In this document: in pieces, positions 1 to 64,000 of the stretch
Layout of the letters: every line of letters begins with the position of its first letter
Position numbering within the stretch: the first letter of the stretch is position 1
Assembly (NCBI GenBank): GCA_038245295.1
Contig: JBBRSP010000027.1
Coordinates: 19,539-83,538 of the forward strand
DNA length: 64,000 nucleotides
Source of the DNA: Candidatus Binatia bacterium
Lineage (GTDB): Bacteria > Desulfobacterota > Binatia > HRBIN30
Reading direction: 5' to 3'
Position numbers and translations under genes: made by a program
Notes under the pieces: model-generated
What the model saw: the letters and a program-made list of their open reading frames with translations, nothing else
What the model was told of the DNA's origin: nothing
Database searches by the model: none

Positions 1-306
1 CGTGAAGAAGCGGACGATACCGGGAACCGCGCGCTCTGTCTCTACCGGCGCCGCGAGCGCTTCAACGACGCGTCGCGCCGCATCGAGATCATCGACCAAC
101 ACGGCGAAGTGATGCCGGCCCAGAGGTTTGGATGGCCCCGTCGACAGGTGAATCTGCGTCCCATCGGGAATCCTGAACCAGGCGCCGCTGCGGCCGGGCG
201 TGCCGGCGCGCTGGATCTCCTCGAGGCCGAGGGCGCGATAGAACAGCAGGGATCGGTCGAGATCGGATACCTCGACATTGACGTGCAGCAACGATGAGAT
301 GCGCAT
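1..306 (-). CDS. VOC/glyoxalase family protein (3' end runs off the window; not in ORF track)
   Basis: Manual translation from ATG at 306: MRISSLLHVNVEVSDLDRSLLFYRALGL...QIHL...HHFAVLVDDLDAA, typical VOC motifs. Starts 5 bp after the ilvE stop. Confidence 0.85.
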   Translation of the reverse strand, partial: MRISSLLHVNVEVSDLDRSLLFYRALGLEEIQRAGTPGRSGAWFRIPDGTQIHLSTGPSKPLGRHHFAVLVDDLDAARRVVEALAAPVETERAVPGIVRFFT

Positions 307-311
307 GCTGT

Positions 312-1181
312 CTACCAGATGGCCGTTCCCTCGTTGCGCACCAGGGCGTGGAAAACCTCGGTCAACCGTCGAGTGAGAGGCCCGGGTTGACCGTTGCCGA
401 TGACGCGGCCGTCGACGCGGGTAACCGGCATCAATTCGGCGCCCGTGCCGGTGACGAAGCACTCCTCGGCGGTGAAGACGTCAAAGCGGGTCAGGCGTGT
501 CTCGGCGACGGCGACGCCCGCTTCACCGGCGAGCTCGAGCACGGCGCCGCGCGTGATTCCCTCGAGGGCGCCGTCTTGCGGGGACGGCGTCAGTAGCTTC
601 CCTTGGCGCACGACGAACAAGTTGTCGGCCGTGCACTCGGCGACGTAGCCGGCACTATTGAGCATGATGGCCTCTTCGGCGCCGGCTTCCTGGGCGTCGA
701 GCTTCGCGAGGACGTTCTTCAGATAGTTGAGTGATTTGATGCGCGAGTCGAACGCATCGTGTGCGACTTGGCGGGTCGCCACGGTGACGACCTTGATGCC
801 GCCGGCGTAGAGCTCGCGGGGGTAGACGCGAATATCCGTGCAGATGCAGAATACCGTTGCCTTCGGACACTTGCGTGGATCAATGCCGAGATCGCCGACG
901 CCACGCGTGACGACCAAACGGATGTAGCCATCCTCTTTCTGATTGCGTCGCACGGACTCGCGCACCACATCGCACATCTCGGCATGGGAGAGCGGGATGG
1001 TGAGAGCCAGGGCACGTGCTGAATCGTACAATCGGTCGATGTGGGCTTCGAGCCGGAAGATGCGCCGGTTGTACACGCGAATGCCTTCGAATACGCCGTC
1101 ACCGTAGAGCAAGCCATGATCAAAGACCGACACCGTCGCCGATTCGCGTGGCACCCACGCACCGTCGAGATAAATATCCAT
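312..1181 (-). CDS. ilvE: Branched-chain amino acid aminotransferase (PLP class IV)
   Basis: DHGLLYGDGVFEGIR, IKSLNYL (PLP Lys), LEGITR, TGTGAE motifs. Start taken at MDIYLDG. Confidence 0.93.
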   Translation of the reverse strand: MDIYLDGAWVPRESATVSVFDHGLLYGDGVFEGIRVYNRRIFRLEAHIDRLYDSARALALTIPLSHAEMCDVVRESVRRNQKEDGYIRLVVTRGVGDLGIDPRKCPKATVFCICTDIRVYPRELYAGGIKVVTVATRQVAHDAFDSRIKSLNYLKNVLAKLDAQEAGAEEAIMLNSAGYVAECTADNLFVVRQGKLLTPSPQDGALEGITRGAVLELAGEAGVAVAETRLTRFDVFTAEECFVTGTGAELMPVTRVDGRVIGNGQPGPLTRRLTEVFHALVRNEGTAIW

Positions 1182-1355
1182 GACGTAGACACTCGCCAAA
1201 ACGGGGCGCTGCAGTCAAGGCGGGATGTGCGCTTCGGATTCCAACTTCGTGAACCAGCCACCCAGCGCGCGCGCCAGCCCGCACCGGGGGCGACTCGTGG
1301 TGGCATTGTGTCGCATCCAATTGATATGAGGTCAGGAGTTCCTCGGAGGTAGGCC

Positions 1356-2291
1356 TTGCCAACGCCCGCTCTTTCTCTCGGCACCATGAATTTCGGCAAA
1401 CGCGTCGACGAAACCGAGGCAAAGCGTATCGTCGCCCACGCGTTGGAAATTGGCGTGACGACCTTCGATACCGCCAACGCCTACGGTGATGGCGAATCGG
1501 AGCGCATCCTCGGTCGCGCTCTCAGGAAAGTTGGCGGCAGCTACCGCATCGCCACGAAGGTCGGGCTCGCCCGAGTCGATGGTAAAGTGGAGGGCCTCGC
1601 GCCGACGGTCATCGAGGCGGCCGTGGAGCAGAGCCTGACACGGCTCGGCGTCGAACGCATCGACCTCTACTATCTGCACGCCCCCGATGCGCAGACGCCG
1701 ATCGAGGACTCGCTGGACGCGCTGGGGCGGCTGTTGCAAAACGGCAAGATTGCCGGTTGGGGCGTGTCGAATTTTGCCGCCTGGCAAATTCTCGAGATTG
1801 ATCATCTGGTCGACGCGGCGGGCATGCCTCGTCCGGCCGTGTCGCAGGTGTTGTACAACGTCCTCATGCGCGAGCTCGAAATCGAGTACTTGCCATTCTG
1901 CCGCCGGTATCCATGCCACACCACCGTTTACAACCCCCTCGCCGGTGGATTGCTGACCGGCACCCTGAGCCAGGGGCAAGCCGCCCCGAAGGGATCACGC
2001 TTCGCCACCAATCCGATCTATCGACGGCGCTACCTGACGCCGCGCATGTTCGAGCGCGTCGAGTCGTTGCGCGCCATCGCCGACGCGGAAGGAGTGTCGC
2101 TCCTCGTTCTGGCATACGCCTGGCTCGCGGCGCGACCGGGTGTCGACTCAATCCTGGTCGGCCCGGCGTCGTGCGGTCACTTGGAAGACGCGGCGCTGGC
2201 GATTTCGAGGAAGCTTTCGCCGGAGTGCCTCCAGAAGATCGAGGCTCTGCATCAACGAGAACGCGGCAGCGATACGGTGTACGCACGTTGA
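1356..2291 (+). CDS. Aldo/keto reductase
   Basis: LGTMNFG, FDTANAYG, IATK, IDLYYLHAPD, GVSNF, YNPLAGGLLTG. Confidence 0.92.
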   Translation: MPTPALSLGTMNFGKRVDETEAKRIVAHALEIGVTTFDTANAYGDGESERILGRALRKVGGSYRIATKVGLARVDGKVEGLAPTVIEAAVEQSLTRLGVERIDLYYLHAPDAQTPIEDSLDALGRLLQNGKIAGWGVSNFAAWQILEIDHLVDAAGMPRPAVSQVLYNVLMRELEIEYLPFCRRYPCHTTVYNPLAGGLLTGTLSQGQAAPKGSRFATNPIYRRRYLTPRMFERVESLRAIADAEGVSLLVLAYAWLAARPGVDSILVGPASCGHLEDAALAISRKLSPECLQKIEALHQRERGSDTVYAR

Positions 2292-3121
2292 TGGAGCTCC
2301 TCTGTCGCGCGCCCGATGACTTGGACATCGAGGCCGTTTCCCGCGAGTTCTTCGAGCTTGGCTACGCGCGCCTCGGTCCGTGCGCCAGCCCGGCGATCCT
2401 CGAAGCACTGCGCGCCCGCCTCGACGAGATCATGCTGGGGGGAGTCGATCACCACCCGTTCTTCTACCAGCACGACTCCGCCAATGGTGACTACGAAGAC
2501 CTGCCGCGCGGCGAAGGCTGGCAGGGTCCGAGCCGAGACTATCGCAAGATCGAGAAACTGGAGCGCGACCCGGTCTTCTGGGCATGGCTCAACAATCCCC
2601 TATTCGCGCGCCTGGCCCATTCGTTGGTAGGACCAGAGATCAGCCTGTGTCGTGCCCTCGTGTTTACGAAGAGTGCGGCCGGCGGCACGCATCTGCCATG
2701 GCATCAAGACGGCGGTCTCTTCTGGGGTCTCGATCGCGCGCCGTTCCTGCAGGTCTGGACCGCCCTCGATGATGCTCCGGTCGAGGCCGGGTGTGTGGAA
2801 GTTATCCCGGGCACACATCGCGGTGGGCTAACGCGTCCGTTCGGCGGGTTGGTCACAGCCGACCGTGTCGCCCCGGTGATCGTACACACGCCGGTCATCG
2901 CACTGCCGGCGGTCGCGGGTGAGGTGATTCTCATCCACAACCTCCTTTGGCATCGGTCGGGACGCAACACGACGGGCAAACCGCGGCGGGGATTTTCCGC
3001 CTGCTTGATGGACGCCGCGACGCGGTGCCTGCGCAAGCGCGGCGCACCGCGCCAGTTTCGGCGTGTGTTTGCCCCCGAGGTTGTCCTTGCGGGGGCCGGA
3101 AAGACTCAAGTTTCCAATTAG
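2291..3121 (+). CDS. Phytanoyl-CoA dioxygenase (PhyH) family Fe(II)/2-oxoglutarate enzyme
   Basis: PWHQDG...WTALDD...GCVEVIPGTH...HRSGRN...RR. ATG overlaps the AKR stop (TGATG). Confidence 0.88.
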   Translation: MELLCRAPDDLDIEAVSREFFELGYARLGPCASPAILEALRARLDEIMLGGVDHHPFFYQHDSANGDYEDLPRGEGWQGPSRDYRKIEKLERDPVFWAWLNNPLFARLAHSLVGPEISLCRALVFTKSAAGGTHLPWHQDGGLFWGLDRAPFLQVWTALDDAPVEAGCVEVIPGTHRGGLTRPFGGLVTADRVAPVIVHTPVIALPAVAGEVILIHNLLWHRSGRNTTGKPRRGFSACLMDAATRCLRKRGAPRQFRRVFAPEVVLAGAGKTQVSN

Positions 3122-3198
3122 TTCAGTCTCGATGAACGGCTGTTCCATGGGCAATCACGCCGAGGCGGTGTGATTCAGCCATTTGGGAGGAGCCCTCA

Positions 3199-5586
3199 AT
3201 GATTCGTGCCGACCTCAGAACAGCAGCCGGGTTGTGCGTACCCATGCGTGGAACGGGCGATGAGCGTCCCCGCCACGTCGGCACGCCGCGCGTGTACCGG
3301 TGGCGGCGGGCGGTCTTTGGCCCGCTGGCCTGCCTAGCCGCTCTGCTCATCGCGGCGGCGGCGCCGGCGTTTGCGGTCACCATCAGTGTAACCCCGACCG
3401 CTGTCTCCGTGCCGATCGGCGGCGACCGCCAGCTCAGTGTGTTCGCCGACGGCGTCGCCACGAGTGCGGTGCTGTGGACCGTCAACGGGATTCCGAACGG
3501 CGACTCAACCGTTGGCACGATCAGCGCCACCGGCATGTACAATGCGCCCCTGCAGCCGCCCGTCGGTTGGATCGTCACGGCGACAGCGACCAGCACAGCA
3601 GACCCCAACGCTTCAGCCTCCTGCACCATCAAGGTGCGCAACCAGGTTCCCTGGACCACCTCGCTGAATCCCAATCCGATCCCGATCGGCTCCTTCACGC
3701 TGCAGGTGATCGGCAGCCGCTTCGTCAGCGGCGCCCAGGTGCTGTGGAACGGCACGGCGCTGGCGACAACCTACAACTCCGCGACGATGCTGACAGCCAT
3801 CGGCAACGCCTCGCAGGCGGGAGCCGTCAGCATCACCGTCGCCAACCCCGGACCGGGTGCGGTATCCACACCGCTGACGCTTACCGTGGGCTCGGCGGCA
3901 ACGACGCCGACACTGACAATCGCGACGACCGCAACGGCAACGATCGCGAAAACGGCGACGAGCGTCCCGACCATGACGCCGACCAGGAGCGCCACCAGTA
4001 CGCGGACGTTGACCTACACGCCGATCCCGACCCGCACACCAACCATCACGAAGACGCCGACGGTGACCAAGACACCGACGGCAACGCCGACACAGACTCT
4101 CAGTCCGACGCCAACCGCGACCATCGATCCGATGGCCATCACCTACGGACGCTTCCTATCGCAGGTGAGTTTTGGAGCGACGGCACAGTCCACGGCCCAC
4201 CTGGCGCAGGTGGGGATGTCGACCTACCTCGACGAACAGTTCGCCATGCCGCAGTCGCCATGGCCGCCGCTGGCCACGGCCCAACGCTCCGACGCCGTCG
4301 ATGCGTTCTTCGCCAACGCGCTTTCCGGCCAGGACCAGTTGCGACAAAGGGTGCTCTACGCGCTCAGCGAGATCATCGTCATCGCGATGAACAAAAACAC
4401 CAACGGCAATGAGATCGTGCCGTGGCTGCAACTGCTCAGTCGCAACGCCTTCGGCAATTACCGTACGCTGTTGAGTGAGCTGACTCTCGATGCCTCCATG
4501 GGCAAGTATCTCGACCTCGCCAACAGCGTCGGCACCGGCGGTGGCGGTATGGGAGGCATGGGCGGCACCGCTGCCAACGAGAACTACCCGCGCGAAGTGA
4601 TGCAGCTGTTCTCGATCGGCCTCTACCAGCTCAATCTCGACGGCACGGTTCAAGTCGACGCGCAGAACGTCGGAGTCCCGACCTACACGCAGACTGATGT
4701 TCAACAACTCGCCAAGGCGCTGTCCGGATGGACTTACGGAAACGTCAACAGCACGCCGCCGACCTACGGCAACTTCAGTTACTACCCCGGACCGATGCTA
4801 CCGGTGGCCGCCTTCCACAACAGTCAGGCGAAGACCATTCTAGGTGTTTCGATTCCGGCGGGCCAGACGGCGCAGCAGGATCTGACCTCGGCGATCAACA
4901 TCCTCTTCAATCATCCGAACGTCGGCCCGTTCCTGGCGACACGGCTCATTCGGGCCCTCGTCACCAGCAACCCGAGCCCGGCGTTCATCAGCCGTGTCGC
5001 TACGGTGTTCAACGACAATGGCTCCGGAGTCCGCGGCGACATGCCGGCTGTGGTTCGCGCCATCATCATGGACCCTGAGGCACGCGACGACGCGCCGCCG
5101 GCCAACTTCGGTCGCCTACGTACGCCGATGCAGCACACGATCGCCATGGTCCGCGCCCTCAATATTCCGATCGGCGCGGCCTCCAACTTCGCCTACCTCT
5201 TCTACGATATGAACGAAGGGATTCTCGACGCGGCGTCGGTGTTCGGTCATTATTCGCCGAGTTATCACATCCCGAAAACGCCGCTCTTCGGGCCGGAGTT
5301 CCAGATCTATTCGGCGAGCGACGCGATCAATCGTGCCAATTTCTCTTACTCGTTCTTGTACAACCCGTGGCCGCTGAACCCGGCACTGCTGCCGTACGTG
5401 AATGTCGCCGGCAATGCGGCGGGGCTGGTCAACCTGGTCGATACGAACCTGCTGTTTGGTCGCATGTCGGCCTCAACCCGGACCGCCATCCTCAACGCGA
5501 TACCGGCCATGCCGGACAACAACACCCGCGTTTTGACCGCGCTCTACCTGACCCTCGTCTCTGGCGAGTACCAGGTGCAGCGTTAA
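3199..5586 (+). CDS. Exported DUF1800-family protein with N-terminal Ig/IPT-like domains and Thr/Pro-rich linker
   Basis: GGAGG RBS; signal-like AAAAPAFA; QLRQRVxxALSEI, NENYPREVMQLFSIGL, LVTSNPSPAF motifs. Confidence 0.85.
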   Translation: MIRADLRTAAGLCVPMRGTGDERPRHVGTPRVYRWRRAVFGPLACLAALLIAAAAPAFAVTISVTPTAVSVPIGGDRQLSVFADGVATSAVLWTVNGIPNGDSTVGTISATGMYNAPLQPPVGWIVTATATSTADPNASASCTIKVRNQVPWTTSLNPNPIPIGSFTLQVIGSRFVSGAQVLWNGTALATTYNSATMLTAIGNASQAGAVSITVANPGPGAVSTPLTLTVGSAATTPTLTIATTATATIAKTATSVPTMTPTRSATSTRTLTYTPIPTRTPTITKTPTVTKTPTATPTQTLSPTPTATIDPMAITYGRFLSQVSFGATAQSTAHLAQVGMSTYLDEQFAMPQSPWPPLATAQRSDAVDAFFANALSGQDQLRQRVLYALSEIIVIAMNKNTNGNEIVPWLQLLSRNAFGNYRTLLSELTLDASMGKYLDLANSVGTGGGGMGGMGGTAANENYPREVMQLFSIGLYQLNLDGTVQVDAQNVGVPTYTQTDVQQLAKALSGWTYGNVNSTPPTYGNFSYYPGPMLPVAAFHNSQAKTILGVSIPAGQTAQQDLTSAINILFNHPNVGPFLATRLIRALVTSNPSPAFISRVATVFNDNGSGVRGDMPAVVRAIIMDPEARDDAPPANFGRLRTPMQHTIAMVRALNIPIGAASNFAYLFYDMNEGILDAASVFGHYSPSYHIPKTPLFGPEFQIYSASDAINRANFSYSFLYNPWPLNPALLPYVNVAGNAAGLVNLVDTNLLFGRMSASTRTAILNAIPAMPDNNTRVLTALYLTLVSGEYQVQR

Positions 5587-5611
5587 CCGAGACGATCCAA
5601 CGAGGGATGAC

Positions 5612-6976
5612 ATGAAGACAGAACTGTCACGACGAAACTTCCTGCAACTCGGCGCCGGCGCGGCGATGCTGGCGAGCCTGGGGCGCTTCAACTGGGCCCG
5701 GGCCGCGGTCAACGACTACAAGGCGCTGGTCTGCCTATTCATGTTTGGCGGCAACGACGGCCACAACACGGTCGTGCCGCTCGGCAGCACCCAGTACAAC
5801 GCCTACAAGGCGGCGCGCGGTGCGCTTGCCCTGCCGCCCAACCAGCTGCTGCCGATCTCGGATGCGACACAGGGCGCGTTCGGCCTGCATTACGCGATGC
5901 CGGAGATGCAAACGCTTTATACCGCGGGCCAGCTGGCGATTCTCGCCAACGTCGGCATGTTGGTCCAGCCGACGACGTATTCGCAGTCGCTGCAGTCGGG
6001 CTACCCGCTGCCGCTCAACCTTCGGTCACACGCCGACCAGGTGGTGCAGATGCAGACCGGCGTGCCGAACGCCGGCGGCAGCACAGGCTGGGGTGGCCGC
6101 GCCCTCGACCTCATGGAATTTGCTTATGGGTACAACTCGACGACTAACTTCCCGGTCTCGGTGTCGATGAACAGCCCGGCCCTGTTCTGCAACGGCTCGA
6201 TTGTGCGCAACGTCAGTCTGCAACCCGGAAACGTTCTGGACCAGCCGGCGATGAGTATGTATCCCTCAAGCGCCGGAACAGCGCGACAAGCCGCGCAGGC
6301 GCAGATCGCCGCCGTGACGACCGGCAACAGCATCGTCGACTCGGCCAACAAGGTCGTCGGTGATGCCCTGGCACTCAATCCGCTCCTCAAGGCGGCGGCG
6401 GGCAGTATCAACTTCACCAAGCCGTTCCCGCTTTCGTCCCTCGGCCAGCAGCTCCAGGAAATCGCCCGCGTGATCAGCCTGAATTCGCAGCTAGGCGTCG
6501 GACGCCAAGTATTTTTCTGCAGCTTGGGCGGCTTCGATACCCACGGTGGCCAGTCGTATCAGCAGTGGAGCTTGCTGCAGGACGTCAGTCAGTCACTCGC
6601 CGCTTTCTATTGGGCGACGAATCAGTTGTTCGTCGATCAGCAGGTCACGGCCTTCACGCTTTCGGACTTCGGCCGCACGCTGCAGCCAAGCGGCACGGGC
6701 TCTGATCATGGCTGGGGAAATCACCACATGATCCTGGGCGGAGCAGTCAAAGGCGGCCAGATGTACGGCAAATTCCCGTCGATGACGAACTACGCTAACT
6801 TCAACTCGAGCAATGATGACTATGCCGACAACCGTGGCGTCATGCTGCCCGGCGTGTCGCTGGGACAATACGGCGCGACGTTGGCGAAGTGGTTTGGGGC
6901 CGGCGATCAGGATCTCAACGGCCTGTTCAACACCTTGCAACCGTTTGCCGTGCGCGACGTCGGATTCCTGCCGTAG
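5612..6976 (+). CDS. Tat-exported DUF1501-family protein
   Basis: SRRNFL twin-Arg signal; DYKALVCLFMFGGND, GGFDTH, SDFGRTL, DHGWG. Usual partner of DUF1800. Confidence 0.88.
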   Translation: MKTELSRRNFLQLGAGAAMLASLGRFNWARAAVNDYKALVCLFMFGGNDGHNTVVPLGSTQYNAYKAARGALALPPNQLLPISDATQGAFGLHYAMPEMQTLYTAGQLAILANVGMLVQPTTYSQSLQSGYPLPLNLRSHADQVVQMQTGVPNAGGSTGWGGRALDLMEFAYGYNSTTNFPVSVSMNSPALFCNGSIVRNVSLQPGNVLDQPAMSMYPSSAGTARQAAQAQIAAVTTGNSIVDSANKVVGDALALNPLLKAAAGSINFTKPFPLSSLGQQLQEIARVISLNSQLGVGRQVFFCSLGGFDTHGGQSYQQWSLLQDVSQSLAAFYWATNQLFVDQQVTAFTLSDFGRTLQPSGTGSDHGWGNHHMILGGAVKGGQMYGKFPSMTNYANFNSSNDDYADNRGVMLPGVSLGQYGATLAKWFGAGDQDLNGLFNTLQPFAVRDVGFLP

Positions 6977-7023
6977 TCCATCATGACGGCGGGAAGTACC
7001 CGCCCAGCGCGAAGCTACAACCG

Positions 7024-7060
7024 GGCCTGCCTTACGCGATTGTAACGCGTAGGGCAGGCC
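7024..7060. repeat. GTAG-type REP-like hairpin, possible terminator
   Basis: GGCCTGCCTTACGCG-ATTGTAA-CGCGTAGGGCAGGCC after the DUF1501 stop. Confidence 0.6.
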
Positions 7061-7133
7061 TCGTTTGCAGGGCAGGGGACACTGCCTCGCGCCTGGGGAT
7101 GGCGCCGACGCGCGGCATGGTACAAGCGCGCGG

Positions 7134-7793
7134 ATGCGAGTCCGCATCCAGATCGCCGGCGTCTCAACACTCGAAGAAGCTCAACAGTTGGTCGATATCG
7201 GTGTCGACGCCCTCGGGTTCACGGTACGGTTGCCGCACGGGCTTCATGACGACCTGACCGAAGCCAAAGCGCGCAGCATCATAGCCGCGTTGCCACCGTT
7301 CGCCTCCACCGTTGCGATCACATACATCGACAACGCGCGCGCAGCGGTTGAGCTTAGCCGTTACCTCGGCGTCACCGCCTTGCAGCTACACGGCGAGTTC
7401 CCGATTGCCGATCTCGAGATGCTACGCGCCGCAATGCCGCATCTGAAACTCTTGCGGGCCGTGCATGTGACGGGTCAGGAAGCACTCGCCAAGGCTCGCT
7501 CCGTGGGCCGCCGGGTCGATGCCCTCATCCTTGATACCTTCGATGCGGCGACCGGGCGTGCCGGCGCGACGGGCCTCACACACGATTGGTCGATCAGTCG
7601 CCAGATCGTTGAATCGGCGCGTGTGCCGGTGATCCTGGCCGGAGGCCTCAACCCAAACAACGTCGCCGAGGCGATCGGCGTCGTGCGTCCGTGGGGTGTC
7701 GACGTCCACACCGGCATCGAGGACAGCGACGGGCGCCGCAATCCGGAAAAGTTGCGCGCCTTTGTCGCCGCCGTGAGGGATTGCGCTGTGTGA
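7134..7793 (+). CDS. Phosphoribosylanthranilate isomerase (TrpF)-like protein, catalytic Cys absent
   Basis: LQLHG, LILDT, GATGLTHDW, LAGGLNP, GVDV motifs. N-terminal QIAG instead of KICG. Confidence 0.8.
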   Translation: MRVRIQIAGVSTLEEAQQLVDIGVDALGFTVRLPHGLHDDLTEAKARSIIAALPPFASTVAITYIDNARAAVELSRYLGVTALQLHGEFPIADLEMLRAAMPHLKLLRAVHVTGQEALAKARSVGRRVDALILDTFDAATGRAGATGLTHDWSISRQIVESARVPVILAGGLNPNNVAEAIGVVRPWGVDVHTGIEDSDGRRNPEKLRAFVAAVRDCAV

Positions 7794-7850
7794 GCGATTG
7801 TCACACTAGAGAGCAGCACAACTGAAACCGTCCGTACGGAGGAATCGTCG

Positions 7851-8402
7851 ATGGCCCGTATTCCCTATGTCGAGGCAGAAACCGCGCCGGCCGCGGTGCG
7901 CGAGGTTCTCGAGCGCTTGCCGGTCAAGTTGAACATCTTTCGCGTCATGGCGCATGCCGAAACAAACGTCCGCCCTCTGCTTCGCCTCGGGCAGTCGATC
8001 CTCAGCGCCCAACTGCTTTCACCGAAGCTGCGCGAACTGGCGATCCTGCGCGTCGCCAAGTTGTCGCAAGCACCGTACGAGTGGGTCCAACATGTTCCGA
8101 TCGGCCTTGCCGTCGGCATGACCCAGGAGCAGGTCGACGCGCTTGATCGTGGTGATGCCGCCGCCACTTGTTTCGATGCGACCGAACAACTCGTGCTACG
8201 CTTCACCGATGAGGTGGTGCGCGACGTCGGCTGCAGTGAGGCAACCTTCACGGCGCTGGCGGAAAAGCTCAGCACCCAGGAGCTGGTCGAGTTGGTCCTC
8301 GCCGTCGGCTTCTACATGACGATGGCGCGTCTGATGGAGACGTTCCAGATCGATATCGAACCCGGAGTTGGGGATCGCATTCTGGCGAACATGAAGCGGT
8401 AG
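7851..8402 (+). CDS. Carboxymuconolactone decarboxylase (AhpD-like) family protein
   Basis: LRELAILRVA...YEWVQH...ELVELVLAVGFY; GGAGG RBS. Confidence 0.85.
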   Translation: MARIPYVEAETAPAAVREVLERLPVKLNIFRVMAHAETNVRPLLRLGQSILSAQLLSPKLRELAILRVAKLSQAPYEWVQHVPIGLAVGMTQEQVDALDRGDAAATCFDATEQLVLRFTDEVVRDVGCSEATFTALAEKLSTQELVELVLAVGFYMTMARLMETFQIDIEPGVGDRILANMKR

Positions 8403-8418
8403 GACGTGTTCCGCGCCC

Positions 8419-8480
8419 GGGCATGGGCGCGGGCACGTTGGCGAGATCCGTGCTCCCCACCCGTGCCCGCGCCCATGCCC
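8419..8480. repeat. Perfect 19-bp inverted repeat built from GGGCAY hexamers
   Basis: GGGCATGGGCGCGGGCACG (8419-8437) / CGTGCCCGCGCCCATGCCC (8462-8480). Confidence 0.75.
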
Positions 8481-8570
8481 ATGCCCGATTCGAATGGAAC
8501 CCAATCTGCCCCGCATGCATGCACCGCAGTCACTCCCGCTAGCAACGCAACTTCGGTAAGAACGTCTGCC

Positions 8571-10772
8571 GTGAGTCCGGAACAAGAAGGGGCAGCCCCC
8601 GCCGATCGTGACGCTATCGTCGGTGTGGTCCAGCGCTACTGGGGCTACTCGACGTTGCGACCGCTGCAAGAGCAGGCGATTCACGCCAGCCTCTGGCAGC
8701 GCGACTCGCTGGTTGTGCTGCCGACTGGCGGTGGCAAGTCGCTCTGTTACCAGGTGCCGCCGGCCTTGCTGGAAGCCACTGATGTCGTTGTTTCGCCCCT
8801 CATCTCGCTGATGAAGGATCAAGTGGACGGACTGCGTGCCTGTGGCTACGCCGCGGCCGCTCTGTACTCGGGCATGGCCTATCCCGACGTGCGGGCTGTC
8901 GAGGCGCAGTTGCTGGCCGGCCAGCTGCGCCTGCTGTTTGTCGCTCCGGAACGTCTGCTGACGCCGCGCTTCATCGAGCTCCTGCAGCGAACCCGGGTGC
9001 GCGCCTTCGCCATCGACGAAGCGCACTGCATCAGTCACTGGGGCCATGATTTTCGTCCCGAGTACCGGCAATTGGCCCGGCTGAAGGACTCTTTCCCGAC
9101 TGCCAGTTTGCACGCGTTTACGGCAACGGCGACCGAGCGCGTGCGCGCCGATATCGTCGCGCAACTGGGTTTGCGCGACCCGGCCGTTCTGGTCGGCGGC
9201 TTCGATCGGCCGAACCTGATCTACCGTATCGTGCCGCGTATCGATGCCGAGGACCAGGCGTTGGAGGTGATACGGCGCCGGCCGGGGCAGGCAATCATCG
9301 TCTACACCATCAGTCGCAAGGACGCCGAGTCGATGGCGGCGTGGTTGAAGCAACACGGCGTGCGCGCGGCATACTACCACGCCGGGATGGACGCCGAGCT
9401 GCGGCGCAAGACGCAGGAGCAATTTGCTTCGGAAGACCTCGACGTCATCGCCGCGACCGTCGCCTTTGGCATGGGCATCGATCGTAGCGACGTACGCTGT
9501 GTGATCCATGCGGCGATGCCGAAATCGATTGAACACTATCAACAGGAAACCGGACGGGCAGGGCGGGATGGCCTCCCGGCCGAGTGTATCCTTTTCTACT
9601 CGGCGGCCGATGCCATGCGGTGGGAGTCCTTGCTGCAGCGCTCAGCCGCCGAGAGCGATTCGCCAGAGGACACGATCACCCCGGCCTTGGAGCTACTTTC
9701 GCACATGCGGCGCTTGTGCGGCAGCATGCGCTGCCGGCACCGCGCCCTGTCGAGTTACTTTGGGCAGGAGCTAGAAGCCGCCAACTGCGGCGCCTGCGAC
9801 GTGTGTTTGGAAGAGGTCGACGGACTCGTCGATGGAACCGTGACGGCACAGAAGGTCCTGTCATGTGTGGCGCGTACCGGCGAGCGTTTCGGTATTGAGC
9901 ACATCTGCGATGTACTGCTCGGCGCGCAGTCCGATCGGGTTCGTAAATGGAACCATGACCAGTTGTCGACCTACGGCCTCCTAAAGGGCACGAACCGACG
10001 CGACCTGAACAACGTGGTGTATCAACTGGTCGATCTGGGCGTTCTAGCGCGCACCCCCGGCGACCGCCCCGTCTTACAGCTGAACGACTTATCCTGGGAA
10101 GTCATGCGCGGTCGGCGGCCGGTGCAGATCAAGCAGGTCAAGGAGTCTGGGCTCAAGACGACGGTCGCCGAAGCGGAATCGTGGGAGGGGATCGATCGCG
10201 GCCTGTTCGATGCGCTGCGCGACTTGCGTCGGCAGATTGCCGACGAACGCGGCGTGCCTGCCTTCGTGATCTTTGGCGACGTGACGCTGCGTGACATGGC
10301 GCGTGCCCGCCCGGCGTCACGCGAGGCGATGCTGAATGTGCGTGGTGTCGGTCAGAAGAAGCTCGAGGACTTGGGCGAGCGCTTCCTCGACCGCATGGCC
10401 AGCTACTGCGCCGCCCACGACCTCGATCTCGACGTGGCGGCTGGCACACGCCCACGGCGCAAAGCCGGTGCGCGCGTCAGCGATGCGAAACGGGTGGCAT
10501 TCGAAATGTTCGCTGCCGGCAAGAGCTTCGACGAGATCGGCGCGGCGATCGATCGGCGTCCGGGGACGTTGGCTGAGTACCTTGAAGAGTTCCTGGCTAC
10601 CAACCGCCCCGAGTCGATTGACCCGTGGGTCGATCGCAGCATCCAGGCGCAAGTACTCGAGGCGGCGCGTTACGCTCCCGAGGGTCGATTGAAGCCGATC
10701 TTCCAGGCGCTCGGGGGGCGCGTTCCGTACGAGCAGATTCGTTTCGTCATCGCCTGGCACGGCGCCGCGTAG
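8571..10772 (+). CDS. recQ: ATP-dependent DNA helicase RecQ (start uncertain)
   Basis: PTGGGKSLCYQ, DEAHCISHWGHDFRPEY, QETGRAGRDG, Zn motif CR...CGACDVC, RQC, HRDC and C-terminal HTH. Confidence 0.95.
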   Translation: MSPEQEGAAPADRDAIVGVVQRYWGYSTLRPLQEQAIHASLWQRDSLVVLPTGGGKSLCYQVPPALLEATDVVVSPLISLMKDQVDGLRACGYAAAALYSGMAYPDVRAVEAQLLAGQLRLLFVAPERLLTPRFIELLQRTRVRAFAIDEAHCISHWGHDFRPEYRQLARLKDSFPTASLHAFTATATERVRADIVAQLGLRDPAVLVGGFDRPNLIYRIVPRIDAEDQALEVIRRRPGQAIIVYTISRKDAESMAAWLKQHGVRAAYYHAGMDAELRRKTQEQFASEDLDVIAATVAFGMGIDRSDVRCVIHAAMPKSIEHYQQETGRAGRDGLPAECILFYSAADAMRWESLLQRSAAESDSPEDTITPALELLSHMRRLCGSMRCRHRALSSYFGQELEAANCGACDVCLEEVDGLVDGTVTAQKVLSCVARTGERFGIEHICDVLLGAQSDRVRKWNHDQLSTYGLLKGTNRRDLNNVVYQLVDLGVLARTPGDRPVLQLNDLSWEVMRGRRPVQIKQVKESGLKTTVAEAESWEGIDRGLFDALRDLRRQIADERGVPAFVIFGDVTLRDMARARPASREAMLNVRGVGQKKLEDLGERFLDRMASYCAAHDLDLDVAAGTRPRRKAGARVSDAKRVAFEMFAAGKSFDEIGAAIDRRPGTLAEYLEEFLATNRPESIDPWVDRSIQAQVLEAARYAPEGRLKPIFQALGGRVPYEQIRFVIAWHGAA

Positions 10773-10804
10773 CACGGGCCCAGCCCCGCCGTGGTAGAGT
10801 CGAT

Positions 10805-12034
10805 CTAGGGTGTCTTCGATGTTCGACCGAGACTCCGCGCCTGCTGAACCTTCGCCGGTGCTGTCGTCCCGCGCAGCACGACGCTGCGCCCGAAGCGCTC
10901 GGTCAATGCGTCCAACGCCTTATTGACGGCACTCTCTTTGTTGTCGCTCGTGGCCTCGAACAGGCTGAGTTGGCCGGCCTTGCCATCCTCGAGCGAACTC
11001 ACGGCGACACCAAGAAGCCGAATCATCCGCCCTTGATGTGATTCCTTCCACAAGGCCTGTGCGACCCGGGCGATCGTCGGGCCGTCGTCGGTTGCCTTGG
11101 GCAGGGTGACGCGTCGGGTGATGACCGGGAACTTCCCCGGGCCAATGGAGTTGGTCAGCTTGAACTTGAGAGTGACGGTACGAATCCAGCGGTGCTCGAG
11201 ACGCAGTCTTCGTGCGATCGCTTCGGCCTGGTCGGCCAGCAGTCGATGGAGCTCTTCGCTGTCGCGCCGATCACGATCGAACGTTTGTTCCTCGCCGTAC
11301 GACTTGCGTCGCCGTTCACTGTCGACCACACGCTCATCGTGTCCCTGTGCCAGCTCCCACAGGCCGCGGCCGGTATTGCCGAGGTGCCGTTCGAGTGTTG
11401 TCACCGGCAAGTCGGCGAGTTGGCCGATAGTGGCAATACCGAGACGTGTCAGCACCTGTTGTGTCGCCGGACCGACGCCCCACAAATGCGCAACCGACAG
11501 CGGTCGCAGGAAGTCGTCGACCGCTTCAGGCAGAATCTCGACGAGGCCGTCGGGCTTGCCGCGGTTGCAGGCGATCTTGGCCACCATCTTCGTAGGCCCG
11601 ATGCCTACCGAGACGGCGAGGCCAGTCTCCAGACGTACGCGCTTCCTGAGTCGGTCGGCGATGGTGCGAGCGCTACCGAACAGTTGCAGGGAAGCGGTGA
11701 CATCGAGGAACGCCTCGTCCAGGGAGAGAGGCTCCACTTCTGGTGTGAACTCGCCGAAGACGGAGCGGATCTGTTGGGCGACCTCGGTGTAGCGCTCCAT
11801 GCGGCCCGGCAGAAAGACTCCGTGCGGGCAGAGCTTGCGTGCCTGGACGGATGGCATCGCGGAGTGGACACCGAAGACGCGTGCCTCGTAGGACGCGGTC
11901 GACACGACGCCGCGGCTGCCACTGCCGCCGACGATCACGGGTTTACCGAGGAGCTCCGGCCGATCGTGCTGTTCGACCGACGCGTAGAAGGCGTCCATGT
12001 CGGCGTGCAGGATGGTGCGGGCGCGCTGGCTCAT
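10805..12034 (-). CDS. dinB: DNA polymerase IV
   Basis: HADMDAFYASVE, SYEAR, SLDEAFLD, AKIA, GVG motifs. Confidence 0.95.
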   Translation of the reverse strand: MSQRARTILHADMDAFYASVEQHDRPELLGKPVIVGGSGSRGVVSTASYEARVFGVHSAMPSVQARKLCPHGVFLPGRMERYTEVAQQIRSVFGEFTPEVEPLSLDEAFLDVTASLQLFGSARTIADRLRKRVRLETGLAVSVGIGPTKMVAKIACNRGKPDGLVEILPEAVDDFLRPLSVAHLWGVGPATQQVLTRLGIATIGQLADLPVTTLERHLGNTGRGLWELAQGHDERVVDSERRRKSYGEEQTFDRDRRDSEELHRLLADQAEAIARRLRLEHRWIRTVTLKFKLTNSIGPGKFPVITRRVTLPKATDDGPTIARVAQALWKESHQGRMIRLLGVAVSSLEDGKAGQLSLFEATSDNKESAVNKALDALTERFGRSVVLRGTTAPAKVQQARSLGRTSKTP

Positions 12035-12040
12035 GACCGA

Positions 12041-13441
12041 TCAGGAGGGCTGCTCCTGCAGCGCCGGTGCCAGCGTCGCGCCGTGTAAGCTTCTCAGGGT
12101 GCGTTGCAGGAGCACGAGCATGACGCCGGCGGACAAGACGTTGCCGACGGACACACAGGTGAAGACGGCACGTTCGGTCATCCCGAACCGGCTCGTACAG
12201 ATGATCGAGACAACCAGAACGGTGATGACGCGGGCGATCATCCACATCATCGGGAGGGTGGCGCGCCCGAGGCCCTGGAAGGAGAACGACACGACCATGG
12301 CGATACCAACAAACGGGTACGACGGAGCAATGATGTGAAAGTAGAGCGAGCCGATGGCAATCAATTCGGGGTCGGTGGTGAAACGTCCAAGCCACAGGGT
12401 CGGCTGGAGGAATAGCGCCAACGCGATGACGCCGAGTGAGCTGCCGATCAAGATCATCGCCTTATAGGCGTAAACGCCGGCGCGTTCCGGACGCTGCGCT
12501 CCGGTAGTCATGCCGACCAGCGTAAGCACTGCCGAGCCGACACCGTAGGCGAACGACAGCATCAGGAAGTCGAGGCGTGTGCCGAGGCCGTAGGCGGCCA
12601 GGTGTGAATTGCCGAAGCGCGCCACGATGCCGGTCAGGATCATCAGGCCGAGGTAGTTGATGAAGGTGGCCATGGATGCCGGCACACCGACGCGTAGTAC
12701 CTCGCGCACGGGAGGCCAGCGGAAGCTTCTCGGCAGCACGCGCGGATGCAGGGTTCCGTGCCCACCCCAGACGAACCAGGCGCGCGGGATGGTGGCGAGG
12801 AACTGGCTCGTCAGCACGGCCAGAGCGGAGCCGACGAGATTCAAGCCGAAGACGAACATGAAGATCGGTGTCAGGATGATCTGCAGCCCGAGCGAAGTGC
12901 TCGACCAGATCGACGAAACGCGGACGTTACCTTCGCCTCGCAAGACGCTGTCGAACATGGCACCGACGAAAGTGATCACCGATCCACCGAACAGCACACG
13001 AGCAAACGTGGTTGCCTGTTCGAGGACTTCGCCGCGCCCGCCCATCAGCGTGAAGATCGGCCTGGCGAACAACAACAGGGTGGCGGCGAAGACGATGCCG
13101 ATGCCGACGCTGAGGACGATGGCGTGTTCGGCAAAGCTGTTCGCCTCGGCGTGTCGGCCGGCGCCGAGGGCTCGCGCCACCGCCGAGGCAGCCCCGGCAC
13201 CGATACCGCCGCCCATGGCGGTGATGGCGATCAGCGAGATCGGGAAGACCAGGGAGACGGCAGCGATGGCCTCGGGTCCGAGCTTGCTGACGTACCACGT
13301 GTAGAGAACGTTCGAGGTGGCGGCGACCAGCATGACCAGGGTCGTCGGCGTGGCGAGTCGCAACACGGCGCGCATCGGCGGCATCGATAACAACAGGTCG
13401 GCATTGGCGTTGCCGGTGCGTCGGGGTTGTTTGTCACTCAT
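12041..13441 (-). CDS. MATE family efflux transporter
   Basis: About 12 hydrophobic segments in two MatE repeats (VARALGAG, LRGEGN, FQGLGRA). Start taken at MSDKQ. Confidence 0.88.
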   Translation of the reverse strand: MSDKQPRRTGNANADLLLSMPPMRAVLRLATPTTLVMLVAATSNVLYTWYVSKLGPEAIAAVSLVFPISLIAITAMGGGIGAGAASAVARALGAGRHAEANSFAEHAIVLSVGIGIVFAATLLLFARPIFTLMGGRGEVLEQATTFARVLFGGSVITFVGAMFDSVLRGEGNVRVSSIWSSTSLGLQIILTPIFMFVFGLNLVGSALAVLTSQFLATIPRAWFVWGGHGTLHPRVLPRSFRWPPVREVLRVGVPASMATFINYLGLMILTGIVARFGNSHLAAYGLGTRLDFLMLSFAYGVGSAVLTLVGMTTGAQRPERAGVYAYKAMILIGSSLGVIALALFLQPTLWLGRFTTDPELIAIGSLYFHIIAPSYPFVGIAMVVSFSFQGLGRATLPMMWMIARVITVLVVSIICTSRFGMTERAVFTCVSVGNVLSAGVMLVLLQRTLRSLHGATLAPALQEQPS

Positions 13442-13645
13442 GAAGTGGCGGCAAGGTACCCGTTCGCCGCCCCCGAAGGAAGCAGGTCTCGGCCCCCGAG
13501 CGACAGCCCGAGCGCGCCCGCTGCCGAAGCAAATGCTGCTGGTCGAGCGAACTGATTCGCAGGGAGAGGAATCCTCGACACCAATCGTCACACAACTCGG
13601 ACATGCGCTGCGCATTTAGGACGCGGCTCCGCCTTGCAGCCCATT

Positions 13646-13661
13646 TGGCACGCAATACGCT
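13646..13661 (+). promoter_or_regulatory. Candidate sigma-54 (-24/-12) promoter of the WS/DGAT gene
   Basis: TGGCACG-N4-ACGCT with correct GG-N10-GC spacing, 48 bp upstream of the ATG. Confidence 0.45.
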
Positions 13662-13709
13662 CTTGCCATCGACCAAGCACGGCATAGGGACAGACGAGGA
13701 GAGACATAC

Positions 13710-15155
13710 ATGGCGACGGTCGGCGCAAACCACGAACCATGGACCCGGTTGAGCGGCGAGGATCTGAGCTTTTGGTGGGTCGACTCACCGATGCAACCGA
13801 CGACGATGGCGATGCTCATGTTACTCGATCGGGCTCCGGATCAGCAGCGGCTTGCCGACGCGTTCGGGCGAGCCCTCACTGCCGTGCCGCGGTTGCGCGA
13901 GCGTGTGGTCGAAGCGCCGTTCAATCTTACGCTACCGCACTGGGAGACCGATCCTACCTTTGATCTCGACTACCACGTACGTCGCCACGCCCTGTCCGGT
14001 AAACACGACCTCGAGGAGCTGCTCCGAGAGATCGCCCCAACCTACGAAACACCCTTTGATCGGAGCCGACCGCTGTGGGAAGCGCGTATCTTCGATGGCT
14101 TTGGTTCGAAGCGACAGTCGGCGTTGTTCTTCAAGCTGCACCACGCGGTCGCCGATGGAGTAGGGGGCAACGCGATTCTGGCGGCGCTCACCGACTGCGA
14201 GCGCGATCCCGATCGCAACGGTGAGCCTCACTTTGATTGCCGGAAGGGTTGCTGGGAAGAAACCGCCCCCCTAGCGCAACGCTTTATTGAGGCCTTGCAA
14301 GATCGGGCACAGATGGATCTGCAACGTGCCGGCGCCGCCGCCACGGCGGTTGCGGACGCCGTGATGCACCCGGAAAAGCTGCGAGCGTTCGTCCAAGGGG
14401 CACGCACGCTCGCCGAGTTGGCGCAGTTTGATAGTCACTCCCCACTCAAGGAACGCAGCAGCCGGGCGCGGCGCTTGAGCGTTACCTCGCTGCCGTTCGA
14501 TGAGGTGCGAGCCGCCAAGCGGCAGCTCGGTGGGCCGATGATCGCCGTCATTCTGACGATCATGGCCCGCGCCATCGGCAAGTGGTACTCGACGCAGGGG
14601 ATCTCGGGCGTGCGTGAGTTGATGACTCTCGTGCCGGTCAATCTACGAAAGCCGGAGGAGTGGGTGACCAAGGCCGCCGTCGGCAATGTCGCCACCGGCT
14701 TGATGGTCGAGCTACCCCTTTGGCACCGGCAGATCCTGCCACTTTTCCGCGACATCTGTCATCGCGTCGAGACGAAGAAGGCCGACCCTCTGTTGAACGC
14801 CTCACCGTTGCTCGCGGAAGCGATGAGTGTGTTGCCACGACCACTGTTCTCCTGGATGAGTGAGGCGACGTTCGGCAACATCGATTTCATCGTCACCAAC
14901 GTTCCAGGAATTCCGGTTGAACGCTTCCTGGCAGGTGCCGAGATCACCGCGGCGTATCCATTTGCCCCCGTCGCCATCAAGAGTCCGGTGAGCGTCGCTC
15001 TCTATGGATATCGCGACAGGCTGTTCATCGGTTTGAATTCCGACGACGGGCTGATGCCCGACGTGCAGGTCTTCAAGGATCTCATCGAGCACGCGTTCAA
15101 GGAAGTGCGCCGTGCGGCTCGCGATACGGCGCGAATCGCCGAGCGCGACGAGTGA
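13710..15155 (+). CDS. Wax ester synthase/diacylglycerol acyltransferase (WS/DGAT)
   Basis: FDLDYHVR, DRSRPLWE, KLHHAVADG, TNVPG. Confidence 0.9.
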   Translation: MATVGANHEPWTRLSGEDLSFWWVDSPMQPTTMAMLMLLDRAPDQQRLADAFGRALTAVPRLRERVVEAPFNLTLPHWETDPTFDLDYHVRRHALSGKHDLEELLREIAPTYETPFDRSRPLWEARIFDGFGSKRQSALFFKLHHAVADGVGGNAILAALTDCERDPDRNGEPHFDCRKGCWEETAPLAQRFIEALQDRAQMDLQRAGAAATAVADAVMHPEKLRAFVQGARTLAELAQFDSHSPLKERSSRARRLSVTSLPFDEVRAAKRQLGGPMIAVILTIMARAIGKWYSTQGISGVRELMTLVPVNLRKPEEWVTKAAVGNVATGLMVELPLWHRQILPLFRDICHRVETKKADPLLNASPLLAEAMSVLPRPLFSWMSEATFGNIDFIVTNVPGIPVERFLAGAEITAAYPFAPVAIKSPVSVALYGYRDRLFIGLNSDDGLMPDVQVFKDLIEHAFKEVRRAARDTARIAERDE

Positions 15156-15357
15156 TGCGAGCCTTCGTCGAGCCCAGTCGTTCCTGAAACCACCGTCGTA
15201 GCCACTATCGGCTTGTGTTTTGCGTTCGGCTTCGTAGCCGTCGGCATGCTCATCGAGCCGCATCTGGTCGCCGCGCGGCATGGTGGGCGCACCGCGACGG
15301 CACGCCCACGTGCCAACCGCCTTTCCTTGCCCGGTGGTGCCTGGTAAGCCGCGACAC

Positions 15358-17715
15358 ATGGACTCCAACCCGATCTATCGCGATGTGCGCCACTCGATCG
15401 ATGTTCGCGCGGACGACCTACTCGGCCGTATGACACTCGACGAAAAGCTGGCGCAGCTTGGTGGGACCTGGTCGACCGGCCTCATGGGTGATGGCGGGAG
15501 TCTGAACGAAACACGTGCGAGAGAGAAGCTGCAGCATGGCATCGGGCACGTGACGCGTATCGGCGGGGCCAGCGTGTTGCGGCCACACGAGACGGCGGCG
15601 CTGTGCAACGAGATCCAGCGCTTCCTGCGCCAGCACACCCGTTTGGGAATTCCTGCCATCGTGCACGAAGAGAGCTGCGCCGGTTACCTGGCGCGCGACG
15701 CGACATGTTTCCCTCAAGCGATCGGCATGGCGGCGACGTGGTCGCCCGATCTGGTCGAGGCGGTGGGTCAGGTGATCCGTGATCAGATGCGGGCGTCGGG
15801 CAGTCACCAAACCTTGGCTCCGGTCTTGGACATCGCCCGTGATGCGCGTTGGGGCCGCACCGAGGAGACCTTCGGTGAAGATCCCTACCTCGTAGCGCAG
15901 CTCGGCATGGCATACATCCGCGGCGTGCAAGGGCCCGACCTGCGGCGCGGTATCGTCGCTACGGCCAAACATTTCCTTGGCTACAGCGCGACCGAAGGGG
16001 GGATGAACTGGGCGCCGTCGCATCTCGGACGACGCGAGCTGTTGGAGGTGTATGCGGCGCCCTTTGCGGCAGCGATCCATGGCGCGCACGTTGCCTCGGT
16101 GATGAACTCGTACAGCGAGATCGATGGCGTCCCGGTTGGCGCCTCGAAGGAGATCCTCGACGATCTGCTGCGCGGAACGCTTGGCTTCACCGGCGTGGTG
16201 GTCAGCGATTACTTCACGATCGCGACTCTGGCGCAGTATCACCGTGTTGCCGCCGACGAGTCAGAGGCGGCGCGTATGGGGCTCGAAGCCGGAATCGATA
16301 TCGAGCTGCCGGCACTGCATTGTTACGGCTCGCCGCTGCGCGCGGCGATCGAAGCCGGACGTGTTCCCATGGAATTGGTGGATCGCTCGGTGCGGCGCGT
16401 CTTGCAGATGAAATTCGATCTTGGATTGTTCGACGATCCCTACGTGGACCCGAAGCTTGCTCCCGCCCTGTTCGGCACACCGGAGGATCTCTGCCTGGCC
16501 CGCCACGTGGCGCAGAAGTCGCTCGTCCTTCTGAAGAACGACGGCGAGATCTTGCCGCTGCAGAAAGACGTCGGACCCATCGCCATTCTTGGTCCGCACG
16601 CGTCGAGTGTCCGCTTGCTGCAAGGCGACTACCACTATCCGTCGCATCTGGAGATCATGTTCGGCGAGATCACCGAAGGCGACATGTCGCCTCGCCCGGC
16701 CGGTCAGATCAACCTCGGCATGCATTTTCCACCGACCGTAACGATTGCGGATGCGATTCGTGCCGCCGTCGGGGCCGCCACCGAGGTTCGGGTGGCGCGC
16801 GGCTGCGATGTCGTCGATCCATCGACGGCCGGTTTTGCCGAGGCCGCAGCGGCGGCACGCGGCGCCCAGGTGGCGGTTGTCGTGTTGGGAGAGAAATCGG
16901 GATTGAGCCAAGGCTGCACGAGTGGCGAGTCGGTAGATCGCGCCGAGCTTGGCTTCTCGGGCGTACAGCAGCAGTTCCTCGAAGCCGTTGTGGCAACCGG
17001 CACACCGACGGTGTTGGTCGTCGTCAGCGGGCGTCCGCTGGCACTGCCGTGGGCGGCGGAACATGTCGCGGCCATCCTCTATTCTTGGGTGCCCGGACAA
17101 GAGGGTGGGAGTGCGATTGCCGAGGCTCTATTCGGCGATACGGAACCCGGCGGGCGGCTGCCGATTTCCTTGCCGCGCAACGTCGGGCAAGTGCCCGTGT
17201 TTTACGGCCACAAGCCTTCGGGGGGACGAAGCCATTGGAAGGGAAAGTACGCCGATTCGCCAAGCGAGCCGTTGTACGCGTTTGGTCACGGGCTGGGGTA
17301 CACGCGCTTCGAATACTCCGACCTGCAGGCGTCGCCGACGCGGGTCCGCGCCGACGGCGAGCTTTCCATCGGCGTCACGGTGCGCAACACCGGCAAACGC
17401 ACCGGTGACGAGATCGTCCAGCTCTACCTGCACGATGTAGTCGCCACGGTGACGCGGCCGGTGATGGAGCTCAAGGGTAGCGCACGGGTGACGCTCAAGC
17501 CGGAGGAATCGAAACGTGTGACGTTCGGAGTCGCGTTGAGCCAGATGGCATTTCTCGGGCGCCACGGGCGATGGATCATCGAGCCTGGGACGCTTGAAGT
17601 GATGGTTGGGAGTTCCTCGGTCGATGTTCGGCTACGCGGCGAGGTCGAAATCGACGGCGGTCCTCAGGAGGTTGATCCCTACGCCGTCTTTACAACCAGG
17701 ATCGAAGTGGCCTGA
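15358..17715 (+). CDS. Glycoside hydrolase family 3 (beta-glucosidase/xylosidase) with Fn3-like C-terminus
   Basis: MTLDEK, RWGRTEETFGED, KHF, VSDY nucleophile, GESVDR, FGHGLGYT. No signal peptide. Confidence 0.93.
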   Translation: MDSNPIYRDVRHSIDVRADDLLGRMTLDEKLAQLGGTWSTGLMGDGGSLNETRAREKLQHGIGHVTRIGGASVLRPHETAALCNEIQRFLRQHTRLGIPAIVHEESCAGYLARDATCFPQAIGMAATWSPDLVEAVGQVIRDQMRASGSHQTLAPVLDIARDARWGRTEETFGEDPYLVAQLGMAYIRGVQGPDLRRGIVATAKHFLGYSATEGGMNWAPSHLGRRELLEVYAAPFAAAIHGAHVASVMNSYSEIDGVPVGASKEILDDLLRGTLGFTGVVVSDYFTIATLAQYHRVAADESEAARMGLEAGIDIELPALHCYGSPLRAAIEAGRVPMELVDRSVRRVLQMKFDLGLFDDPYVDPKLAPALFGTPEDLCLARHVAQKSLVLLKNDGEILPLQKDVGPIAILGPHASSVRLLQGDYHYPSHLEIMFGEITEGDMSPRPAGQINLGMHFPPTVTIADAIRAAVGAATEVRVARGCDVVDPSTAGFAEAAAAARGAQVAVVVLGEKSGLSQGCTSGESVDRAELGFSGVQQQFLEAVVATGTPTVLVVVSGRPLALPWAAEHVAAILYSWVPGQEGGSAIAEALFGDTEPGGRLPISLPRNVGQVPVFYGHKPSGGRSHWKGKYADSPSEPLYAFGHGLGYTRFEYSDLQASPTRVRADGELSIGVTVRNTGKRTGDEIVQLYLHDVVATVTRPVMELKGSARVTLKPEESKRVTFGVALSQMAFLGRHGRWIIEPGTLEVMVGSSSVDVRLRGEVEIDGGPQEVDPYAVFTTRIEVA

Positions 17716-17828
17716 CGCGGCGTCCCGCGCTTCGCGCCGCGCCAGCGCCGGGGCGGGTGAGGCTTGCAAACGACGAGGGCTGGCAGAGCCAGCCCTCGTC
17801 CGAAACGAACAGAGTGGTGTGATCGCGT

Positions 17829-18827
17829 TTACGGGTTGGTGATACGGAGCTCGACGCGGCGGTTCTGTTGCATGCCGTCGGCCGTGTCGTTGCTGGCGAC
17901 CGGTTGCGATTCGCCGTAGCCGATCGTAGAGAGACGCGACTTACCGACGCCGCCTTTTTCGAGGTAATCGGCGACCGAGTCGGCACGCCGCTCCGAAAGC
18001 TTCTGGTTGTGGGCGTCGCTGGCGCGGCTGTCGGTATGGCCTTCGACCGATACGTTGACGTCGGTGTTTTCTTTCAAGGTCGAGGCAGCCTCATCGAGAA
18101 TCGGCTTCGCGTCAGTACGGATGTTCCACTTGTCGGTGTCGAAATTCACACCGCGCAAGACGATCTTCTTCTTCATCGGTGGTGCCGGTGCCGGCGTCGG
18201 CGGAGGTGGTGGCGCTTCGGCGACGGCTGGTGCCGGGGCGCGGAAGCGATGCTCGAAGCTGAGGCCGCCGCTGACGTAGGTGAGGTCCTCGTGCTCCGAA
18301 TGCCCGGGGATGTTCGGATTGATCTTGAATGCCTGCATCACCGACTGATCGCGTCGCACGAACAGGCCGATCGAGTCGTTCGTCCAGAACTCGTAGTTGA
18401 CGCCGCCGTTGATATTCCAGCCGCCACCACCGTCGTCGAGAGGACCGCTGCAGTCGGTGTAGTAGCCCCCCTGGGCGCCGAAGTAGGCTTCGAGGTTCTC
18501 GTCGAGAAGCGAGAAGCGTGGACCCGCCGTGGCGGAGAAGAGGGTTGTCGCATCACTCTGACGGCCCTGACCGCGTTTGATGGACGTTGGGAATCCGGCA
18601 AAGGTCGGCTGCGCGACCAATGACACTCCGAGGCTTTGCCCCAGCGTGAAGAGATGGTACCCGGCGAACGGCGCAACCATCCCACCAACGTCGGCGGTCT
18701 TCCGGAACTTTTCTGTTGGTGCGGCGACGCCGACGTCGACGCCGACGAACGGCTCACCGGCCCACGCGGGCTCAGTGATTGCCCCAATTGCCAGTGCGGC
18801 GCCCAAGGCAAGACCTAGCTTCTTCAT
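17829..18827 (-). CDS. OmpA family outer-membrane protein
   Basis: Signal peptide, beta-strand-rich N-domain, Pro-rich hinge, EGHTD...LSERRA...NRRVE. Confidence 0.9.
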   Translation of the reverse strand: MKKLGLALGAALAIGAITEPAWAGEPFVGVDVGVAAPTEKFRKTADVGGMVAPFAGYHLFTLGQSLGVSLVAQPTFAGFPTSIKRGQGRQSDATTLFSATAGPRFSLLDENLEAYFGAQGGYYTDCSGPLDDGGGGWNINGGVNYEFWTNDSIGLFVRRDQSVMQAFKINPNIPGHSEHEDLTYVSGGLSFEHRFRAPAPAVAEAPPPPPTPAPAPPMKKKIVLRGVNFDTDKWNIRTDAKPILDEAASTLKENTDVNVSVEGHTDSRASDAHNQKLSERRADSVADYLEKGGVGKSRLSTIGYGESQPVASNDTADGMQQNRRVELRITNP

Positions 18828-18896
18828 AGATGTCCCTCCCGTTTCCGCCCCAGTCGGCGCATCGCGCCGCCGGTCTCAATTTCGCAAAGTTGCGGG

Positions 18897-18925
18897 ATAC
18901 TACAGAAAGGCCGTCCCGTTTTGAA
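18897..18925 (-). promoter_or_regulatory. Candidate sigma-70 promoter of the OmpA-family gene
   Basis: Minus strand TTCAAA-17 nt-TAGTAT. Confidence 0.4.
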
Positions 18926-19000
18926 GAGGTAGCAGGCTCCTTCCGAGAAAAGTGTCACGGTCGCGTCGTCTTGGGTTTGTTATCCCGCTCCTTCGGACCG

Positions 19001-19621
19001 TCAAACGCGACGCCGATTGTCGTCCGGATATGGGTACTCCATCTGGCGCGCCGTGGCGCGACCGATGGCTTCGCCGAAGTAGTGGGTGACGACCTGCAGA
19101 GCCATGTCGATGCCGGCCGAGATTCCGGCCGAGGTAAAGACATTCCCGTCCCGCACGACATGCTGCTGGCGTTCCACATGGACCTGCGGGAACGCTTCGG
19201 TCATCCAGTCGAGCGAACGCCAGTGGGTTGTGGCGCGGCGCCCGTCCAGCAACCCGGTTTTGCCCAGCAGCATGGCGCCGGTGCACACCGACGTGAGCGT
19301 TTCGACGGCGGCACCACGGTCGCGGATCCATTCGAGCAGCCTCGGGTTCTTGATCTCGCGACGAGTGCCCCAGCCACCCGGGATGACCAGCACGTCGAGC
19401 GGCGGCGCGCTCTCGATGCGGTGATGCGGCGCGACCGTCATGCCACCACTCGTGGCGATCGATCGCCGCGACTCGGCAATCAGATGCACCTCGAAAGGCG
19501 ACTGTTCTTCGCGGCGCTTGTCCTCGTCGAGCCGGGTCACCGAGAACACCTCGAACGGTCCGCAGAAGTCGAGAACCTCGACATCGTCAAAGATGAGAAT
19601 CCCGACCTGTTTGCGCGACAT
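19001..19621 (-). CDS. DJ-1/PfpI family protein
   Basis: EVLDFCGPFEVF, IPGG, SVCTGA, TSAGISAGID. Confidence 0.9.
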   Translation of the reverse strand: MSRKQVGILIFDDVEVLDFCGPFEVFSVTRLDEDKRREEQSPFEVHLIAESRRSIATSGGMTVAPHHRIESAPPLDVLVIPGGWGTRREIKNPRLLEWIRDRGAAVETLTSVCTGAMLLGKTGLLDGRRATTHWRSLDWMTEAFPQVHVERQQHVVRDGNVFTSAGISAGIDMALQVVTHYFGEAIGRATARQMEYPYPDDNRRRV

Positions 19622-19724
19622 CGCATCACCTCCAGATGTTGCGGAGGGTACGGCGGGAGGCGGGTAGCCGCAATGACCTAGTCCGGGGGATTTCTGCCAA
19701 ATGCTCGGCGGGGAGCCAAGCGGT

Positions 19725-22493
19725 TTAGCGAGACGGCGGTGCCGGGGCTGAGCACGAGGGCACGCTCACCTGAAACGTCGTGCCGACGCCGACGACGCTG
19801 TCGACGCTGACTTCTCCGCCGATCAGCGTGAGCAAGCGTTGGACGATATACAGGCCGAGGCCGACGCCAGAGCGGCTCTCGGTGCTGTCGGAGGCCTGTC
19901 GAAAGGCGTCGAAGACGAAGGGCAAAGCATCGGTAGCGATTCCGCAACCCGTGTCGACGATCGTGATATGGACGCCGGTGACACTGGCGCGCGCCTGCAC
20001 CGTGATGCTCCCCGCGCTGGTGAATTTGACAGCGTTACCGAGAATGTTCTTGAGGACGACGAGCAGTTTGGCTGGATCGGTGCGGATCACCGGCACGTCG
20101 TCGTCGATCTCCCAGCGAAAGGTCAACGGCGAGGCATCCTGCACGTCGCGCATATCGTCGGCGAGTTGACTCAAAAGGTGCTTGATGTCGACGTCGGCGA
20201 GATCGACACCGACGCGGCCACCCTCGAGGCGGCTCAGATCGAGGGTGGCGTTCACCAGATCGAGGAGCTCGGTGCCGCGGGCGAACACCCTTTCCATGAC
20301 AGCATACTGCTCCGCAGTGGGTGGACCGAATTCGCCGTCGCGGAGTAACTCGGCGTAACCGAGGATGACGTTGAGGGGGGTCCGTAGCTCGTGCGACATA
20401 GTAGCGACAAACTCGGACTTCAGGTGATTGGCGCGATCGAGCTCCTCGCGCACACGGAATTGGTCGACAATCAGGGACGCAATCTGCCCGATCGCGCGTG
20501 CAAGTCGCTCCTCGTGCCGTGACGCCGCCGCGGTCGGCGCGTGGAAGAGGGCCGCGATGTACCCATAGATCACTTCGCCGTGCTGCAGCGGAATACGCAC
20601 GGCACGCGCATAATTGGTCAATGCTGAGCGGAACGGCTCAGGGGCCCGGCGCAGCGGCCAGAACTCGCTGGAAACCCCGTGCGCTTCCATTTCGCGGATC
20701 AGGCGACCCAGTGCCGCGCGGCGCGGCCGCAGCGCTCGCAGCATCTCGTATTCCTCCTGGGTGTCACCGTACCCGGCGGCAACCACGAAGTTGTCCTCCG
20801 CCGCGTCTCTCAACCAGACGTGACTCACATCGCAGGGAAGGGTCTCGATGGTCAGACGGCAGAGCGCTTCCAAGGCCGACTTGAGGCTTGGCCGGCTGAT
20901 CATCTCCTGGCTGATACGAGCAACGGCCGAAGCAATCTCGGCCTCGCGCTGCTGCGCGAGGTATAGCTCGGTGGCTTCGATGCCGACGGCGGCCTGATTC
21001 CCGAGGCCGCGCAGCAGATCGATCTGGTTGGCGTCGAAGCCCCCGGCTTCTGGGCCGTGAAAGGCGATCAGTAACCCGTAGTGGCGTTCGCGAGCCCGCA
21101 GCGGTGCCGCGACGTATGCGGCGATGCCGTAGCGTTCACAAGCCGCCAAGGGGATGGCGGTCTGTGTATGGACGTCATTACAGATCAGGGGCGTGCCGGC
21201 GGCGACATGGCCGCCAAACGGTTCGCCGAGGCCGTAGGTCGTCGTCGCGATCTCCGCCGCGTGTTCCGGCGATAGACCGTGGTGCGCCTGAAGGCGATAG
21301 AGACCGGCCTGAAGATCGAGCAAATAGGCAAGGACTATCTTTGCCCCGACCGCCGCGGCCGTACACGACAGAACCGTATTCAACAAGGAGTGGCGGTCGA
21401 GTTTGCCGCTGAGGCGTTCGGCGAGATCCAACAAGGTTCGCGTATAGCCCTCGGCGCGCTTACGCTCGGTAATATCGCGCGACGTGATGATTCCGGTAAA
21501 CGTCCCATTCGTGTCCACGGTACTCGAGCCGAAGGCCTCGAACCAGCGCCATGTCCCGTCACGATGCTGAGCCCGAAATTCGAGGCTTGGTTTAGCGCCG
21601 GGCGTGCGGACAGCCCGCACGGCGGCGCTGCGGACATCCGCTACGTCGTCCGGATGAACGAGCTCGTAAAGGGTTCTGCCTTCCAACTCACTCGGCGTGT
21701 AGCCGATGGCTCGTTGGTGCGACGGCGTAGCGTAGCGGATGGTACCGTCGGCATTGAGGATGGCGATCAGATCCTGCGCGTTGGTGGTGAGCAGATGGAA
21801 ATGCTCCGAGCGGACTTCATTGTCATGTTGCGCCGCGACCAACGCGGCGAAGGTGTCCTGCAGCTGCGTGTGCTGGGTGACGAGATCCTCGATGAGACCG
21901 AGATTACCGCGCAGCAAGCCCGTGAGTGCTCGGGCGCGTCTCCACCAAGGTCGCCTCCCACGTATCATGATCTCGACGGTTGCTGAGCGGTCGGTGACGT
22001 CGGAATTTACCAGTGGGCGAGCGGTATAGTCGAGGAAGGATGGGATCGACGCGAACATGCCGGCATGCAGATGGAAGAAGGGGGCGCACGCGGGATAGTC
22101 GGGGAACAGCTCCAGGTGGACGCGGTAGCGACGTTGCCCGAGTGACTCGAGGCTATGTTTCACATTGAGAAAGTACGACGGGCCAGCCCATTTAGTCGCA
22201 AACCACAGAGCCTCATGGGCATTGCGAAGCAGTCCGCGAAAGCGCAGGAGCTCGGCGAACGATGGAGTCGACATCACACGCGAGCCGATCTGGTCCATTG
22301 CCTGCGGTCCGCCGAGGATGTCGGCGAGTCGGTTCAACAGGTTTGCGTACTCGTGCCAAGCGAAGCGTTTGCCGGGAGCGGCGAAAGCGTCGCGCTGGAG
22401 GCCTGAACCACCAAGCAACGCCGACTGGCTGACGCCGGCCAGATGGGCCGCGTCGATCAATTCGAGGAAGGCGCGGGCGGATACTTCGTTCAT
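19725..22493 (-). CDS. Soluble sensor histidine kinase: AraC-N-like domain, PAS, two GAF, HisKA, HATPase
   Basis: PAS (VHPDD...RDITERK), MSHELRTPLN, NAVKFT, DTGCGI, GVGLGL. No clear TM segment. Confidence 0.9.
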   Translation of the reverse strand: MNEVSARAFLELIDAAHLAGVSQSALLGGSGLQRDAFAAPGKRFAWHEYANLLNRLADILGGPQAMDQIGSRVMSTPSFAELLRFRGLLRNAHEALWFATKWAGPSYFLNVKHSLESLGQRRYRVHLELFPDYPACAPFFHLHAGMFASIPSFLDYTARPLVNSDVTDRSATVEIMIRGRRPWWRRARALTGLLRGNLGLIEDLVTQHTQLQDTFAALVAAQHDNEVRSEHFHLLTTNAQDLIAILNADGTIRYATPSHQRAIGYTPSELEGRTLYELVHPDDVADVRSAAVRAVRTPGAKPSLEFRAQHRDGTWRWFEAFGSSTVDTNGTFTGIITSRDITERKRAEGYTRTLLDLAERLSGKLDRHSLLNTVLSCTAAAVGAKIVLAYLLDLQAGLYRLQAHHGLSPEHAAEIATTTYGLGEPFGGHVAAGTPLICNDVHTQTAIPLAACERYGIAAYVAAPLRARERHYGLLIAFHGPEAGGFDANQIDLLRGLGNQAAVGIEATELYLAQQREAEIASAVARISQEMISRPSLKSALEALCRLTIETLPCDVSHVWLRDAAEDNFVVAAGYGDTQEEYEMLRALRPRRAALGRLIREMEAHGVSSEFWPLRRAPEPFRSALTNYARAVRIPLQHGEVIYGYIAALFHAPTAAASRHEERLARAIGQIASLIVDQFRVREELDRANHLKSEFVATMSHELRTPLNVILGYAELLRDGEFGPPTAEQYAVMERVFARGTELLDLVNATLDLSRLEGGRVGVDLADVDIKHLLSQLADDMRDVQDASPLTFRWEIDDDVPVIRTDPAKLLVVLKNILGNAVKFTSAGSITVQARASVTGVHITIVDTGCGIATDALPFVFDAFRQASDSTESRSGVGLGLYIVQRLLTLIGGEVSVDSVVGVGTTFQVSVPSCSAPAPPSR

Positions 22494-22512
22494 AGCCGGC
22501 TCACGTTGGCGA

Positions 22513-22537
22513 CAGTGCCACACTCGGTGTGGCACTG
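22513..22537. promoter_or_regulatory. Perfect 11-bp palindrome between divergent kinase and sulfatase-family genes
   Basis: CAGTGCCACAC-TCG-GTGTGGCACTG. Confidence 0.45.
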
Positions 22538-22615
22538 CCAATCGTCGGATTCGGAGACAAATGCCGATGACGAGCGTTTGACGATTCGATGTCGGACGCA
22601 TTAAGAGTATGCGCA

Positions 22616-24508
22616 ATGACTGAGATTGGGGTGCGGCGGCGCCTGACGGTGTGGGGCGATGTCTGGCGTTGGATGGCGGCTCAGTGCGGCGCGTTTCTCA
22701 TGATCAGCCTCTACGTAAAGATGGTTCAGATCGGGCTGACCCCGGAATATCAAGATTTATCGATCGGCTTGGCGCGCACGGTATTCGACACGATGCGCTT
22801 CTGTGTCAGCGAGGTCGCCGTCGGCTTGGCCCTGCTCTCGGCTTGCGTGCTCGGAGCGCGGGCCTATCCCACCCCCAGCGCCGCGCTGAGCCTACCATTG
22901 CGCCTGTTTGGTCTCATCGTGCTGCCGATTCTATCGCTTACCGAAGTGATGGGCCTGGCTCATTACGCCTACTTCCTGACCCCGATCGGTCCGGAGGAAG
23001 TGAAGACCGTTGTTTTCGCTCCCATGTTGATCAGCTCGTCCAACGTCCTGCATTCTCCGGCCATCGCCGGTGGCCTCATCCTCGGCCTGATCGCCTACCT
23101 GGCGGCGCCCTGGGTTCTGCGCCGACAGGACCCATCGTGGTTGTCCCTGGACGGTCAACGGTTGCCTGCCGCAACGGCAGTGGCCTTCCTGCTTCTGTTC
23201 ACGCCGGCGCCTCCGGTCAGTGACGCGATCCTGGCTCCTCACCCGGCGATCTGGCTGTTCGCCGGGCAACGCCCCAAGCCGGCGTGGGCGACGGTCGGTG
23301 ATCAACGCCTGACGCCTGATGCGGTCGCGTTCTTACCGCGGCGCTCTGCCGCGGCGCACCTCCGCGTCAGCGAGCGGCCGAGCAATGTTTTGATCCTCTT
23401 GCTGGAGTCGACGCGCTTCGACAGCCTCGCGCTATTCGACGCCAAGGCAACAACTGGGCGTTCGCTCCTGCCGTTCCGAGACCAGGCCGTTCTCTTCGAG
23501 CAAGTGTACGCGCCGGTGCCAACCTCGGCGCACGCGATGTTTTCGCTCCTCTATGGCATGTATCCCTACGTGGGGGCTTTCTGGGCCAACTCGGGGAAAG
23601 CCGTTGCTGCCGATTCGATGGCCAGCCTGTTTCAGCGCGCCGGCTACAACACGCAGCTCTATATGACCTCGGACCTTAGCTACGACAACGTTCGCAGCTA
23701 CGCGGCGACCGGTTTCGAACGGGTGCTCGACGTCAATGCTTGGCCCGGACAAGAGCAGTATGAAATGCTGCCCTGGGGGCGCGATGACAAGCTTCTGTTC
23801 GAACAGGTGAAACATTTTCTATCGACGCGCGACACGCGACCGTTCTTTGTGGTCGCCGGCACCAGCAACCCGCACCATCCCTACGCGGCGCGCCAGCTGC
23901 TCGGTCCCGAGTTTTCGCAAGAGGATCGCCCGGCCTACGACCGGCTGATCGATTACAATGCCGACCTGGTCGCCGATCTCTACACGTGGATGCTGGGACA
24001 GGGCATCGCCGACGACACGGCTGTGCTCGTCATGGGTGATCATGGGGAAGCGTTCGGCGACCACCGGGGTAACTATGGGCACGCTGCGTTCATCTACGAG
24101 GAGAACGTGCACGTGCCGTGTTTCCTATTACACCCACGCCGCCTCGGCCTGCCGCCGCAGGTCACGCAGTTGGGGTCGCAAATGGACATCCGCGCTACGC
24201 TCGTGGATCTGTTGGGGCTGGTCGACGACAATCCGGGCGAGGGAGTGTCGCTGCTACAGTCCGACCCCGATCGTGCGGTGATCAGCTTTACCGAGAACGG
24301 CGTCACCCATTATGCCGTACGCGACGCACAGTTCAGCTACATCTACAGCCCACACGGGGACAACGACCGCCTCTACGATCGGCGTGCCGACCTCCGCGAA
24401 CAGACCAACCTTGGGGCCGAACAGCCGTCGGTGACGGCGCACTATCGCACTCTGCTTGGTCGCTGGGAGGGACGCCATGAGCAACTCCTGGCGCGTGTCC
24501 TCCAATAG
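22616..24508 (+). CDS. Membrane-anchored sulfatase/LTA synthase family protein
   Basis: About 5 N-terminal TM helices; NVLILLLES, PTS nucleophile region, PHHPY, GDHGE, YEENVHVP. Confidence 0.85.
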   Translation: MTEIGVRRRLTVWGDVWRWMAAQCGAFLMISLYVKMVQIGLTPEYQDLSIGLARTVFDTMRFCVSEVAVGLALLSACVLGARAYPTPSAALSLPLRLFGLIVLPILSLTEVMGLAHYAYFLTPIGPEEVKTVVFAPMLISSSNVLHSPAIAGGLILGLIAYLAAPWVLRRQDPSWLSLDGQRLPAATAVAFLLLFTPAPPVSDAILAPHPAIWLFAGQRPKPAWATVGDQRLTPDAVAFLPRRSAAAHLRVSERPSNVLILLLESTRFDSLALFDAKATTGRSLLPFRDQAVLFEQVYAPVPTSAHAMFSLLYGMYPYVGAFWANSGKAVAADSMASLFQRAGYNTQLYMTSDLSYDNVRSYAATGFERVLDVNAWPGQEQYEMLPWGRDDKLLFEQVKHFLSTRDTRPFFVVAGTSNPHHPYAARQLLGPEFSQEDRPAYDRLIDYNADLVADLYTWMLGQGIADDTAVLVMGDHGEAFGDHRGNYGHAAFIYEENVHVPCFLLHPRRLGLPPQVTQLGSQMDIRATLVDLLGLVDDNPGEGVSLLQSDPDRAVISFTENGVTHYAVRDAQFSYIYSPHGDNDRLYDRRADLREQTNLGAEQPSVTAHYRTLLGRWEGRHEQLLARVLQ

Positions 24509-24512
24509 GTCG

Positions 24513-24923
24513 CTACGATCGGCGCGCCAGATCTTCGATTGCGGCGCGTAGCGCCGGGTCTACCGCCATCACAGACAAACGCGGCAGACGTACCAGATCC
24601 CAACCGCCGAAGAGCGGGTCGGCTTTGACTTCAGCTAACGTCACGGGGCGCGCCAGGCGCTCCTTGGCGGCGAGATCGATGACCAGGAGCTTCGGGTCGC
24701 CGGCTTTGGGATCGGCGAATGCCGCACCGAGGGCGGTGGCAACGCCGATCACCGCCTTCTGGTCACCGGTGTGGTAGATTAGCAGTTCATCGCCTTTGGC
24801 GATCTTGGCGAGATTGCGCAGCGCCTGGAAGTTCTTCACGCCGTCCCAGGTAGTGTGTTTGTCGCGCTCGAGGTCGTCGAACGAATAGCTCGACGGCTCT
24901 GTCTTCAGTAACCACGTGGCCAT
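24513..24923 (-). CDS. EVE domain protein
   Basis: WLLKTEPSSYS...WDGVKN.QA...YHTG...RLSV; GGAGG RBS. Confidence 0.92.
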   Translation of the reverse strand: MATWLLKTEPSSYSFDDLERDKHTTWDGVKNFQALRNLAKIAKGDELLIYHTGDQKAVIGVATALGAAFADPKAGDPKLLVIDLAAKERLARPVTLAEVKADPLFGGWDLVRLPRLSVMAVDPALRAAIEDLARRS

Positions 24924-24945
24924 GTTCACCTCCGTCGTCGAGTGG

Positions 24946-25881
24946 TCAGGCGTGCTGCGCCTGCGACGCTCGTCCGAGATAGGATTGCAGTGCCTCGGCC
25001 ACCGTGTCGGCATCGCCGGGCAATACGATGTTGAAGTTGGCGCCGGGAGCACCTCCGGTGACGAGCCGTTCGATTTTCCGAACTAGATCGTCGAAGCCGA
25101 TTTGCGCGGCGCCGGCCCGGTCACTGCTCGCGAGCCGCGCCGCGAGCTCCGTCGGAACCGTGATCTTGAGCTCGCGCTGCAGGAACTCGCAGCGTCGCGC
25201 ACTGTTGAGCGGTAACAAGGAGGGTAGAATGGGTTGGCTGATGCCGGCGGCGACGGCGCGGTCGCGGTAGCGAAAGAACGTGTCCGTGTCGGTAACGATG
25301 TTGGCGATCAAGCCATTGGCACCCGCGTCGACCTTTCGTCTCAAGAAGGCAAAGTGCTTGTCCCAGGCGCGCTCGGGGAACTCCGGATGGGCGGCGATGA
25401 AGATATCGAGGTTGCTGATCGGGTCACAGGGCGAGCCATCGATGAGCGTTCCACCGCGACATCCGGCGACCATTTGCACCAGCTCGGTGGTGTTGAAGCG
25501 GTAGGAATCCCACAGCTTCGAGTGGCCGGGCGACGGGTCGCCGCGTACGATCAACACGTCGCGCACACCTTTTAACGCCATCTCGTGCAGGTGGTAATAA
25601 ACGCTGCGCGCCGAGCCTTCATCACGCGCCGTCAGATGGATGATCAGCGGCACGTGTCCCATGGCACGCTGGACGTCTTCGACGATGGCCCACGGGCTGA
25701 ACTTGTAACTGCCGCCGGTCGAGTTGGTCACGGCGATCGCATCGAGGCCAAGCACGCGCAGTCGCCGAGCCACGCCCACCAGGCGATCGATCTCCAGGTA
25801 GAACCGCGGCGGGCTGATCTCGGCGGTGAACAGGGGCAGGCCGCGGCGCTGTTTTGCGTCGAGGATGTTCAACAGAGCCAT
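24946..25881 (-). CDS. metF: Methylenetetrahydrofolate reductase-like flavoprotein (divergent)
   Basis: EISPP, HLTARD, RGD, AAHPE, KVDAGA motifs. Confidence 0.75.
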   Translation of the reverse strand: MALLNILDAKQRRGLPLFTAEISPPRFYLEIDRLVGVARRLRVLGLDAIAVTNSTGGSYKFSPWAIVEDVQRAMGHVPLIIHLTARDEGSARSVYYHLHEMALKGVRDVLIVRGDPSPGHSKLWDSYRFNTTELVQMVAGCRGGTLIDGSPCDPISNLDIFIAAHPEFPERAWDKHFAFLRRKVDAGANGLIANIVTDTDTFFRYRDRAVAAGISQPILPSLLPLNSARRCEFLQRELKITVPTELAARLASSDRAGAAQIGFDDLVRKIERLVTGGAPGANFNIVLPGDADTVAEALQSYLGRASQAQHA

Positions 25882-25884
25882 GGC

Positions 25885-26598
25885 TCAGGGCCTTCCGTAC
25901 GTGTCGTAGAGATAGGCGACGATGTCGTCCGATTCATACATCGCCGTGTCGCTGTTCGGGTCGATCATGTATGGCACCATGATCTTTCCCCCGAGCTTCT
26001 CAAGCTTAGCGCGTTTCGGGCTGCCCTTGGGGACGTTGCGGACGACGCTGACGAGATCGAGCTCGCATAACGCCTCTCGCACTTTGCGACAAAACGGCGA
26101 GCCCTCGAAGTTGTAGACTTCGATCGGCTTGAGTTTCTTGGTGCGTTGGACGGTCGTCACGCGACCATGTCCGGCACGTACCGCGGAGGCGGCCGCCGCG
26201 CCGGCGACATCGAGGAACGACGGCACGGGGAAACGCCAGCCGGCCTGGTGACCGCCGCCATACTGTTTGTTGAGGTAGGCGATGATGTCGTCCGATTCGT
26301 AGAGCGACGTGCCCGTGTTCGCATCGACCAGGAAGGGCGCCTGGATCTTGCCGCCCAACTTGCGCAGCTCCTCGCGCCGGGCGCTGCCGCGCGCCACGGG
26401 GTTACAGACGTAGTCCAGATCCAGCTCGGAAAGGACTTCGCGCACCCGCCGGCAGAACGGGCAGGCTTCGAAATCGTAGAGCTCGAGAAGTTTCTTCGGA
26501 TCCGGACGGTCCTTGGCTGTGACGACGGGGTAGATGCCGCGCCCGAGGCGGGCGACCGAAGCGGCGAGGGAAGTGATGTTATCCAACATTCCAGGCAT
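25885..26598 (-). CDS. Protein with two GST-N/glutaredoxin-like domains
   Basis: Duplicated YxFE(A/G)(C/S)PFCRxVRE...PxxxD...YESDDI. Confidence 0.85.
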   Translation of the reverse strand: MPGMLDNITSLAASVARLGRGIYPVVTAKDRPDPKKLLELYDFEACPFCRRVREVLSELDLDYVCNPVARGSARREELRKLGGKIQAPFLVDANTGTSLYESDDIIAYLNKQYGGGHQAGWRFPVPSFLDVAGAAAASAVRAGHGRVTTVQRTKKLKPIEVYNFEGSPFCRKVREALCELDLVSVVRNVPKGSPKRAKLEKLGGKIMVPYMIDPNSDTAMYESDDIVAYLYDTYGRP

Positions 26599-26699
26599 GA
26601 GCGGACCATACAGCCCTCCCGCCTCATCGGGCAAGGTATGCGGTTGACTCGGCGGCGCTGAGTCGGCAGGTACCGTCGGCTACGAAAGCTGAGTCGCCA

Positions 26700-27737
26700 A
26701 TGGTGGATATCTTTGTCACGGGGCGCGTTTGTCTCTTTGGGGAACACTCCGATTGGGCCGGTGAGCTGCGTCGGCACGACCCGTCGTTGTCCCCGGGTGC
26801 CTGCCTTGTTGTCGGAACCGACCAGGGGTTACGGGCTCGCGCCCAGGCCAGCGCACACTTCGAGATCCGTTCGCGGATGCCGGACGGAACGGAGCACGGC
26901 CCGTTCGTGTGCGCCATGGACGGCGCCAGTCTGCGCTCCGCCGCCGAAGCTGCCGAGTTCTTCAGCTACGCCGCAGGCGTAGCCGAGGTGGTGCGGCAGC
27001 GCTTCGCCGTGGGCGGGATCTTGATCGACGTGAGCGACCGCGATCTACCGGTGCAGCGCGGTCTATCGTCATCGGCGGCCATCTGTGTTCTGGTGGCACG
27101 AGCCTTCAGCGGCGTTTACCAGTTGGGCTTGTCGCTGCGTCAGGAGATGGAGTTCGCTTATCAGGGCGAGCTGCTCACCGGGTCGCAGTGTGGTCGCATG
27201 GATCAGGCGTGCGCTTTCGGTGCCACAGCGGTGCTGTTGCGCTTTGACGGTGATCACCTCGACGTCGAGCCGTTGACCATTGGTGGTGCATTCCACCTGC
27301 TGGTTGTCGATCTGTGCGCCTACAAGGACACGCGGCGTATCCTTGCGGACTTACACGCGGCCGTCGAAGGCGGCGATGGGGCAATCCGCCACGCCCTCGG
27401 CCGCGGCAATCTGACGCTTGTCGAGGCCGCTCGACAAGCCTTGAGGCGCGGCGATGCGCCGCGCCTCGGCGCGCTGATGTCGCAAGCGCAACAGATGTTC
27501 GACGAGTGCGTGGCTCCTGCCTGTCCGAGCCAGCTGGCGGCGCCGCGATTACATGCGGTGCTCGCCAATCCGTCGGTGGCGCGCCTGGCGTATGGGGGTA
27601 AAGGCGTCGGCTCGCAGGGCGACGGGACCGCGCAGATCGTTTGCCGCGACAGCGCCGGGCGCGCGGAATTGACGGCCGTCCTCGAAGCCGTCTGCGGCGT
27701 CCGGTGTTTGCCCCTGACGCTGTTGCCGACGCCGTAA
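26700..27737 (+). CDS. GHMP kinase family protein (galactokinase/mevalonate kinase-like)
   Basis: GRVCLFGEHSD, PVQRGLSSSAA, CGRMDQ, GGKGVGSQGDG. Confidence 0.85.
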   Translation: MVDIFVTGRVCLFGEHSDWAGELRRHDPSLSPGACLVVGTDQGLRARAQASAHFEIRSRMPDGTEHGPFVCAMDGASLRSAAEAAEFFSYAAGVAEVVRQRFAVGGILIDVSDRDLPVQRGLSSSAAICVLVARAFSGVYQLGLSLRQEMEFAYQGELLTGSQCGRMDQACAFGATAVLLRFDGDHLDVEPLTIGGAFHLLVVDLCAYKDTRRILADLHAAVEGGDGAIRHALGRGNLTLVEAARQALRRGDAPRLGALMSQAQQMFDECVAPACPSQLAAPRLHAVLANPSVARLAYGGKGVGSQGDGTAQIVCRDSAGRAELTAVLEAVCGVRCLPLTLLPTP

Positions 27738-27794
27738 AACCGGCCGCTCGGACCCGGTTGCAATCGCCGCGGCCGTCAGCCTACAGACCGCCGC

Positions 27795-28259
27795 ATGGCA
27801 CTTCTACGACTCACCCACATCGGTATTTGTGTCTCTGAACCCGAACGCTCGCTCGCCTTCTATCGCGACCTGCTCGGATTCACCCTGCTGTCGGAGCTGA
27901 CGATCGCCGGCGAACCGAGCAACACACTTCTGATGCTTGACGACGTCGAGTTGCGGGCGATCTACCTGGAGCGCGATGGCACGCGTATCGAGTTGCTGCA
28001 TTACGTTAAGCCGGGCCACACGGGGGATGCGACACCGCGGCCGATGAATCGTCTTGGCCTGACACATCTGTCGTTCCGGCTTGACGATTTTGACGCAACA
28101 CTGAAGCGGTTGGCGGCCGGCGGGGTGCGAGTAATCGAGAAGAGCCGTATCGACATTCCCGCCTTCGAGGCCCATGCGGTGTTCGTTGCGGATCCAGACG
28201 GTACTCTGATCGAGCTGGTTCAGGCGCCGGGAGATCCCGCGGTGCCTCCGGGGGCCTGA
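27795..28259 (+). CDS. VOC/glyoxalase family protein
   Basis: THIGICVS...FYRDLLG...IELL...THLSF...DPDGTLIEL. Confidence 0.9.
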   Translation: MALLRLTHIGICVSEPERSLAFYRDLLGFTLLSELTIAGEPSNTLLMLDDVELRAIYLERDGTRIELLHYVKPGHTGDATPRPMNRLGLTHLSFRLDDFDATLKRLAAGGVRVIEKSRIDIPAFEAHAVFVADPDGTLIELVQAPGDPAVPPGA

Positions 28260-28329
28260 GGATTACCATTCCTTTTCACGGACTCGCTGAGTCGGGCCCG
28301 GTGGCGCACTCACGCCCACACGCACGACG

Positions 28330-28353
28330 ACAAACACAACATCTTGTGTTTGT
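28330..28353. promoter_or_regulatory. NrdR-box-like operator palindrome upstream of guaB
   Basis: ACAAACACAA-CATC-TTGTGTTTGT; core ACACAACATCTTGTGT versus consensus acaCwAtATaTwGtgt. Confidence 0.55.
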
Positions 28354-28504
28354 GCGGCAGGTGTCTTGCCATTAGTAGTTTGGCTTTGATAAGGGAATGC
28401 ATGGTTCTCACCGACATCTTGAGCGTGAAGTTTTGCCGACCCAGGCGTCGCCGGGCGGAGGGTATGGCCGAGCTGTATCGACCTGGCCAAAAAGGGGGGC
28501 GGTG

Positions 28505-29971
28505 ATGTTCAGCTACGACATGCCTGAGGGACTGACCTTCGATGATGTGGTGCTTGTGCCCGGCGAGTCTGACTTTCTGCCGAAGGACGCTGACATCAGC
28601 ACACAACTCACCAAGCAGATCCGCCTCAACATCCCCCTCATCAGCGCGGCGATGGATACGGTGACGGAAGCCCGCACCGCGATCGCGCTGGCACAAGAGG
28701 GCGGAATCGGCGCCATTCATCGCAATCTGTCGATCGTCGATCAGGTGCGTGAGGTCGAACGCGTCAAGAAATGGGAAGCCGGAATGATCCTCGATCCGGT
28801 TACCATCGACGCCGACATCCAGATTGCCGAAGCGCTGGAAGTCATGCACCGCCACAACATTTCCGGCCTGCCGGTGACACGCAACGGCGGTCTGGTCGGT
28901 ATCCTCACCAATCGCGATCTGCGTTTCGAGAAACGGCTCGATCGCAAAGTCAGCGAAGTCATGACCAAGGATAATCTGGTGACCGGTCATCCGGGCATTG
29001 GTCTCGAAGAGGCCAAAGAGATCCTGCACGCCAATCGCATCGAGAAGCTGCTGATCGTTGATGCGCAGAACCGCCTACACGGGCTGATCACCGTCAAGGA
29101 CATTCAGAAGTCGGCGCAACATCCGAACGCCTGCAAGGATCAGTTCGGCCGACTGCGGGTTGCCGCCGCCTGTGGCACCGGCGAGGACCGCGAAGAGCGC
29201 ATTGAGCGGCTGGTGCGTGCCGGCGCCGACGCCCTGGTGATCGACACGGCGCACGGTCACTCGGCGAACGTCATCGAAACCGTCCAGGAGATCAAGATGA
29301 GATTCCCGGCTACCGAAGTCATCGCCGGCAACGTCGCCACCGCCGAAGGCGCAAGGGCGTTGGCGAGCGCCGGTGCCGACGCGATCAAGGTCGGCATGGG
29401 GCCAGGGTCCATCTGCACGACCCGCATCGTTTCGGGTGTCGGTGTGCCCCAGTTGACCGCGGTCGCCGACTGCTCGCGCGTGGCGCGCGACTACGGCATT
29501 CCGGTGATCGCCGATGGTGGAATCAAGTTCTCGGGCGATCTCCCCAAAGCTCTGGCGGCCGGTGCCGACTCGGTGATGATCGGCAGTTTGTTCGCCGGCA
29601 CCGAGGAGAGTCCGGGCGAGACGATCTTGTACCAAGGCCGAACCTACAAGGCCTATCGTGGCATGGGCTCGCTTGAAGCCATGCGCGAGCGCGAAGGCAG
29701 CCGCAATCGATACATGCAGGATGACGAAGACCAGCTGAATCTGGTCCCCGAGGGCATCGAGGGCCGCGTACCCTACAAGGGTTCGTTGTCGATCATCGCC
29801 ACGCAGCTGGTCGGCGGCCTACGCGCCGGCATGGGTTACTGCGGCTGTCGCACCATCCCGAGCCTGCACGAGAAGGCCCGGTTCATGAAGATCACCGGAG
29901 CCTCACTCGCCGAAGGACATGTGCACGACGTGACGATGACCAAGGAGCCGCCGAACTATCGGCGTGAATAG
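28505..29971 (+). CDS. guaB: IMP dehydrogenase
   Basis: LTFDDV, CBS pair, [22 protein letters not shown]. Confidence 0.97.
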
Positions 29972-30079
29972 TTGCGTGCCGCGGACGGGTAGGGGCTAGG
30001 GCGTTATGAGTCGGCCATCGACTGGTCACGGCCTACGCCCGACCGGAACCGCCCTACCGACAGAGTGGAGTGATAGCTG

Positions 30080-31609
30080 ATGATCCTGATCCTCGATTTC
30101 GGCAGCCAATTTACACAACTCATCGCACGGCGCGTGCGCGAGATGCAGGTCTATTGCGAGATCCATCCGTATAACCTGCCGATCGATCGCATTCGCGCCA
30201 TGCACCCCGAGGGCATCATTCTGTCCGGTGGGCCGTCGAGTGTCTACGAAGAGGGCGCCCCTCTGCCGGCGCGGGAGATCCTAGATCTCGAGCCGCCGAT
30301 CCTCGGCATCTGTTACGGCATGTGTGTATTGACGGTCTTCGGCGGCGCGCGCGTGGCGCATGCCGAACATCGTGAGTTTGGTCCCGCCGAGCTTCTCATC
30401 GATGACCGTCGCGACCTCTTCGCCGGGATCGACAATCCGGCATTGCCCGTGTGGATGAGCCACGGCGACAAGATCGAGACGATGCCGGCCGGATGGGAGA
30501 TTCTTGCCCATAGTGCCAACTCGCCGATTGGTGCGTTCGCCGACCCGACTCGCCGCCGCTTCGGCGTGCAGTTCCACCCTGAGGTGGCGCACACGCAACG
30601 CGGCAAGGACATCCTTGGCAACTTTGTGAACGGCATCTGCCACGCCAAGGCGGATTGGACGATGGAAAACTTTGTCGAGCGCGAGGCCGAACGCATTCGC
30701 GCACGCGTCGGCAAAGCCGGCGTCGTCTGTGCCCTTAGCGGCGGCGTCGATTCGACCGTCACCGCCGCGCTGGTGCATCGCGCCGTCGGCGACCAGTTGA
30801 CCTGCGTATTCGTCGACAACGGTGTGCTGCGCCGCGACGAGTCGACTCGGGTGATGCAGTTCCTGCAAGAGGCCTTTCATTTCCGGATCAAACTCGTTGA
30901 TGCCGGCGCGCTATTTCTCGACAAGCTCAAGGGAGTCGAGGATCCGGAGAAGAAGCGCCGCATCATCGGCAACACCTTCATCGAAGTCTTCGAAGAGGAA
31001 GCGAAGCACCTGGAGGATGTCGAGTTTCTGGCGCAGGGAACCTTGTATCCCGACGTGATCGAGTCGGTGTCGTTCAAGGGCCCGTCGGCGACCATCAAGA
31101 GCCATCACAACGTCGGCGGCCTGCCGGAACGCATGCGCATGAAACTGGTCGAACCGCTGCGCGAGTTGTTCAAGGATGAAGTGCGCGAGCTCGGCAAAGT
31201 TCTCGGCATTCCACCGAAGCTCGTCGGGCGGCAACCCTTCCCGGGGCCTGGCCTGGCAATCCGCATCCTCGGCGAAGTGACGGCGGAGCGTGTCGTCATC
31301 CTGCAAGCGGCCGAGGCGATCGTTGATGCCGAGATCCGCGCCGCCGGACTCTATGATCAACTGTGGCAGGCGTTTGCCGTCCTACTCCCAGTGAAGACGG
31401 TCGGCGTCATGGGCGATGCACGGACGTATGAAAACGTCGTGGCATTGCGCGCTGTCGAAAGCGTCGACGGTATGACCGCCGACTGGGCGCGGCTGCCGTA
31501 CGACCTGCTGGCGCGACTTTCGAGTCGCCTGATCAACGAAGTGCGCGGAGTAAATCGGGTGGTGTTGGACATTTCATCGAAGCCACCCGCGACAATTGAG
31601 TGGGAATGA
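30080..31609 (+). CDS. guaA: GMP synthase (glutamine-hydrolysing)
   Basis: [44 protein letters not shown]. Confidence 0.97.
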
Positions 31610-31743
31610 GGTCATTTGGCCATGTTGCTATTTTCCCATCGTGGCATTTGGTCATTCGCCCAAGGGTGCTGGTCGCGGCGGCTGGCGGGGAATGACCGAC
31701 GTCACAAGAAGGCAAACGTCCAAATGGCCAAATAGCCAGATGA
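31610..31743. repeat. Inverted arrays of degenerate octamers (GCCATTTG-like / CAAATGGC-like)
   Basis: About six 8-mers on the left and about seven complementary 8-mers on the right, between guaA and dnaE. Confidence 0.6.
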
Positions 31744-31763
31744 AGAGGTTGTGAGGCGGGCAA

Positions 31764-34700
31764 ATGAGTTTCGTTCATCTTCATGTTCATACGCAGTACT
31801 CGCTTCTCGATGGTGCGAATAAGGTCAAGGACCTCATCAAGCGCGTCAAGGCGGCGGGCATGCCGGCCGTGGCGATCACCGATCACGGCAACATGTTCGG
31901 AGCCGTGGAGTTCTACAAGAAGGCGGCCGACGAAGGCATTCAACCGATCATCGGTTGCGAGATGTACGTTGCGCCGAAGCATCGCACCGATCGTGGCGCA
32001 CGTACTGAGGATTTCGAAGCAGGTGGAAACTATCACCTGATCCTTCTGGCGATGAACGCCGAGGGATACACCAATCTCTGTCGCCTGGTGACGCTCAGTT
32101 ACAAGGAAGGTTTCTACTACAAACCGCGCATCGACAAGGAACTGCTGCGCCAGTTCAACGGCGGACTCATCGCGCTTTCGGGTTGTCTTGCCAGTGAAGT
32201 GAACCAAAACCTGGCGCGTGGGCACATCGACGGCGCGCGCGCGGTGATGGAAGAATATCGAGCGATGTTCGACGGGCGTTACTACGTCGAGATCCAGGAC
32301 AACCACCTCGAAGAACAGAATCGCGCCAACATCGAGTTGGTACGTCTCGCTAGCGATCTGAGCTTGCCGCTGGTCGCCACCAACGACTGCCACTACCTCG
32401 AACAATCCGACGCCAAGGCGCACGAAGTCTTGCTGTGCATTCAGACCGGCAAGACCTTCAATGATCCGAAGCGTTGGAAGTTCGGCACCGACCAACTCTA
32501 CGTCAAAGATCCGGCAACCATGTTGCATGCCTTCGGCGCGACGCCGGAGGCGATCAGCAACACGTTGGATGTCGCCAAGCGCTGCACGTTCGAGATGACC
32601 TTCGGCAAGTATCAATTCCCGGTGTTTGCTGTACCCAAGGAAGAAACACTCGACGGACGTATGGCGAAGGATGCGCGCGCCGGTCTCGAACGCCGCCTAA
32701 CCCCACGCCGCGCCGCGCCGGGTTTTGTGGAGGATCCGCGCTACACGGAGCGTTTGGAAGAGGAGCTCAAGATCATCGGGAAGATGGGGTTCGCCGGCTA
32801 CTTCCTGATCGTCGCCGACTTCACCAACTACGCCAAGAGTAAGGGGATCCCGGTGGGGCCGGGGCGTGGTTCCGCCGCCGGAAGCATCGCCGCCTGGGCC
32901 CTTGGCATCACGGACATCGATCCGATCCCCTACAATCTCCTGTTCGAGCGCTTTCTGAATCCGGAACGTAAGTCGATGCCCGATATCGACATGGACTTCT
33001 GCTTCGAACGCCGCGACGAGGTGATTCGCTACGTGCGCGAGAAGTACGGCGAAGACTGCGTCGCACAGATCGTCACCTTTGGAACCCTCAAGGGCAAAGC
33101 CGCCATCAAAGACGTCGGGCGCGTTCTGGAGTTCTCGTTCTCGGAAACCGACCGTATCGCCAAGCTCTATCCAGCCGCCAAGCAAGGCAAAGACTTCCCG
33201 CTGAAAGAAGCGCTCGAGATGGAGCCGCGCCTGCTCGAACTGCGCAAGCAGGGACCGCGCGAAGAAGAGTTGTTCGATTACGCCATTCGCCTCGAAGGCC
33301 TGCTGCGCCATGCCTCCAAACACGCCGCCGGCATCGTCATCGGCAGCCGGCCGTTGGTCGAGACCTTACCGCTGTTCGTCGACAAAGACGGCGCTGTCAT
33401 GACGCAGTTCCAATACGCCGATGTCGAAGCGGTTGGTCTGATCAAGTTCGACTTCCTGGGGCTGAAGACCCTGACGATGATCAACAACATCGTGCGTCGC
33501 ATCCGCGAGGGGCGCGGTGTCGAAATCGACGTGAACAACCTGCCGCTCGACGACAAGAAGACCTACCGGCTCATCGCCAAGGGCGACGCCGTTGGTCTGT
33601 TCCAGCTGGAAAGCGGCGGTATGCGCAAGCTGCTGACCCAACTGCGGCCGAACACGTTTGAAGACATCATCGCCGTGCTGGCGCTGTTCCGACCCGGTCC
33701 GCTCGAAACCGGCATGGTCGAGGAGTTCATCAAGCGCAAACACGGCAAGCAGGAGATCAAGTACCTGCACCCGAAGCTCGAGCCGATCCTCAAGGATACC
33801 TACGGCGTCATTGTCTACCAGGAACAGGTGATGCAGATCGCCCAGGCCCTGGCAGGTTACACGCTGGGCGACGCCGACAACCTGCGGCGCGCCATGGGCA
33901 AGAAGAAAAAGGAGGAGATGGGGAAAGAGAAGTCCAGCTTCCTCAAAGGCGCCATCGAACGCAAAATCTCCGAGAAGCTGGCAACCGAGATCTTCGATCA
34001 GATGGAGACCTTCGCGGCCTACGGCTTCAACAAGTCGCACTCGGCCGCCTACGCGCTGGTCACCTACCAGACGGCCTATCTCAAGGCGCACTATCCAGAG
34101 GAGTTCCTTGCCGGGTTGATGACGCTCGAAATGGGCGACACCGACAAGAGCTACAAGAACATTGCCGAGTGCCGCGAGCGTGGGATTCCAATTCTGCCGC
34201 CCGATGTGAACATCAGTCGCGAGGACTTTACCGTCACCCCAGGCCCCGACGACAGCGCGCCACGCGCCATCCGGTTCGGTCTGGGTGTCGTGAAGGCGGT
34301 AGGTTCGAAGGCGATCGAGGCAATCATCGCGGCGCGCGAGGCGGGGCCGTTTACGTCGCTGGCCGACTTCTGCAAACGCGTGCAGACGCAGCAGGTCAAC
34401 AAGCGGGTCATCGAACAGCTCATCAAATGCGGTGCCTTCGACTTCTGCACGGCCGCTCGGCGACAGATGCTCGAGGGGCTGGACGCGACGCTGCAGTGGG
34501 GCGCCGCCAGCAAGGCTCCCGTCGATGCCAACCAGATGGGCCTGTTCGGTGCGTTGCCCGACTCGCGCGGTGCCGCTCCGGTGCTCGCCGCGGGGCCAGA
34601 GTGGGAATCGCGCGAGAAGCTGCGCAACGAGCGCGAAGCGATCGGCTTCTTCGTCAGCGGCCACCCGCTCGATCGCTACGAGCGCGACCTCAAGCGCTTC

Positions 34701-35240
34701 ACCGACGCGACGACGGGGCAGCTGCGTGGGCGGGTGACCGACTCGACGGTGCGCGTCGGCGGGGTGATTCACTCGCTGAAAACGAAGAACACTCGCAAAG
34801 GTGATCGCTACGCCACGTTTATGCTCGAAGATCGCGACGGCGTGGTCGAGGTTATCGCCTGGCCGGAGACCTACAAGAAATTCGAGGCGGCCATTCACTC
34901 GGAGGAGCCGGTGTGTGTTGCCGGCAAGCTCGAAGTCGACGAAGAGCGCTTTCAGATCATTGCTGACGACGTTTCGCCCTTGCTCGACGCGCGCGAGAAG
35001 GCGGCCAAGACGGTGCATTTCGCTCTCGTGGCCGAACGCCTCGAAGACGTGCAATTGGCCGGCCTACGCAGCACGCTCGGGCTGCACCCGGGACATTGCG
35101 CCTGCTTTTTGCACCTCCTGCTTCCCAACAGCGTGGAAACGGTAATCGCTCTGCCACCGGAATTGAAGGTTGCAGCTACCGAACAGATGGTAGAAGACGT
35201 AGAGCGATTGTTAGGAAACGGAGTAACGACATTTCTGTGA
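31764..35240 (+). CDS. dnaE: DNA polymerase III alpha subunit
   Basis: PHP domain (HLHVH...TDHG), GRGSAAGS, PDIDMD, KFDFLGL, OB fold. No intein evident. Confidence 0.98.
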   Translation: MSFVHLHVHTQYSLLDGANKVKDLIKRVKAAGMPAVAITDHGNMFGAVEFYKKAADEGIQPIIGCEMYVAPKHRTDRGARTEDFEAGGNYHLILLAMNAEGYTNLCRLVTLSYKEGFYYKPRIDKELLRQFNGGLIALSGCLASEVNQNLARGHIDGARAVMEEYRAMFDGRYYVEIQDNHLEEQNRANIELVRLASDLSLPLVATNDCHYLEQSDAKAHEVLLCIQTGKTFNDPKRWKFGTDQLYVKDPATMLHAFGATPEAISNTLDVAKRCTFEMTFGKYQFPVFAVPKEETLDGRMAKDARAGLERRLTPRRAAPGFVEDPRYTERLEEELKIIGKMGFAGYFLIVADFTNYAKSKGIPVGPGRGSAAGSIAAWALGITDIDPIPYNLLFERFLNPERKSMPDIDMDFCFERRDEVIRYVREKYGEDCVAQIVTFGTLKGKAAIKDVGRVLEFSFSETDRIAKLYPAAKQGKDFPLKEALEMEPRLLELRKQGPREEELFDYAIRLEGLLRHASKHAAGIVIGSRPLVETLPLFVDKDGAVMTQFQYADVEAVGLIKFDFLGLKTLTMINNIVRRIREGRGVEIDVNNLPLDDKKTYRLIAKGDAVGLFQLESGGMRKLLTQLRPNTFEDIIAVLALFRPGPLETGMVEEFIKRKHGKQEIKYLHPKLEPILKDTYGVIVYQEQVMQIAQALAGYTLGDADNLRRAMGKKKKEEMGKEKSSFLKGAIERKISEKLATEIFDQMETFAAYGFNKSHSAAYALVTYQTAYLKAHYPEEFLAGLMTLEMGDTDKSYKNIAECRERGIPILPPDVNISREDFTVTPGPDDSAPRAIRFGLGVVKAVGSKAIEAIIAAREAGPFTSLADFCKRVQTQQVNKRVIEQLIKCGAFDFCTAARRQMLEGLDATLQWGAASKAPVDANQMGLFGALPDSRGAAPVLAAGPEWESREKLRNEREAIGFFVSGHPLDRYERDLKRFTDATTGQLRGRVTDSTVRVGGVIHSLKTKNTRKGDRYATFMLEDRDGVVEVIAWPETYKKFEAAIHSEEPVCVAGKLEVDEERFQIIADDVSPLLDAREKAAKTVHFALVAERLEDVQLAGLRSTLGLHPGHCACFLHLLLPNSVETVIALPPELKVAATEQMVEDVERLLGNGVTTFL

Positions 35241-36601
35241 AGCCACATCCCGACGAAGAAACTACCGAAGTAGCCGAACCGCGCCGCCAACGCGGCAGTG
35301 AAGCCCCCGATGCATGGCGCACCCGCGAGCCCGGTGAACCGGAGCGCGGCATTTTGATTGGTGCCGTCGTCGGCAACCGCAGTCCGCTCGATGGTACCGA
35401 GTCGCTTGCCGAACTCGAACGTCTGGCCGAAACCGCCGGCGTCGTCGTCGTCGGCAAGGCGCTGCAGAACATCAAGCGTATCCATGCGGCGACCTTCATC
35501 GGCTCCGGCAAGGCCGAAGAAATTCAGAAGCTCGCCGAAGAGCTCAACGCCAACGTCGCGCTGTTCGACGACAGCCTGAGCCCGGCACAACAGCGCAATC
35601 TCGAGAAGACCTTCAAGATGAAGGTGCTGGATCGCAGCGCCCTCATCCTCGACATCTTCGCACAACGCGCGCGCAGTCTCGAAGGCAAGCTGCAGGTCGA
35701 GCTGGCGCAGCTCGAGTACATGCTGCCGCGGCTGACACGCGCCTGGACCCACTTGTCGCGCCAGGCCGGCGGCGGTGTTGGAACACGCGGCCCTGGTGAA
35801 ACCCAACTCGAGGTCGATCGTCGCCGCGTCCGCGAACGTGTCTCCATGCTCAAGAAACGGCTGGCCGACGCCGTGCGCACGCGCAGCCTGCACCGCGACA
35901 AACGCACCGCCGTGCCGTATCCGCTGGTGGCGCTGGTCGGCTACACCAACTCGGGCAAGTCGACGTTGATGAATCGGCTGACCGAGGCCAATGTGCTGGC
36001 CGAGGACAAGTTGTTCGCGACGCTCGACCCGACAACGCGTCGACTCGAGTTACCGAATGGCACAGTGATTCTGCTCAGCGACACCGTCGGTTTCATCACC
36101 AAGCTGCCGCACGGGTTCATCGACGCCTTCAAGAGCACGCTCGAGGAAGTGCGTGCCGCCGACCTCTTGCTGCATGTGGTCGATGTGACCGACCCACAGG
36201 CGACGGCTCATATCGCCGTAGTCGACAAGGTTCTCGAAGAGCTCGGCGCCCAGAGCACGCCACGCGTCATGGTGTGGAACAAGATCGATGCATTGCCACC
36301 CGGATCCGGCATTCCGGCCGGAGAAGGGGAGGGCGAGCGTGCCCTCGTTTCGGCGCGCACCGGAGTAGGATTGCCGGACCTACTGAACGCCATCGCCGCA
36401 TCGGTGAAGTCGACGCGCGAGCAGGTCGAGTTCCAATTCCCGGTGCATCGTCAGGACCTCGTCGCCACGCTGCATCGCGAAGGCAGCGTGCTGTCGGAAG
36501 AGTATGAAGACGACGCCATCAAAGTGACGGCGCTGGTGACGGCAAAGGTTGCCGGGCAGGTGCGTAAGTCGTTGAGCAGCGGCAAACCTGCCGCGGCCTG
36601 A
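35237..36601 (+). CDS. hflX: GTPase HflX
   Basis: GPGETQLE, GYTNSGKS, LFATLD, DTVGF, NKID. GTGA overlap with the dnaE stop. Confidence 0.95.
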   Translation: MKPHPDEETTEVAEPRRQRGSEAPDAWRTREPGEPERGILIGAVVGNRSPLDGTESLAELERLAETAGVVVVGKALQNIKRIHAATFIGSGKAEEIQKLAEELNANVALFDDSLSPAQQRNLEKTFKMKVLDRSALILDIFAQRARSLEGKLQVELAQLEYMLPRLTRAWTHLSRQAGGGVGTRGPGETQLEVDRRRVRERVSMLKKRLADAVRTRSLHRDKRTAVPYPLVALVGYTNSGKSTLMNRLTEANVLAEDKLFATLDPTTRRLELPNGTVILLSDTVGFITKLPHGFIDAFKSTLEEVRAADLLLHVVDVTDPQATAHIAVVDKVLEELGAQSTPRVMVWNKIDALPPGSGIPAGEGEGERALVSARTGVGLPDLLNAIAASVKSTREQVEFQFPVHRQDLVATLHREGSVLSEEYEDDAIKVTALVTAKVAGQVRKSLSSGKPAAA

Positions 36602-36705
36602 ATAGCCCGCCAATTCTGCGGCTGTGATTCACAGTCTCTCCCGAGCGGCCAGGAACCCTCGCCGACTCTCTGCGACCTCGGTGACTCTGCGGTACGAAGG
36701 CGGTC

Positions 36706-36855
36706 CTACAACCGACCCGTTAGTAGCAAGATGACCAGGATCAGAAGGATGATCCCGCCGATTCCTGACGGCGCGTAGCCGTAGTTGTGGTAGCCCCACG
36801 TCGGCAGGCCACCGAACACAATCAACAGTAGGATGATCAAGAGTAGCAAGGACAT
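36706..36855 (-). CDS. DUF3309-family small membrane protein, 49 aa (not in ORF track)
   Basis: MSLLLLIILLLIVFGGLPTWGYHNYGYAPSGIGGIILLILVILLLTGRL; AAGGAGG RBS. Confidence 0.85.
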   Translation of the reverse strand: MSLLLLIILLLIVFGGLPTWGYHNYGYAPSGIGGIILLILVILLLTGRL

Positions 36856-36934
36856 AGTCCCCTCCTTCGCCTGTGGCGTTCCCGTAGTTTGGCGCTGAGC
36901 TGATCGAGCGGCTCATTCGCCTGGCGGATGTCAC

Positions 36935-36950
36935 TGCAAGAGTTGGCCCA
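36935..36950 (-). promoter_or_regulatory. Candidate sigma-54 promoter of the DUF3309 gene
   Basis: Minus strand TGGGCCAACTCTTGCA (GG-N10-GC). Confidence 0.35.
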
Positions 36951-37113
36951 ACCTTCCGAGGGGCAGAATCTGTGCTCATCGGCGACCGAGGCGCTGCGTC
37001 CCATTTTGTAGAAGCTATAAGACCGGGTCTGGATTTACCGTAACTCGGGAGCCAGCCGCCCGCGGCGGTTTGCCGTTGCCTTCGACGAGGCCATCGTCCA
37101 TCATCCGCCGCCG

Positions 37114-38133
37114 ATGCCGCGGCCCGCTCTTAGACCTGCCTCGCGCTTGCCGGTGCTCGACGCGCTGCGGGGATTGGCGGTGACCCTGGTCTTTCTAGGG
37201 CATGTCGAAGGGCCGGCGACGACCTGGAACATCGGCTTGCCCGAGTACATTCCGCCCTGGCGTTTCTTCCTAATGGCCGGCGGCCACACGGGCGTCGCCC
37301 TGTTCTTTGTTTTGAGTGGCTTCCTGTTGGCGCCACCCTTCCTTGTCGAGATCGCGGGCAATCGACGGGTCGCCCGGGCCGCCTATGCGCTGCGGCGGTT
37401 TCGACGCGTCTTCCCGGCCTACGCCGCCGCCGTCTTGTTCGCCGTGGCGATGACCTCCGTACGCTGGGTCGACCTGGCTCGCGCCGTGCCGTTTTTGCTC
37501 TTCCTTCAGGGGGTCCCCGGTTTGACCGATCCGATCCCCTCTTACGGCGCCGTGTGGTGGAGCCTGAGCACCGAGGTGCAATTCTATGTGTTGCTACCGC
37601 TGGTCAGCCTGGTAGTGCCGACACGCTGGTGGTGGCCGACGCTTGCAGCCGTTGCGTTGGCATATCTGGCGGTCATTCCCCTCGGCTTCGGTGGCAGTTC
37701 GGTCGACGCACGACTGGCCTGGTCACAATCCGTTCTGGGACGCGCGCCGGCGTTCGTCGCCGGGATCGCCGCGGCATGGTGGTGGGTCCGCCGCGGTGCC
37801 GTAGGCTCCTCTCTGGTCTGGGGCGTCAGCTTCCTTGCTGCCGTTCTGGGCACCTTGAACATCGCTTCGCCGGCGTTGCGACTGCTGAACAACGCCGGGT
37901 TCCGCTTCCTCGGGAAGATTTCGTACACCATCTATCTCATCCACCTGCCGATCATCGACCGTGTCTTCTTCGATCCCCTGAATCCGGTGCGGCCGCTTGC
38001 GACGAGTTGGTACGGACCACATCTAGAACGCGCGCTGATCGCCGCCGGCCTTTGTATCGTGCTTGGTTGGATCGGCTACCGCACCTTGGAACAACCGTTC
38101 GCCTCGACGCCAGCGCCGAACCCACTCACTTGA
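37114..38133 (+). CDS. Acyltransferase family 3 (OafA-like) membrane protein
   Basis: LDALRGLA...H, GVALFFVLSGF, RRFRR, WSLSTEVQFY, GKISYTIYLIH. Confidence 0.9.
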   Translation: MPRPALRPASRLPVLDALRGLAVTLVFLGHVEGPATTWNIGLPEYIPPWRFFLMAGGHTGVALFFVLSGFLLAPPFLVEIAGNRRVARAAYALRRFRRVFPAYAAAVLFAVAMTSVRWVDLARAVPFLLFLQGVPGLTDPIPSYGAVWWSLSTEVQFYVLLPLVSLVVPTRWWWPTLAAVALAYLAVIPLGFGGSSVDARLAWSQSVLGRAPAFVAGIAAAWWWVRRGAVGSSLVWGVSFLAAVLGTLNIASPALRLLNNAGFRFLGKISYTIYLIHLPIIDRVFFDPLNPVRPLATSWYGPHLERALIAAGLCIVLGWIGYRTLEQPFASTPAPNPLT

Positions 38134-38166
38134 GCCGGCGACGGCCCCGCGATAGACCCGCCGCAG

Positions 38167-38718
38167 ATGCTGACGTTACCGAACTTCCTCACCCTCCTGC
38201 GCATCCTCGCCGTGCCGGTCTTTTTGATCGTCGTGGTCAATGGCGACTACGGCTGGGGCCTCGTGGTCTTCTTCTTGGCGGGCTTCACCGATTCGATCGA
38301 CGGCGCCATCGCGCGCATCTTCGACAGCTACAGCGATCTCGGCGCCAGCCTCGATCCGGTCGCCGACAAGTTGATCCTCGTCAGCGCCTTCCTGTCGCTC
38401 GGTTGGATTGGCGCGGTGCCGCCATGGTTGGTGATTCTGACCTTCATGCGCGACATCACCATTCTTGGCGGATACATCACGATCTATTTCGTCAGCAAAC
38501 CGATGACCGTCGATCCCACGTTCCTTGGCAAGCTCAACACCTTCAATGAAATGTTCACCATCGGCTTTGCGCTGCTGACCCTGGCGCGCCCCGACATCCC
38601 AATGGGCATGATCAACGAAGTGTTGTGGATTGCCACGGGAATCACCACGACGTTGTCGGGAACCCACTACGTCTATATGGGCTTGCTGTTCTATCAGCGT
38701 GAGGGCGCCAAGCCGTGA
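38167..38718 (+). CDS. CDP-alcohol phosphatidyltransferase (PgsA-like)
   Basis: PNFLTLLR, DSIDGAIAR...G..LDPVADK. Confidence 0.92.
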   Translation: MLTLPNFLTLLRILAVPVFLIVVVNGDYGWGLVVFFLAGFTDSIDGAIARIFDSYSDLGASLDPVADKLILVSAFLSLGWIGAVPPWLVILTFMRDITILGGYITIYFVSKPMTVDPTFLGKLNTFNEMFTIGFALLTLARPDIPMGMINEVLWIATGITTTLSGTHYVYMGLLFYQREGAKP

Positions 38719-39509
38719 CGGCGGGACGGCGCAGCGCGGTTGTGGTCGCGACCCTCGTCGTGTGCGCCCGCATCGCCGTCGGCGACGACGCCAAATCGGT
38801 CCTCGACCATCTGCGTCACTTGATCCAGACGACGCGCAAGTGGAACGATCGCACACAGGAACTGAGGCTACGTATCGTCGATAACCGTGGCGGCGAGCGC
38901 ACCCGTGAAGTGACGATTCGCACCAAGAAGTTCGAAGGCGACAAGACGCGCACCCTGTTGCGCTTCGAGGCTCCGTCGGACGTCAAGGGCGTGGCCATGC
39001 TGCAATGGGCGGACCCCAAGGGGGCCGACTCGCAATGGCTCTACTTGCCGGAGTTGCGCAAGGTCCGTCAGGTCGCCGGCGGCGCCAAACGCCAGAGTTT
39101 CGTCGGCACTGACTTTAGCTACGAGGATCTAGCCATCATCACTCAGTTCCAGGACTGGACGGACAGCGAAGCCCGCGCCACGCTGCTGCGGCACGAACCA
39201 CTCAACGGCGACACGGCGCAGGTCCTGGAGTTTGTTCCAACGGGCAAGGATCTGGCATACGCCAAAATCCTCGTGTGGCTTGCCGGCAACGATCTGCTGG
39301 CGGCTCGCTTCGAGTTCTACGACCCGTCGGGTGAGTTGAAGAAGCGCTTGTCGCAGACGGAGTGGCGTCCGGTCGGAACAATCGCCACCGCCTTTCACAT
39401 GGAGCTGGAGAACATCCAGGGGAACAGCAGGACCGTCGCCGACTTCTCCAAGGTGACCTATGACTCAGGCCTGGCCGACGAGGTCTTCACCCAGCGCTCG
39501 TTGGAGTAA
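38715..39509 (+). CDS. LolA-like outer-membrane lipoprotein-sorting protein
   Basis: F..P.DVKG...QWLYLPEL.KVR...SFVGTDFSYED...FTQRSL. Confidence 0.8.
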   Translation: MTAGRRSAVVVATLVVCARIAVGDDAKSVLDHLRHLIQTTRKWNDRTQELRLRIVDNRGGERTREVTIRTKKFEGDKTRTLLRFEAPSDVKGVAMLQWADPKGADSQWLYLPELRKVRQVAGGAKRQSFVGTDFSYEDLAIITQFQDWTDSEARATLLRHEPLNGDTAQVLEFVPTGKDLAYAKILVWLAGNDLLAARFEFYDPSGELKKRLSQTEWRPVGTIATAFHMELENIQGNSRTVADFSKVTYDSGLADEVFTQRSLE

Positions 39510-39675
39510 GCCGCGCGCGGTAGAGCACCGGGGCCGCCCAGCGCCGGCTGAAGATCAGGTGACCACATTCAGGACAGAAGCGTGGCATCAGGAGACCTTG
39601 CGATGACGGCACAGCCAGCAAACAAGTGCGATGCAGGTGATCGCAACGAGAACAGCTGACTGTAGGTTGCGCGCC

Positions 39676-40866
39676 TCAGCCGCGCGGCAACCCCAACACG
39701 CGCTGCGCAATGATGTTGCGTTGCACCTCCGACGTGCCGGCGTAGATCGTCGCCGACCGCGACCACAGGAGCTCGTATTCCCAGAAGCCACCGTCGGCCG
39801 CGTACGGTTCGCCCGCCGGAATCAGGCCGCGGTTGCCGAGGATCTCGATCGCCGTGTCCTTGAGGCGCTGCTCGAGCTCGCTCCAGAAAATCTTGAGGAT
39901 CGAGCCTTCCTCGCCGGGGACGCCGGTGCGCGACATCTTGGTGACGTTACGATACGCGGTGTAGCGCAAGATGGCGGCTTCGATGAGCGACTGCGCCACC
40001 TTCTGGCGGATGATCGGATCGTCTGCAGCGCTACGGCCGTTGCGTGGCGTGTCGATCGCCAGACGCGCCAGGCGACGGCTTTCAGCGGCCAGCCGGACAT
40101 GCGGCGTCGTGCCGGCGCGTTCGTGGCCGAGTGTGGTCATGACCACATCCCAGCCGCCGTTGATGGCGCCGACGGCGTTGGCGCGCGGCACGCGCACCTC
40201 GTCGAAGAAGACTTCGTTGAACCACTCCTCGCCGGTCATTTCCTTGAGCGGCCGAATCGTGATGCCCGGCGACTTCATGTCGACAAGCAGAAAGGTGAGG
40301 CCCTTATGCTTCGGACCTTCGAAGTTGGTGCGGGTCACCAGCATGCACCAGTCGGCGTATCGTGCCACGCTGGTCCAGATCTTCTGCCCGGTCACGATGA
40401 ACTCGTCACCGACCAGCTCCGCCTTACACTTCACCGAGGCGAGATCCGATCCGGCATTCGGCTCCGAGAATCCCTGGCACCAGATCTCTTCGCCCTTCAG
40501 GATCTTGTCGAGATGCTCCGCCTTTTGTTCCGGGGTCCCGCAGGCGATCAGCGTCGGGCCGACGAGACTGAGGCCGATCTTGAGCGCCAGGATGTCGGGA
40601 GCGCTGAACTGCGCGTAGGCCTCGTTGTAGATCAGCTGCTCGATGATGCTGAAACCGCGGCCGCCATACTCCTTCGGCCAGATGATGCCGGCCCAGCCGC
40701 CGTCGTAGAGAGCACGTTGCCACTTTCGCGCGAACGCCACCTGCTCGGCCGGCGTCTTCGGCGGCTGATACGCCGGGGTGCCCCAGCCGGTCGGCAGATT
40801 GGCGCGCAGCCAGTCTAGGATGGTACTGCGGAACGACTTTTGGTCGCCGGTGAGCTCTAGGTCCAT
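39676..40866 (-). CDS. Acyl-CoA dehydrogenase
   Basis: WCQGFSEPNAGSDLAS, GQKIWTS, FNEVFFD, IYAGTSEVQRNII. Confidence 0.93.
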   Translation of the reverse strand: MDLELTGDQKSFRSTILDWLRANLPTGWGTPAYQPPKTPAEQVAFARKWQRALYDGGWAGIIWPKEYGGRGFSIIEQLIYNEAYAQFSAPDILALKIGLSLVGPTLIACGTPEQKAEHLDKILKGEEIWCQGFSEPNAGSDLASVKCKAELVGDEFIVTGQKIWTSVARYADWCMLVTRTNFEGPKHKGLTFLLVDMKSPGITIRPLKEMTGEEWFNEVFFDEVRVPRANAVGAINGGWDVVMTTLGHERAGTTPHVRLAAESRRLARLAIDTPRNGRSAADDPIIRQKVAQSLIEAAILRYTAYRNVTKMSRTGVPGEEGSILKIFWSELEQRLKDTAIEILGNRGLIPAGEPYAADGGFWEYELLWSRSATIYAGTSEVQRNIIAQRVLGLPRG

Positions 40867-40942
40867 GAAATCTCCGATATTGCGCCGCTGAGCATGGTGT
40901 GTGTCCGTCTCGTTTAGGATAGGGCAATGCCGGCCATAGTCG

Positions 40943-42124
40943 CTACGCCGAAGGCCGAACGAGGACCCGGTAGTCTGTCAACGTCACGAAGCCCATGCGC
41001 TCGTAAACCGGCCGGCCCATCGGTGATGCTTGTAGGTTGGCAAAGGCGGCGCCGCGGCGGAAGCCTTCACGCACCGCCGCCCAGGTCGCTGCTTCGGCAT
41101 AGGCGCGGCCACGCTGATCGGGCAGGGTGCCGACCCAGCCGATGCCGGCAACGCCGTGCGATAGATACAACCAGGCCGCGCTGACCGGTTTGTTGTCGAC
41201 GTACCCGACGAAACCTTGAATGTGGGGCGCGCTGACACTCTCGAGGCGCGCGAAAATATCGTCCATCATCACGCGCGGTGAGCCGTACGTCGCGTAGGCT
41301 TCGGCGCTCACATACGCGTAGTCTCGACGTCCCTGATCGTCGATCGCCGGTCGAAGTTCGAGATCCGCCGGCGCACACTCGGTGCCGGGATCGCCGAGCA
41401 AGGCCATGCCCGGCATCGTCGTCAAATCCATCCAGCCACGCTCGCGCAGCCAGCCTTCGACCTCCGAGTCCGCGTGCGCGCGGGTGCAGACGGAATAGTG
41501 CTTCATCCGCCCAGCGTAAAACTCTTCCGCCTCCGCCAGCAGCGCGGACGGATCAACCGGGCCATTCACCATGACCATGTTGTTGAACGCGCCGCCGCGC
41601 GGCGTCAGGCCCATCCACGCCGATTCGCTCTCGCGCAGCAGCGAGCCGCGCCCGAGGTGAATGATCTCGCGGTACATCTCCTGGCAGTTGAGGTCCATCG
41701 CCCGAAGTTGCGCCTCGCGGTCACCGGGGACGCCAAAGGATCGTGCCACGAGCTGTGTATCGAGGTACTCGGTTGCCGAGCTGACGACGCCGCCGTCGAA
41801 ACGGAAGACGAAGCAATAGACGTTGTTATATGGGGCGCCGGAGCGCAACGACGAGATGCCGCGGGCTTGAACGACGACGTAGTCGCCGGACGCGATAATA
41901 TTGTCGGCATGCAGCGCCAGCGGGGTGGCCAAGGCCACACCGAGGCGAGCCGGGACGTTTGACAGGAAGCTGTCTTTGCCACGGAACGTTCCCGAGAACG
42001 TTGTGTCGCCAATGACGCGATACGTCACATCGTTCGAAAGGATGGCGAGGAACGGACCAGGGTTGCCCTGGGCCATCTCGGAAAACGCGGTACGGATTGC
42101 CTCGGCGCGCTCGTCTGTCGTCAT
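40943..42124 (-). CDS. SnoaL/NTF2-like domain fused to a GNAT acetyltransferase (393 aa)
   Basis: N-terminal FSGTFRGK...YNNVYCFVF...EYLDT; C-terminal VGTLPDQRGRAYA...ASPMGRPVYERMGF. ATGA overlap with the upstream gene. Confidence 0.8.
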   Translation of the reverse strand: MTTDERAEAIRTAFSEMAQGNPGPFLAILSNDVTYRVIGDTTFSGTFRGKDSFLSNVPARLGVALATPLALHADNIIASGDYVVVQARGISSLRSGAPYNNVYCFVFRFDGGVVSSATEYLDTQLVARSFGVPGDREAQLRAMDLNCQEMYREIIHLGRGSLLRESESAWMGLTPRGGAFNNMVMVNGPVDPSALLAEAEEFYAGRMKHYSVCTRAHADSEVEGWLRERGWMDLTTMPGMALLGDPGTECAPADLELRPAIDDQGRRDYAYVSAEAYATYGSPRVMMDDIFARLESVSAPHIQGFVGYVDNKPVSAAWLYLSHGVAGIGWVGTLPDQRGRAYAEAATWAAVREGFRRGAAFANLQASPMGRPVYERMGFVTLTDYRVLVRPSA

Positions 42125-42870
42125 GCGACTTCGAGTACCACACCGCCGCCGCGACACCCACACCCACGCATGCGGACGGCCCGGAAAGATGTGGCATAGC
42201 GGATCTCGGGTTGTCTCCGGCTGACCACCAGATGGCCGTCGATCACCTCGGCGCCGAGGTTCTGATCCACGTGATAGAAACCATCGGCACAGCTTGCCGC
42301 GATGAAACTGGCGACCTCCGCCGCCGCCAACCACGCGCGTTGCCAGCCGCGGAATTGCAACGACGCGGGGACGGGTGGTTGGGGGACCGGAATCGTATCG
42401 CTCCGCAACCACAGAATTCCGGTGAGCCACGGACGCTCGGCCACGGGCGCAGCGTTGAGAAAGCGCTCACCGGTTCGCGGATCGAGGATGAGGACATGGG
42501 TCTCGACACGGTCGACCAACTCCCACGCCGCGTTCGCCGCCGCGTCCGTGTCTGGCGTCCCCAGGGGTACGTCAAGCGCCCCGCAGTCTTCGATGACATC
42601 TCCCAGCAGCAACGACCCGGGCGAAGCCAAGGCGCCCGGCATAGTGTTGGCGACGCGCATCCCGGCTTTGATGCCGGCGCGGCGCAATACTCGCGCTCCC
42701 TCGGCGCGCTCGCGTTGGAGATCTTCCTCTGTCCATGTGAGCAAGACGAGAGAATCGCCGCTACCCGTAATCCCGGCACGCACCAGGGGTGCGGCGTCGA
42801 GGGGCTGGGGCATCGGTCGCCGCGCCACCAACTGCGGCCGCGTCGTCAGTCCGCTGGGTGTAACCGGCAT
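42121..42870 (-). CDS. Truncated, degenerate phenylacetate-CoA ligase (PaaK)-like protein
   Basis: WTEEDL...GIKAGMRVAN, AEVID, IRY, CGC recall the PaaK N-domain. No SSGTTG loop and no C-terminal subdomain. Confidence 0.55.
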   Translation of the reverse strand: MPVTPSGLTTRPQLVARRPMPQPLDAAPLVRAGITGSGDSLVLLTWTEEDLQRERAEGARVLRRAGIKAGMRVANTMPGALASPGSLLLGDVIEDCGALDVPLGTPDTDAAANAAWELVDRVETHVLILDPRTGERFLNAAPVAERPWLTGILWLRSDTIPVPQPPVPASLQFRGWQRAWLAAAEVASFIAASCADGFYHVDQNLGAEVIDGHLVVSRRQPEIRYATSFRAVRMRGCGCRGGGVVLEVA

Positions 42871-42873
42871 GGC

Positions 42874-44022
42874 TCAATCGCGTTGTAGGATATGGATGAC
42901 GCAAACGCTGCCGCCACCCATCATGTGACACAGGCCGATCTTGGCGTCCTTGACCTGGCGCTTGCCGGCTTCGCCGCGCAACTGCAGCGTCGTCTCCCAG
43001 ATCTGCGCCAGACCCGTCGGGCCACCGGGATGACCGCGGGCGATCAGGCCACCATCGGTCGAGACGGCCACACGTCCGTTGAGATCGAACTCATTGTTGT
43101 CGATGCACTTCTCGGCCTCGCCGGGCTTACACAATCCAAGCAGCTCGTAGTACTCGATCTCCTCGATGGCGAACGCGTCGTGCACCTGGACCAGATCGAG
43201 ATCTTCCGGGCCGACGCTGGCTTCCTCGTAGACGTTCTTCGAGGTGTCGATGGTCATCTGCGCCGGTCCAACGACCGGGCCCATGAACAGATGGCCGGGC
43301 GCGTACTTCTCGCTCTGCAGATCGGACGCCGTGACGCGCACGACCGGACGACCGGGGTTGAGCTTCTTCGCGAGATCGGCGCGGCCAACGATGGCGCAAG
43401 CGGCGCCGTCGCCCATCGGGCACGACATCATCGTCGTCAGCGGCCATGCCACCGGGCGCGACGACATGACCTTCTCGTAGGTGATCAACTTGTCGGAGAT
43501 GCGCTGCGCCTTCGGGTTGAGGGCGCCGTTGTTGAAGTTTTTGGCGGCGACCTTGGCGAGGTGTTCGACCTTCATGCCGCGTTCGTGCATGCGGCGTGTC
43601 GCCCACAGCGCGAAGAAGCCGGCCGGCAGGATGGCGTCTTCCATATTCTCCGGCGCCGTGCCGGCCGTGCTGGTCTGGATCATCGTCGTCATCTTGTCGA
43701 AACCGAGGACCATGACGACGTCGTAACGACCCGAGGCCACCTGCATGCAGGCCTCGCGGAAGGCCGCCGAGCCGGTGGCCGAGGCGTTCTCGATACGTTG
43801 CACCGGCAAACCGGTGAGCCCGAACTCTTTCATGACTCGCACCCCGGCCATAACCGGGGCGAAGATATGGCCGACGTAGGCGGCCTGCACATCACGGAAG
43901 GACAGGCCGGCGTCCTTCAACGCTTCCATGCCGGCTTCGCGCGCCATCACATTGTTGGCTCCGCCGTCGTAATACATCCCGAAGCGATGCATCCCGACGC
44001 CGAGAACAGCGACATCCCGCAT
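42874..44022 (-). CDS. Thiolase-superfamily (SCP2-type) protein with Ser at the nucleophile position
   Basis: VLGVGMH.FG, ENASATGS, DGAA, VHDAF, GG...GHP.G.TG, QLRGEAG.RQV. Confidence 0.88.
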   Translation of the reverse strand: MRDVAVLGVGMHRFGMYYDGGANNVMAREAGMEALKDAGLSFRDVQAAYVGHIFAPVMAGVRVMKEFGLTGLPVQRIENASATGSAAFREACMQVASGRYDVVMVLGFDKMTTMIQTSTAGTAPENMEDAILPAGFFALWATRRMHERGMKVEHLAKVAAKNFNNGALNPKAQRISDKLITYEKVMSSRPVAWPLTTMMSCPMGDGAACAIVGRADLAKKLNPGRPVVRVTASDLQSEKYAPGHLFMGPVVGPAQMTIDTSKNVYEEASVGPEDLDLVQVHDAFAIEEIEYYELLGLCKPGEAEKCIDNNEFDLNGRVAVSTDGGLIARGHPGGPTGLAQIWETTLQLRGEAGKRQVKDAKIGLCHMMGGGSVCVIHILQRD

Positions 44023-44024
44023 GA

Positions 44025-44462
44025 TCAGCCCTCCACCGGACGGAAGCGCACGATCACGACATCGCTTCCGGCTTCTTCCCGCATCACATCGAGCTCGGCT
44101 TCCATTGTCTGGCCGATCTTGAAATCACCCTGCTTGCCGGCGAGCGGCAGTTGCACGCGCGGGCCCTGGGTCAAATCGACCTGGCCAACGCCATACCCCT
44201 CGGCGTGCTCCATGTTGCTCGAGCCGAACAGCGGCAGGTGCACGAAGGTGTAACTGTAGAGGGTGCCGCGCGGACCTAGATCGGCGTCGACGACGTCCTC
44301 CGACAGGCAGCTCGCCTTGGCGCAAATCGCCCGCTTCGGGAAATAGTGCTCGCCGCATGTGTTGCACTTGCTGCCAAGCAACCGGGGCGGTTCCTTGGGG
44401 TCTTCGGGGATTGTGAAGTACCCGGCCTTCAGCGGCACGCGCGGCCGCGACTGCGTTGTCAT
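44025..44462 (-). CDS. DUF35-type Zn-ribbon/OB-fold protein
   Basis: CNTCG..YFP...C....C, GTLYSYT, VRFRP. Ends 2 bp before the thiolase start. Confidence 0.9.
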   Translation of the reverse strand: MTTQSRPRVPLKAGYFTIPEDPKEPPRLLGSKCNTCGEHYFPKRAICAKASCLSEDVVDADLGPRGTLYSYTFVHLPLFGSSNMEHAEGYGVGQVDLTQGPRVQLPLAGKQGDFKIGQTMEAELDVMREEAGSDVVIVRFRPVEG

Positions 44463-44552
44463 AGCAGCCCTGGCTAGCCCAACGAACGTTTGTTCGTCAA
44501 GGCAGGGCCGCTTTGCGGTAGTGGGTTCGTTCGATTCCCAAAGGGTAGGCAA

Positions 44553-44862
44553 CGTCATCCCGGCGTACGAGACTGTCGATTTACTCGGAAACCATATTTG
44601 AAACCAAGCAGAGGTATCCGTCATACCGGCGAAAGCCGGTATCTCGCCAGCTTCCGAGGCTTCCAGCAGGGGGAGATCCCGGTTTTCACCGGGACGACGT
44701 TGCTCCACTTTGGTTTTACGACAGTCTCGAAAGCCGGGATCTCATCGAGTGGAAGGCCAAAAATGCTGGGGAGATACCGGCTTTCGCCGGTATGACGGAG
44801 GTGTTTGCGCAGTTTCAAATGATGAATCAGAGAAAATCGACAGTCTCGTTCGCCGGATGACG
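44553..44862. mobile_element. Nested MITE-like elements with GAGACTGTCG ends carrying REP doublets
   Basis: Inner copy 44569-44728 (GAGACTGTCG...CGACAGTCTC) interrupts CGTCATCCCGGC/GAAAGCCGGGATCTC of an opposite-orientation copy whose end is at 44838-44847. Confidence 0.75.
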
Positions 44863-44923
44863 GATCCCCGTGGCCTCGGTTTTCAAATGGATCCACTATC
44901 CCCTTTGTCCCCTCCCGAACCGC

Positions 44924-46231
44924 TTAACCGCCTAACGGCGCCCCCTGTCCGTGCGCCTCGCTGCCGGTGATCAGCCGGGCGCTGCGGTTCCACGTCAGGT
45001 AGTGCCAGGCCCATTGCATCAGAACCAGCGCGCGGTTGTCGAACTGCACGAGAAACATGAGATGAATGAACAGCCAGGCGAGCCACGCCAGCAGACCGGC
45101 GAAGCGCACGCCGAAGATATCGGCGACGGCGGCGGCGCGGCCGATGACCGCCATGCTGCCGCGGTTGTGGTAGCGGAAGGGCGGTGGTGCGGCGGCGCCA
45201 CGTAGGCGCGCGGCAATGACCGTCGCGACGTAGTCGCCTTGTTGCATCGCCACCGGCGCCACGCCGGGAAGCGGCAGCTCGGTGCCATGTGCGTAGTTCG
45301 CCAGATCACCGATGACGAAGATCTCGGGAAACCCGGCAATCCCACAGTCCGGCTCCACAACGACGCGCCCGGCCCGATCAATGGCGACGCCGGTACGTTG
45401 GTGCACGATCACTCCCAGCGGCGAGCCTTGCACACCGGCTGCCCACAGGACGGTGTGGGTTGGGATGATCTCGGTCTGGTCGCCGTGCCGCACGCTGACG
45501 CTGCCTTCTTGCATCGCGAGAACCGCAGTCTGCGTGCGCACGCTAACGCCAATGCGCTCGAGCGCTTTTGCGCCGCGCGCCGACAGGGTTGCCTCATAGC
45601 TGGGAAGTACACGCTCGCCGGCCTCGATCAGCAGCACCTGCGCGTCGGCCGGATTGATGCTGCGGAAGTTCTCGCGCAGCGTGTGGTGCGCCATCTCCGC
45701 CAGGGCGCCCGCCAACTCGGCGCCGGTCGGGCCGGCACCAACGACGAGGAAGGTGAGCAGGGCACGACGCTTGGCGGGATCGGTCTCGCGTTCCGCCGCT
45801 TCGAAGGCCAACAGGATGCGGCGTCGCATCTCCGTGGCGTCCTCGATGGTCTTGAGCCCCGGTGCGAAATGCTGCCAATCGTCGTGGCCAAAGTAGTGAT
45901 GCTGGGCGCCGCTGGCGACTATCAGGCTATCGTACGGAATCTCGCCGTCGTTGAGGCGCACAACCCGCGCCGCGATATCGATGTCGATCACCTCGCCCAG
46001 CACGACACGAACATTCTTCTGCTTTTTGAGGATGGCACGCAGCGGTGCGGCTATATTCGCCGGCGAGAGGGCGCCCGTCGCTACCTGATACAGCAGTGGT
46101 TGAAACAGATGGAAGTTACGGCGATCGACGAGGGTGATGTCGACGGGGGCGTGCTTCAGGCCGCGCACAGCGTGCAGGCCGCCGAAGCCGCCGCCGATCA
46201 CCACGACACGGTGTGGTTGGATCTCAGGCAT
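44924..46231 (-). CDS. ndh: Type II NADH:quinone oxidoreductase
   Basis: GGGFGG, FQPLLYQVATG, GAGPTGAE, WAAGV, IGD, APVAMQQG. Confidence 0.9.
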   Translation of the reverse strand: MPEIQPHRVVVIGGGFGGLHAVRGLKHAPVDITLVDRRNFHLFQPLLYQVATGALSPANIAAPLRAILKKQKNVRVVLGEVIDIDIAARVVRLNDGEIPYDSLIVASGAQHHYFGHDDWQHFAPGLKTIEDATEMRRRILLAFEAAERETDPAKRRALLTFLVVGAGPTGAELAGALAEMAHHTLRENFRSINPADAQVLLIEAGERVLPSYEATLSARGAKALERIGVSVRTQTAVLAMQEGSVSVRHGDQTEIIPTHTVLWAAGVQGSPLGVIVHQRTGVAIDRAGRVVVEPDCGIAGFPEIFVIGDLANYAHGTELPLPGVAPVAMQQGDYVATVIAARLRGAAAPPPFRYHNRGSMAVIGRAAAVADIFGVRFAGLLAWLAWLFIHLMFLVQFDNRALVLMQWAWHYLTWNRSARLITGSEAHGQGAPLGG

Positions 46232-46354
46232 GTCTGGAAGGTAGTACTCGCATCGATTGCCTTGGCGCGCCACTGCGCGACACGCCCCAGGGGCCACTCC
46301 CATCTCGGCGGCAATTGTGTGATGTTGCGCTCCAACTTTCGAAGGAGATTCGCC

Positions 46355-47152
46355 ATGTCAGATCGTGTGACCGTGAAAATCGACGCGGGGGTCGCTGATG
46401 TGCGGCTCAATCGCGCCGACAAGATGAACGCCATCGATGCCGCGATGTTCGAAGCGCTGACCGCTACCGGCGAGGCCCTGTCGCAGGACAAGAGCGTTCG
46501 CGCCGTTGTGCTTTCCGGCGAGGGTAGGGCGTTTTGTGCCGGCCTCGACTTCATGAGCTTCATGGGGATGGGCAACAAAGACCGGCCGTCGGCCGAGCTC
46601 ATCGGTGACTCCGGCGGTAAGGTGGGAAATCGCGCTCAACGCGCCGCCTACGTCTGGCAGGAAGTTCCCGTGCCGGTGATCGCCGCGATCCACGGCGCTG
46701 CTTTCGGCGGTGGATTGCAGATTGCCTTGGGGGCCGACATCCGCCTGGTTCGGCCCGATGCGCAACTGTCCGTCATGGAGATCAAGTGGGGCCTCGTGCC
46801 CGACATGAGTGGAACGCAAACATTGCGGCACCTGGTGCGTCTGGACGTCGCCAAGGAGCTGACCTTTACAGGCAGAATCGTTTCCGGCACCGAGGCGGTG
46901 AGCCTGGGCTTGGCGACGCGGGTCAGCGACCAACCGCTGCAGGATGCCCTGAGCATGGCGCGCGAGATCGCCGGGAAATCTCCCGACGCGATCCGCTCCG
47001 ACAAGAAACTTCTCAATGCCTCGGATCTGGTCGACGTCGGCGCCGGCCTGAAGCTCGAGGAAACTCTGCAACTCGGCCTGATCGGTACGCCGAATCAGTT
47101 GGAGGCGGTAGCGGCGAACATGCAGAAACGAGCTCCGCAGTTCGTCGACTAA
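46355..47152 (+). CDS. Enoyl-CoA hydratase/isomerase (crotonase family)
   Basis: LNRADKMNA, FCAGLD, GGGLQIALGADIR, EIKWGLVPD; AAGGAG RBS. Confidence 0.92.
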   Translation: MSDRVTVKIDAGVADVRLNRADKMNAIDAAMFEALTATGEALSQDKSVRAVVLSGEGRAFCAGLDFMSFMGMGNKDRPSAELIGDSGGKVGNRAQRAAYVWQEVPVPVIAAIHGAAFGGGLQIALGADIRLVRPDAQLSVMEIKWGLVPDMSGTQTLRHLVRLDVAKELTFTGRIVSGTEAVSLGLATRVSDQPLQDALSMAREIAGKSPDAIRSDKKLLNASDLVDVGAGLKLEETLQLGLIGTPNQLEAVAANMQKRAPQFVD

Positions 47153-47161
47153 AGGCCGCGC

Positions 47162-49330
47162 ATGCGCAGTCGTTGGTTACAGTGGGGGCTGCTCACGGCG
47201 ATTGGCCTGGGGCTTGGCTGTTGGGGTGATCGGGTTGCGTGGAGCGATCCGGCGCAGGGTATCTTCCTCGGGTTTCGATGGTGGGTGGCGGCGATCCTGG
47301 TCCTCGGCGTCGCCGCCGTGCGACTGCCGAGCGATTCGACGGCAACCAGGTTGCCGTGGTCGGCGCGCGACACCCTGGCCTTGATCGTCGTATTCGTCGT
47401 CTCGGCAGCATTCCGCCTGTGGCGCATCGGCGAGTATCCGCCGCCGGCGCGCTTCGGCTTCGAAGAACTACAAGCGGGCGGGTTGGCGTACCGCTGGATG
47501 CTCGGTCAGTGTTATCCGCTCGAGTTCCCGCTGACCAATTTCCTGCCGAGCCTCAGCTTCCGGCTCTTTGGTCTCAGCGGCCCGGCACTGCGCCTCCCAT
47601 TCGTGCTCAGTGGAATCATCGCGCCGCCGTTGTTGTTCCTGGCGCTGCGTCGCATCGTGACGTGGCCTGCGGCCTTTGCCGCGGCGCTGCTGTTGGCGGT
47701 GTGCCGATGGGCCGCTGTCTGCGCTCGCTTCTCGGATGAAAGCTTCCTGCCAATATCCCTGGTCGCCGGCGGCGCCTGGCTGGCAATCGTTGTGGTGCAA
47801 ACCCGCCGCGGCTGGGCCGCCTGGGCCCTGGGTATCCTCTGCGGCATGCTCTTTTATGAGTACACCGGGTATCGCGGCTACCCGCTGGTCGGTTTGATGG
47901 TGGCCGGCCTCGGTTGTCTGCGCGGCCTCAAACGGCACACGTTGTCGGGCGTCGCGATCGGCTGTTTCATCACACTGCTCGCCGCCTGGTTCGTGTGGAT
48001 CGGCGCCGGCGCGGTGCAAACCATCGCCGGGCACGGCGGCGTCTTCATCGAGGCGCTGCAACGGCACTCCGTGAACAGCGCCGAGATGGCACAGGCCGAG
48101 GGCGTCAGCAGTGGGCTTGCGTTGCAGGTTGCCCGTCTCGGCGAGCGGCTGCGTGAAGGGCTCGGGTTGTTTCTGTTTCAGGGCGATGCGGTCGCCTGGT
48201 ACAACATTCCAAACGATCCGCTGTACGATCCGGTGTCCGCCATCCTCTGCTTTGGCGCCGTGCTTTGGGTTGTCATCCGGCGTCCGCCTTGGGGCTGGAG
48301 CGCCGTCACACTGTTTGTCATTCCCTTCTTCCTTGCCTCGTTGATTCCAACCAATTTCGCGCCGCAGCGCTACTTTGTGTTTGTCGTGCCGATGTTTGCG
48401 CTCGTCGCGTTTGTCTTTGATGATCTGTTGCGCCTGCGCCGTGCCGGGACGGTCGCCGTCGTCGTCCTGGTTGCCATCTGCGCCTTTCTGAACGCCAGAA
48501 AGCTGCAGGCCCTCATCGACGACAAGGCGATCTACATCGCCTTCCTCGATGCCGAAAACGAAGTGCTCGAGAGTATCGGCGACATGCCGCGCGGGGCGCG
48601 CGCTGTGCTCATTAGTCGCGAAGCCAGCAACGCCTTCGAGCCGTCGGACTACAACTGGCTGTCGCAACGCGTCAGCGGCAAGCGACCGCATTCGGTCACC
48701 GAAGCATTGACCGTCAACGTCGAGCCCGATCAGCCGGTGTACTGGATCGTTCAAGGCGACCTCGAGGTCGACGCGCTTTCACGTCTGGTCGAGTCCGTCT
48801 GTCCGGCAAATCCGCTGGTGCGCAAGCCGTCGATGGGTCCATGGGAAACCGTCGGCTATGTCTCGACGCCTTCGTCCTTGGCGTGCAAGCCTCCCAACGG
48901 ACTCGGCCTCAAGGCCCGCTACGTGATCACGCGGGCGGACGGGTCCGAGGAGGTACGCGAGCAGTTCGACGCCATCCTGGCGGCGTTCACGATCGATTGG
49001 GCGGTGGGTGGCAAACTCGATACCGGCGACTTCAAGAACCTCACTGTCGAATGGAGTGGCCGCATCCAGTTCCCGAAGCCCGGCAAGTACGTCGTCGGAC
49101 TCGAGCCTTGGGGGGCCGCAGCACACGCCCGCATCGGCGACGTGGATCTGACTTCTGTGGCGGAGCCAGGGCTGTGGAAAAATGCCGAAGTCTCTGTGGA
49201 CGTTGGCGAGGCGGCGCTACCGATCAAGCTTTCCCTACAGGCCAAGCAGTATCCGCGCATTCGCCTCACCTGGCACGCCGAGGGCGAGCCGCGAGCCTTG
49301 ATTCCAGCCCAGGCCCTGCTGCCCGAGTAA
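47162..49330 (+). CDS. ArnT/PMT (GT39/GT83)-like membrane glycosyltransferase with C-terminal PA14-like beta domain
   Basis: Many TM helices; FRLW...FEE, LFG...ALRLP, QRY motifs; C-terminal VEWSGRIQFPKPGKY. Confidence 0.65.
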   Translation: MRSRWLQWGLLTAIGLGLGCWGDRVAWSDPAQGIFLGFRWWVAAILVLGVAAVRLPSDSTATRLPWSARDTLALIVVFVVSAAFRLWRIGEYPPPARFGFEELQAGGLAYRWMLGQCYPLEFPLTNFLPSLSFRLFGLSGPALRLPFVLSGIIAPPLLFLALRRIVTWPAAFAAALLLAVCRWAAVCARFSDESFLPISLVAGGAWLAIVVVQTRRGWAAWALGILCGMLFYEYTGYRGYPLVGLMVAGLGCLRGLKRHTLSGVAIGCFITLLAAWFVWIGAGAVQTIAGHGGVFIEALQRHSVNSAEMAQAEGVSSGLALQVARLGERLREGLGLFLFQGDAVAWYNIPNDPLYDPVSAILCFGAVLWVVIRRPPWGWSAVTLFVIPFFLASLIPTNFAPQRYFVFVVPMFALVAFVFDDLLRLRRAGTVAVVVLVAICAFLNARKLQALIDDKAIYIAFLDAENEVLESIGDMPRGARAVLISREASNAFEPSDYNWLSQRVSGKRPHSVTEALTVNVEPDQPVYWIVQGDLEVDALSRLVESVCPANPLVRKPSMGPWETVGYVSTPSSLACKPPNGLGLKARYVITRADGSEEVREQFDAILAAFTIDWAVGGKLDTGDFKNLTVEWSGRIQFPKPGKYVVGLEPWGAAAHARIGDVDLTSVAEPGLWKNAEVSVDVGEAALPIKLSLQAKQYPRIRLTWHAEGEPRALIPAQALLPE

Positions 49331-49346
49331 GAACTCCGGGCCGTGG

Positions 49347-50099
49347 CTAGTTGCCGCGCGAACGCAGCGTCAGATGGTGGATGCTGACCGGGTCCGGCTG
49401 CGACAACTGGAAGAGAATCGCCCGCGCCGCGTCGTCCGCCGTGAGCATGGGGGTATCGCGACGCAGCAAACCCAACTTTTCCCAGCTCTGCACGGCGGCC
49501 GGCATGACGCTGCGATCAAAGCTCGAGGCGAAATCGGTGCCGGCGATGTTGTGGACTTCCAGCGTCATGACGCGCACGCCGTGCGGTGTCACCTCGCAAC
49601 GCAAGCCGTTCGACAACGTGTGGATGGCGGCTTTTGTAGCGGCGTACACGGAGAGATAGGGCCAGGCCTCGTGGGCGCTGGCCGAGGTGACGTTGAGGAT
49701 CGAACCGCGGCGTTGCGGAATCATGTGCCGCAGCGCCGCCCGGCAGCCGCTCAGGACACCGAGTAGATTCGTCTCGATCGTCGCGCGCCACTCTTCGGTC
49801 TGCCCGTCGGCGATCGTCCGCACGACCCCATAGGCGGCGTTGTTGACAATGGCGTCGAGTCTTCCGAAACGCTCGACGGCCGTGTCGACGAGGCGCTCGA
49901 CGTCGCCCTCGCGACGCATGTCGGTGACGGAATAGGCCGCCGCACTGCCGATCTGGTCACACACGGCGCGCAGTTTGGCCTCGCGCCGCGCCCCCAGCAC
50001 GACGCATGCTCCGCTTGCCGCCAGCAAACGCGCACTCGCGGCGCCAATTCCAGACGAAGCGCCGGTGATGACGACAACCGATCCATCCAACGATGACAT
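49347..50099 (-). CDS. Short-chain dehydrogenase/reductase
   Basis: TGASSGIG, NNA, YAATK. Confidence 0.92.
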   Translation of the reverse strand: MSSLDGSVVVITGASSGIGAASARLLAASGACVVLGARREAKLRAVCDQIGSAAAYSVTDMRREGDVERLVDTAVERFGRLDAIVNNAAYGVVRTIADGQTEEWRATIETNLLGVLSGCRAALRHMIPQRRGSILNVTSASAHEAWPYLSVYAATKAAIHTLSNGLRCEVTPHGVRVMTLEVHNIAGTDFASSFDRSVMPAAVQSWEKLGLLRRDTPMLTADDAARAILFQLSQPDPVSIHHLTLRSRGN

Positions 50100-50194
50100 G
50101 CGGCGCGGTGTACCGTACCGGTGGCGAACTGGTCAACCGAGCAGGTCTCGGGAATAAGTGGGGTCATTTTCTCGGAACAAGGTGTAGATTCTAA

Positions 50195-50446
50195 CTCCCC
50201 CCTCCCACCATGAATGAGGATCCACAGACTGTGGGAGAGGGTTAGGGTGAGGGTTCGGTCTGCGGATCCAGCGAGCCCAGCCGCGGCCCTCAGCCGGGTG
50301 CGCAAGTAAATTCGACGATCAACAGCGCTCAGCTCACCGCAGGCTGAAGCCTGCGGAGTCCTCCAACGCGAATTGCCGTGCAAATCTCCCTCACCCCGAC
50401 CCTCTCCCACCGATCGACAAATCCATTCAACGTGGGACAGGGGGAG
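50195..50446. repeat. Inverted pair of CCCTCACCCCGACCCTCTCCC-type REP-like repeats enclosing a CCGCAGGCTGAAGCCTGCGG palindrome
   Basis: GTGGGAGAGGGTTAGGGTGAGGG (50231-50253) / CCCTCACCCCGACCCTCTCCCAC (50388-50410). Confidence 0.75.
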
Positions 50447-50563
50447 CTTGGTTTCCAGCAACGCGGGGGCACTGAGCTCATGGGCACTCGGTTCAAATGA
50501 TTCGACTACCGTCTCCGGCCACTACGGTTCCCAGCCGGGGGGCCGGCGTGTTAATCAACCCAA

Positions 50564-52147
50564 ATGCTTCCTGCTCCGACTCTCGGCGAGCTCCTGCGGG
50601 CGGCGGCGCGTGAGGCTCCCGCCGCCGAGGCCTTCCGCTATCGCGACGAGTCGTTGTCGTATGAAGACTGGGATGAGCTCAGCGATCTGCTCGGTGGCGC
50701 CTTGTATCGACGCGGCGTGCGCCCGGGGGACGTCGTGGCATTGCTGCTGCCGTCGACGCCGCTGTATCTCGTTGCGTATCTCGCCGCGGCACGTATCGGC
50801 GCGGTGACCGCCGGCATCAATGCGCGTTATCGCCGGACAGAAATCGGACACATCCTGCGGCGCTCCGGCGCCAAGGTCCTGATCGCTGTCGACGCCTGGC
50901 ATGACGCCGACTTCCGCGCCGCCGTCGAGACCGAACACTCAGCCTTTCCCGAATTGCGAGAAATCGCCTGGGTGTCGGCCGCCGAGCTGCAACGCGGCAC
51001 TCGGGCGCTGGTTGAGGCACGCTTCAACGTGTCGTCGGGCGACGCCGAGGCTTTGCCACCGGATGCCGTTGAGCCCGATGATGCGGCGGCGATTATCTTT
51101 ACCAGTGGCACGACAGGCATCCCGAAGGGTGCCTGGTACACCCACCGCAACCTGCTCGCCCTCGCCGCGATCGATACGCGCCGCTACCGCGGCGGTGCAA
51201 TTCCATTTCGCAAACATCTGGCCGCCGGCCTGTCGTTTGCCCACATCGGTACGATGGCGCGCATCGCCATTCAGATCGGTCACACCGGCATGTCGATCAT
51301 CCACGACAGCTTCGATCCGGCCGCCGTACTGGCCGAGATCGAGCGTGAACGGCTGCAGCATCTCGGCGGCATTCCGACGCAGATTCTGATGCTGCTTGAT
51401 CACCCCGAGCGGGCTAAACACGACATCTCGTCGCTGCGTACGGTTCTGCTCGGCGGGGCGCCGTCGTCGCCGAGTCTGATTCGGCGCGTCCAGCAGGAGC
51501 TCGGCGTGACCATCAGTATTCGCTACTCGTCCACCGAAGTTGGAATCGCCACGGCGTCTTTGCCGGAAGACTCGGCGGAGACGCTGTGTGCCACGGTCGG
51601 TAAGGCAACGGAAGGCGTGGAGCTGCGCATCGTCGATGCCGAAGATCAACCGTTGCCGGTGGGGGAGGTTGGTCGTGTGGCCGTGCGCTCGCCGGCCACC
51701 ATGCGCGGCTACTGGCGCGACCCCGAAGCCACGGCGGCGACCATCGATACAAACGGTTGGATTCGCACCGGTGACCTCGGCTTCCTGGATGCCGAGGAAT
51801 ACCTGCATTTGCGCGGGCGCGAGAGCGAGATGTTCATTCGTGGCGGCTACAACGTTTATCCGGCCGAGGTGGAAGATCGCCTCGCCAAACATCCGCAGGT
51901 GGCGCGCGCCGCCGTGCTCGGGGTGCCGCACGATAAGTGGGGCGAAGCGGGGTGGGCGTATATCGTGCCGCGATCGAAAGACGATGTGCCGAAGCTTGAC
52001 GATCTGCGCCGCTTCGTTGGCACCGAGTTGGCGAGCTTCAAGCGGCCGGATGGAATCACCATCGTCAGCGAGTTGCCGCTGACCCCGATGTTCAAAGTCG
52101 ACAAACGCGCCCTGCGCGCGCAGCACCAAGCGGGAGGACCAGCATGA
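50564..52147 (+). CDS. Acyl-CoA synthetase (AMP-forming)
   Basis: FTSGTTGIPKG, YSSTE, RTGDLG, GGYNVYPAEVE, KVDK. Confidence 0.92.
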   Translation: MLPAPTLGELLRAAAREAPAAEAFRYRDESLSYEDWDELSDLLGGALYRRGVRPGDVVALLLPSTPLYLVAYLAAARIGAVTAGINARYRRTEIGHILRRSGAKVLIAVDAWHDADFRAAVETEHSAFPELREIAWVSAAELQRGTRALVEARFNVSSGDAEALPPDAVEPDDAAAIIFTSGTTGIPKGAWYTHRNLLALAAIDTRRYRGGAIPFRKHLAAGLSFAHIGTMARIAIQIGHTGMSIIHDSFDPAAVLAEIERERLQHLGGIPTQILMLLDHPERAKHDISSLRTVLLGGAPSSPSLIRRVQQELGVTISIRYSSTEVGIATASLPEDSAETLCATVGKATEGVELRIVDAEDQPLPVGEVGRVAVRSPATMRGYWRDPEATAATIDTNGWIRTGDLGFLDAEEYLHLRGRESEMFIRGGYNVYPAEVEDRLAKHPQVARAAVLGVPHDKWGEAGWAYIVPRSKDDVPKLDDLRRFVGTELASFKRPDGITIVSELPLTPMFKVDKRALRAQHQAGGPA

Positions 52148-53091
52148 GCTCGTTGAAGGGCAAACGGATTGCCGTGACCGGAGCGACTGGCTTTGTCGGT
52201 CGCTACATCGTCGATGTCCTGTTGAAGCGCGGCGCCAGCGTGATCGGCGTTGTGCGCAATCCCGATCGTGTTCCAGAGCTGCGCGACAAGGGTGTCGAGC
52301 TGCGCCGTGCCGACTTACGTGAACCGGAGGCACTGCAAGCCGGCTTCGAGGGTAGCGATGCCATCGTCTCCAACGCCGCGCTGTTCGCGGTCAGCAAGAT
52401 GGTCTCCTTCGACCGCGGCTTGTGGGACGAGCATGAGCGTACGAATGTCGAAGGCACAACCAACGTGATGCGAGCCGCGGCGGCGGCGGGCGTGCACCGT
52501 GTGGTGCATGTCTCGTCCGTGGCCGTCTACAGGAACACCTTTGCCCGCCATGGCACCGAAGAACTGGGGCAGTTGAACGAGCTCAGTTGGCGCACGCCGA
52601 TGAACGCCTACCAGATTTCCAAGGCACTCTCCGAGCAGGCAGCGTGGAAACTGGCCAAGGAACTCGGACTGCAACTGACGACGGTGCGCCCGTGCACGAT
52701 CTACGGCGCCTTCGATCCCAACTTTACGCCCATCGTCAAGCGCTGGTTGTCGATGGCCTGGGTGCCGTTCCCGACCATGTTGCGCCTACCGCTCGTCTAC
52801 GCCGGCGACGTTGCCGAAGCGATCGCGCTGGCACTCGAGAAACCGGCCTCCATTGGCAAAGCATACAACACCACCGGCGAGGATCTCGACATCGGCGAGT
52901 TCGTCAACGCGTGGGCCGAGGCCGGCGGCACGTTGAACGCGGCGCGATTGCCGTTTCCATTGCCGGCCGTACAGTCGTTCGACCACAGTCGCGCCACCAA
53001 GGAGCTGGGCTGGAGAAATCGCCCCTACGTCGAGACGCTGCGCGAGACCTTTGCGCTCGAGCGTGCCGACCGACCTGTAAGTCCGAGCTAA
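52144..53091 (+). CDS. NAD-dependent epimerase/dehydratase (extended SDR)
   Basis: TGATGFVG, SSVAVY, YQISK, RPCTIYG. ATGA overlap with the ligase. Confidence 0.88.
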   Translation: MSSLKGKRIAVTGATGFVGRYIVDVLLKRGASVIGVVRNPDRVPELRDKGVELRRADLREPEALQAGFEGSDAIVSNAALFAVSKMVSFDRGLWDEHERTNVEGTTNVMRAAAAAGVHRVVHVSSVAVYRNTFARHGTEELGQLNELSWRTPMNAYQISKALSEQAAWKLAKELGLQLTTVRPCTIYGAFDPNFTPIVKRWLSMAWVPFPTMLRLPLVYAGDVAEAIALALEKPASIGKAYNTTGEDLDIGEFVNAWAEAGGTLNAARLPFPLPAVQSFDHSRATKELGWRNRPYVETLRETFALERADRPVSPS

Positions 53092-53149
53092 CGTGTTGCC
53101 GATGCGAGCCTGCCGGTAGCCCGCGACTCCCGCGACCGATCTAAGCGCG

Positions 53150-53363
53150 CGAGTACCTCGGTCCTAGCGCCTCGAACGCCAACTAAACGTTCGATTGCAG
53201 CGGTTCCGGGTCCTTGGGCCGCGCTACTTCAGCGATTACCTCGGTGCCTAGGACCTTGGACCCGTCGAAGCGCGCGATGACATCGGTTCCTGGGCCTCCG
53301 CCCCCGTTATAGTTGTTGCAGCGATTACATCGGTGCCCTGGACCCGGCTACCGATGTAGTCGC
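53150..53363. repeat. Five degenerate direct repeats with ~42-bp period plus one inverted copy
   Basis: Core CGATTAC(A/C)TCGGT at 53150, 53192, 53233, 53275, 53322; inverted ACCGATGTAGTCGC at 53350-53363. Confidence 0.7.
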
Positions 53364-53485
53364 AGATTTTGCGGCTTCCAACTTACGCAGCCAACAACCC
53401 ACCGCCGCCCATGTCCATCGCCAAATAATGCCACCCGAGGCGGACCCTCCGATCAGATACCGACATCCGTTTGGATGACGTCCGC

Positions 53486-53864
53486 GTCATCAGTGCACCG
53501 TTACGCCGGCAGTTGGAGCGCGTCCGGGCACTGCATGAACAGGACTTGGCGGCGGGCTGTGCCGGCGTGTACCTTGCTGACGCTCTCGATCGCAAGTATC
53601 CGAACGCCGGGCGTGAACTCGCCTGGCAGTGGGTGTTTGCCGCGGCAGGGTTTTCGAGTGCCCCTCGCTCCGGCGTTCTCCGCCGCCACCACGCCGACGA
53701 GTCCGTGCGGCAACGCGCTGTCCGGCAGGCATCGCGCGACGCCGGGATCGCGCGCCGCGTCGGCTCACACTCTTCTCCGCCACAGTGTCGCCACACATTT
53801 GCTGGAGGCAGGCTACGACATACGAACCATCCAGGAGCTCCTGGGGCACGAGGACGTGACAACG
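53486..53864 (+). pseudogene. intI: Integron integrase remnant (5'- and 3'-truncated, frameshifted)
   Basis: IntI-specific patch [19 protein letters not shown] and RRHH; extra base near 53773; then [30 protein letters not shown]. Homology stops before the catalytic Tyr. Confidence 0.88.
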
Positions 53865-54025
53865 AAAGCGACAACCAAATCCTTACCACGGCGGGGAAAC
53901 AGCGCAGGTGCCAAGGATGACGGCATGCGAGAGACGACAGTTAGGCCAGGACACATTTCGGGGCACGAAGCAGTGTTCGGCGGGTGGCTCCATCGCGAGA
54001 TCGCGACCACAAAAGGAAGGTGCAC

Positions 54026-54511
54026 CACGAAGAGCACGACGCGGGCCTTGCTTGCAATCCACCGCAAGCAGGCAATTCGCGGAGGGCACGGGACGGGTAT
54101 TGCCACAGATGAATGGGATAAACACAGATAGTTTGCCAACAGCTAGGGGCCGCGATGCAGGCCGCAGGCCTGCATCTGTGCATCTGTGTTCATCTGCGTT
54201 CATCCGTGGCAATGAAACCGCACGGTGGTTTCAATCGCTCTAGATCATCGCGCGCCGCGACGAATTCGAACGTAACTAATATACGAAGACAGAGAGTTGA
54301 AACAGGGATCTTCAGGCGGCTCAGCCCTTCGTATTACTGACGTTCGAATTCGTCGCAGGACGCGCGATTTAGCAGGATGGACAGGATATACAGGATGAAC
54401 ACGACAAGAGCGCGTTCCCTGTTCCATCCTGTTTATCCTCTCCATCCTGTTGAATTCGTTCTGCGGGGTGTCGGTTGGGTTGCGGGCGAAGCCGGCGTCG
54501 TGGTCTTCGTG
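54026..54511. repeat. Nested inverted repeats: an outer pair enclosing three unrelated hairpins
   Basis: Outer CACGAAGAGCACGACG / CGTCGTGGTCTTCGTG; inner hairpins 54099-54213, 54247-54368, 54373-54449. Confidence 0.75.
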
Positions 54512-54563
54512 TCCTTCGCGGTGTCATCTCTTCGGTGGCGACTGAACCAACGAGACCGCCGGG

Positions 54564-54674
54564 GCCGGACAGACGGCTGCAGTCGACGGCGGGCCGCTTG
54601 CTCGCTTTGATCGCCCTTGCTTCGAATGGAGGGCGGTGGAAATTCGCCGCCGCGCCTGAGCCGGGGCGTTCGGC
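54564..54674 (+). other. attC site (integron cassette recombination site)
   Basis: R'' GCCGGAC, L'' GCTGCAGTCGACGGCG, central stem, L' CGCCGCGCCTGAGC, R' GTTCGGC. Confidence 0.7.
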
Positions 54675-54717
54675 TTCTGGAGCGATCCGAGCGAAGGTTT
54701 TTTACGGAGAGTGAAAC

Positions 54718-54939
54718 ATGATTCAGACGATCGAGGCGGTCATCGACGAGCAAGGCAACGTCCGATTGCTGGAGCCGGTCCGGCTGGCAGAAACGCGCCG
54801 CGCCCTCGTTACGATTCTCGAAGAGCAGCCGCCGGCGGGCACTTCTGAGACGGCGCTCCTTACCGAGCAGGCGCTTGGCGAGGATTGGAATAGACCGGAG
54901 GAGGACGAGGCGTGGTCGCACCTGCAGCCGGTGCGCTAG
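54718..54939 (+). CDS. Putative antitoxin (DUF104/AF2212-like N-terminus, WxxPEEDEAW C-terminus)
   Basis: IEAVIDEQG...LLEP; GGAG RBS; overlaps the downstream PemK-like gene. Confidence 0.75.
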   Translation: MIQTIEAVIDEQGNVRLLEPVRLAETRRALVTILEEQPPAGTSETALLTEQALGEDWNRPEEDEAWSHLQPVR

Positions 54940-55259
54940 TGCTCGTCCGATTTCCGTTTTTGGATCTGTCACAAACGAAGGTGCCCCCAGCTGTTGTCCT
55001 CGCCGACGCTGGTCGTGGTGACTGCATCCTCTGTCAGATCACGAGCCAACCATACGGCGACGCCAGCGCGATCGAACTCGACAATATCGCCTTTGCCTCC
55101 AGCTCTCTGCGCGTCATCAGCTACGCTCGCCCGGCCAAACTCTTCACCGCGAATCGGAACCTGATCACAGCGCAGGTTGGCAATCTGAAGCCAAGTGCTC
55201 TGCATGGTATTGCTCAAGCGTGGCCGACATCATCAACGCCGGGAAGGCGCCGTGAGTAG
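54912..55259 (+). pseudogene. PemK/MazF-family toxin, probably inactivated
   Basis: VLVRFPF.DL..TKVPPAVV (KxRP Arg replaced by Pro), CQITS. Apparent 1-bp deletion near 55220. Confidence 0.65.
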
Positions 55260-55264
55260 CGCCG

Positions 55265-55292
55265 GCCGAACCAGCCCGCTGGAACCGACGGC
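55265..55292 (+). other. Left half of a decayed attC site closing the toxin-antitoxin cassette
   Basis: GCCGAAC followed by CAGCCCGCTGGAACCGACGGC; GCCGAAC is complementary to the upstream GTTCGGC. Right half not recognisable. Confidence 0.5.
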
Positions 55293-55716
55293 TGGTGCGA
55301 GATCGAGCGCGCCTTCGAACTCATAGCGCTTGAGCCAGCGGTGGGTGCCGAGCCATCCACCATTATCGGCCGGAGCCCGAGAGCCAAATCCAATCTCCTC
55401 GAATCCGCGATTCGAACCGACCCCGAGAAGGCGGTCCTGCCGAAAATTCGCAATAAAATCAGGGTGCGGAGCCAGCCGATCGCGCCGGAAAGCCAAAAAA
55501 CGTTGAGTTTGTGTACGTAGGTAGACTCATTCTGACCGGCGCGACGCGATCCTGGGGCTTCCTGGTGCGTCTGGTGCGGCGGTCGAGTTTGCGAAATGCC
55601 ATGTTTGCGGGCCCGGCCTGAGGCGACGGGAACTTGGCGGTGACGGATGCCCCCGTGCGTCATACGGTCGGGCAGGGTAGAACCTCCACCGCAATGCCCG
55701 TCACGAAGAGGTTGTC

Positions 55717-56706
55717 ATGACCATCCTGCTGGCCCCGATGGATGGTTTGCTCGACTCGGCGTTGCGCGACATTCTGACGCGCAGCGGCGGCATTGATCGT
55801 TGCGGCTCGGAGTTCATTCGTGTCAGCGGAACCCTCCTGCCGGAGCGGGTGTTCACGCGCGCTGTCCCTGAGTTGGAACATGGCAGCCGCACTCCGTCGG
55901 GAGTTCCGGTGCGGCCACAACTACTCGGCTCGGATCCCGGGTGTATGGCGGAGAATGCGGCGCGCCTGGCGACGCTGGCACCGGCCGGCATCGACTTGAA
56001 TTTCGGCTGCCCGGCGAAGACCGTGAACCGCCATCGTGGCGGTGCCGTGCTGCTGGATGAACCGGAGCTCATCGCCGCACTCGTCGGCGCCGTGCGCCGC
56101 GCGGTGCCCGCAGATGTACCAATCTCCGCCAAGATGCGTCTCGGCTTCCATGACGATTCGCGCGCCCTCGAGTGTGCGCACGCGATCGCCGACAACGGCG
56201 CCGAAGAGTTGGTCGTACACGCGCGCACGAAGGCGCAAGGGTATCGCCCCCCCGCCTACTGGGAACGTATCGGCGATATCCGCGCCGCAGTGCACATCCC
56301 GGTGTTCGCCAACGGCGAGATCTGGACCGCTGCCGACGCCGCACGCTGCCGTGAAGTGTCGGGGTGCGCCGACCTCATGTTGGGTCGCGGCTTGGTCAGC
56401 AATCCTGGCCTCGCTCTGGCCATCGCGATGCCTGGGCACGCTGGGTTGTCGTGGCGCGACCTGCTGCCGCTGCTCGCCGACTTCTGGCATCTGGTTGTGG
56501 TTCGCACTTCACCCGGAGCGCGAGCCGGGCGAATGAAGCAGTGGCTCAGGTACTTGAGCCGGGGCCATCCGGAAGCTGCCGTGTTGTTCGCTGCCGTACA
56601 GGGGATTGATGAGCCGCTGCTGTTTCAAGAGTACCTTTTTGGCGCCTGCGATGCTCTCGCGAGCCCGGCGGAGGCCGTGAGCCGCGCGGTTCAGACCGCG
56701 GCGTGA
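55717..56706 (+). CDS. dusC: tRNA-dihydrouridine synthase (DusC-like)
   Basis: LAPMDG, QLLG, DLNFGCPAK, SAKMRLG, VHART, ANGEI, MLGRG. Confidence 0.88.
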   Translation: MTILLAPMDGLLDSALRDILTRSGGIDRCGSEFIRVSGTLLPERVFTRAVPELEHGSRTPSGVPVRPQLLGSDPGCMAENAARLATLAPAGIDLNFGCPAKTVNRHRGGAVLLDEPELIAALVGAVRRAVPADVPISAKMRLGFHDDSRALECAHAIADNGAEELVVHARTKAQGYRPPAYWERIGDIRAAVHIPVFANGEIWTAADAARCREVSGCADLMLGRGLVSNPGLALAIAMPGHAGLSWRDLLPLLADFWHLVVVRTSPGARAGRMKQWLRYLSRGHPEAAVLFAAVQGIDEPLLFQEYLFGACDALASPAEAVSRAVQTAA

Positions 56707-56885
56707 CGCGGAGGTGACCGCCGCGCACAGCATCGCACGGCGGAGGTGGCGACGTAGCGCCGGTTCACCGGGCGGTTCCCGAACCGCGCCAACCCTTGGG
56801 GCTTGTCGCGCACACGGCTTGGGGCACTTCCCCCAACGCTGCGGTGGCGAGTGCTTCGAATGCCGGCGCATCGGCAAATTGAGGT

Positions 56886-56901
56886 TGGCCGGTCTCTTGC
56901 T
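56886..56901 (+). promoter_or_regulatory. Candidate sigma-54 promoter
   Basis: TGGCCGGTCTCTTGCT, about 70 bp upstream of the 131-aa gene. Confidence 0.55.
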
Positions 56902-56972
56902 CTCTATCCAGTCGAACCGTCGAGTCCACCAAGTGGCGGCAGGTTCAGAATACTTCTCTGGAGGAGAACGAC

Positions 56973-57368
56973 ATGACACGACGCATTCGAAGACTCGGCA
57001 AGACCATCGTACTCGCCGCCCTGGCTGCCTTGGCAATCGGCAGCGGCAACCTCGCCACTCCGGCCTTCGCCTCTGGTGGATCGGGCGGTGGGGGCAGCAC
57101 CGTCAAGGTCGACACGATCAAGGTCAGCAAATGCTACTGGGACGCCGGCACCGGCCAGATGTTGATCAAGGCCGCCAGCTCGGATCCGTTGGCGCATTTG
57201 TACGTGTACCGTCCCGACGGCACCTACCAGGGGGAAGCGCAGAACGGCGGCGGCAGTCGTTACGGCGGTACGTTTATGGGTTGGATCTTCTACAACCCGA
57301 CCTTCATGGTGATCCTGAGCAGCTCGGGCGGCAGCATCAACGCACCGACAACGCCGTTTCAGCCCTGA
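56973..57368 (+). CDS. Hypothetical secreted protein (131 aa)
   Basis: GGAGG RBS; signal peptide ending PAFA, Gly/Ser linker, small beta-rich domain. Confidence 0.75.
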   Translation: MTRRIRRLGKTIVLAALAALAIGSGNLATPAFASGGSGGGGSTVKVDTIKVSKCYWDAGTGQMLIKAASSDPLAHLYVYRPDGTYQGEAQNGGGSRYGGTFMGWIFYNPTFMVILSSSGGSINAPTTPFQP

Positions 57369-57462
57369 GCTATCGGTGGTCCACAGGGCGTCGGGTCGGT
57401 CCGTGGACGTTAGTCCGACGACCGACGTCTCTTGGCTCGTTCCCCACTCGAGAATGCAAGCG

Positions 57463-57519
57463 CTCCCTCTCCCACTCCGAGCGGAATCCCAGCGTGTGGG
57501 AGAGGGTCGGGGTGAGGGT
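57463..57519. repeat. REP-like hairpin of the same family as 50195-50446
   Basis: CCCTCTCCCAC...GTGGGAGAGGGTCGGGGTGAGGG. Confidence 0.7.
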
Positions 57520-57543
57520 GCGTTGCCATGTTGTTCACCCACG

Positions 57544-58032
57544 TCACTGCACGACGACCTGGCCGGTTACGACGATGTCACCGACGGTCCTGAGGTCGAG
57601 TGATGGAAGCGCGAATGCACCTGAAAAGCCTTTCAGGCTGGGAGCAGTGCTCGCCAGTGCATCGCAGTTCGCAGGGTGGCCGGTGACGGAATAGGGTGCT
57701 CCGGTGGTCGGATCGACAATCTCTAGCCCGTTTTGACCGTTGGCATTGAGCACAACCGCCTCAGCCGTCCCTGTCGTAGCCAACGATGTCGACGGAGTTC
57801 CGCGGTCCATGATGCCGTCCGTATCGGTGCAGAAGAGGGCCGGGCAGATTCTGATGTGTGTGCCGATCGCAAGCGTGTTGAGGAAGAGCGCAGAACCGCG
57901 AGGCCCGGAGCCCGACAGTTGCTGTTGCACGGCGCCCGGCGCCGTTGCTCCGCCGCCTGAATCCTGCGTCACGGACGTGTCGATACCCTGCACACTATCG
58001 GGACCACAGGCGATGAACCCGTTTGCCGACAT
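57544..58032 (-). CDS. Hypothetical protein, possibly the C-terminal remnant of a larger surface protein (start uncertain)
   Basis: Gly/Thr/Ser-rich, Cys-containing, extracellular-like composition without a signal peptide. The longer 58209 start would overlap the ilv leader. Confidence 0.45.
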   Translation of the reverse strand: MSANGFIACGPDSVQGIDTSVTQDSGGGATAPGAVQQQLSGSGPRGSALFLNTLAIGTHIRICPALFCTDTDGIMDRGTPSTSLATTGTAEAVVLNANGQNGLEIVDPTTGAPYSVTGHPANCDALASTAPSLKGFSGAFALPSLDLRTVGDIVVTGQVVVQ

Positions 58033-58148
58033 GAAGCGAGGTCCTGTCACAACCTTTGGTTCAGTGTTTGGGCGGTTCGCGGACCGCCACAATGTCAGGG
58101 ATGGAGTCGCCGGTCCACAAACGTGGAGAAGAGCGGACGACCCGACAC

Positions 58149-58178
58149 TTGCCTGCGTTACGCCGCTCAGAGTAAGCT
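58149..58178 (+). promoter_or_regulatory. Candidate sigma-70 promoter of the ilv leader
   Basis: TTGCCT-18 nt-TAAGCT, 9 nt before the leader ATG. Confidence 0.45.
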
Positions 58179-58187
58179 GCGCCGCAA

Positions 58188-58271
58188 ATGTCCCCCGTTG
58201 AGCGCGCACCCGAACTGCTTCCGGTCATTCTCGTAGTACTCGTACGCGTAGTCGAGGCCGTCGCGCTTTAA
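58188..58271 (+). CDS. ilvBN attenuation leader peptide, 27 aa (not in ORF track)
   Basis: MSPVERAPELLPVILVVLVRVVEAVAL; four GTA Val codons; followed by a terminator. Confidence 0.85.
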   Translation: MSPVERAPELLPVILVVLVRVVEAVAL

Positions 58272-58293
58272 CGGGAATCAACGTTCAACTTTG

Positions 58294-58334
58294 AAACCCC
58301 TGTCGGCGCGAAGGCCGGCGGGGGTTTTTTGTTT
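58294..58334 (+). terminator. Attenuator (intrinsic terminator) upstream of ilvB
   Basis: AAACCCCTGTCGGC-GCGAAG-GCCGGCGGGGGTTTTTTGTTT. Confidence 0.85.
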
Positions 58335-58393
58335 CTAGACCCCGCCGTCCATCGCCCGCGCAGGGAGCCGCTCCAGAAAGGAAGGCCCTCGCG

Positions 58394-60079
58394 ATGAAAA
58401 CCAATGGCGCACAACTGACCATGACGCTGCTCGAGCGCCAGGGCATCACGACGATCCCCGGGATCCCGGGCGGCGCCAGCCTGCCGCTGTACGACGCCTT
58501 ACGCACCAGCTCGATCCGTCACGTTCTGGCGCGTCACGAGCAAGGCGCCGGGTTCATGGCGCAGGGCATGGCACGCGTCAGCGGCCGCCCGGCGGTGTGT
58601 TTCGGCACCTCGGGCCCCGGCGCAACGAACCTGCTAACGGCAATCGCTGATGCGAAGCTCGACTCGATTCCCTTGATCGCCATCACCGGCCAGGTGCCGC
58701 TAGCGATGATCGGCACCGACGCCTTCCAGGAGATCGACACCTACGGGCTGACGATCCCGATCACCAAGCACAACTTCCTCGTGCGCTCGGCGGCAGAGTT
58801 GCTCGAGGTCATCCCGGACGCGTTCCGTATCGCCAGCTCGGGGCGCCCCGGTCCGGTCGTTATAGACATTCCCAAAGATGTCCAGAATGCGTCGATTGAT
58901 GTCGCCGCGCTCCCAGAGGCAGGGAAGCCCGATCCCGCACCGGCGTTCGATGCCACCGACATCGCGAGTGCGGCCGAGCTCATCAATCGGGCGCAACGGC
59001 CGGTGCTCCTCACCGGCGCCGGAATCATCGCGTCCGATGCGGCGCTTGATCTGCGGCGCCTCGCTGACAAGGCGGCAATCCCGGTTGCGGCGACGTTGCT
59101 TGGCCTGGGGGCGCTACCGCACGACCACCCGCTGTTCCTCGGCATGATCGGTATGCATGCGGCGCGCTTCACAAATTTGCTGCTGGAAGAATGCGACCTG
59201 CTGATCGGCCTCGGCATCCGTTTCGATGACCGGGCCACCGGGAAGGTTGCGGAGTTCTGCCCAAACGCCAAGATTCTCCATATTGATATCGACCCGAGTG
59301 AGCTCGGGAAGATCAAACAGCCGAGCCTTGGGATCGTCGCCGATGTCGGCGAGGCGCTGCGCGCCTTGTTGCAGCGCGTCGAGGCGACACCGCGCGGCGA
59401 ATGGGTCAAGCGCATGGCGACCCTGCGGGCCCAGCATCCGCTCGTTATGCCGGGCGTCGACGACCCGTTGCGTCCGTACGGAATTATTCGCCACACCGCG
59501 GCGCTGTTGCCGGAGGACAGCATCATCACGACCGATGTCGGCCAACACCAGATGTGGGCGGCGCAGGCCTATCCGCTGACCCGATCACGCCAGTGGCTGA
59601 CTTCCGGAGGGCTGGGGACGATGGGATTCGGTTTACCGGCGGCCATCGGTGCGGCCTTGGCCGAGCCATCAAAAACCGTCGTGTGCTTCAGCGGCGATGG
59701 GAGTCTGCTCATGAACATCCAGGAGCTGGCGACGGCTGCCGAGGAGAACGTCAACGTCAAAGTGATCCTGCTGAACAATGCCCACCTCGGGCTGGTCCGG
59801 CAGCAGCAGCAACTGTTCTACGGCGGCCGCGTCCACGCATCGCGCTTCCGCGCCCAACCTGACTTCGCCGCAATCGCGCGCGGCTTCGGCATCGAGGCCT
59901 ACGATCTTGGAAAGGAGGAGCATCTGTTGGCAACACTCGAACGAGCTCTCACCGAACCGGGGCCGTGTTTGATCAACGTGCCGATCGCGGTCGATGAGAA
60001 CGTCTACCCCATGGTCGCGCCCGGCGGCGCCAATCGCGACATGATCGGAGGAGAGAGTCATGCCCATCAAGCCGTCTAA
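58394..60079 (+). CDS. ilvB: Acetolactate synthase large subunit
   Basis: [42 protein letters not shown]...NN. Confidence 0.95.
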
Positions 60080-60380
60080 ATCCCTAGCGGGCCAGCCTGG
60101 TGGCGCTGTCCTGCGTTTGCGCGTGCGCAACCACCCGGGCGTGATGTCGCACGTCTGCGGCCTCTTCGCGCGCCGGGCCTTCAACGTCGAAGGCATCGTC
60201 TGCCTGCCCATCGGCGACGGCGCGCGTAGCGCGGTCCTGTTGTTGGTGAACGAGGACACGCGCCTCGAACAAATGATGCATCAGCTGCGTAAGCTCCAAG
60301 ATGTGATCGAGATCGAGCGGGCGCCGAACGGACGCGCCGCGTTCGCTGCGCTGGCGCGTTGCATGGAGGCGGAGGCTTAG
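60060..60380 (+). CDS. ilvN: Acetolactate synthase small regulatory subunit (short ACT, IlvN type)
   Basis: [25 protein letters not shown]...QLRKLQDV. Confidence 0.92.
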
Positions 60381-60422
60381 TACTATTCGGCACAAATGCG
60401 GTGACCTATCCGCAACCGCCCT

Positions 60423-60500
60423 CCGCAGTCTAAAGCCTGCGCCTACCGATCCGCTTTAGGGTGCGTACCCAGTCTGGTAGGCGCAGGCTTCAGCCTGCGG
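60423..60500. repeat. Inverted doublet of GTAG-type REPs (REPIN-like)
   Basis: CCGCAGTCTAAAGCCTGCGCCTACC / GGTAGGCGCAGGCTTCAGCCTGCGG. Confidence 0.75.
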
Positions 60501-60658
60501 CGCGTGAGTCGAATGCTTTCGAACAGCCGCGAGATACGTCGCCGAACTAATGAACCGGCGGCTTAGGTGAGGCTCAGGCTGAGGATGAGGTTAGTAGGAC
60601 GTCGTGCATCGGGGGTAGGGCGCAGTCAAGCTCCAACGCGCGTTGGCAATCCCCCCAC

Positions 60659-60702
60659 ACGTACGTCTTGTGGTTGACAGGCGTACGTATGGCCGATAGC
60701 GT
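60659..60702 (+). promoter_or_regulatory. Toxin-antitoxin promoter with two CGTACG palindromes
   Basis: TTGACA (60674)-17 nt-TAGCGT (60697); CGTACG at 60660 and 60682. Confidence 0.7.
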
Positions 60703-60708
60703 TGACGC

Positions 60709-60936
60709 ATGGCTGTCACCGCATCGACTCTTCGGCAGAACATCTATCGTATCCTCGACGAGGTGCTTGAAACGGGGGTTCCTGTCGACATCGTTCGCCG
60801 CCGGCAGCGGCTAAGAATCAGCGCTGTCTCGGCTGGAGAGAACAAGCTGGAGCGATTGAAGCAACGGCCGAAGGTTCTCACCGGCGATCCGCAGGAGTTG
60901 GTACATATCGACTGGTCGAAGGAGTGGAAGCCCTGA
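60709..60936 (+). CDS. Phd/YefM-like antitoxin
   Basis: TASTLRQNIYRILDEVLETGVPV; overlaps the PIN-domain gene. Confidence 0.85.
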   Translation: MAVTASTLRQNIYRILDEVLETGVPVDIVRRRQRLRISAVSAGENKLERLKQRPKVLTGDPQELVHIDWSKEWKP

Positions 60937-61307
60937 CGTATCTCGACACACATGTCGTGGCGTGGCTCTACGCCGGCGAGATCGCCCTTCTGAGTCCGCG
61001 GGCCGTCAAGCTCATCAATACCGGCGAGTTAGGTATTTCGCCGATGGTGACGTTGGAGCTGCAGTACCTGCGCGAGATCGGCCGCCTGACGGTTAGGCCG
61101 CACGCGATTATCCAGGGTTTGACCGCACGCATCGGGTTGCAGGTCTGCGAAGGGACGTTCTCCGCGGTTGTCGATGCGGCGCTCGAGCAGACCTGGACGC
61201 GTGACCCGTTCGATCGCATGATCGTCGCCCAGGCTGCGCTAACCAAGAGCATGTTGATCACCAAAGACCAGACCATCAGGCGCCACTACCGGCTGGCGCG
61301 CTGGTAG
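60924..61307 (+). CDS. vapC: PIN-domain (VapC) toxin
   Basis: YLDTHV, E, RDPFDRMIVAQA, ITKD. Confidence 0.88.
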   Translation: MEALTYLDTHVVAWLYAGEIALLSPRAVKLINTGELGISPMVTLELQYLREIGRLTVRPHAIIQGLTARIGLQVCEGTFSAVVDAALEQTWTRDPFDRMIVAQAALTKSMLITKDQTIRRHYRLARW

Positions 61308-61314
61308 CGGGCTG

Positions 61315-62187
61315 ATGGAACGCCTGCCAGATAGGGCCGCAGTTCCAGCCGAAGGCCCGGCGCTGACCCCACCCGCACGTTACTTTCCGATCAAGCCGTC
61401 TGCCTTTCGCTTCCAGGCCGGGCTGTATCCGTTCGGTACCGACTTCGGGAATGGCGCGTTCGACCAGCTGTATTTTCAAATCGATGAACAGCGTTCCCAC
61501 TTTCTGCGCGAGAAGAGCCGCGTCGACCCCCACCGACACTTCGTGTCCGAGCGCACCCCGGAAGAGACGCTGGCGAATGCGCGCGTTTTGGACTGGATCC
61601 GTGAGACCTTGCGCGGCGAACATTCCGAGCTGTTCGCCGCGCCGCCGCGGACGCTGCGCGCCGTCGCCGCCGCCGTGCAGGAGGACCTGGTGATCACGTA
61701 CCGGCGCCACGATGACACCGACTCCGCCATTGCGGTCGACGTCTGCTTTCCCAGCGATTGGCGACCCGAACGGATCCGCGGCGCGGACTTTCGTTTCATC
61801 CACGGACCAGTGCCGGGTTTCGCCGATACCGAGGCGCAAGCGCGGTCGCTGGTCAGTGCCATGATCGATCGCGGTCCCTATGTCCGTTTTGTTTGGACAC
61901 TCAAGGCCGACGACATTCTCGATCACCACCCCGACAAGGTTTACCCGCAGTGGTCGGCGAACGGGCAGGGCTTCTTGCGTGTCGAGCGCCAGACGACGGT
62001 GCCGTTCCCTGATGTCAGCGCAGCTCTCTTTGTGATCCGCACCTACATCTACCCTTTTGCTTCGTTGATCGACGCTGAGCGCGAGGCGATTGGTCAGGCC
62101 GTCGAGACAATGCCCGACCCTGCGGCCGCGTATAAGGGTATTCTTGAACCCCGTGAGATCATCCTCGCGCTGTTGCGCGGGCGATAA
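61315..62187 (+). CDS. DUF3445-family (heme-dependent oxidative N-demethylase alpha-like) protein
   Basis: VQEDL...VCFPSDW...IHGPVP...RFVW...LRVERQT...LFVIRTY. Confidence 0.75.
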   Translation: MERLPDRAAVPAEGPALTPPARYFPIKPSAFRFQAGLYPFGTDFGNGAFDQLYFQIDEQRSHFLREKSRVDPHRHFVSERTPEETLANARVLDWIRETLRGEHSELFAAPPRTLRAVAAAVQEDLVITYRRHDDTDSAIAVDVCFPSDWRPERIRGADFRFIHGPVPGFADTEAQARSLVSAMIDRGPYVRFVWTLKADDILDHHPDKVYPQWSANGQGFLRVERQTTVPFPDVSAALFVIRTYIYPFASLIDAEREAIGQAVETMPDPAAAYKGILEPREIILALLRGR

Positions 62188-62262
62188 GCGGCTTTACGCC
62201 GCTCCCGAGTCGGGAGTAGAACCATCCTGACCGGCAGCACCACAACCCGCGAGGAGACACCT

Positions 62263-63783
62263 ATGGCCCGCTACGCTTACGATCGGCTCACCTTTCTCGA
62301 CGATTCGTTTCTCATCATGGAGAAGCCCAACACGCCGATGCACATCGCCGGAACGGCGACGTACGACGCGGCGCCGCTGTGTAGTGCCGACGGGAGTATC
62401 GATATCGATCGCATCCGCGCCTACATCGAGTCGCGCCTGCATCTGATCCCGCGTTATCGCCAGCGCCTGCACTGGAGCTGGTTCCATAACGGGCCGATCT
62501 GGGTCGACTACGAACACTTCAATATCCATTTCCATGTCCGCCACACGGCCTTGCCGAAGCCCGGCGACGCGCGTCAGCTCAAACGCCTGGCGGCGCGCAT
62601 CATGGCGCAACACCTCGATCGGTCGAAGCCTCTGTGGGAAATCTGGGTCGTCGAAGGGCTCGACGAGGGCAAACACGTCGCCATGATCAGCAAGATTCAC
62701 CACTGCATGGTCGACGGCGTTTCAAGCGTCGACCTGCTCAACGTGCTGCTGACGCCCTATCCTGTGGGATCGTTCGAGCCGGGGGAGACCTACATCCCGC
62801 GTCCGGCGCCGACCGATCTCGATCTCTTCTGGGAGGCCGCCGGCAATTTGGCCCGCCTGCCGTTCGAGATCGGCAACAATCTCACCAGCATCATCGAGCA
62901 GTCGAGTGACCCGCGCTCCGACCTGCGGGCCCGCCTGCGCGCTCTGCGCTCGATGCTTGGGACGGGTCTGACCGTCTCCGAGACGCCCCTCAACAAGGCG
63001 GTCGGACCACACCGGCGATTCGACTGGATGGACATGCAGCTCGATGACATCAAGGCCGTGAAGAATCGCCTCGGCGGCACGCTGAACGATGTTGTGCTGG
63101 CAACGGTGTGCGGCGCCGTGAGGCGTTTCCTCGAACGGCGACGTGTCAGTTGCGAGGCATTGGACTTCCGCGTCATGGCTCCCGTCAGTATGCGCACGCA
63201 AGACCAGCGCGGCACACTCGGCAACCGTGTGTCGGCCTGGATCGTGCCGATGCCGCTCGACGAACGTGATGCGACACGCCGCCTCGCACGCATCCGCGCC
63301 ACAACCGAGGAGCTCAAGGAAAGCAAGCAGGCTCTCGGCGCCGAAGCCCTTGCCGCGGTAGGGGAATGGACACCGTCGACTATCTTGTCGCTGGCGGCCG
63401 GCATGGCGACACGCGCTCTTCCGTTCAATCTCGTGGTGACCAATGTTCCCGGACCGCAGGTGCCGCTCTACATGCTCGGCGCCCGCATGCATGACAACTA
63501 CGGATTCATTCCACTCACCGACGGGCTGTGTCTCGGCATCGTGCTCTTCAGCTACGCCGGCAAACTATGCTGGGGCTTCACCTGCGAATGGGATCTGCTT
63601 CCGGACCTCCACGACTTCGTGCTCGACATCGAAGCCTCATTTCAGGAGTTACAGGCCGCCGCTGGAACACTCGAAGTGCGGCCTGTGACCGCGCCAGCGC
63701 CGGTGCATGTCGAGAAGCCCAAGCGTCCTCGACTCAAGAAGCGCATCAGCAGAGCAAACGGCGCTGCGGCCCACGCGCACTAG
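62263..63783 (+). CDS. Wax ester synthase/diacylglycerol acyltransferase (WS/DGAT)
   Basis: PMHI, LDRSKPLWE, KIHHCMVDG, TLNDV, TNVPGP. Confidence 0.92.
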   Translation: MARYAYDRLTFLDDSFLIMEKPNTPMHIAGTATYDAAPLCSADGSIDIDRIRAYIESRLHLIPRYRQRLHWSWFHNGPIWVDYEHFNIHFHVRHTALPKPGDARQLKRLAARIMAQHLDRSKPLWEIWVVEGLDEGKHVAMISKIHHCMVDGVSSVDLLNVLLTPYPVGSFEPGETYIPRPAPTDLDLFWEAAGNLARLPFEIGNNLTSIIEQSSDPRSDLRARLRALRSMLGTGLTVSETPLNKAVGPHRRFDWMDMQLDDIKAVKNRLGGTLNDVVLATVCGAVRRFLERRRVSCEALDFRVMAPVSMRTQDQRGTLGNRVSAWIVPMPLDERDATRRLARIRATTEELKESKQALGAEALAAVGEWTPSTILSLAAGMATRALPFNLVVTNVPGPQVPLYMLGARMHDNYGFIPLTDGLCLGIVLFSYAGKLCWGFTCEWDLLPDLHDFVLDIEASFQELQAAAGTLEVRPVTAPAPVHVEKPKRPRLKKRISRANGAAAHAH

Positions 63784-63802
63784 GCCAAGGGGCTGGAGCT
63801 TC

Positions 63803-64000
63803 GAGACTGTCGATAAACTGAAACGAAGCAACGTCATCCCGGCAAAAGAGTGTGTCGTAAAACTAATAGAGGTTTGAAGAAGTCGAGCGCGCGCGAGGCG
63901 TTTGCGACGAGAACGGGCGATCGTCGAGCGAGCACTTTTGCAAACCGGAGTTGAACTGAGCCGCTACGCGGCACGGCAGCGGCGCTTGCAGACTACCTTA
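63803..64000. mobile_element. Another GAGACTGTCG element, interrupted at its REP loop by a related end (GAGTGTGTCGTAAAA); incomplete at the window edge
   Basis: GAGACTGTCG...GCAACGTCATCCCGGC-AAAA-GAGTGTGTCGTAAAAC; matches the reverse complement of ~44690-44728. Confidence 0.65.

What the first reader, a model, noticed from the sequence alone, without database searches (positions are those of the whole stretch)
40943..44462. Coupled operon of non-canonical CoA-pathway proteins: DUF35, Ser-thiolase, PaaK-like fragment, SnoaL-GNAT
Seen: four minus-strand genes spaced 2 bp, 3 bp and a 4-bp ATGA overlap, followed 76 bp later by an acyl-CoA dehydrogenase. Two of the four lack canonical catalytic motifs. 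Known: thiolase-DUF35 complexes perform non-thiolase chemistry (Ltp2-DUF35 retro-aldolase in steroid side-chain degradation; PhlABC acyltransferase). Inference: an uncharacterised multi-subunit aldolase or acyl-transfer system for a lipid, steroid or aromatic CoA ester. This is the best protein-level candidate for a new system in the window.
Basis: partly seen in the sequence, partly recalled or inferred. Interest (0 to 1): 0.7.

Follow-up and report, generated by a model that had tools for sequence, protein, structure and literature searches.

The report
Serine-variant thiolase–DUF35 operon in Binatia
A conserved gene cluster of an uncultured sediment bacterium pairs a zinc-ribbon DUF35 protein with a thiolase-like enzyme that has serine in place of the catalytic cysteine in every relative examined, so it likely cuts acyl-CoA carbon chains by a chemistry not yet described for thiolases.

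Summary
The gene layout is exactly as described. Five minus-strand genes follow one another: DUF35, a thiolase-like gene, a truncated PaaK-like gene, a SnoaL-GNAT gene and an acyl-CoA dehydrogenase. The gaps are 2, 3, -4 and 76 bp.

This is not strain-specific decay.
- The thiolase-like protein has Ser where BbsB and SCP2 thiolases have the nucleophilic Cys.
- Ser is present in 12 of 12 close orthologues and in 77 of 77 scoreable loci from many phyla.
- A DUF35 gene lies directly upstream in 74 of 74 loci that have room for one.

The core is therefore a widespread, unnamed DUF35 + Ser-thiolase pair. The order DUF35-thiolase-PaaK-like-ACAD is kept in 10 of 18 loci from relatives, which are probably Binatia. 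The PaaK-like gene co-occurs with the thiolase orthologue in 30 genomes, against 4 that have only one of them. SnoaL-GNAT is accessory: it is in the operon in 3 genomes.

The Ltp2/Sal aldolase signature (a catalytic Tyr) is absent. Orthologous SDR, hydratase and CoA-ligase genes recur nearby.

My best reading, which is inferred, is a specialised beta-oxidation module whose C-C cleavage uses a Ser-His acyl-enzyme. A retro-aldol mechanism remains possible. I class it as a new variant of a known kind.

The parts
44025..44462 (-). DUF35 subunit (145 aa): rubredoxin-like zinc ribbon plus OB fold
   Evidence: Pfam zf-ChsH2 35.9 bits and OB_ChsH2_C 37.2 bits. Weak match to the BbsA model, 45.7 bits against a cut-off of 250. 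Four Cys (C33, C36, C47, C52) are invariant or nearly so in 17 sequences. A DUF35 gene lies directly upstream of the thiolase-like gene in 74 of 80 loci; the other 6 are cut by a contig end.
42874..44022 (-). Thiolase-like subunit (382 aa), SCP2/BbsB type. Ser81 stands in place of the nucleophilic Cys. The HDAF (His281) and GHP (His331) motifs are kept.
   Evidence: BbsB 7pxp_C 205 bits, SCP2 thiolase 6hsj 195 bits, archaeal thiolase 6esq 186 bits, Ltp2 6ok1 75.6 bits. Ser is conserved in 12 of 12 orthologues and 77 of 77 scoreable loci. Clade-specific residues are S81, E287, Y291 and P335. Rough dN/dS is 0.09 against L014.
42121..42870 (-). Gene C (249 aa): the N-terminal large domain of a PaaK-type adenylate-forming enzyme. 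It has a degenerate P-loop and no C-terminal domain, so it is a likely pseudo-ligase or binding subunit.
   Evidence: No Pfam family. A family of 111 clusters, about 240-310 aa long. AF2 model with pLDDT 91.2. Foldseek top hits are ClxA and PaaK, TMq 0.74-0.79. VIA-align gives Z 21.5, rmsd 2.5 A and 233 residues against PaaK1 2y4n_A residues 41-323. hhalign to the genome's own 435-aa PaaK-like paralogue gives probability 98.4% over residues 76-325. It co-occurs with the thiolase orthologue.
40943..42124 (-). Gene D (393 aa): fusion of a SnoaL-like (NTF2) domain and a GNAT acetyltransferase. A lineage-specific accessory gene.
   Evidence: SnoaL_2 30.1 bits and Acetyltransf_1 26.3 bits. The best PDB hits are NTF2-like 3fgy (E 6e-5) and GNATs. 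It follows C only in the window, L015 and L050. Elsewhere it is found full-length at unlinked loci, or as separate halves.
39676..40866 (-). Acyl-CoA dehydrogenase (396 aa), PimC / steroid-type ACAD-like
   Evidence: Three ACAD Pfam domains. pimC_large scores 264.8 bits, below its cut-off of 623.85. The nearest solved structures are Tcur3483 (6wy9, 6wy8) and 4x28_A at about 178 bits, against about 105 bits for generic ACADs. Orthologues of 72-78% identity follow gene C in 10 loci.
46355..47152 (+). Enoyl-CoA hydratase (265 aa). A likely pathway partner, transcribed divergently.
   Evidence: ECH_1 135.6 bits. The start, with a GAAGGAG sequence before the ATG, was read. Orthologues of 59-63% identity lie divergently next to DUF35 in L020, L021, L026, L040 and L041. 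L040 is the same contig as L021.
49347..50099 (-). Short-chain dehydrogenase (250 aa). A candidate 3-hydroxyacyl-CoA dehydrogenase of the pathway (inferred).
   Evidence: adh_short 171 bits. Orthologues of 58-66% identity lie beside or near the DUF35-thiolase pair in L014, L018, L019 and L050.
50564..52147 (+). Full-length AMP-binding acyl-CoA synthetase (527 aa). A candidate activating enzyme (inferred).
   Evidence: AMP-binding 263 bits plus AMP-binding_C. Orthologues of 62-67% identity lie next to the pair in L016/L056 (one contig) and in L043.

Best explanation
The core of this conserved operon is a DUF35 zinc-ribbon protein paired with an SCP2/BbsB-type thiolase-like protein that has serine in place of the nucleophilic cysteine. 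The pair likely performs the carbon-carbon cleavage step of a specialised beta-oxidation-like pathway through a predicted Ser-His acyl-enzyme.

Shown:
- The gene layout.
- The Cys-to-Ser change and its strict conservation across a deep clade.
- Retention of both thiolase histidines (HDAF and GHP).
- The obligate DUF35 neighbour.
- Operon and phyletic coupling, within the Binatia-like order, to a truncated PaaK-like protein and a PimC/steroid-type ACAD.
- Recurring orthologous SDR, hydratase and CoA-ligase neighbours.

Inferred pathway:
1. An unknown bulky or branched carboxylic acid is activated to its CoA ester.
2. The ACAD dehydrogenates it.
3. The hydratase hydrates it.
4. The SDR oxidises it to the 3-oxoacyl-CoA.
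5. Ser81, activated by His331, attacks C3. The acetyl- or propionyl-CoA enolate is stabilised by His281, and an O-acyl-serine intermediate forms.
6. CoA resolves that intermediate.

Other inferences:
- DUF35 would shape the substrate cleft, as it does in the solved DUF35 complexes.
- Gene C cannot adenylate by sequence criteria. It would act as a binding or docking subunit for a ligand or acyl-CoA.
- SnoaL-GNAT is an optional add-on.
For: 1. Layout and domains.
2. Ser81 aligns with the nucleophilic Cys of BbsB and of SCP2 thiolase.
3. Ser is conserved in 12 of 12 orthologues and 77 of 77 scoreable loci out of 80. Among the 130 rows analysed (the window plus 129 of the best 150 representatives), 21 have Ser, window included. 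Of those 21, 19 fall in one group of 22 rows. An invariant Ser argues for a direct role. Thiolase-like aldolases and TLP1 have Gly at this position instead, and the genome's own Y-D-x-F paralogues have Gly, Val, Thr or, in one case, Ser.
4. H281, D282 and G330-H331-P332 are conserved in both Ser and Cys rows. The changes co-varying with Ser are E287, Y291 and P335.
5. DUF35 is upstream in 74 of 74 loci that have room.
6. The neighbours form a beta-oxidation-like set. ACAD follows C in 10 of 18 loci. SDR orthologues lie near the pair in 4 genomes and ligase orthologues in 2. SDR, AMP-binding, CoA-transferase, ECH or ACAD genes lie near the pair in distant lineages.
7. C and the thiolase orthologue co-occur: both in 30 genomes, C only in 1, thiolase only in 3, neither in 27, out of 61. 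This includes genomes where the two are unlinked.
8. All genes are under purifying selection by a rough estimate: dN/dS 0.09-0.27.
9. Recalled, from no call: Ser nucleophiles are known in the thiolase superfamily (DpsC), in C-C hydrolases of the alpha/beta-hydrolase fold, and in malonyl/acyl transferases that exchange acyl groups between Ser-O and thiols.
Against: - No biochemical datum exists for any clade member. I found none in searches.
- A Ser nucleophile has not been described for a degradative thiolase. According to a paper title cited, Cys-to-Ser mutagenesis of a thiolase concerned the base Cys378, not the nucleophile.
- The acid/base that protonates the enolate is not identified. HDAF lacks the Cys of HDCF, as in BbsB, and no other Cys is invariant.
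- The SDR and ligase are not adjacent in the window (5-8 kb away), and they are syntenic in only a minority of loci.
- The neighbourhood of the pair varies between phyla, so substrate and even reaction type may differ.
- No RNA evidence and no complex model could be obtained.
Confidence: 0.42

Rival explanations
1. The pair is a retro-aldolase, working like Ltp2-ChsH2(DUF35) or Sal-Shy(DUF35). It would cleave a 3-hydroxyacyl-CoA made by the hydratase, with no covalent intermediate. His281 would act as the base, and Ser81 would only hydrogen-bond the hydroxyl or carbonyl.
For: - All known thiolase-like proteins that lack the nucleophilic Cys and have an assigned function are aldolases that bind DUF35 (abstract and sections 9 and 11 of PMC12329534).
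- The operon itself holds an ACAD, with a hydratase close by, but no dehydrogenase for the hydroxy step.
- The ACAD is most like steroid-type ACADs.
Against: - The defining catalytic Tyr is missing. The first residue of YDHF in Ltp2 and YDCY in Sal is His here, and the third residue is Ala, not His or Cys.
- Similarity to Ltp2 (6ok1) is only 75.6 bits, against 205 bits to BbsB.
- The same genome has separate paralogues with the Y-D-x-F signature, two of them YDHF, and with Gly, Val or Thr at the nucleophile position. The aldolase type therefore exists there in its usual form.
- Orthologous SDRs recur beside the pair.
- The aldolases have Gly at this site, whereas Ser is invariant here.
Confidence: 0.25
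2. The pair is an acyl-transferase or condensing enzyme working in the biosynthetic direction, like PhlABC/MucABC C-acylases or the archaeal thiolase/HMG-CoA synthase/DUF35 complex. Ser81 would carry the acyl group, gene C would be the recruited third subunit, and the GNAT would act as a further acyl-transferase.
For: - In solved three-part DUF35 complexes the DUF35 protein links a thiolase-like subunit to a second enzyme (discussion in PMC12329534; passages of PMC12960953).
- Gene C follows the thiolase gene after a 3-bp gap and co-occurs with it.
- Recalled: DpsC, the Ser-nucleophile precedent in the superfamily, is an acyl-transferase/priming ketosynthase.
Against: - No HMG-CoA-synthase-like or KAS III-like subunit is in the operon or among the annotated neighbours.
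- PhlC matches at only 87-94 bits.
- The neighbours are catabolic in type: ACAD, ECH, SDR, ligase.
- C is missing from the pair's neighbourhood outside the Binatia-like order, in 0 of 72 other loci.
Confidence: 0.13
3. The Ser-thiolase is catalytically inert. It would serve as a scaffold, a substrate-binding subunit or a regulatory subunit for the neighbouring enzymes, a pseudoenzyme like the non-catalytic partners in heteromeric ACADs or PqsB-type subunits (the comparison is recalled).
For: - The hallmark Cys is absent.
- M. smegmatis TLP1, which lacks the Cys, has no thiolase activity (passages of PMC3406046).
Against: - Conservation is very strong: 77-89% identity between genera, where gene C keeps about 50%. 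dN/dS is about 0.09.
- Ser is invariant, and both catalytic His motifs are retained. TLP1 has lost GHP.
- The genome has 8 canonical Cys paralogues, none of which had a DUF35 hit within 1.5 kb when searched by tblastn with the window's DUF35 at E <= 1e-6.
Confidence: 0.08

Closest known systems
BbsAB benzoylsuccinyl-CoA thiolase (PDB 7pxp)
   Same: - A two-gene unit: a small Zn-ribbon/OB DUF35 subunit followed by an SCP2-type thiolase subunit.
- It is the best solved match, 205 bits over residues 2-373.
- It has the same HDAF and GHP motifs.
- It sits in the context of a modified beta-oxidation.
   Different: - BbsB has the nucleophilic Cys where this protein has Ser.
- The NCBIfam BbsB and BbsA models score 214.6 and 45.7 bits, against cut-offs of 750 and 250.
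- No benzylsuccinate genes are nearby.
- I did not read the BbsAB structure paper. It appears only in reference lists.
Ltp2-ChsH2(DUF35) and Sal-Shy(DUF35) steroid side-chain retro-aldolases
   Same: - A thiolase-fold subunit without the nucleophilic Cys, bound to a DUF35 domain.
- They act on CoA esters after an ACAD and a hydratase (PMC12329534).
   Different: - The catalytic Tyr of YDHF/YDCY is His here, and Cys304/Tyr344 have no equivalent.
- Their DUF35 is fused to a MaoC hydratase, whereas here it is a free protein.
- Similarity to Ltp2 6ok1 is only 75.6 bits.
- They have Gly, not Ser, at the nucleophile site.
Archaeal thiolase/HMG-CoA synthase/DUF35 complex, and the PhlABC/MucABC C-acylases
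   Same: - DUF35 bridges a thiolase-like subunit to a further enzyme.
- The archaeal thiolase 6esq matches at 186 bits.
   Different: - These use an acetylated Cys: Cys88 in PhlC, Cys87 in MucB.
- They need an HMGCS-like subunit, which is absent here.
- The possible third subunit here would be a PaaK-like domain.
PaaK-family phenylacetate-CoA ligases (PaaK1 2y4n, BT_0428 4r1l, ClxA 9s3l)
   Same: - Gene C has the fold of their N-terminal domain: Z 21.5, 233 residues aligned to PaaK1 residues 41-323.
- It shares the C..H and CxCG motifs.
   Different: - It lacks the first 40-75 or so residues and the whole C-terminal domain.
- The P-loop Lys and the Asp of the RY..D motif are replaced.
- Identity is 17-20%.
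PimC / steroid-type (alpha2beta2) acyl-CoA dehydrogenases (Tcur3483 6wy9, 4x28)
   Same: The ACAD's best solved matches score about 178 bits. The pimC_large model is its best NCBIfam hit.
   Different: - It scores below the PimC cut-off, 264.8 against 623.85.
- The window's operon has only one ACAD gene. A second ACAD is present only in the f3 loci L018 and L019.
- That 4x28 is ChsE4-ChsE5 is recalled; no call states it.

Membership tests
Thiolase (SCP2 type, true thiolytic enzyme) | Nucleophilic Cys in the CxS fingerprint | tested here: not met
   Ser81 aligns with the Cys of BbsB and of SCP2 thiolase. Ser is present in 77 of 77 scoreable related loci. The fingerprints are described in PMC3406046.
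Thiolase (SCP2 type, true thiolytic enzyme) | GHP histidine, and the His of the HDCF/NEAF-equivalent loop | tested here: met
   H331 (GHP) and H281 (HDAF) are conserved in both Ser and Cys rows.
Thiolase (SCP2 type, true thiolytic enzyme) | Acid/base Cys of the HDCF motif | tested here: not met
   The motif is HDAF. BbsB and many Cys-type relatives have the same motif.
BbsAB-type DUF35-thiolase | A separate Zn-ribbon/OB DUF35 gene directly upstream of the thiolase gene | tested here: met
   The gap is 2 bp. Pfam zf-ChsH2 and OB_ChsH2_C are both found. Four Cys are conserved. DUF35 is upstream in 74 of 74 loci with room.
BbsAB-type DUF35-thiolase | The curated NCBIfam equivalog scores for BbsB and BbsA are reached | tested here: not met
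   The scores are 214.6 against 750, and 45.7 against 250.
Ltp2/Sal thiolase-like retro-aldolases | Catalytic Tyr at the first position of the Y-D-(H/C)-(F/Y) motif | tested here: not met
   The motif here is H281-D-A-F. The defining motif is taken from PMC12329534, section 9. Paralogues with YDHF exist elsewhere in the genome.
Ltp2/Sal thiolase-like retro-aldolases | A DUF35 partner | tested here: met
   DUF35 is present, but as a free protein, not fused to a MaoC hydratase.
HMGCS/ACAT/DUF35 complexes (archaeal, PhlABC, MucABC) | An HMG-CoA-synthase-like third subunit in the cluster | tested here: not met
   No such domain was found among the window's genes or the annotated neighbours.
PaaK-family adenylate-forming ligase (gene C) | The fold of the N-terminal domain | tested here: met
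   VIA-align gives Z 21.5 and rmsd 2.5 A over 233 residues. Foldseek gives E 9e-13.
PaaK-family adenylate-forming ligase (gene C) | P-loop with Lys, the ribose-binding Asp, the hinge, and a C-terminal domain with the catalytic Lys | tested here: not met
   The alignment ends at the CxCG motif, which is residue 325 of the 435-aa paralogue. The paralogue's GTSGKPT is G-S-G-D-S-L in C, and its RYDLED is RYATSF in C. The roles of these motifs are recalled.
GNAT acetyltransferase / SnoaL-like (gene D) | Pfam gathering scores are reached | tested here: met
   Acetyltransf_1 scores 26.3 against 20.7, and SnoaL_2 scores 30.1 against 27.
PimC pimeloyl-CoA dehydrogenase large subunit (ACAD) | The NCBIfam equivalog cut-off is reached | tested here: not met
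   The score is 264.8 against 623.85. The protein is a member of the ACAD superfamily by its three Pfam domains.

The most novel reading that the evidence does not exclude
The DUF35 + Ser-thiolase pair is a widespread, uncharacterised enzyme family, found in records labelled Binatia, Myxococcota, Actinomycetota, Chloroflexota and Pseudomonadota. It would be the first thiolase-fold C-C cleaving enzymes to work through an O-acyl-serine intermediate instead of the hallmark S-acyl-cysteine. In Binatia it would have recruited a pseudo-ligase (a PaaK N-domain) as a third, substrate-handling subunit.
Probability: 0.35. Interest if true: 0.75.

Novelty: new variant of a known kind. Interest (0 to 1): 0.6.

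Why it matters
[quoted passage not shown] This finding shows a deep clade, always paired with DUF35, in which that residue is invariably serine while both catalytic histidines are kept. That raises a directly testable question: can a thiolase fold run retro-Claisen chemistry on an oxygen nucleophile, or is this a third kind of repurposed active site beside the Ltp2 and Sal aldolases?

The family has no curated name and is probably annotated as acetyl-CoA acetyltransferase or lipid-transfer protein. Metabolic reconstructions of Binatia, Myxococcota and Acidimicrobiia MAGs may therefore miscount it as an ordinary thiolase.

Cultured carriers make the question experimentally accessible. They include records titled Rhodococcus sp., Bradyrhizobium cenepequi and Acrocarpospora macrocephala.

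The truncated PaaK-like protein adds a second uncharacterised family with a confident fold.

Tried and rejected
- Complex prediction (thiolase + DUF35 + gene C, with C as partner) was never run. The queue was full and the intermediate tries were not sent on. Whether C docks on the pair is therefore untested.
- The look-up of sequencing runs listed no RNA holder, only DNA runs of one sediment-metagenome study.
- The structure model of gene D was poor, with pLDDT 61.6 from a 6-sequence alignment. It was not searched.
- A search for longer, fused forms of gene C found none. By the tool's own note this is weak evidence.
- The promoter/terminator scan found 0 promoter-like sites. Its 6 terminator-like sites are no more than in shuffles.
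- The search of earlier findings by place and by sequence returned nothing.
- Literature searches for a Ser-type DUF35-associated thiolase and for the BbsAB structure paper found no description of this clade. The BbsAB paper is not in the library.
- The IQ-TREE run in treekit did not finish. The FastTree result was used instead.
- Considered and rejected: strain-specific decay of a normal thiolase. Ser is encoded by TCG, two steps from a Cys codon, and is conserved clade-wide.
- Considered and rejected: gene C as a pseudogene fragment. It is a conserved family with 34 invariant columns in 40 sequences, a model of pLDDT 91, and dN/dS of about 0.27.
- Considered and rejected: Cys365 or Cys374 as a substitute nucleophile. 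Neither is invariant in the clade.

Full report
**Observation**

The window is contig C27 of a 6.6-Mb, 129-contig assembly that is 96.6% complete.
- DUF35: 44462..44025.
- 2 bp gap.
- Thiolase-like gene: 44022..42874.
- 3 bp gap.
- Gene C: 42870..42121.
- ATGA overlap.
- Gene D: 42124..40943.
- 76 bp gap.
- Acyl-CoA dehydrogenase (ACAD): 40866..39676.

Pfam and NCBIfam confirm the domain calls. Gene C has no Pfam family and only a 16-bit echo of PaaK.

The surrounding genes are as follows:
- An NDH-2 gene lies upstream on the same strand.
- A divergent enoyl-CoA hydratase is at 46355-47152 (start read).
- A PMT_2-family membrane protein, an SDR (49347-50099), an AMP-binding ligase (50564-52147) and an epimerase-like gene follow.
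- LolA-like, CDP-alcohol phosphatidyltransferase and housekeeping genes lie on the other side.

The nearest relatives' records are titled Candidatus Binatia or Binatus, or Deltaproteobacteria MAGs. The DNA is held by runs of one sediment-metagenome study.

**The thiolase-like protein**

Its best solved relatives are:
- BbsB of benzoylsuccinyl-CoA thiolase (7pxp_C): 205 bits.
- An SCP2 thiolase (6hsj): 195 bits.
- The archaeal thiolase of the HMGCS/DUF35 complex (6esq): 186 bits.
- The aldolase Ltp2 (6ok1): only 75.6 bits.

In those alignments Ser81, in the motif ENASATGS, stands where BbsB and the SCP2 thiolase have the nucleophilic Cys. The HDAF motif is the same as in BbsB, and GHP is kept.

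The Ser codon is TCG, which is two steps from a Cys codon.

**How general the serine is**

All 12 sequences of the close orthologue set have the same ENASATGS, HDAF and C-terminal motifs. The set is the window plus 11 loci of relatives, at 77-88% identity.

A full HMMER search of 1.84 billion cluster representatives gave 589 hits at E <= 1e-30.
- Of the best 150 I dropped 21 shorter than 340 aa and aligned the remaining 129 with the window.
- The nucleophile column holds C 102, S 21 (window included), A 2, T 2, D 2 and G 1.
- In a FastTree tree, 19 of the 21 Ser rows fall in one group of 22 rows. Its SH-like support is 92, below the tool's star threshold. The group also holds two long-branched Cys rows and one Ala row.

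Against the 102 Cys rows, the Ser group differs consistently at only four columns: S81, E287, Y291 and P335. H281, D282 and G330-H331-P332 are shared by both groups.

A scan of one genome per species in GTDB returned 462 relatives, of which the best 80 were kept.
- Ser is at the nucleophile position in 77 of 77 loci where that position is covered. The other 3 are cut off.
- A DUF35 ORF lies directly upstream in 74 of 80 loci. The 6 without one all begin within 151 bases of a contig end.
- Record titles span Binatia, Myxococcota/Deltaproteobacteria, Acidimicrobiales/Microthrixaceae/Actinomycetota, Dehalococcoidia/Chloroflexota, Reyranella and Burkholderiales.
- Cultured carriers include Rhodococcus sp., Bradyrhizobium cenepequi and Acrocarpospora macrocephala. 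MAG labels are as deposited, and some look unreliable.
- Several of the 80 are the same contigs as loci fetched earlier, judged by equal contig length: L039/L030, L040/L021, L056/L016, L042/L119.

None of the six Ser-clade members tested reaches the cut-off of any NCBIfam model. One representative, P0129, carries an N-terminal extension of about 125 residues before the thiolase part. I read it by eye as a possible fused DUF35 and did not test it.

The general, conserved entity is therefore a DUF35 + Ser-thiolase pair.

**Operon conservation**

I took 18 loci around gene-C homologues in relatives.
- 10 have DUF35-thiolase-C-ACAD in that order: L014, L015, L016, L018, L019, L020, L021, L025, L026 and L030. 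The two f3 loci, L018 and L019, have a second ACAD between the thiolase gene and C.
- L031 has DUF35-thiolase-C.
- 7 loci, from family f4 and G059, have a more distant C (28-49% identity) without the pair. In five of the six f4 loci a divergent hydratase lies next to it, and ACADs are nearby in most.

In those f4 and G059 genomes the DUF35-thiolase pair sits at another locus, with a ligase upstream in five of the six loci checked and a hydratase within 6 kb in four.

Across the 61 genomes searched, I counted gene C at E <= 1e-10 and the thiolase orthologue at E <= 1e-90.

| Genomes | Count |
|---|---|
| Both C and thiolase orthologue | 30 |
| C only (G005, 1390 contigs) | 1 |
| Thiolase only (G049, 77% complete; G038 and G047, at only 59-60% identity) | 3 |
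| Neither | 27 |

Kin are not independent. Even so, the pattern holds where the genes are unlinked, which links C functionally to this thiolase orthologue group.

Outside this order, a profile of C finds nothing within 6 kb of the pair. It hits 8 of 80 loci, all of the Binatia type.

Gene D follows C only in the window, L015 and L050. G007 has a 40-residue remnant with a stop codon just downstream of C. Other genomes carry D full-length at unlinked places, or only its halves. D is accessory.

Orthologues of the window's SDR (58-66% identity) lie next to or near the pair in L014, L018, L019 and L050. Orthologues of its AMP-ligase (62-67%) do so in L016/L056 and L043. Orthologues of its hydratase (59-63%) lie divergently beside DUF35 in L020, L021/L040, L026 and L041.

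In distant lineages the pair's neighbours vary. They are often an SDR, an AMP-binding ligase, a family-III CoA-transferase, Amidohydro_2, CMD, MaoC, ECH or an ACAD.

**Gene C**

It belongs to a family of 111 clusters of about 240-310 aa, with no Pfam domain. An alignment of 40 members has 34 invariant columns.
- The AF2 model is confident, with pLDDT 91.2 and pTM 0.89.
- Foldseek's best matches are ClxA and PaaK-family ligases, with E 9e-13 to 1e-9 and TMq 0.74-0.79.
- VIA-align gives Z 21.5, rmsd 2.5 A and 233 residues against PaaK1 residues 41-323.
- A profile comparison with the genome's own 435-aa PaaK-like paralogue aligns C to residues 76-325 at probability 98.4%.

C ends a few residues after the shared CxCG motif. 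It therefore lacks the hinge and the C-terminal domain. Where the paralogue has GTSGKPT and RYDLED, C has G-S-G-D-S-L and RYATSF.

C194, H200, C237 and C239 are nearly invariant. PaaK-family structures share the C..H...CxC pattern. That these four bind zinc is my inference.

By these criteria C cannot adenylate; the roles of the motifs are recalled. The Atlas lists similar short "AMP-binding" clusters in Actinomycetota, which is a lead only.

**ACAD and the genome background**

The ACAD's best solved matches are Tcur3483 (6wy9, 6wy8) and 4x28_A at about 178 bits, against about 105 bits for generic ACADs. Its best NCBIfam model is pimC_large, below cut-off.

The genome holds at least 15 ACAD paralogues of this kind. 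It also holds 16 SCP2-type thiolase-like paralogues:
- 8 have Cys, and 6 of these have HDCF.
- 6 have a Y-D-x-F signature, with Gly (3), Val, Thr or Ser at the nucleophile position. Two of them have YDHF, the Ltp2 motif. A seventh Tyr-type paralogue has Gly and YVPF.
- Only the window's gene combines Ser with HDAF.
- By tblastn with the window's DUF35 (E <= 1e-6), only it and one Thr-type paralogue have a DUF35 hit within 1.5 kb. Divergent DUF35 genes could have been missed.

**Mechanism**

According to PMC12329534 (abstract and sections 9 and 11 read):
- Ltp2 uses Tyr294 of YDHF together with Tyr344.
- Sal uses Tyr302 and Cys304 of YDCY.
- Sal has Gly at the thiolase nucleophile position.

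According to PMC3406046 (passages), TLP1 has Gly at that position, has lost GHP, and is inactive as a thiolase. According to PMC12960953 (passages), PhlC and MucB carry an acetylated Cys.

The Ser clade fits none of these. It keeps the two histidines of a working thiolase and has an invariant Ser. It lacks the aldolase Tyr and has no HMGCS-like partner.

With ACAD, hydratase, SDR and ligase orthologues recurring around it, I read it as the C-C cleaving enzyme of a specialised beta-oxidation-like route. I commit to a Ser81-His331 acyl-enzyme (retro-Claisen) mechanism at about 0.4.

The rivals are:
- A retro-aldol mechanism, about 0.25.
- A biosynthetic acyl-transfer role, about 0.13.
- An inert scaffold, about 0.08.

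The substrate is unknown. The ACAD's affinities, the LolA-like neighbour and the MMPL/sterol-sensing neighbours in L052 and L055 hint at a bulky lipid, and no more than that.

A rough Nei-Gojobori comparison with L014 gave these dN/dS values: thiolase 0.09, DUF35 0.14, ACAD 0.17 and C 0.27, with dS near saturation.

**Limits**
- No RNA data were found.
- The D model was poor.
- I did not read the BbsAB structure paper.
- The precedents for Ser nucleophiles (DpsC, C-C hydrolases, acyl-transferases) are recalled.
- Supplements of the papers were not opened.

**Verdict**

This is a new variant of a known kind (DUF35-thiolase-fold complexes).

Noticed in passing
window 44560-44687 and 44729-44856 (intergenic, between DUF35 and NDH-2): Two copies of a roughly 128-nt element lie in inverted orientation and are 76% complementary. 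The element is a dispersed repeat: it has 67 matches in the genome, about 40 of them near full length at 86-96% identity, and often in adjacent pairs. It looks MITE- or REP-like.
   Followed up: partly
G000 contigs C5:67736-68788 and C37:50352-51455 (outside the window): Two thiolase-like paralogues carry the YDHF motif of Ltp2-type steroid aldolases and have Gly or Val at the nucleophile position. Five more Tyr-type paralogues exist: four Y-D-x-F (two YDAF, YDGF, YDSF) and one YVPF. The organism may degrade sterol- or hopanoid-like side chains.
   Followed up: no
L004 (G007:C225:5147-5266, minus strand): A 40-residue remnant of the SnoaL-GNAT gene, 70% identical and containing one TAA stop, lies just downstream of gene C in a relative. 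This suggests the gene was once in that operon and has decayed.
   Followed up: no
window 53313-54131 (+): An ORF has only a short phage-integrase match, covering residues 148-184. It may be a fragment marking a mobile-element boundary a few kb from the cluster.
   Followed up: no
window 38167-39509 (+), and L020, L021, L026, L040, L041, L100: CDP-alcohol phosphatidyltransferase and a LolA-like protein are syntenic with the operon in several relatives at 55-62% identity. In the window, NDH-2 is inserted between DUF35 and the hydratase, relative to those genomes.
   Followed up: partly
L022, L024, L027, L028, L029 (family f4 relatives): The distant gene-C homologue is transcribed divergently from an enoyl-CoA hydratase, with ACADs and a family-III CoA-transferase nearby and no DUF35-thiolase pair at that locus.
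   Followed up: partly
L110 (Bradyrhizobium cenepequi record) 2322-12159: Here the DUF35/Ser-thiolase pair sits between a GntR regulator plus AMP-ligase on one side and a class-III aminotransferase, ABC transporter parts and an aldehyde dehydrogenase on the other. This context differs from the Binatia one and lies in a cultured strain that could be used for experiments.
   Followed up: no

Follow-up and report, generated by a model that had tools for sequence, protein, structure and literature searches.

The window, that is, the whole 64-kb stretch of DNA analysed here (C27:19539-83538 of a 6.63-Mb genome in 129 contigs), contains a repeat locus that is bordered by two minus-strand genes, one for a ChsH2-type OB-fold protein and one for an NDH-2-type oxidoreductase. 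The locus comprises three layers, namely an outer IS1-like MITE termed C, an older one-ended copy termed B, and the complete element A (Table 1). Element A folds at z = -5.7 relative to 200 shuffles, as expected of any inverted-repeat sequence. An Rfam search over positions 44400-45000 gave no match to E = 1, and nothing exceeded shuffles in a scan for promoters and terminators.

Table 1. Repeat features in the window (positions numbered from the first base of the window)
Feature	Position	Strand	Description
Outer element C	44517..44900	not assigned	IS1-like MITE, 154 bp when empty
Terminal IRs of C	44517..44900		GGTAGTGGGT(T/C)CGTT(C/T)GA ... TCAAATGGATCCACTATC
Flanks of C	44509-44516 / 44901-44908		Decayed 8-bp duplication, CGCTTTGC / CCCTTTGT
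REP head arm and loop copy	44553..44568	+	CGTCATCCCGGC and GTAC, part of C
Element A	44569..44728	+	Complete 160-bp MITE, subfamily L1-R1, IRs GAGACTGTCG/CGACAGTCTC
REP2 of A	44619..44645	+	Internal hairpin, CGTCATACCGGC-GAAA-GCCGGTATCTC
REP1 of A	44673..44699	-	Internal hairpin with T-A closing pair, CCGGT-GAAA-ACCGG (minus-strand reading)
Remnant of element B	44729..44847	-	Subfamily L2-R2, orientation opposite to A; loop copy GAAA, REP1 tail arm, 27-bp spacer, intact REP2 (44771-44797), left end
Left-end IR of B	44838-44847
Loop copy and head arm of the second REP of C	44848..44862	-	CGTCATCCGGC-GAAC on the minus strand
Second family locus, R2 end	63803-63847	+	R2 end, REP head and loop
Second family locus, R1-type IR	63848-63859	+	Truncated by another repeat, which reaches the contig end

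Layers and history of the locus

A first reading of the letters alone (the sequence-only reading) had proposed a 160-bp element with perfect 10-bp terminal IRs, and this is borne out. Both hairpins of the inverted internal REP pair are present as well, but REP1 closes with T-A and is not of the type that had been given. The split REP described around A, CGTCATCCCGGC-GTAC and GAAA-GCCGGGATCTC, exists, but only its right half belongs to B, the left half being part of C; likewise, the second, diverged copy in opposite orientation has the end that had been pointed out, but this end only, the other one and 45 bp being missing. The further REP half next to this end was found as described and belongs to C. 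The nesting order had to be revised to three layers with a truncated B, the outer element having escaped notice.

In the window, the centre of the REP pair of C is replaced by B and A. A precursor-like arrangement is found at C2:233941-234206, where C contains a whole B in place of the pair centre, with GAAC and GTTC as flanks. When A is left out, the window locus aligns with this segment from end to end with a single 45-bp gap, which corresponds to the right end of B plus the REP1 head arm. The history of the locus would thus have started with insertion of C, followed by replacement of the centre of its REP pair by B and by insertion of A into the loop (GAAA) of REP1 of B; subsequently, the 45 bp separating two directly repeated head arms would have disappeared through slippage, through recombination or through an adjacent deletion promoted by A. 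The mismatched left loop, GTAC, is explained by this loss, because the loop would then be that of C itself (GAAC with one change).

Contigs from sequencing run X1 match positions 43500-44603 and 44828-46000 without a difference, but X1 is probably the source sample and hence not independent. None of the X1 contig pieces listed spans the interior of the locus, so that only the outer junctions are confirmed. No empty allele was found, and runs X1 and X2 gave no locus-specific empty joint; a joint of 44565 to 44731 in these runs was rejected as an empty allele, since its 21-base side is what any intact REP gives. Among the matches listed for genomes of the same family, the two flanking genes were found at separate places.

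The element family and its target

The genome contains 189 exact copies of the IR 10-mer, compared with about 17.5 expected from a second-order Markov model. A search with 30-base end sequences from the window, allowing up to 7 mismatches, identified 135 left and 138 right ends, 273 distinct ends in all, distributed over 122 loci; at least three ends are found at 40 loci, exactly three at 26, and a single one at 27. The additional copies with both IRs that the sequence-only reading had predicted were sought genome-wide and are numerous: 75 simple whole copies of 147-163 bp were found, comprising 34 L1-R1 copies (the subfamily of A), 21 L2-R2 copies (that of B) and 20 mixed forms. With a length of 160 bp, perfect 10-bp IRs, no transposase and no Rfam match, A shows the characteristics of a MITE. 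A long open frame spans 20 of the 75 simple copies versus 79% of random positions, consistent with an intergenic location. The median identity to the nearest neighbour is 95%, and only two copies have a neighbour at ≥99%, indicating that the burst was not recent; the family is probably old and now inactive.

The hairpin which serves both as cargo and as target fits the description of CGTC-1 REPs, having a CGTC tag, an 8-bp stem, a 4-base loop and an arrangement in inverted pairs (PMC3733652). The genome contains 304 intact CCGGC-N4-GCCGG sites, 225 of them with a CGTC head. As the sequence-only reading had suggested for the flanks, most ends in the genome-wide tabulation (240/273) adjoin a CGTC-type REP arm (179 head, 61 tail) followed by 4-5 bases; the other 33 lack such an arm by the strict pattern, though some of them abut plainly decayed REPs. 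CCGGC is found at positions -9 to -5 in 181/273 ends.

The 4-bp flanks are identical in 34 of the 75 simple copies, as compared to 14.8% of cross-pairs, and agree within one mismatch in 50 (cross-pairs, 31.6%). Rare flank words, namely TTTA, AGAT, AGTC, CTCC and GGAG, are duplicated exactly, which shows that the duplication is genuine. Those of TTTA, AGAT and AGTC occur at sites with only one good half-site, suggesting that a single CCGGC can position the cut. Thirty-five copies lie between a head arm and a tail arm, and 33 of these show a duplication within one mismatch, in agreement with the earlier proposal of insertion at the REP loop with 4-bp duplication. Another 19 copies have head arms on both sides, the centre of the REP pair being gone; they match the stem-loop replacement known from IS1272 (PMC5678879), although recombination or adjacent deletion gives the same outcome (PMC1525189). 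Flanks differing at two or more of the four bases (25/75 simple copies) are explained only by replacement, deletion or recombination events that we infer.

These products could be accommodated by a transposase dimer that links the two element ends to the positions immediately 3' of CCGGC, using either strand of the CCGGC-N4-GCCGG site. Joining 3' of CCGGC on both strands would duplicate the loop. Cuts in the two hairpins of one pair, or a later deletion by which these become joined, would replace the pair centre and leave inverted flanks.

A 23-base junction pattern was found at two loci only across the sequence collection. Among the genomes searched, the junction pattern is enriched in the host (G000, 134 matches), G037 (76) and G001 (21) only; in 400 genomes of the phylum, single matches in 12 are compatible with chance.

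Mobiliser, cargo and other carriers

Among 40 relatives, the IS1182 loci L019 (G001, from the same family as the host), L027 and L029 and the copies in G013 end in G(A/G)GACTGTCG. L019 codes for a 544-aa IS1182 transposase (311.6 bits with the NCBIfam model NF033551, cut-off 270 bits). In a metagenome search, in which the best 6 of 48 loci were examined for ends, two contigs (L062, L063) were found to encode IS1182 transposases scoring 283.2 and 282.6 bits (78% and 63% identity, respectively); both are full-length elements located in CGTC hairpins. All three transposases have DUF772 and DDE_Tnp_1_6 domains. The left end of the MITE shares 19/19 bases with L019 and 20/21 with L063, and the right end 13/13 and 14/15, the bases common to the right ends of the MITE and L019, L063 and L029 amounting to 13-15. 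L019, L114 and L119 (all G001) as well as L062 and L063 adjoin CGTC REP arms plus loop, and these full-length partners have imperfect or inverted duplications (TTTT/TTCC in L062, inverted flanks in L063). A class-wide protein search at E 1e-60 gave 2/201.

These ends agree with the view of A as a non-autonomous IS1182-type element, and the transposase bounded by family ends that this view calls for exists in one related genome and two metagenomes, but not in the host assembly. In the latter, which is 96.6% complete, no cognate IS1182 transposase with matching ends was detected, the best matches showing 27-29% identity and other IRs; multi-copy IS often drop out of assemblies of this type. The search for a long element bounded by family ends yielded 66 loose candidate pairs, none of which was judged a true pair, and none of the family ends at contig edges carries a transposase. 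The resident IS1182, IS5-like and ISNCY transposases were rejected as mobilisers, since their IRs differ. The mobiliser was consequently inferred from relatives: judging from the shared ends, an IS1182 DDE transposase similar to those of related bacteria has likely acted on the MITE in trans.

The repeat which follows the second family locus (window positions 63860-64000; end AAACTAATAGAGG...) starts 12 bases into the family IR and runs off the contig. It recurs at the end of contig C81 and the start of C48, there after a common CCCCAGGATCGACGATC motif and without the family IR, and was therefore rejected as the autonomous partner; the CCCCAGGATCGACGATC motif also precedes an ISNCY-like transposase gene at C3:194000. 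Two small contigs with IS5-like transposases, C95 and C111, contain genes unlike the rest and are possibly contamination of the bin.

In relatives, IS1182 elements with GGGACTGTCG ends (L049-L055, at least seven copies in G013; L058 in G006) insert off-centre into palindromes of the CCCCCTCCTT...AAGGAGGGGG type. The G013 relative thus inserts with a 4-bp duplication into a different palindrome, so that palindrome targeting is a trait of the clade with variable specificity.

The outer element C has 14 paired copies in the genome, and its 8-bp flanks differ at no more than two positions in 11 of these pairs, compared with 2 of 182 cross-pairs. A 4.1-kb element with C-type ends in G019 (L184, G019:C31:133-4251) is flanked by a perfect 8-bp duplication. 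Its transposase has IS1 as the best NCBIfam match (65.7 bits, below the cut-off of 100) and, as a query, gave no match in the host genome; a 571-aa passenger gene is also present. Judging by its motifs, the passenger resembles a defence nuclease of the DUF262/DUF1524 type. C-type ends carry varied hairpins in relatives.

None of the five full-length IS1182 elements contains a REP, which implies that the cargo was acquired. A, B, C and D all have REP pairs with a 27-bp spacer and a common core. Just outside the pair, the L1 body matches the end of C at 13 of 14 positions (reached in 1 of 2000 shuffles, for a comparison picked by eye), the corresponding similarity of the L2 body to C is not significant (369/2000 shuffles), and the bases that follow REP1 resemble the other end of C. 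An older element of the C type, itself carrying a REP pair, is the probable source of the cargo.

The same IS1182 ends enclose other hairpin pairs both in the host genome (elements of 131 and 192 bp) and in G006, G015 and G037; hairpin-pair cargo is thus common to MITEs of this order, and self-targeting arises where cargo and target coincide. A 140-bp MITE with these ends that targets CGTC loops was seen in G037 (L112, L118, L122, L130); its cargo consists of inverted runs of a six-base repeat (GTACAC/GTACTC/GTACGC). Two other repeated elements of the host, D with about 26 left ends and E with about 13, carry CGTC pairs and are heavily targeted (examples at C25:40990-41190 and C11:196095-196290), E having AATGTCGTTAAGTT IRs and residing in hairpins of the CCCTCACCC type. 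Another host family comprises about 40 near-identical MITEs of about 135 bp with GAGGCTGTCTCAAAAC ends, a CTTCGAC-type hairpin pair as cargo, and a location in loops of a GTAG-tagged hairpin (GTAGGCGCAGGC-N4); it is not self-targeting. Many of its copies lie at contig ends (for example C1:43, C7:174 and C39:83), and since so many contigs are broken by them this is likely the most recently active family.

Self-nesting, target variants and known systems

As the sequence-only reading had held, the element carries its own target and nests in itself. Eight complete nests were found, in which outer and inner lengths differ by 163-164 bp, i.e., one element plus 4, with inner copies in both orientations. 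Of the 45 internal junctions scored, the majority connect ends of unlike type, for example 19 R1 ends inside R2 copies. Four tandem 45-bp units with identical ends may be products of slippage.

Not all of the carried hairpins are hit alike. REP1 closes with T-A in element A and in 66 of 73 R1 ends. This form was interrupted in 2/70 right ends versus 27/60 for the C-G form (Fisher p 3e-9), and among R1 ends alone in 1/66 versus 3/7 (p 0.002), values which overstate the difference because the copies are not independent events; one of the two interrupted T-A hairpins is an identical tandem unit. A tail-side count that includes C- and D-type spacers gave 31 occupied and 46 intact hairpins versus 1 and 53. 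Age does not obviously explain the rarity of T-A interruptions, as REP2 was used alike in both subfamilies (interrupted in 5/47 scored L1 ends, or 48 with one odd arm, versus 7/80 L2 ends; p 0.76) and the divergence from the consensus is similar (4.0% versus 4.8%).

The change from C-G to T-A keeps the pairing but alters both CCGGC half-sites and abolishes the very stable GCGAAAGC mini-hairpin of the C-G form, for which terminal G-C pairs are reported to be essential for stability in the available text of PMC13037366. The avoidance of the T-A form is compatible with a sequence as well as a structure reading of the target, which these data do not separate. By this change of the loop-closing pair, the subfamily of A has largely closed its main landing site, and selection may have fixed it. 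A broader proposal would be that CGTC/NTS hairpin pairs, for which no dedicated transposase is known, ride on MITEs of several IS families, that carriers matching the target nest in themselves, and that selection against interruption fixed the two-base compensatory C-G to T-A change, which keeps the hairpin and removes the target. We regard this as rather doubtful; if true, the T-A change would represent target immunity evolved in the DNA of the element and not through a protein.

Overall, the data very probably reflect a gene-less multi-copy element with IS1182-type ends that inserts into CGTC REP loops with 4-bp duplication, carries a REP pair, nests in itself and was likely moved in trans by an IS1182 transposase, with self-targeting as a by-product, the site of A largely closed and the family probably inactive. 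A positive feedback, in which the two landing sites of each copy account for the high numbers of both family members and REPs, would fit the location of 225 of the 313 scored intact hairpins within family copies, the frequent hits on C-G REP1, and the separately derived, self-nested CGTC-pair carrier with the same ends in G001 (L131). It appears improbable, however, because 127 of the 179 head-adjacent ends lie in hairpins outside the family and only 52 in its own, which are used less per site (REP1 40/143, REP2 12/134) than those in other contexts (C 26/36, D 16/41, E 22/26, unique context 59/108), although in this comparison older sites had longer exposure. Besides, 76 exact junctions are present in G037, where neither of the two element types examined has a CGTC REP, their cargo not being the target; moreover, the youngest-looking family (GAGGCTGTCTC ends) carries a hairpin which is not its insertion target. 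The idea that each insertion creates new landing sites is thus not supported as an engine of spread: the family's own hairpins receive the smaller share of the ends, the subfamily of A carries rarely hit hairpins, and same-ended elements with other cargo also spread. Self-targeting appears as a by-product of the cargo, not a condition for spread. That nests and tandem ends stem mainly from recombination or slippage at short direct repeats, or from misassembly, is very unlikely. One-ended and chimeric copies are indeed common, the tandem 45-bp units are identical, the interior of the window locus is not spanned by any contig piece, and short-read assembly of near-identical repeats may have shuffled interiors; but the exact extra length of the eight nests, the two inner orientations, the unlike inner and outer ends, and the duplication of rare 4-mers speak for repeated transposition, and a median neighbour identity of 95% renders wholesale collapse unlikely.

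The remaining alternative concerns the origin of the cargo only and does not compete with IS1182 mobility. It is possible, though we hold it with reserve, that the REP pair itself is mobile (REPIN-like, and possibly served by an Ssn-type GIY-YIG protein) and colonised small remnants of several IS families; the MITE that multiplied thereafter would by chance have contained the hairpin that its own transposase targets. CGTC pairs are found in no fewer than four unrelated types of element in the genome (A/B, C, D, E), and other hairpin pairs are enclosed by the same IS1182 or C-type ends both here and in relatives. A small single-domain GIY-YIG gene (C22:5444-5665, within C22:5369-5722; L188:370-723), above the Pfam cut-off, lies within an array of CGTC REPs and family copies with 13 CGTC heads within 700 bp, a layout like that of Ssn/NTS which suggests that the pair may have its own means of spread; no useful counterpart of the protein emerged from NCBIfam or PDB. 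Small GIY-YIG genes also occur at C12:172419-172634 and C43:25299-25514, both of them flanked by CTTCGAC-type hairpins (CTCACCCTGAGCCCGTCGAAGGG), which are the cargo of other MITE families in the genome, and for SsnA homologues flanking repeats of this sort have been reported (PMC11893778, in part). GxxExxY genes have no CGTC heads nearby, and the five Y1_Tnp genes of the genome at most one within 700 bp. The available text of PMC11893778 reports no transposase activity for Ssn, however, and the conserved moving unit is not a bare REP pair, as in REPINs, but extends 29-50 bp outside it to the IS1182 IRs. A/B and C have common bases on both sides of the pair, which fits block capture or recombination, and no pair-less A/B element occurs among the 75 simple copies. 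A 70-bp copy of C without the pair (C38) might be taken as an empty carrier, but another 7 bases are missing from it too, and it resembles a deletion product formed at a short repeat.

The constituents of the system that we favour, an IS1182-mobilised MITE with acquired REP cargo, are all of known kinds: REP-targeting IS, hairpin-targeting IS1182 elements, REP dimers in palindromes, and self-inserting MITEs. Hairpin insertion by IS1182 elements is reported second-hand in PMC5678879 and PMC4923244. One of the closest systems is IS1272/TnSha1 of staphylococci, which likewise belongs to the IS1182 DDE family and inserts into hairpins; the model outlined in PMC5678879 distinguishes stem-loop replacement (pathway a) from loop duplication (pathway c), and products of both are seen in the MITE family. 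Tandem duplication of a terminal segment, as found here, is also reported for IS1272. In contrast, IS1272 is described there as having little target sequence specificity and no duplication, whereas the MITE family shows a strong CCGGC-N4-GCCGG consensus and mainly a 4-bp duplication, and A is a non-autonomous miniature which carries its target. How IS1182 elements choose a hairpin, by sequence or by structure, is given in the printed accounts in outline only.

ISPsy8, ISPa11, ISPpu9/10, ISRm22 and ISRm19 (Tobes and Pareja 2006, PMC1525189) as well as IS621 and IS1594 (PMC3184786) insert at a fixed REP position, often the symmetry axis, with a short duplication, as does the MITE, and their imperfect duplications have been ascribed to recombination or adjacent deletion. 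Unlike the MITE, they are full-length, and none is described as IS1182 or as REP-carrying in the available text of these papers. CGTC-1 REPs (Di Nocera 2013, PMC3733652) resemble those of the host in tag, 8-bp stem, 4-base loop, short tail and inverted pairing, and in A. variabilis and H. neapolitanus REP dimers had been observed within longer palindromes; but the portions available of that survey name no dedicated transposase and do not identify the palindromes as MITEs, whereas IS1182 ends, a duplication and a transposase in relatives are found here. The NTS/SRM repeats associated with Ssn nucleases, single-domain GIY-YIG proteins (cd10448) that cut ssDNA close to such hairpins (PMC11893778), flank a small GIY-YIG gene, a layout also present in the host. 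REPINs and RAYTs (PMC3116915, PMC3337134, both in part) share the inverted REP pair with spacer, the non-autonomy and the many copies, but here the moving unit has outer terminal IRs and a DDE-type 4-bp duplication, and no Y1 gene accompanies a CGTC array. The plant MITEs Castaway and Gaijin form multimers by independent insertion, with frequent self-insertion, as observed here; they belong to eukaryotic superfamilies, however, and no captured host hairpin is described as a target in the available text of PMC5172404, which cites Jiang and Wessler 2001.

A bacterial MITE carrying its own REP target was not found in the literature searched, which covered few subscription journals. Newly seen in this genome are the outer IS1-like layer, the likely cargo source, the centre-replacement products and the rarely hit T-A variant. 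With its 273 natural junctions, the genome offers loop-duplication and centre-replacement products of one element side by side with this variant. In the available part of the 2013 survey (PMC3733652), no dedicated transposase was found for CGTC REPs and their mode of spread was left unexplained; the concentration of intact hairpins within one IS1182-derived MITE family provides a concrete, testable route of spread in one lineage.
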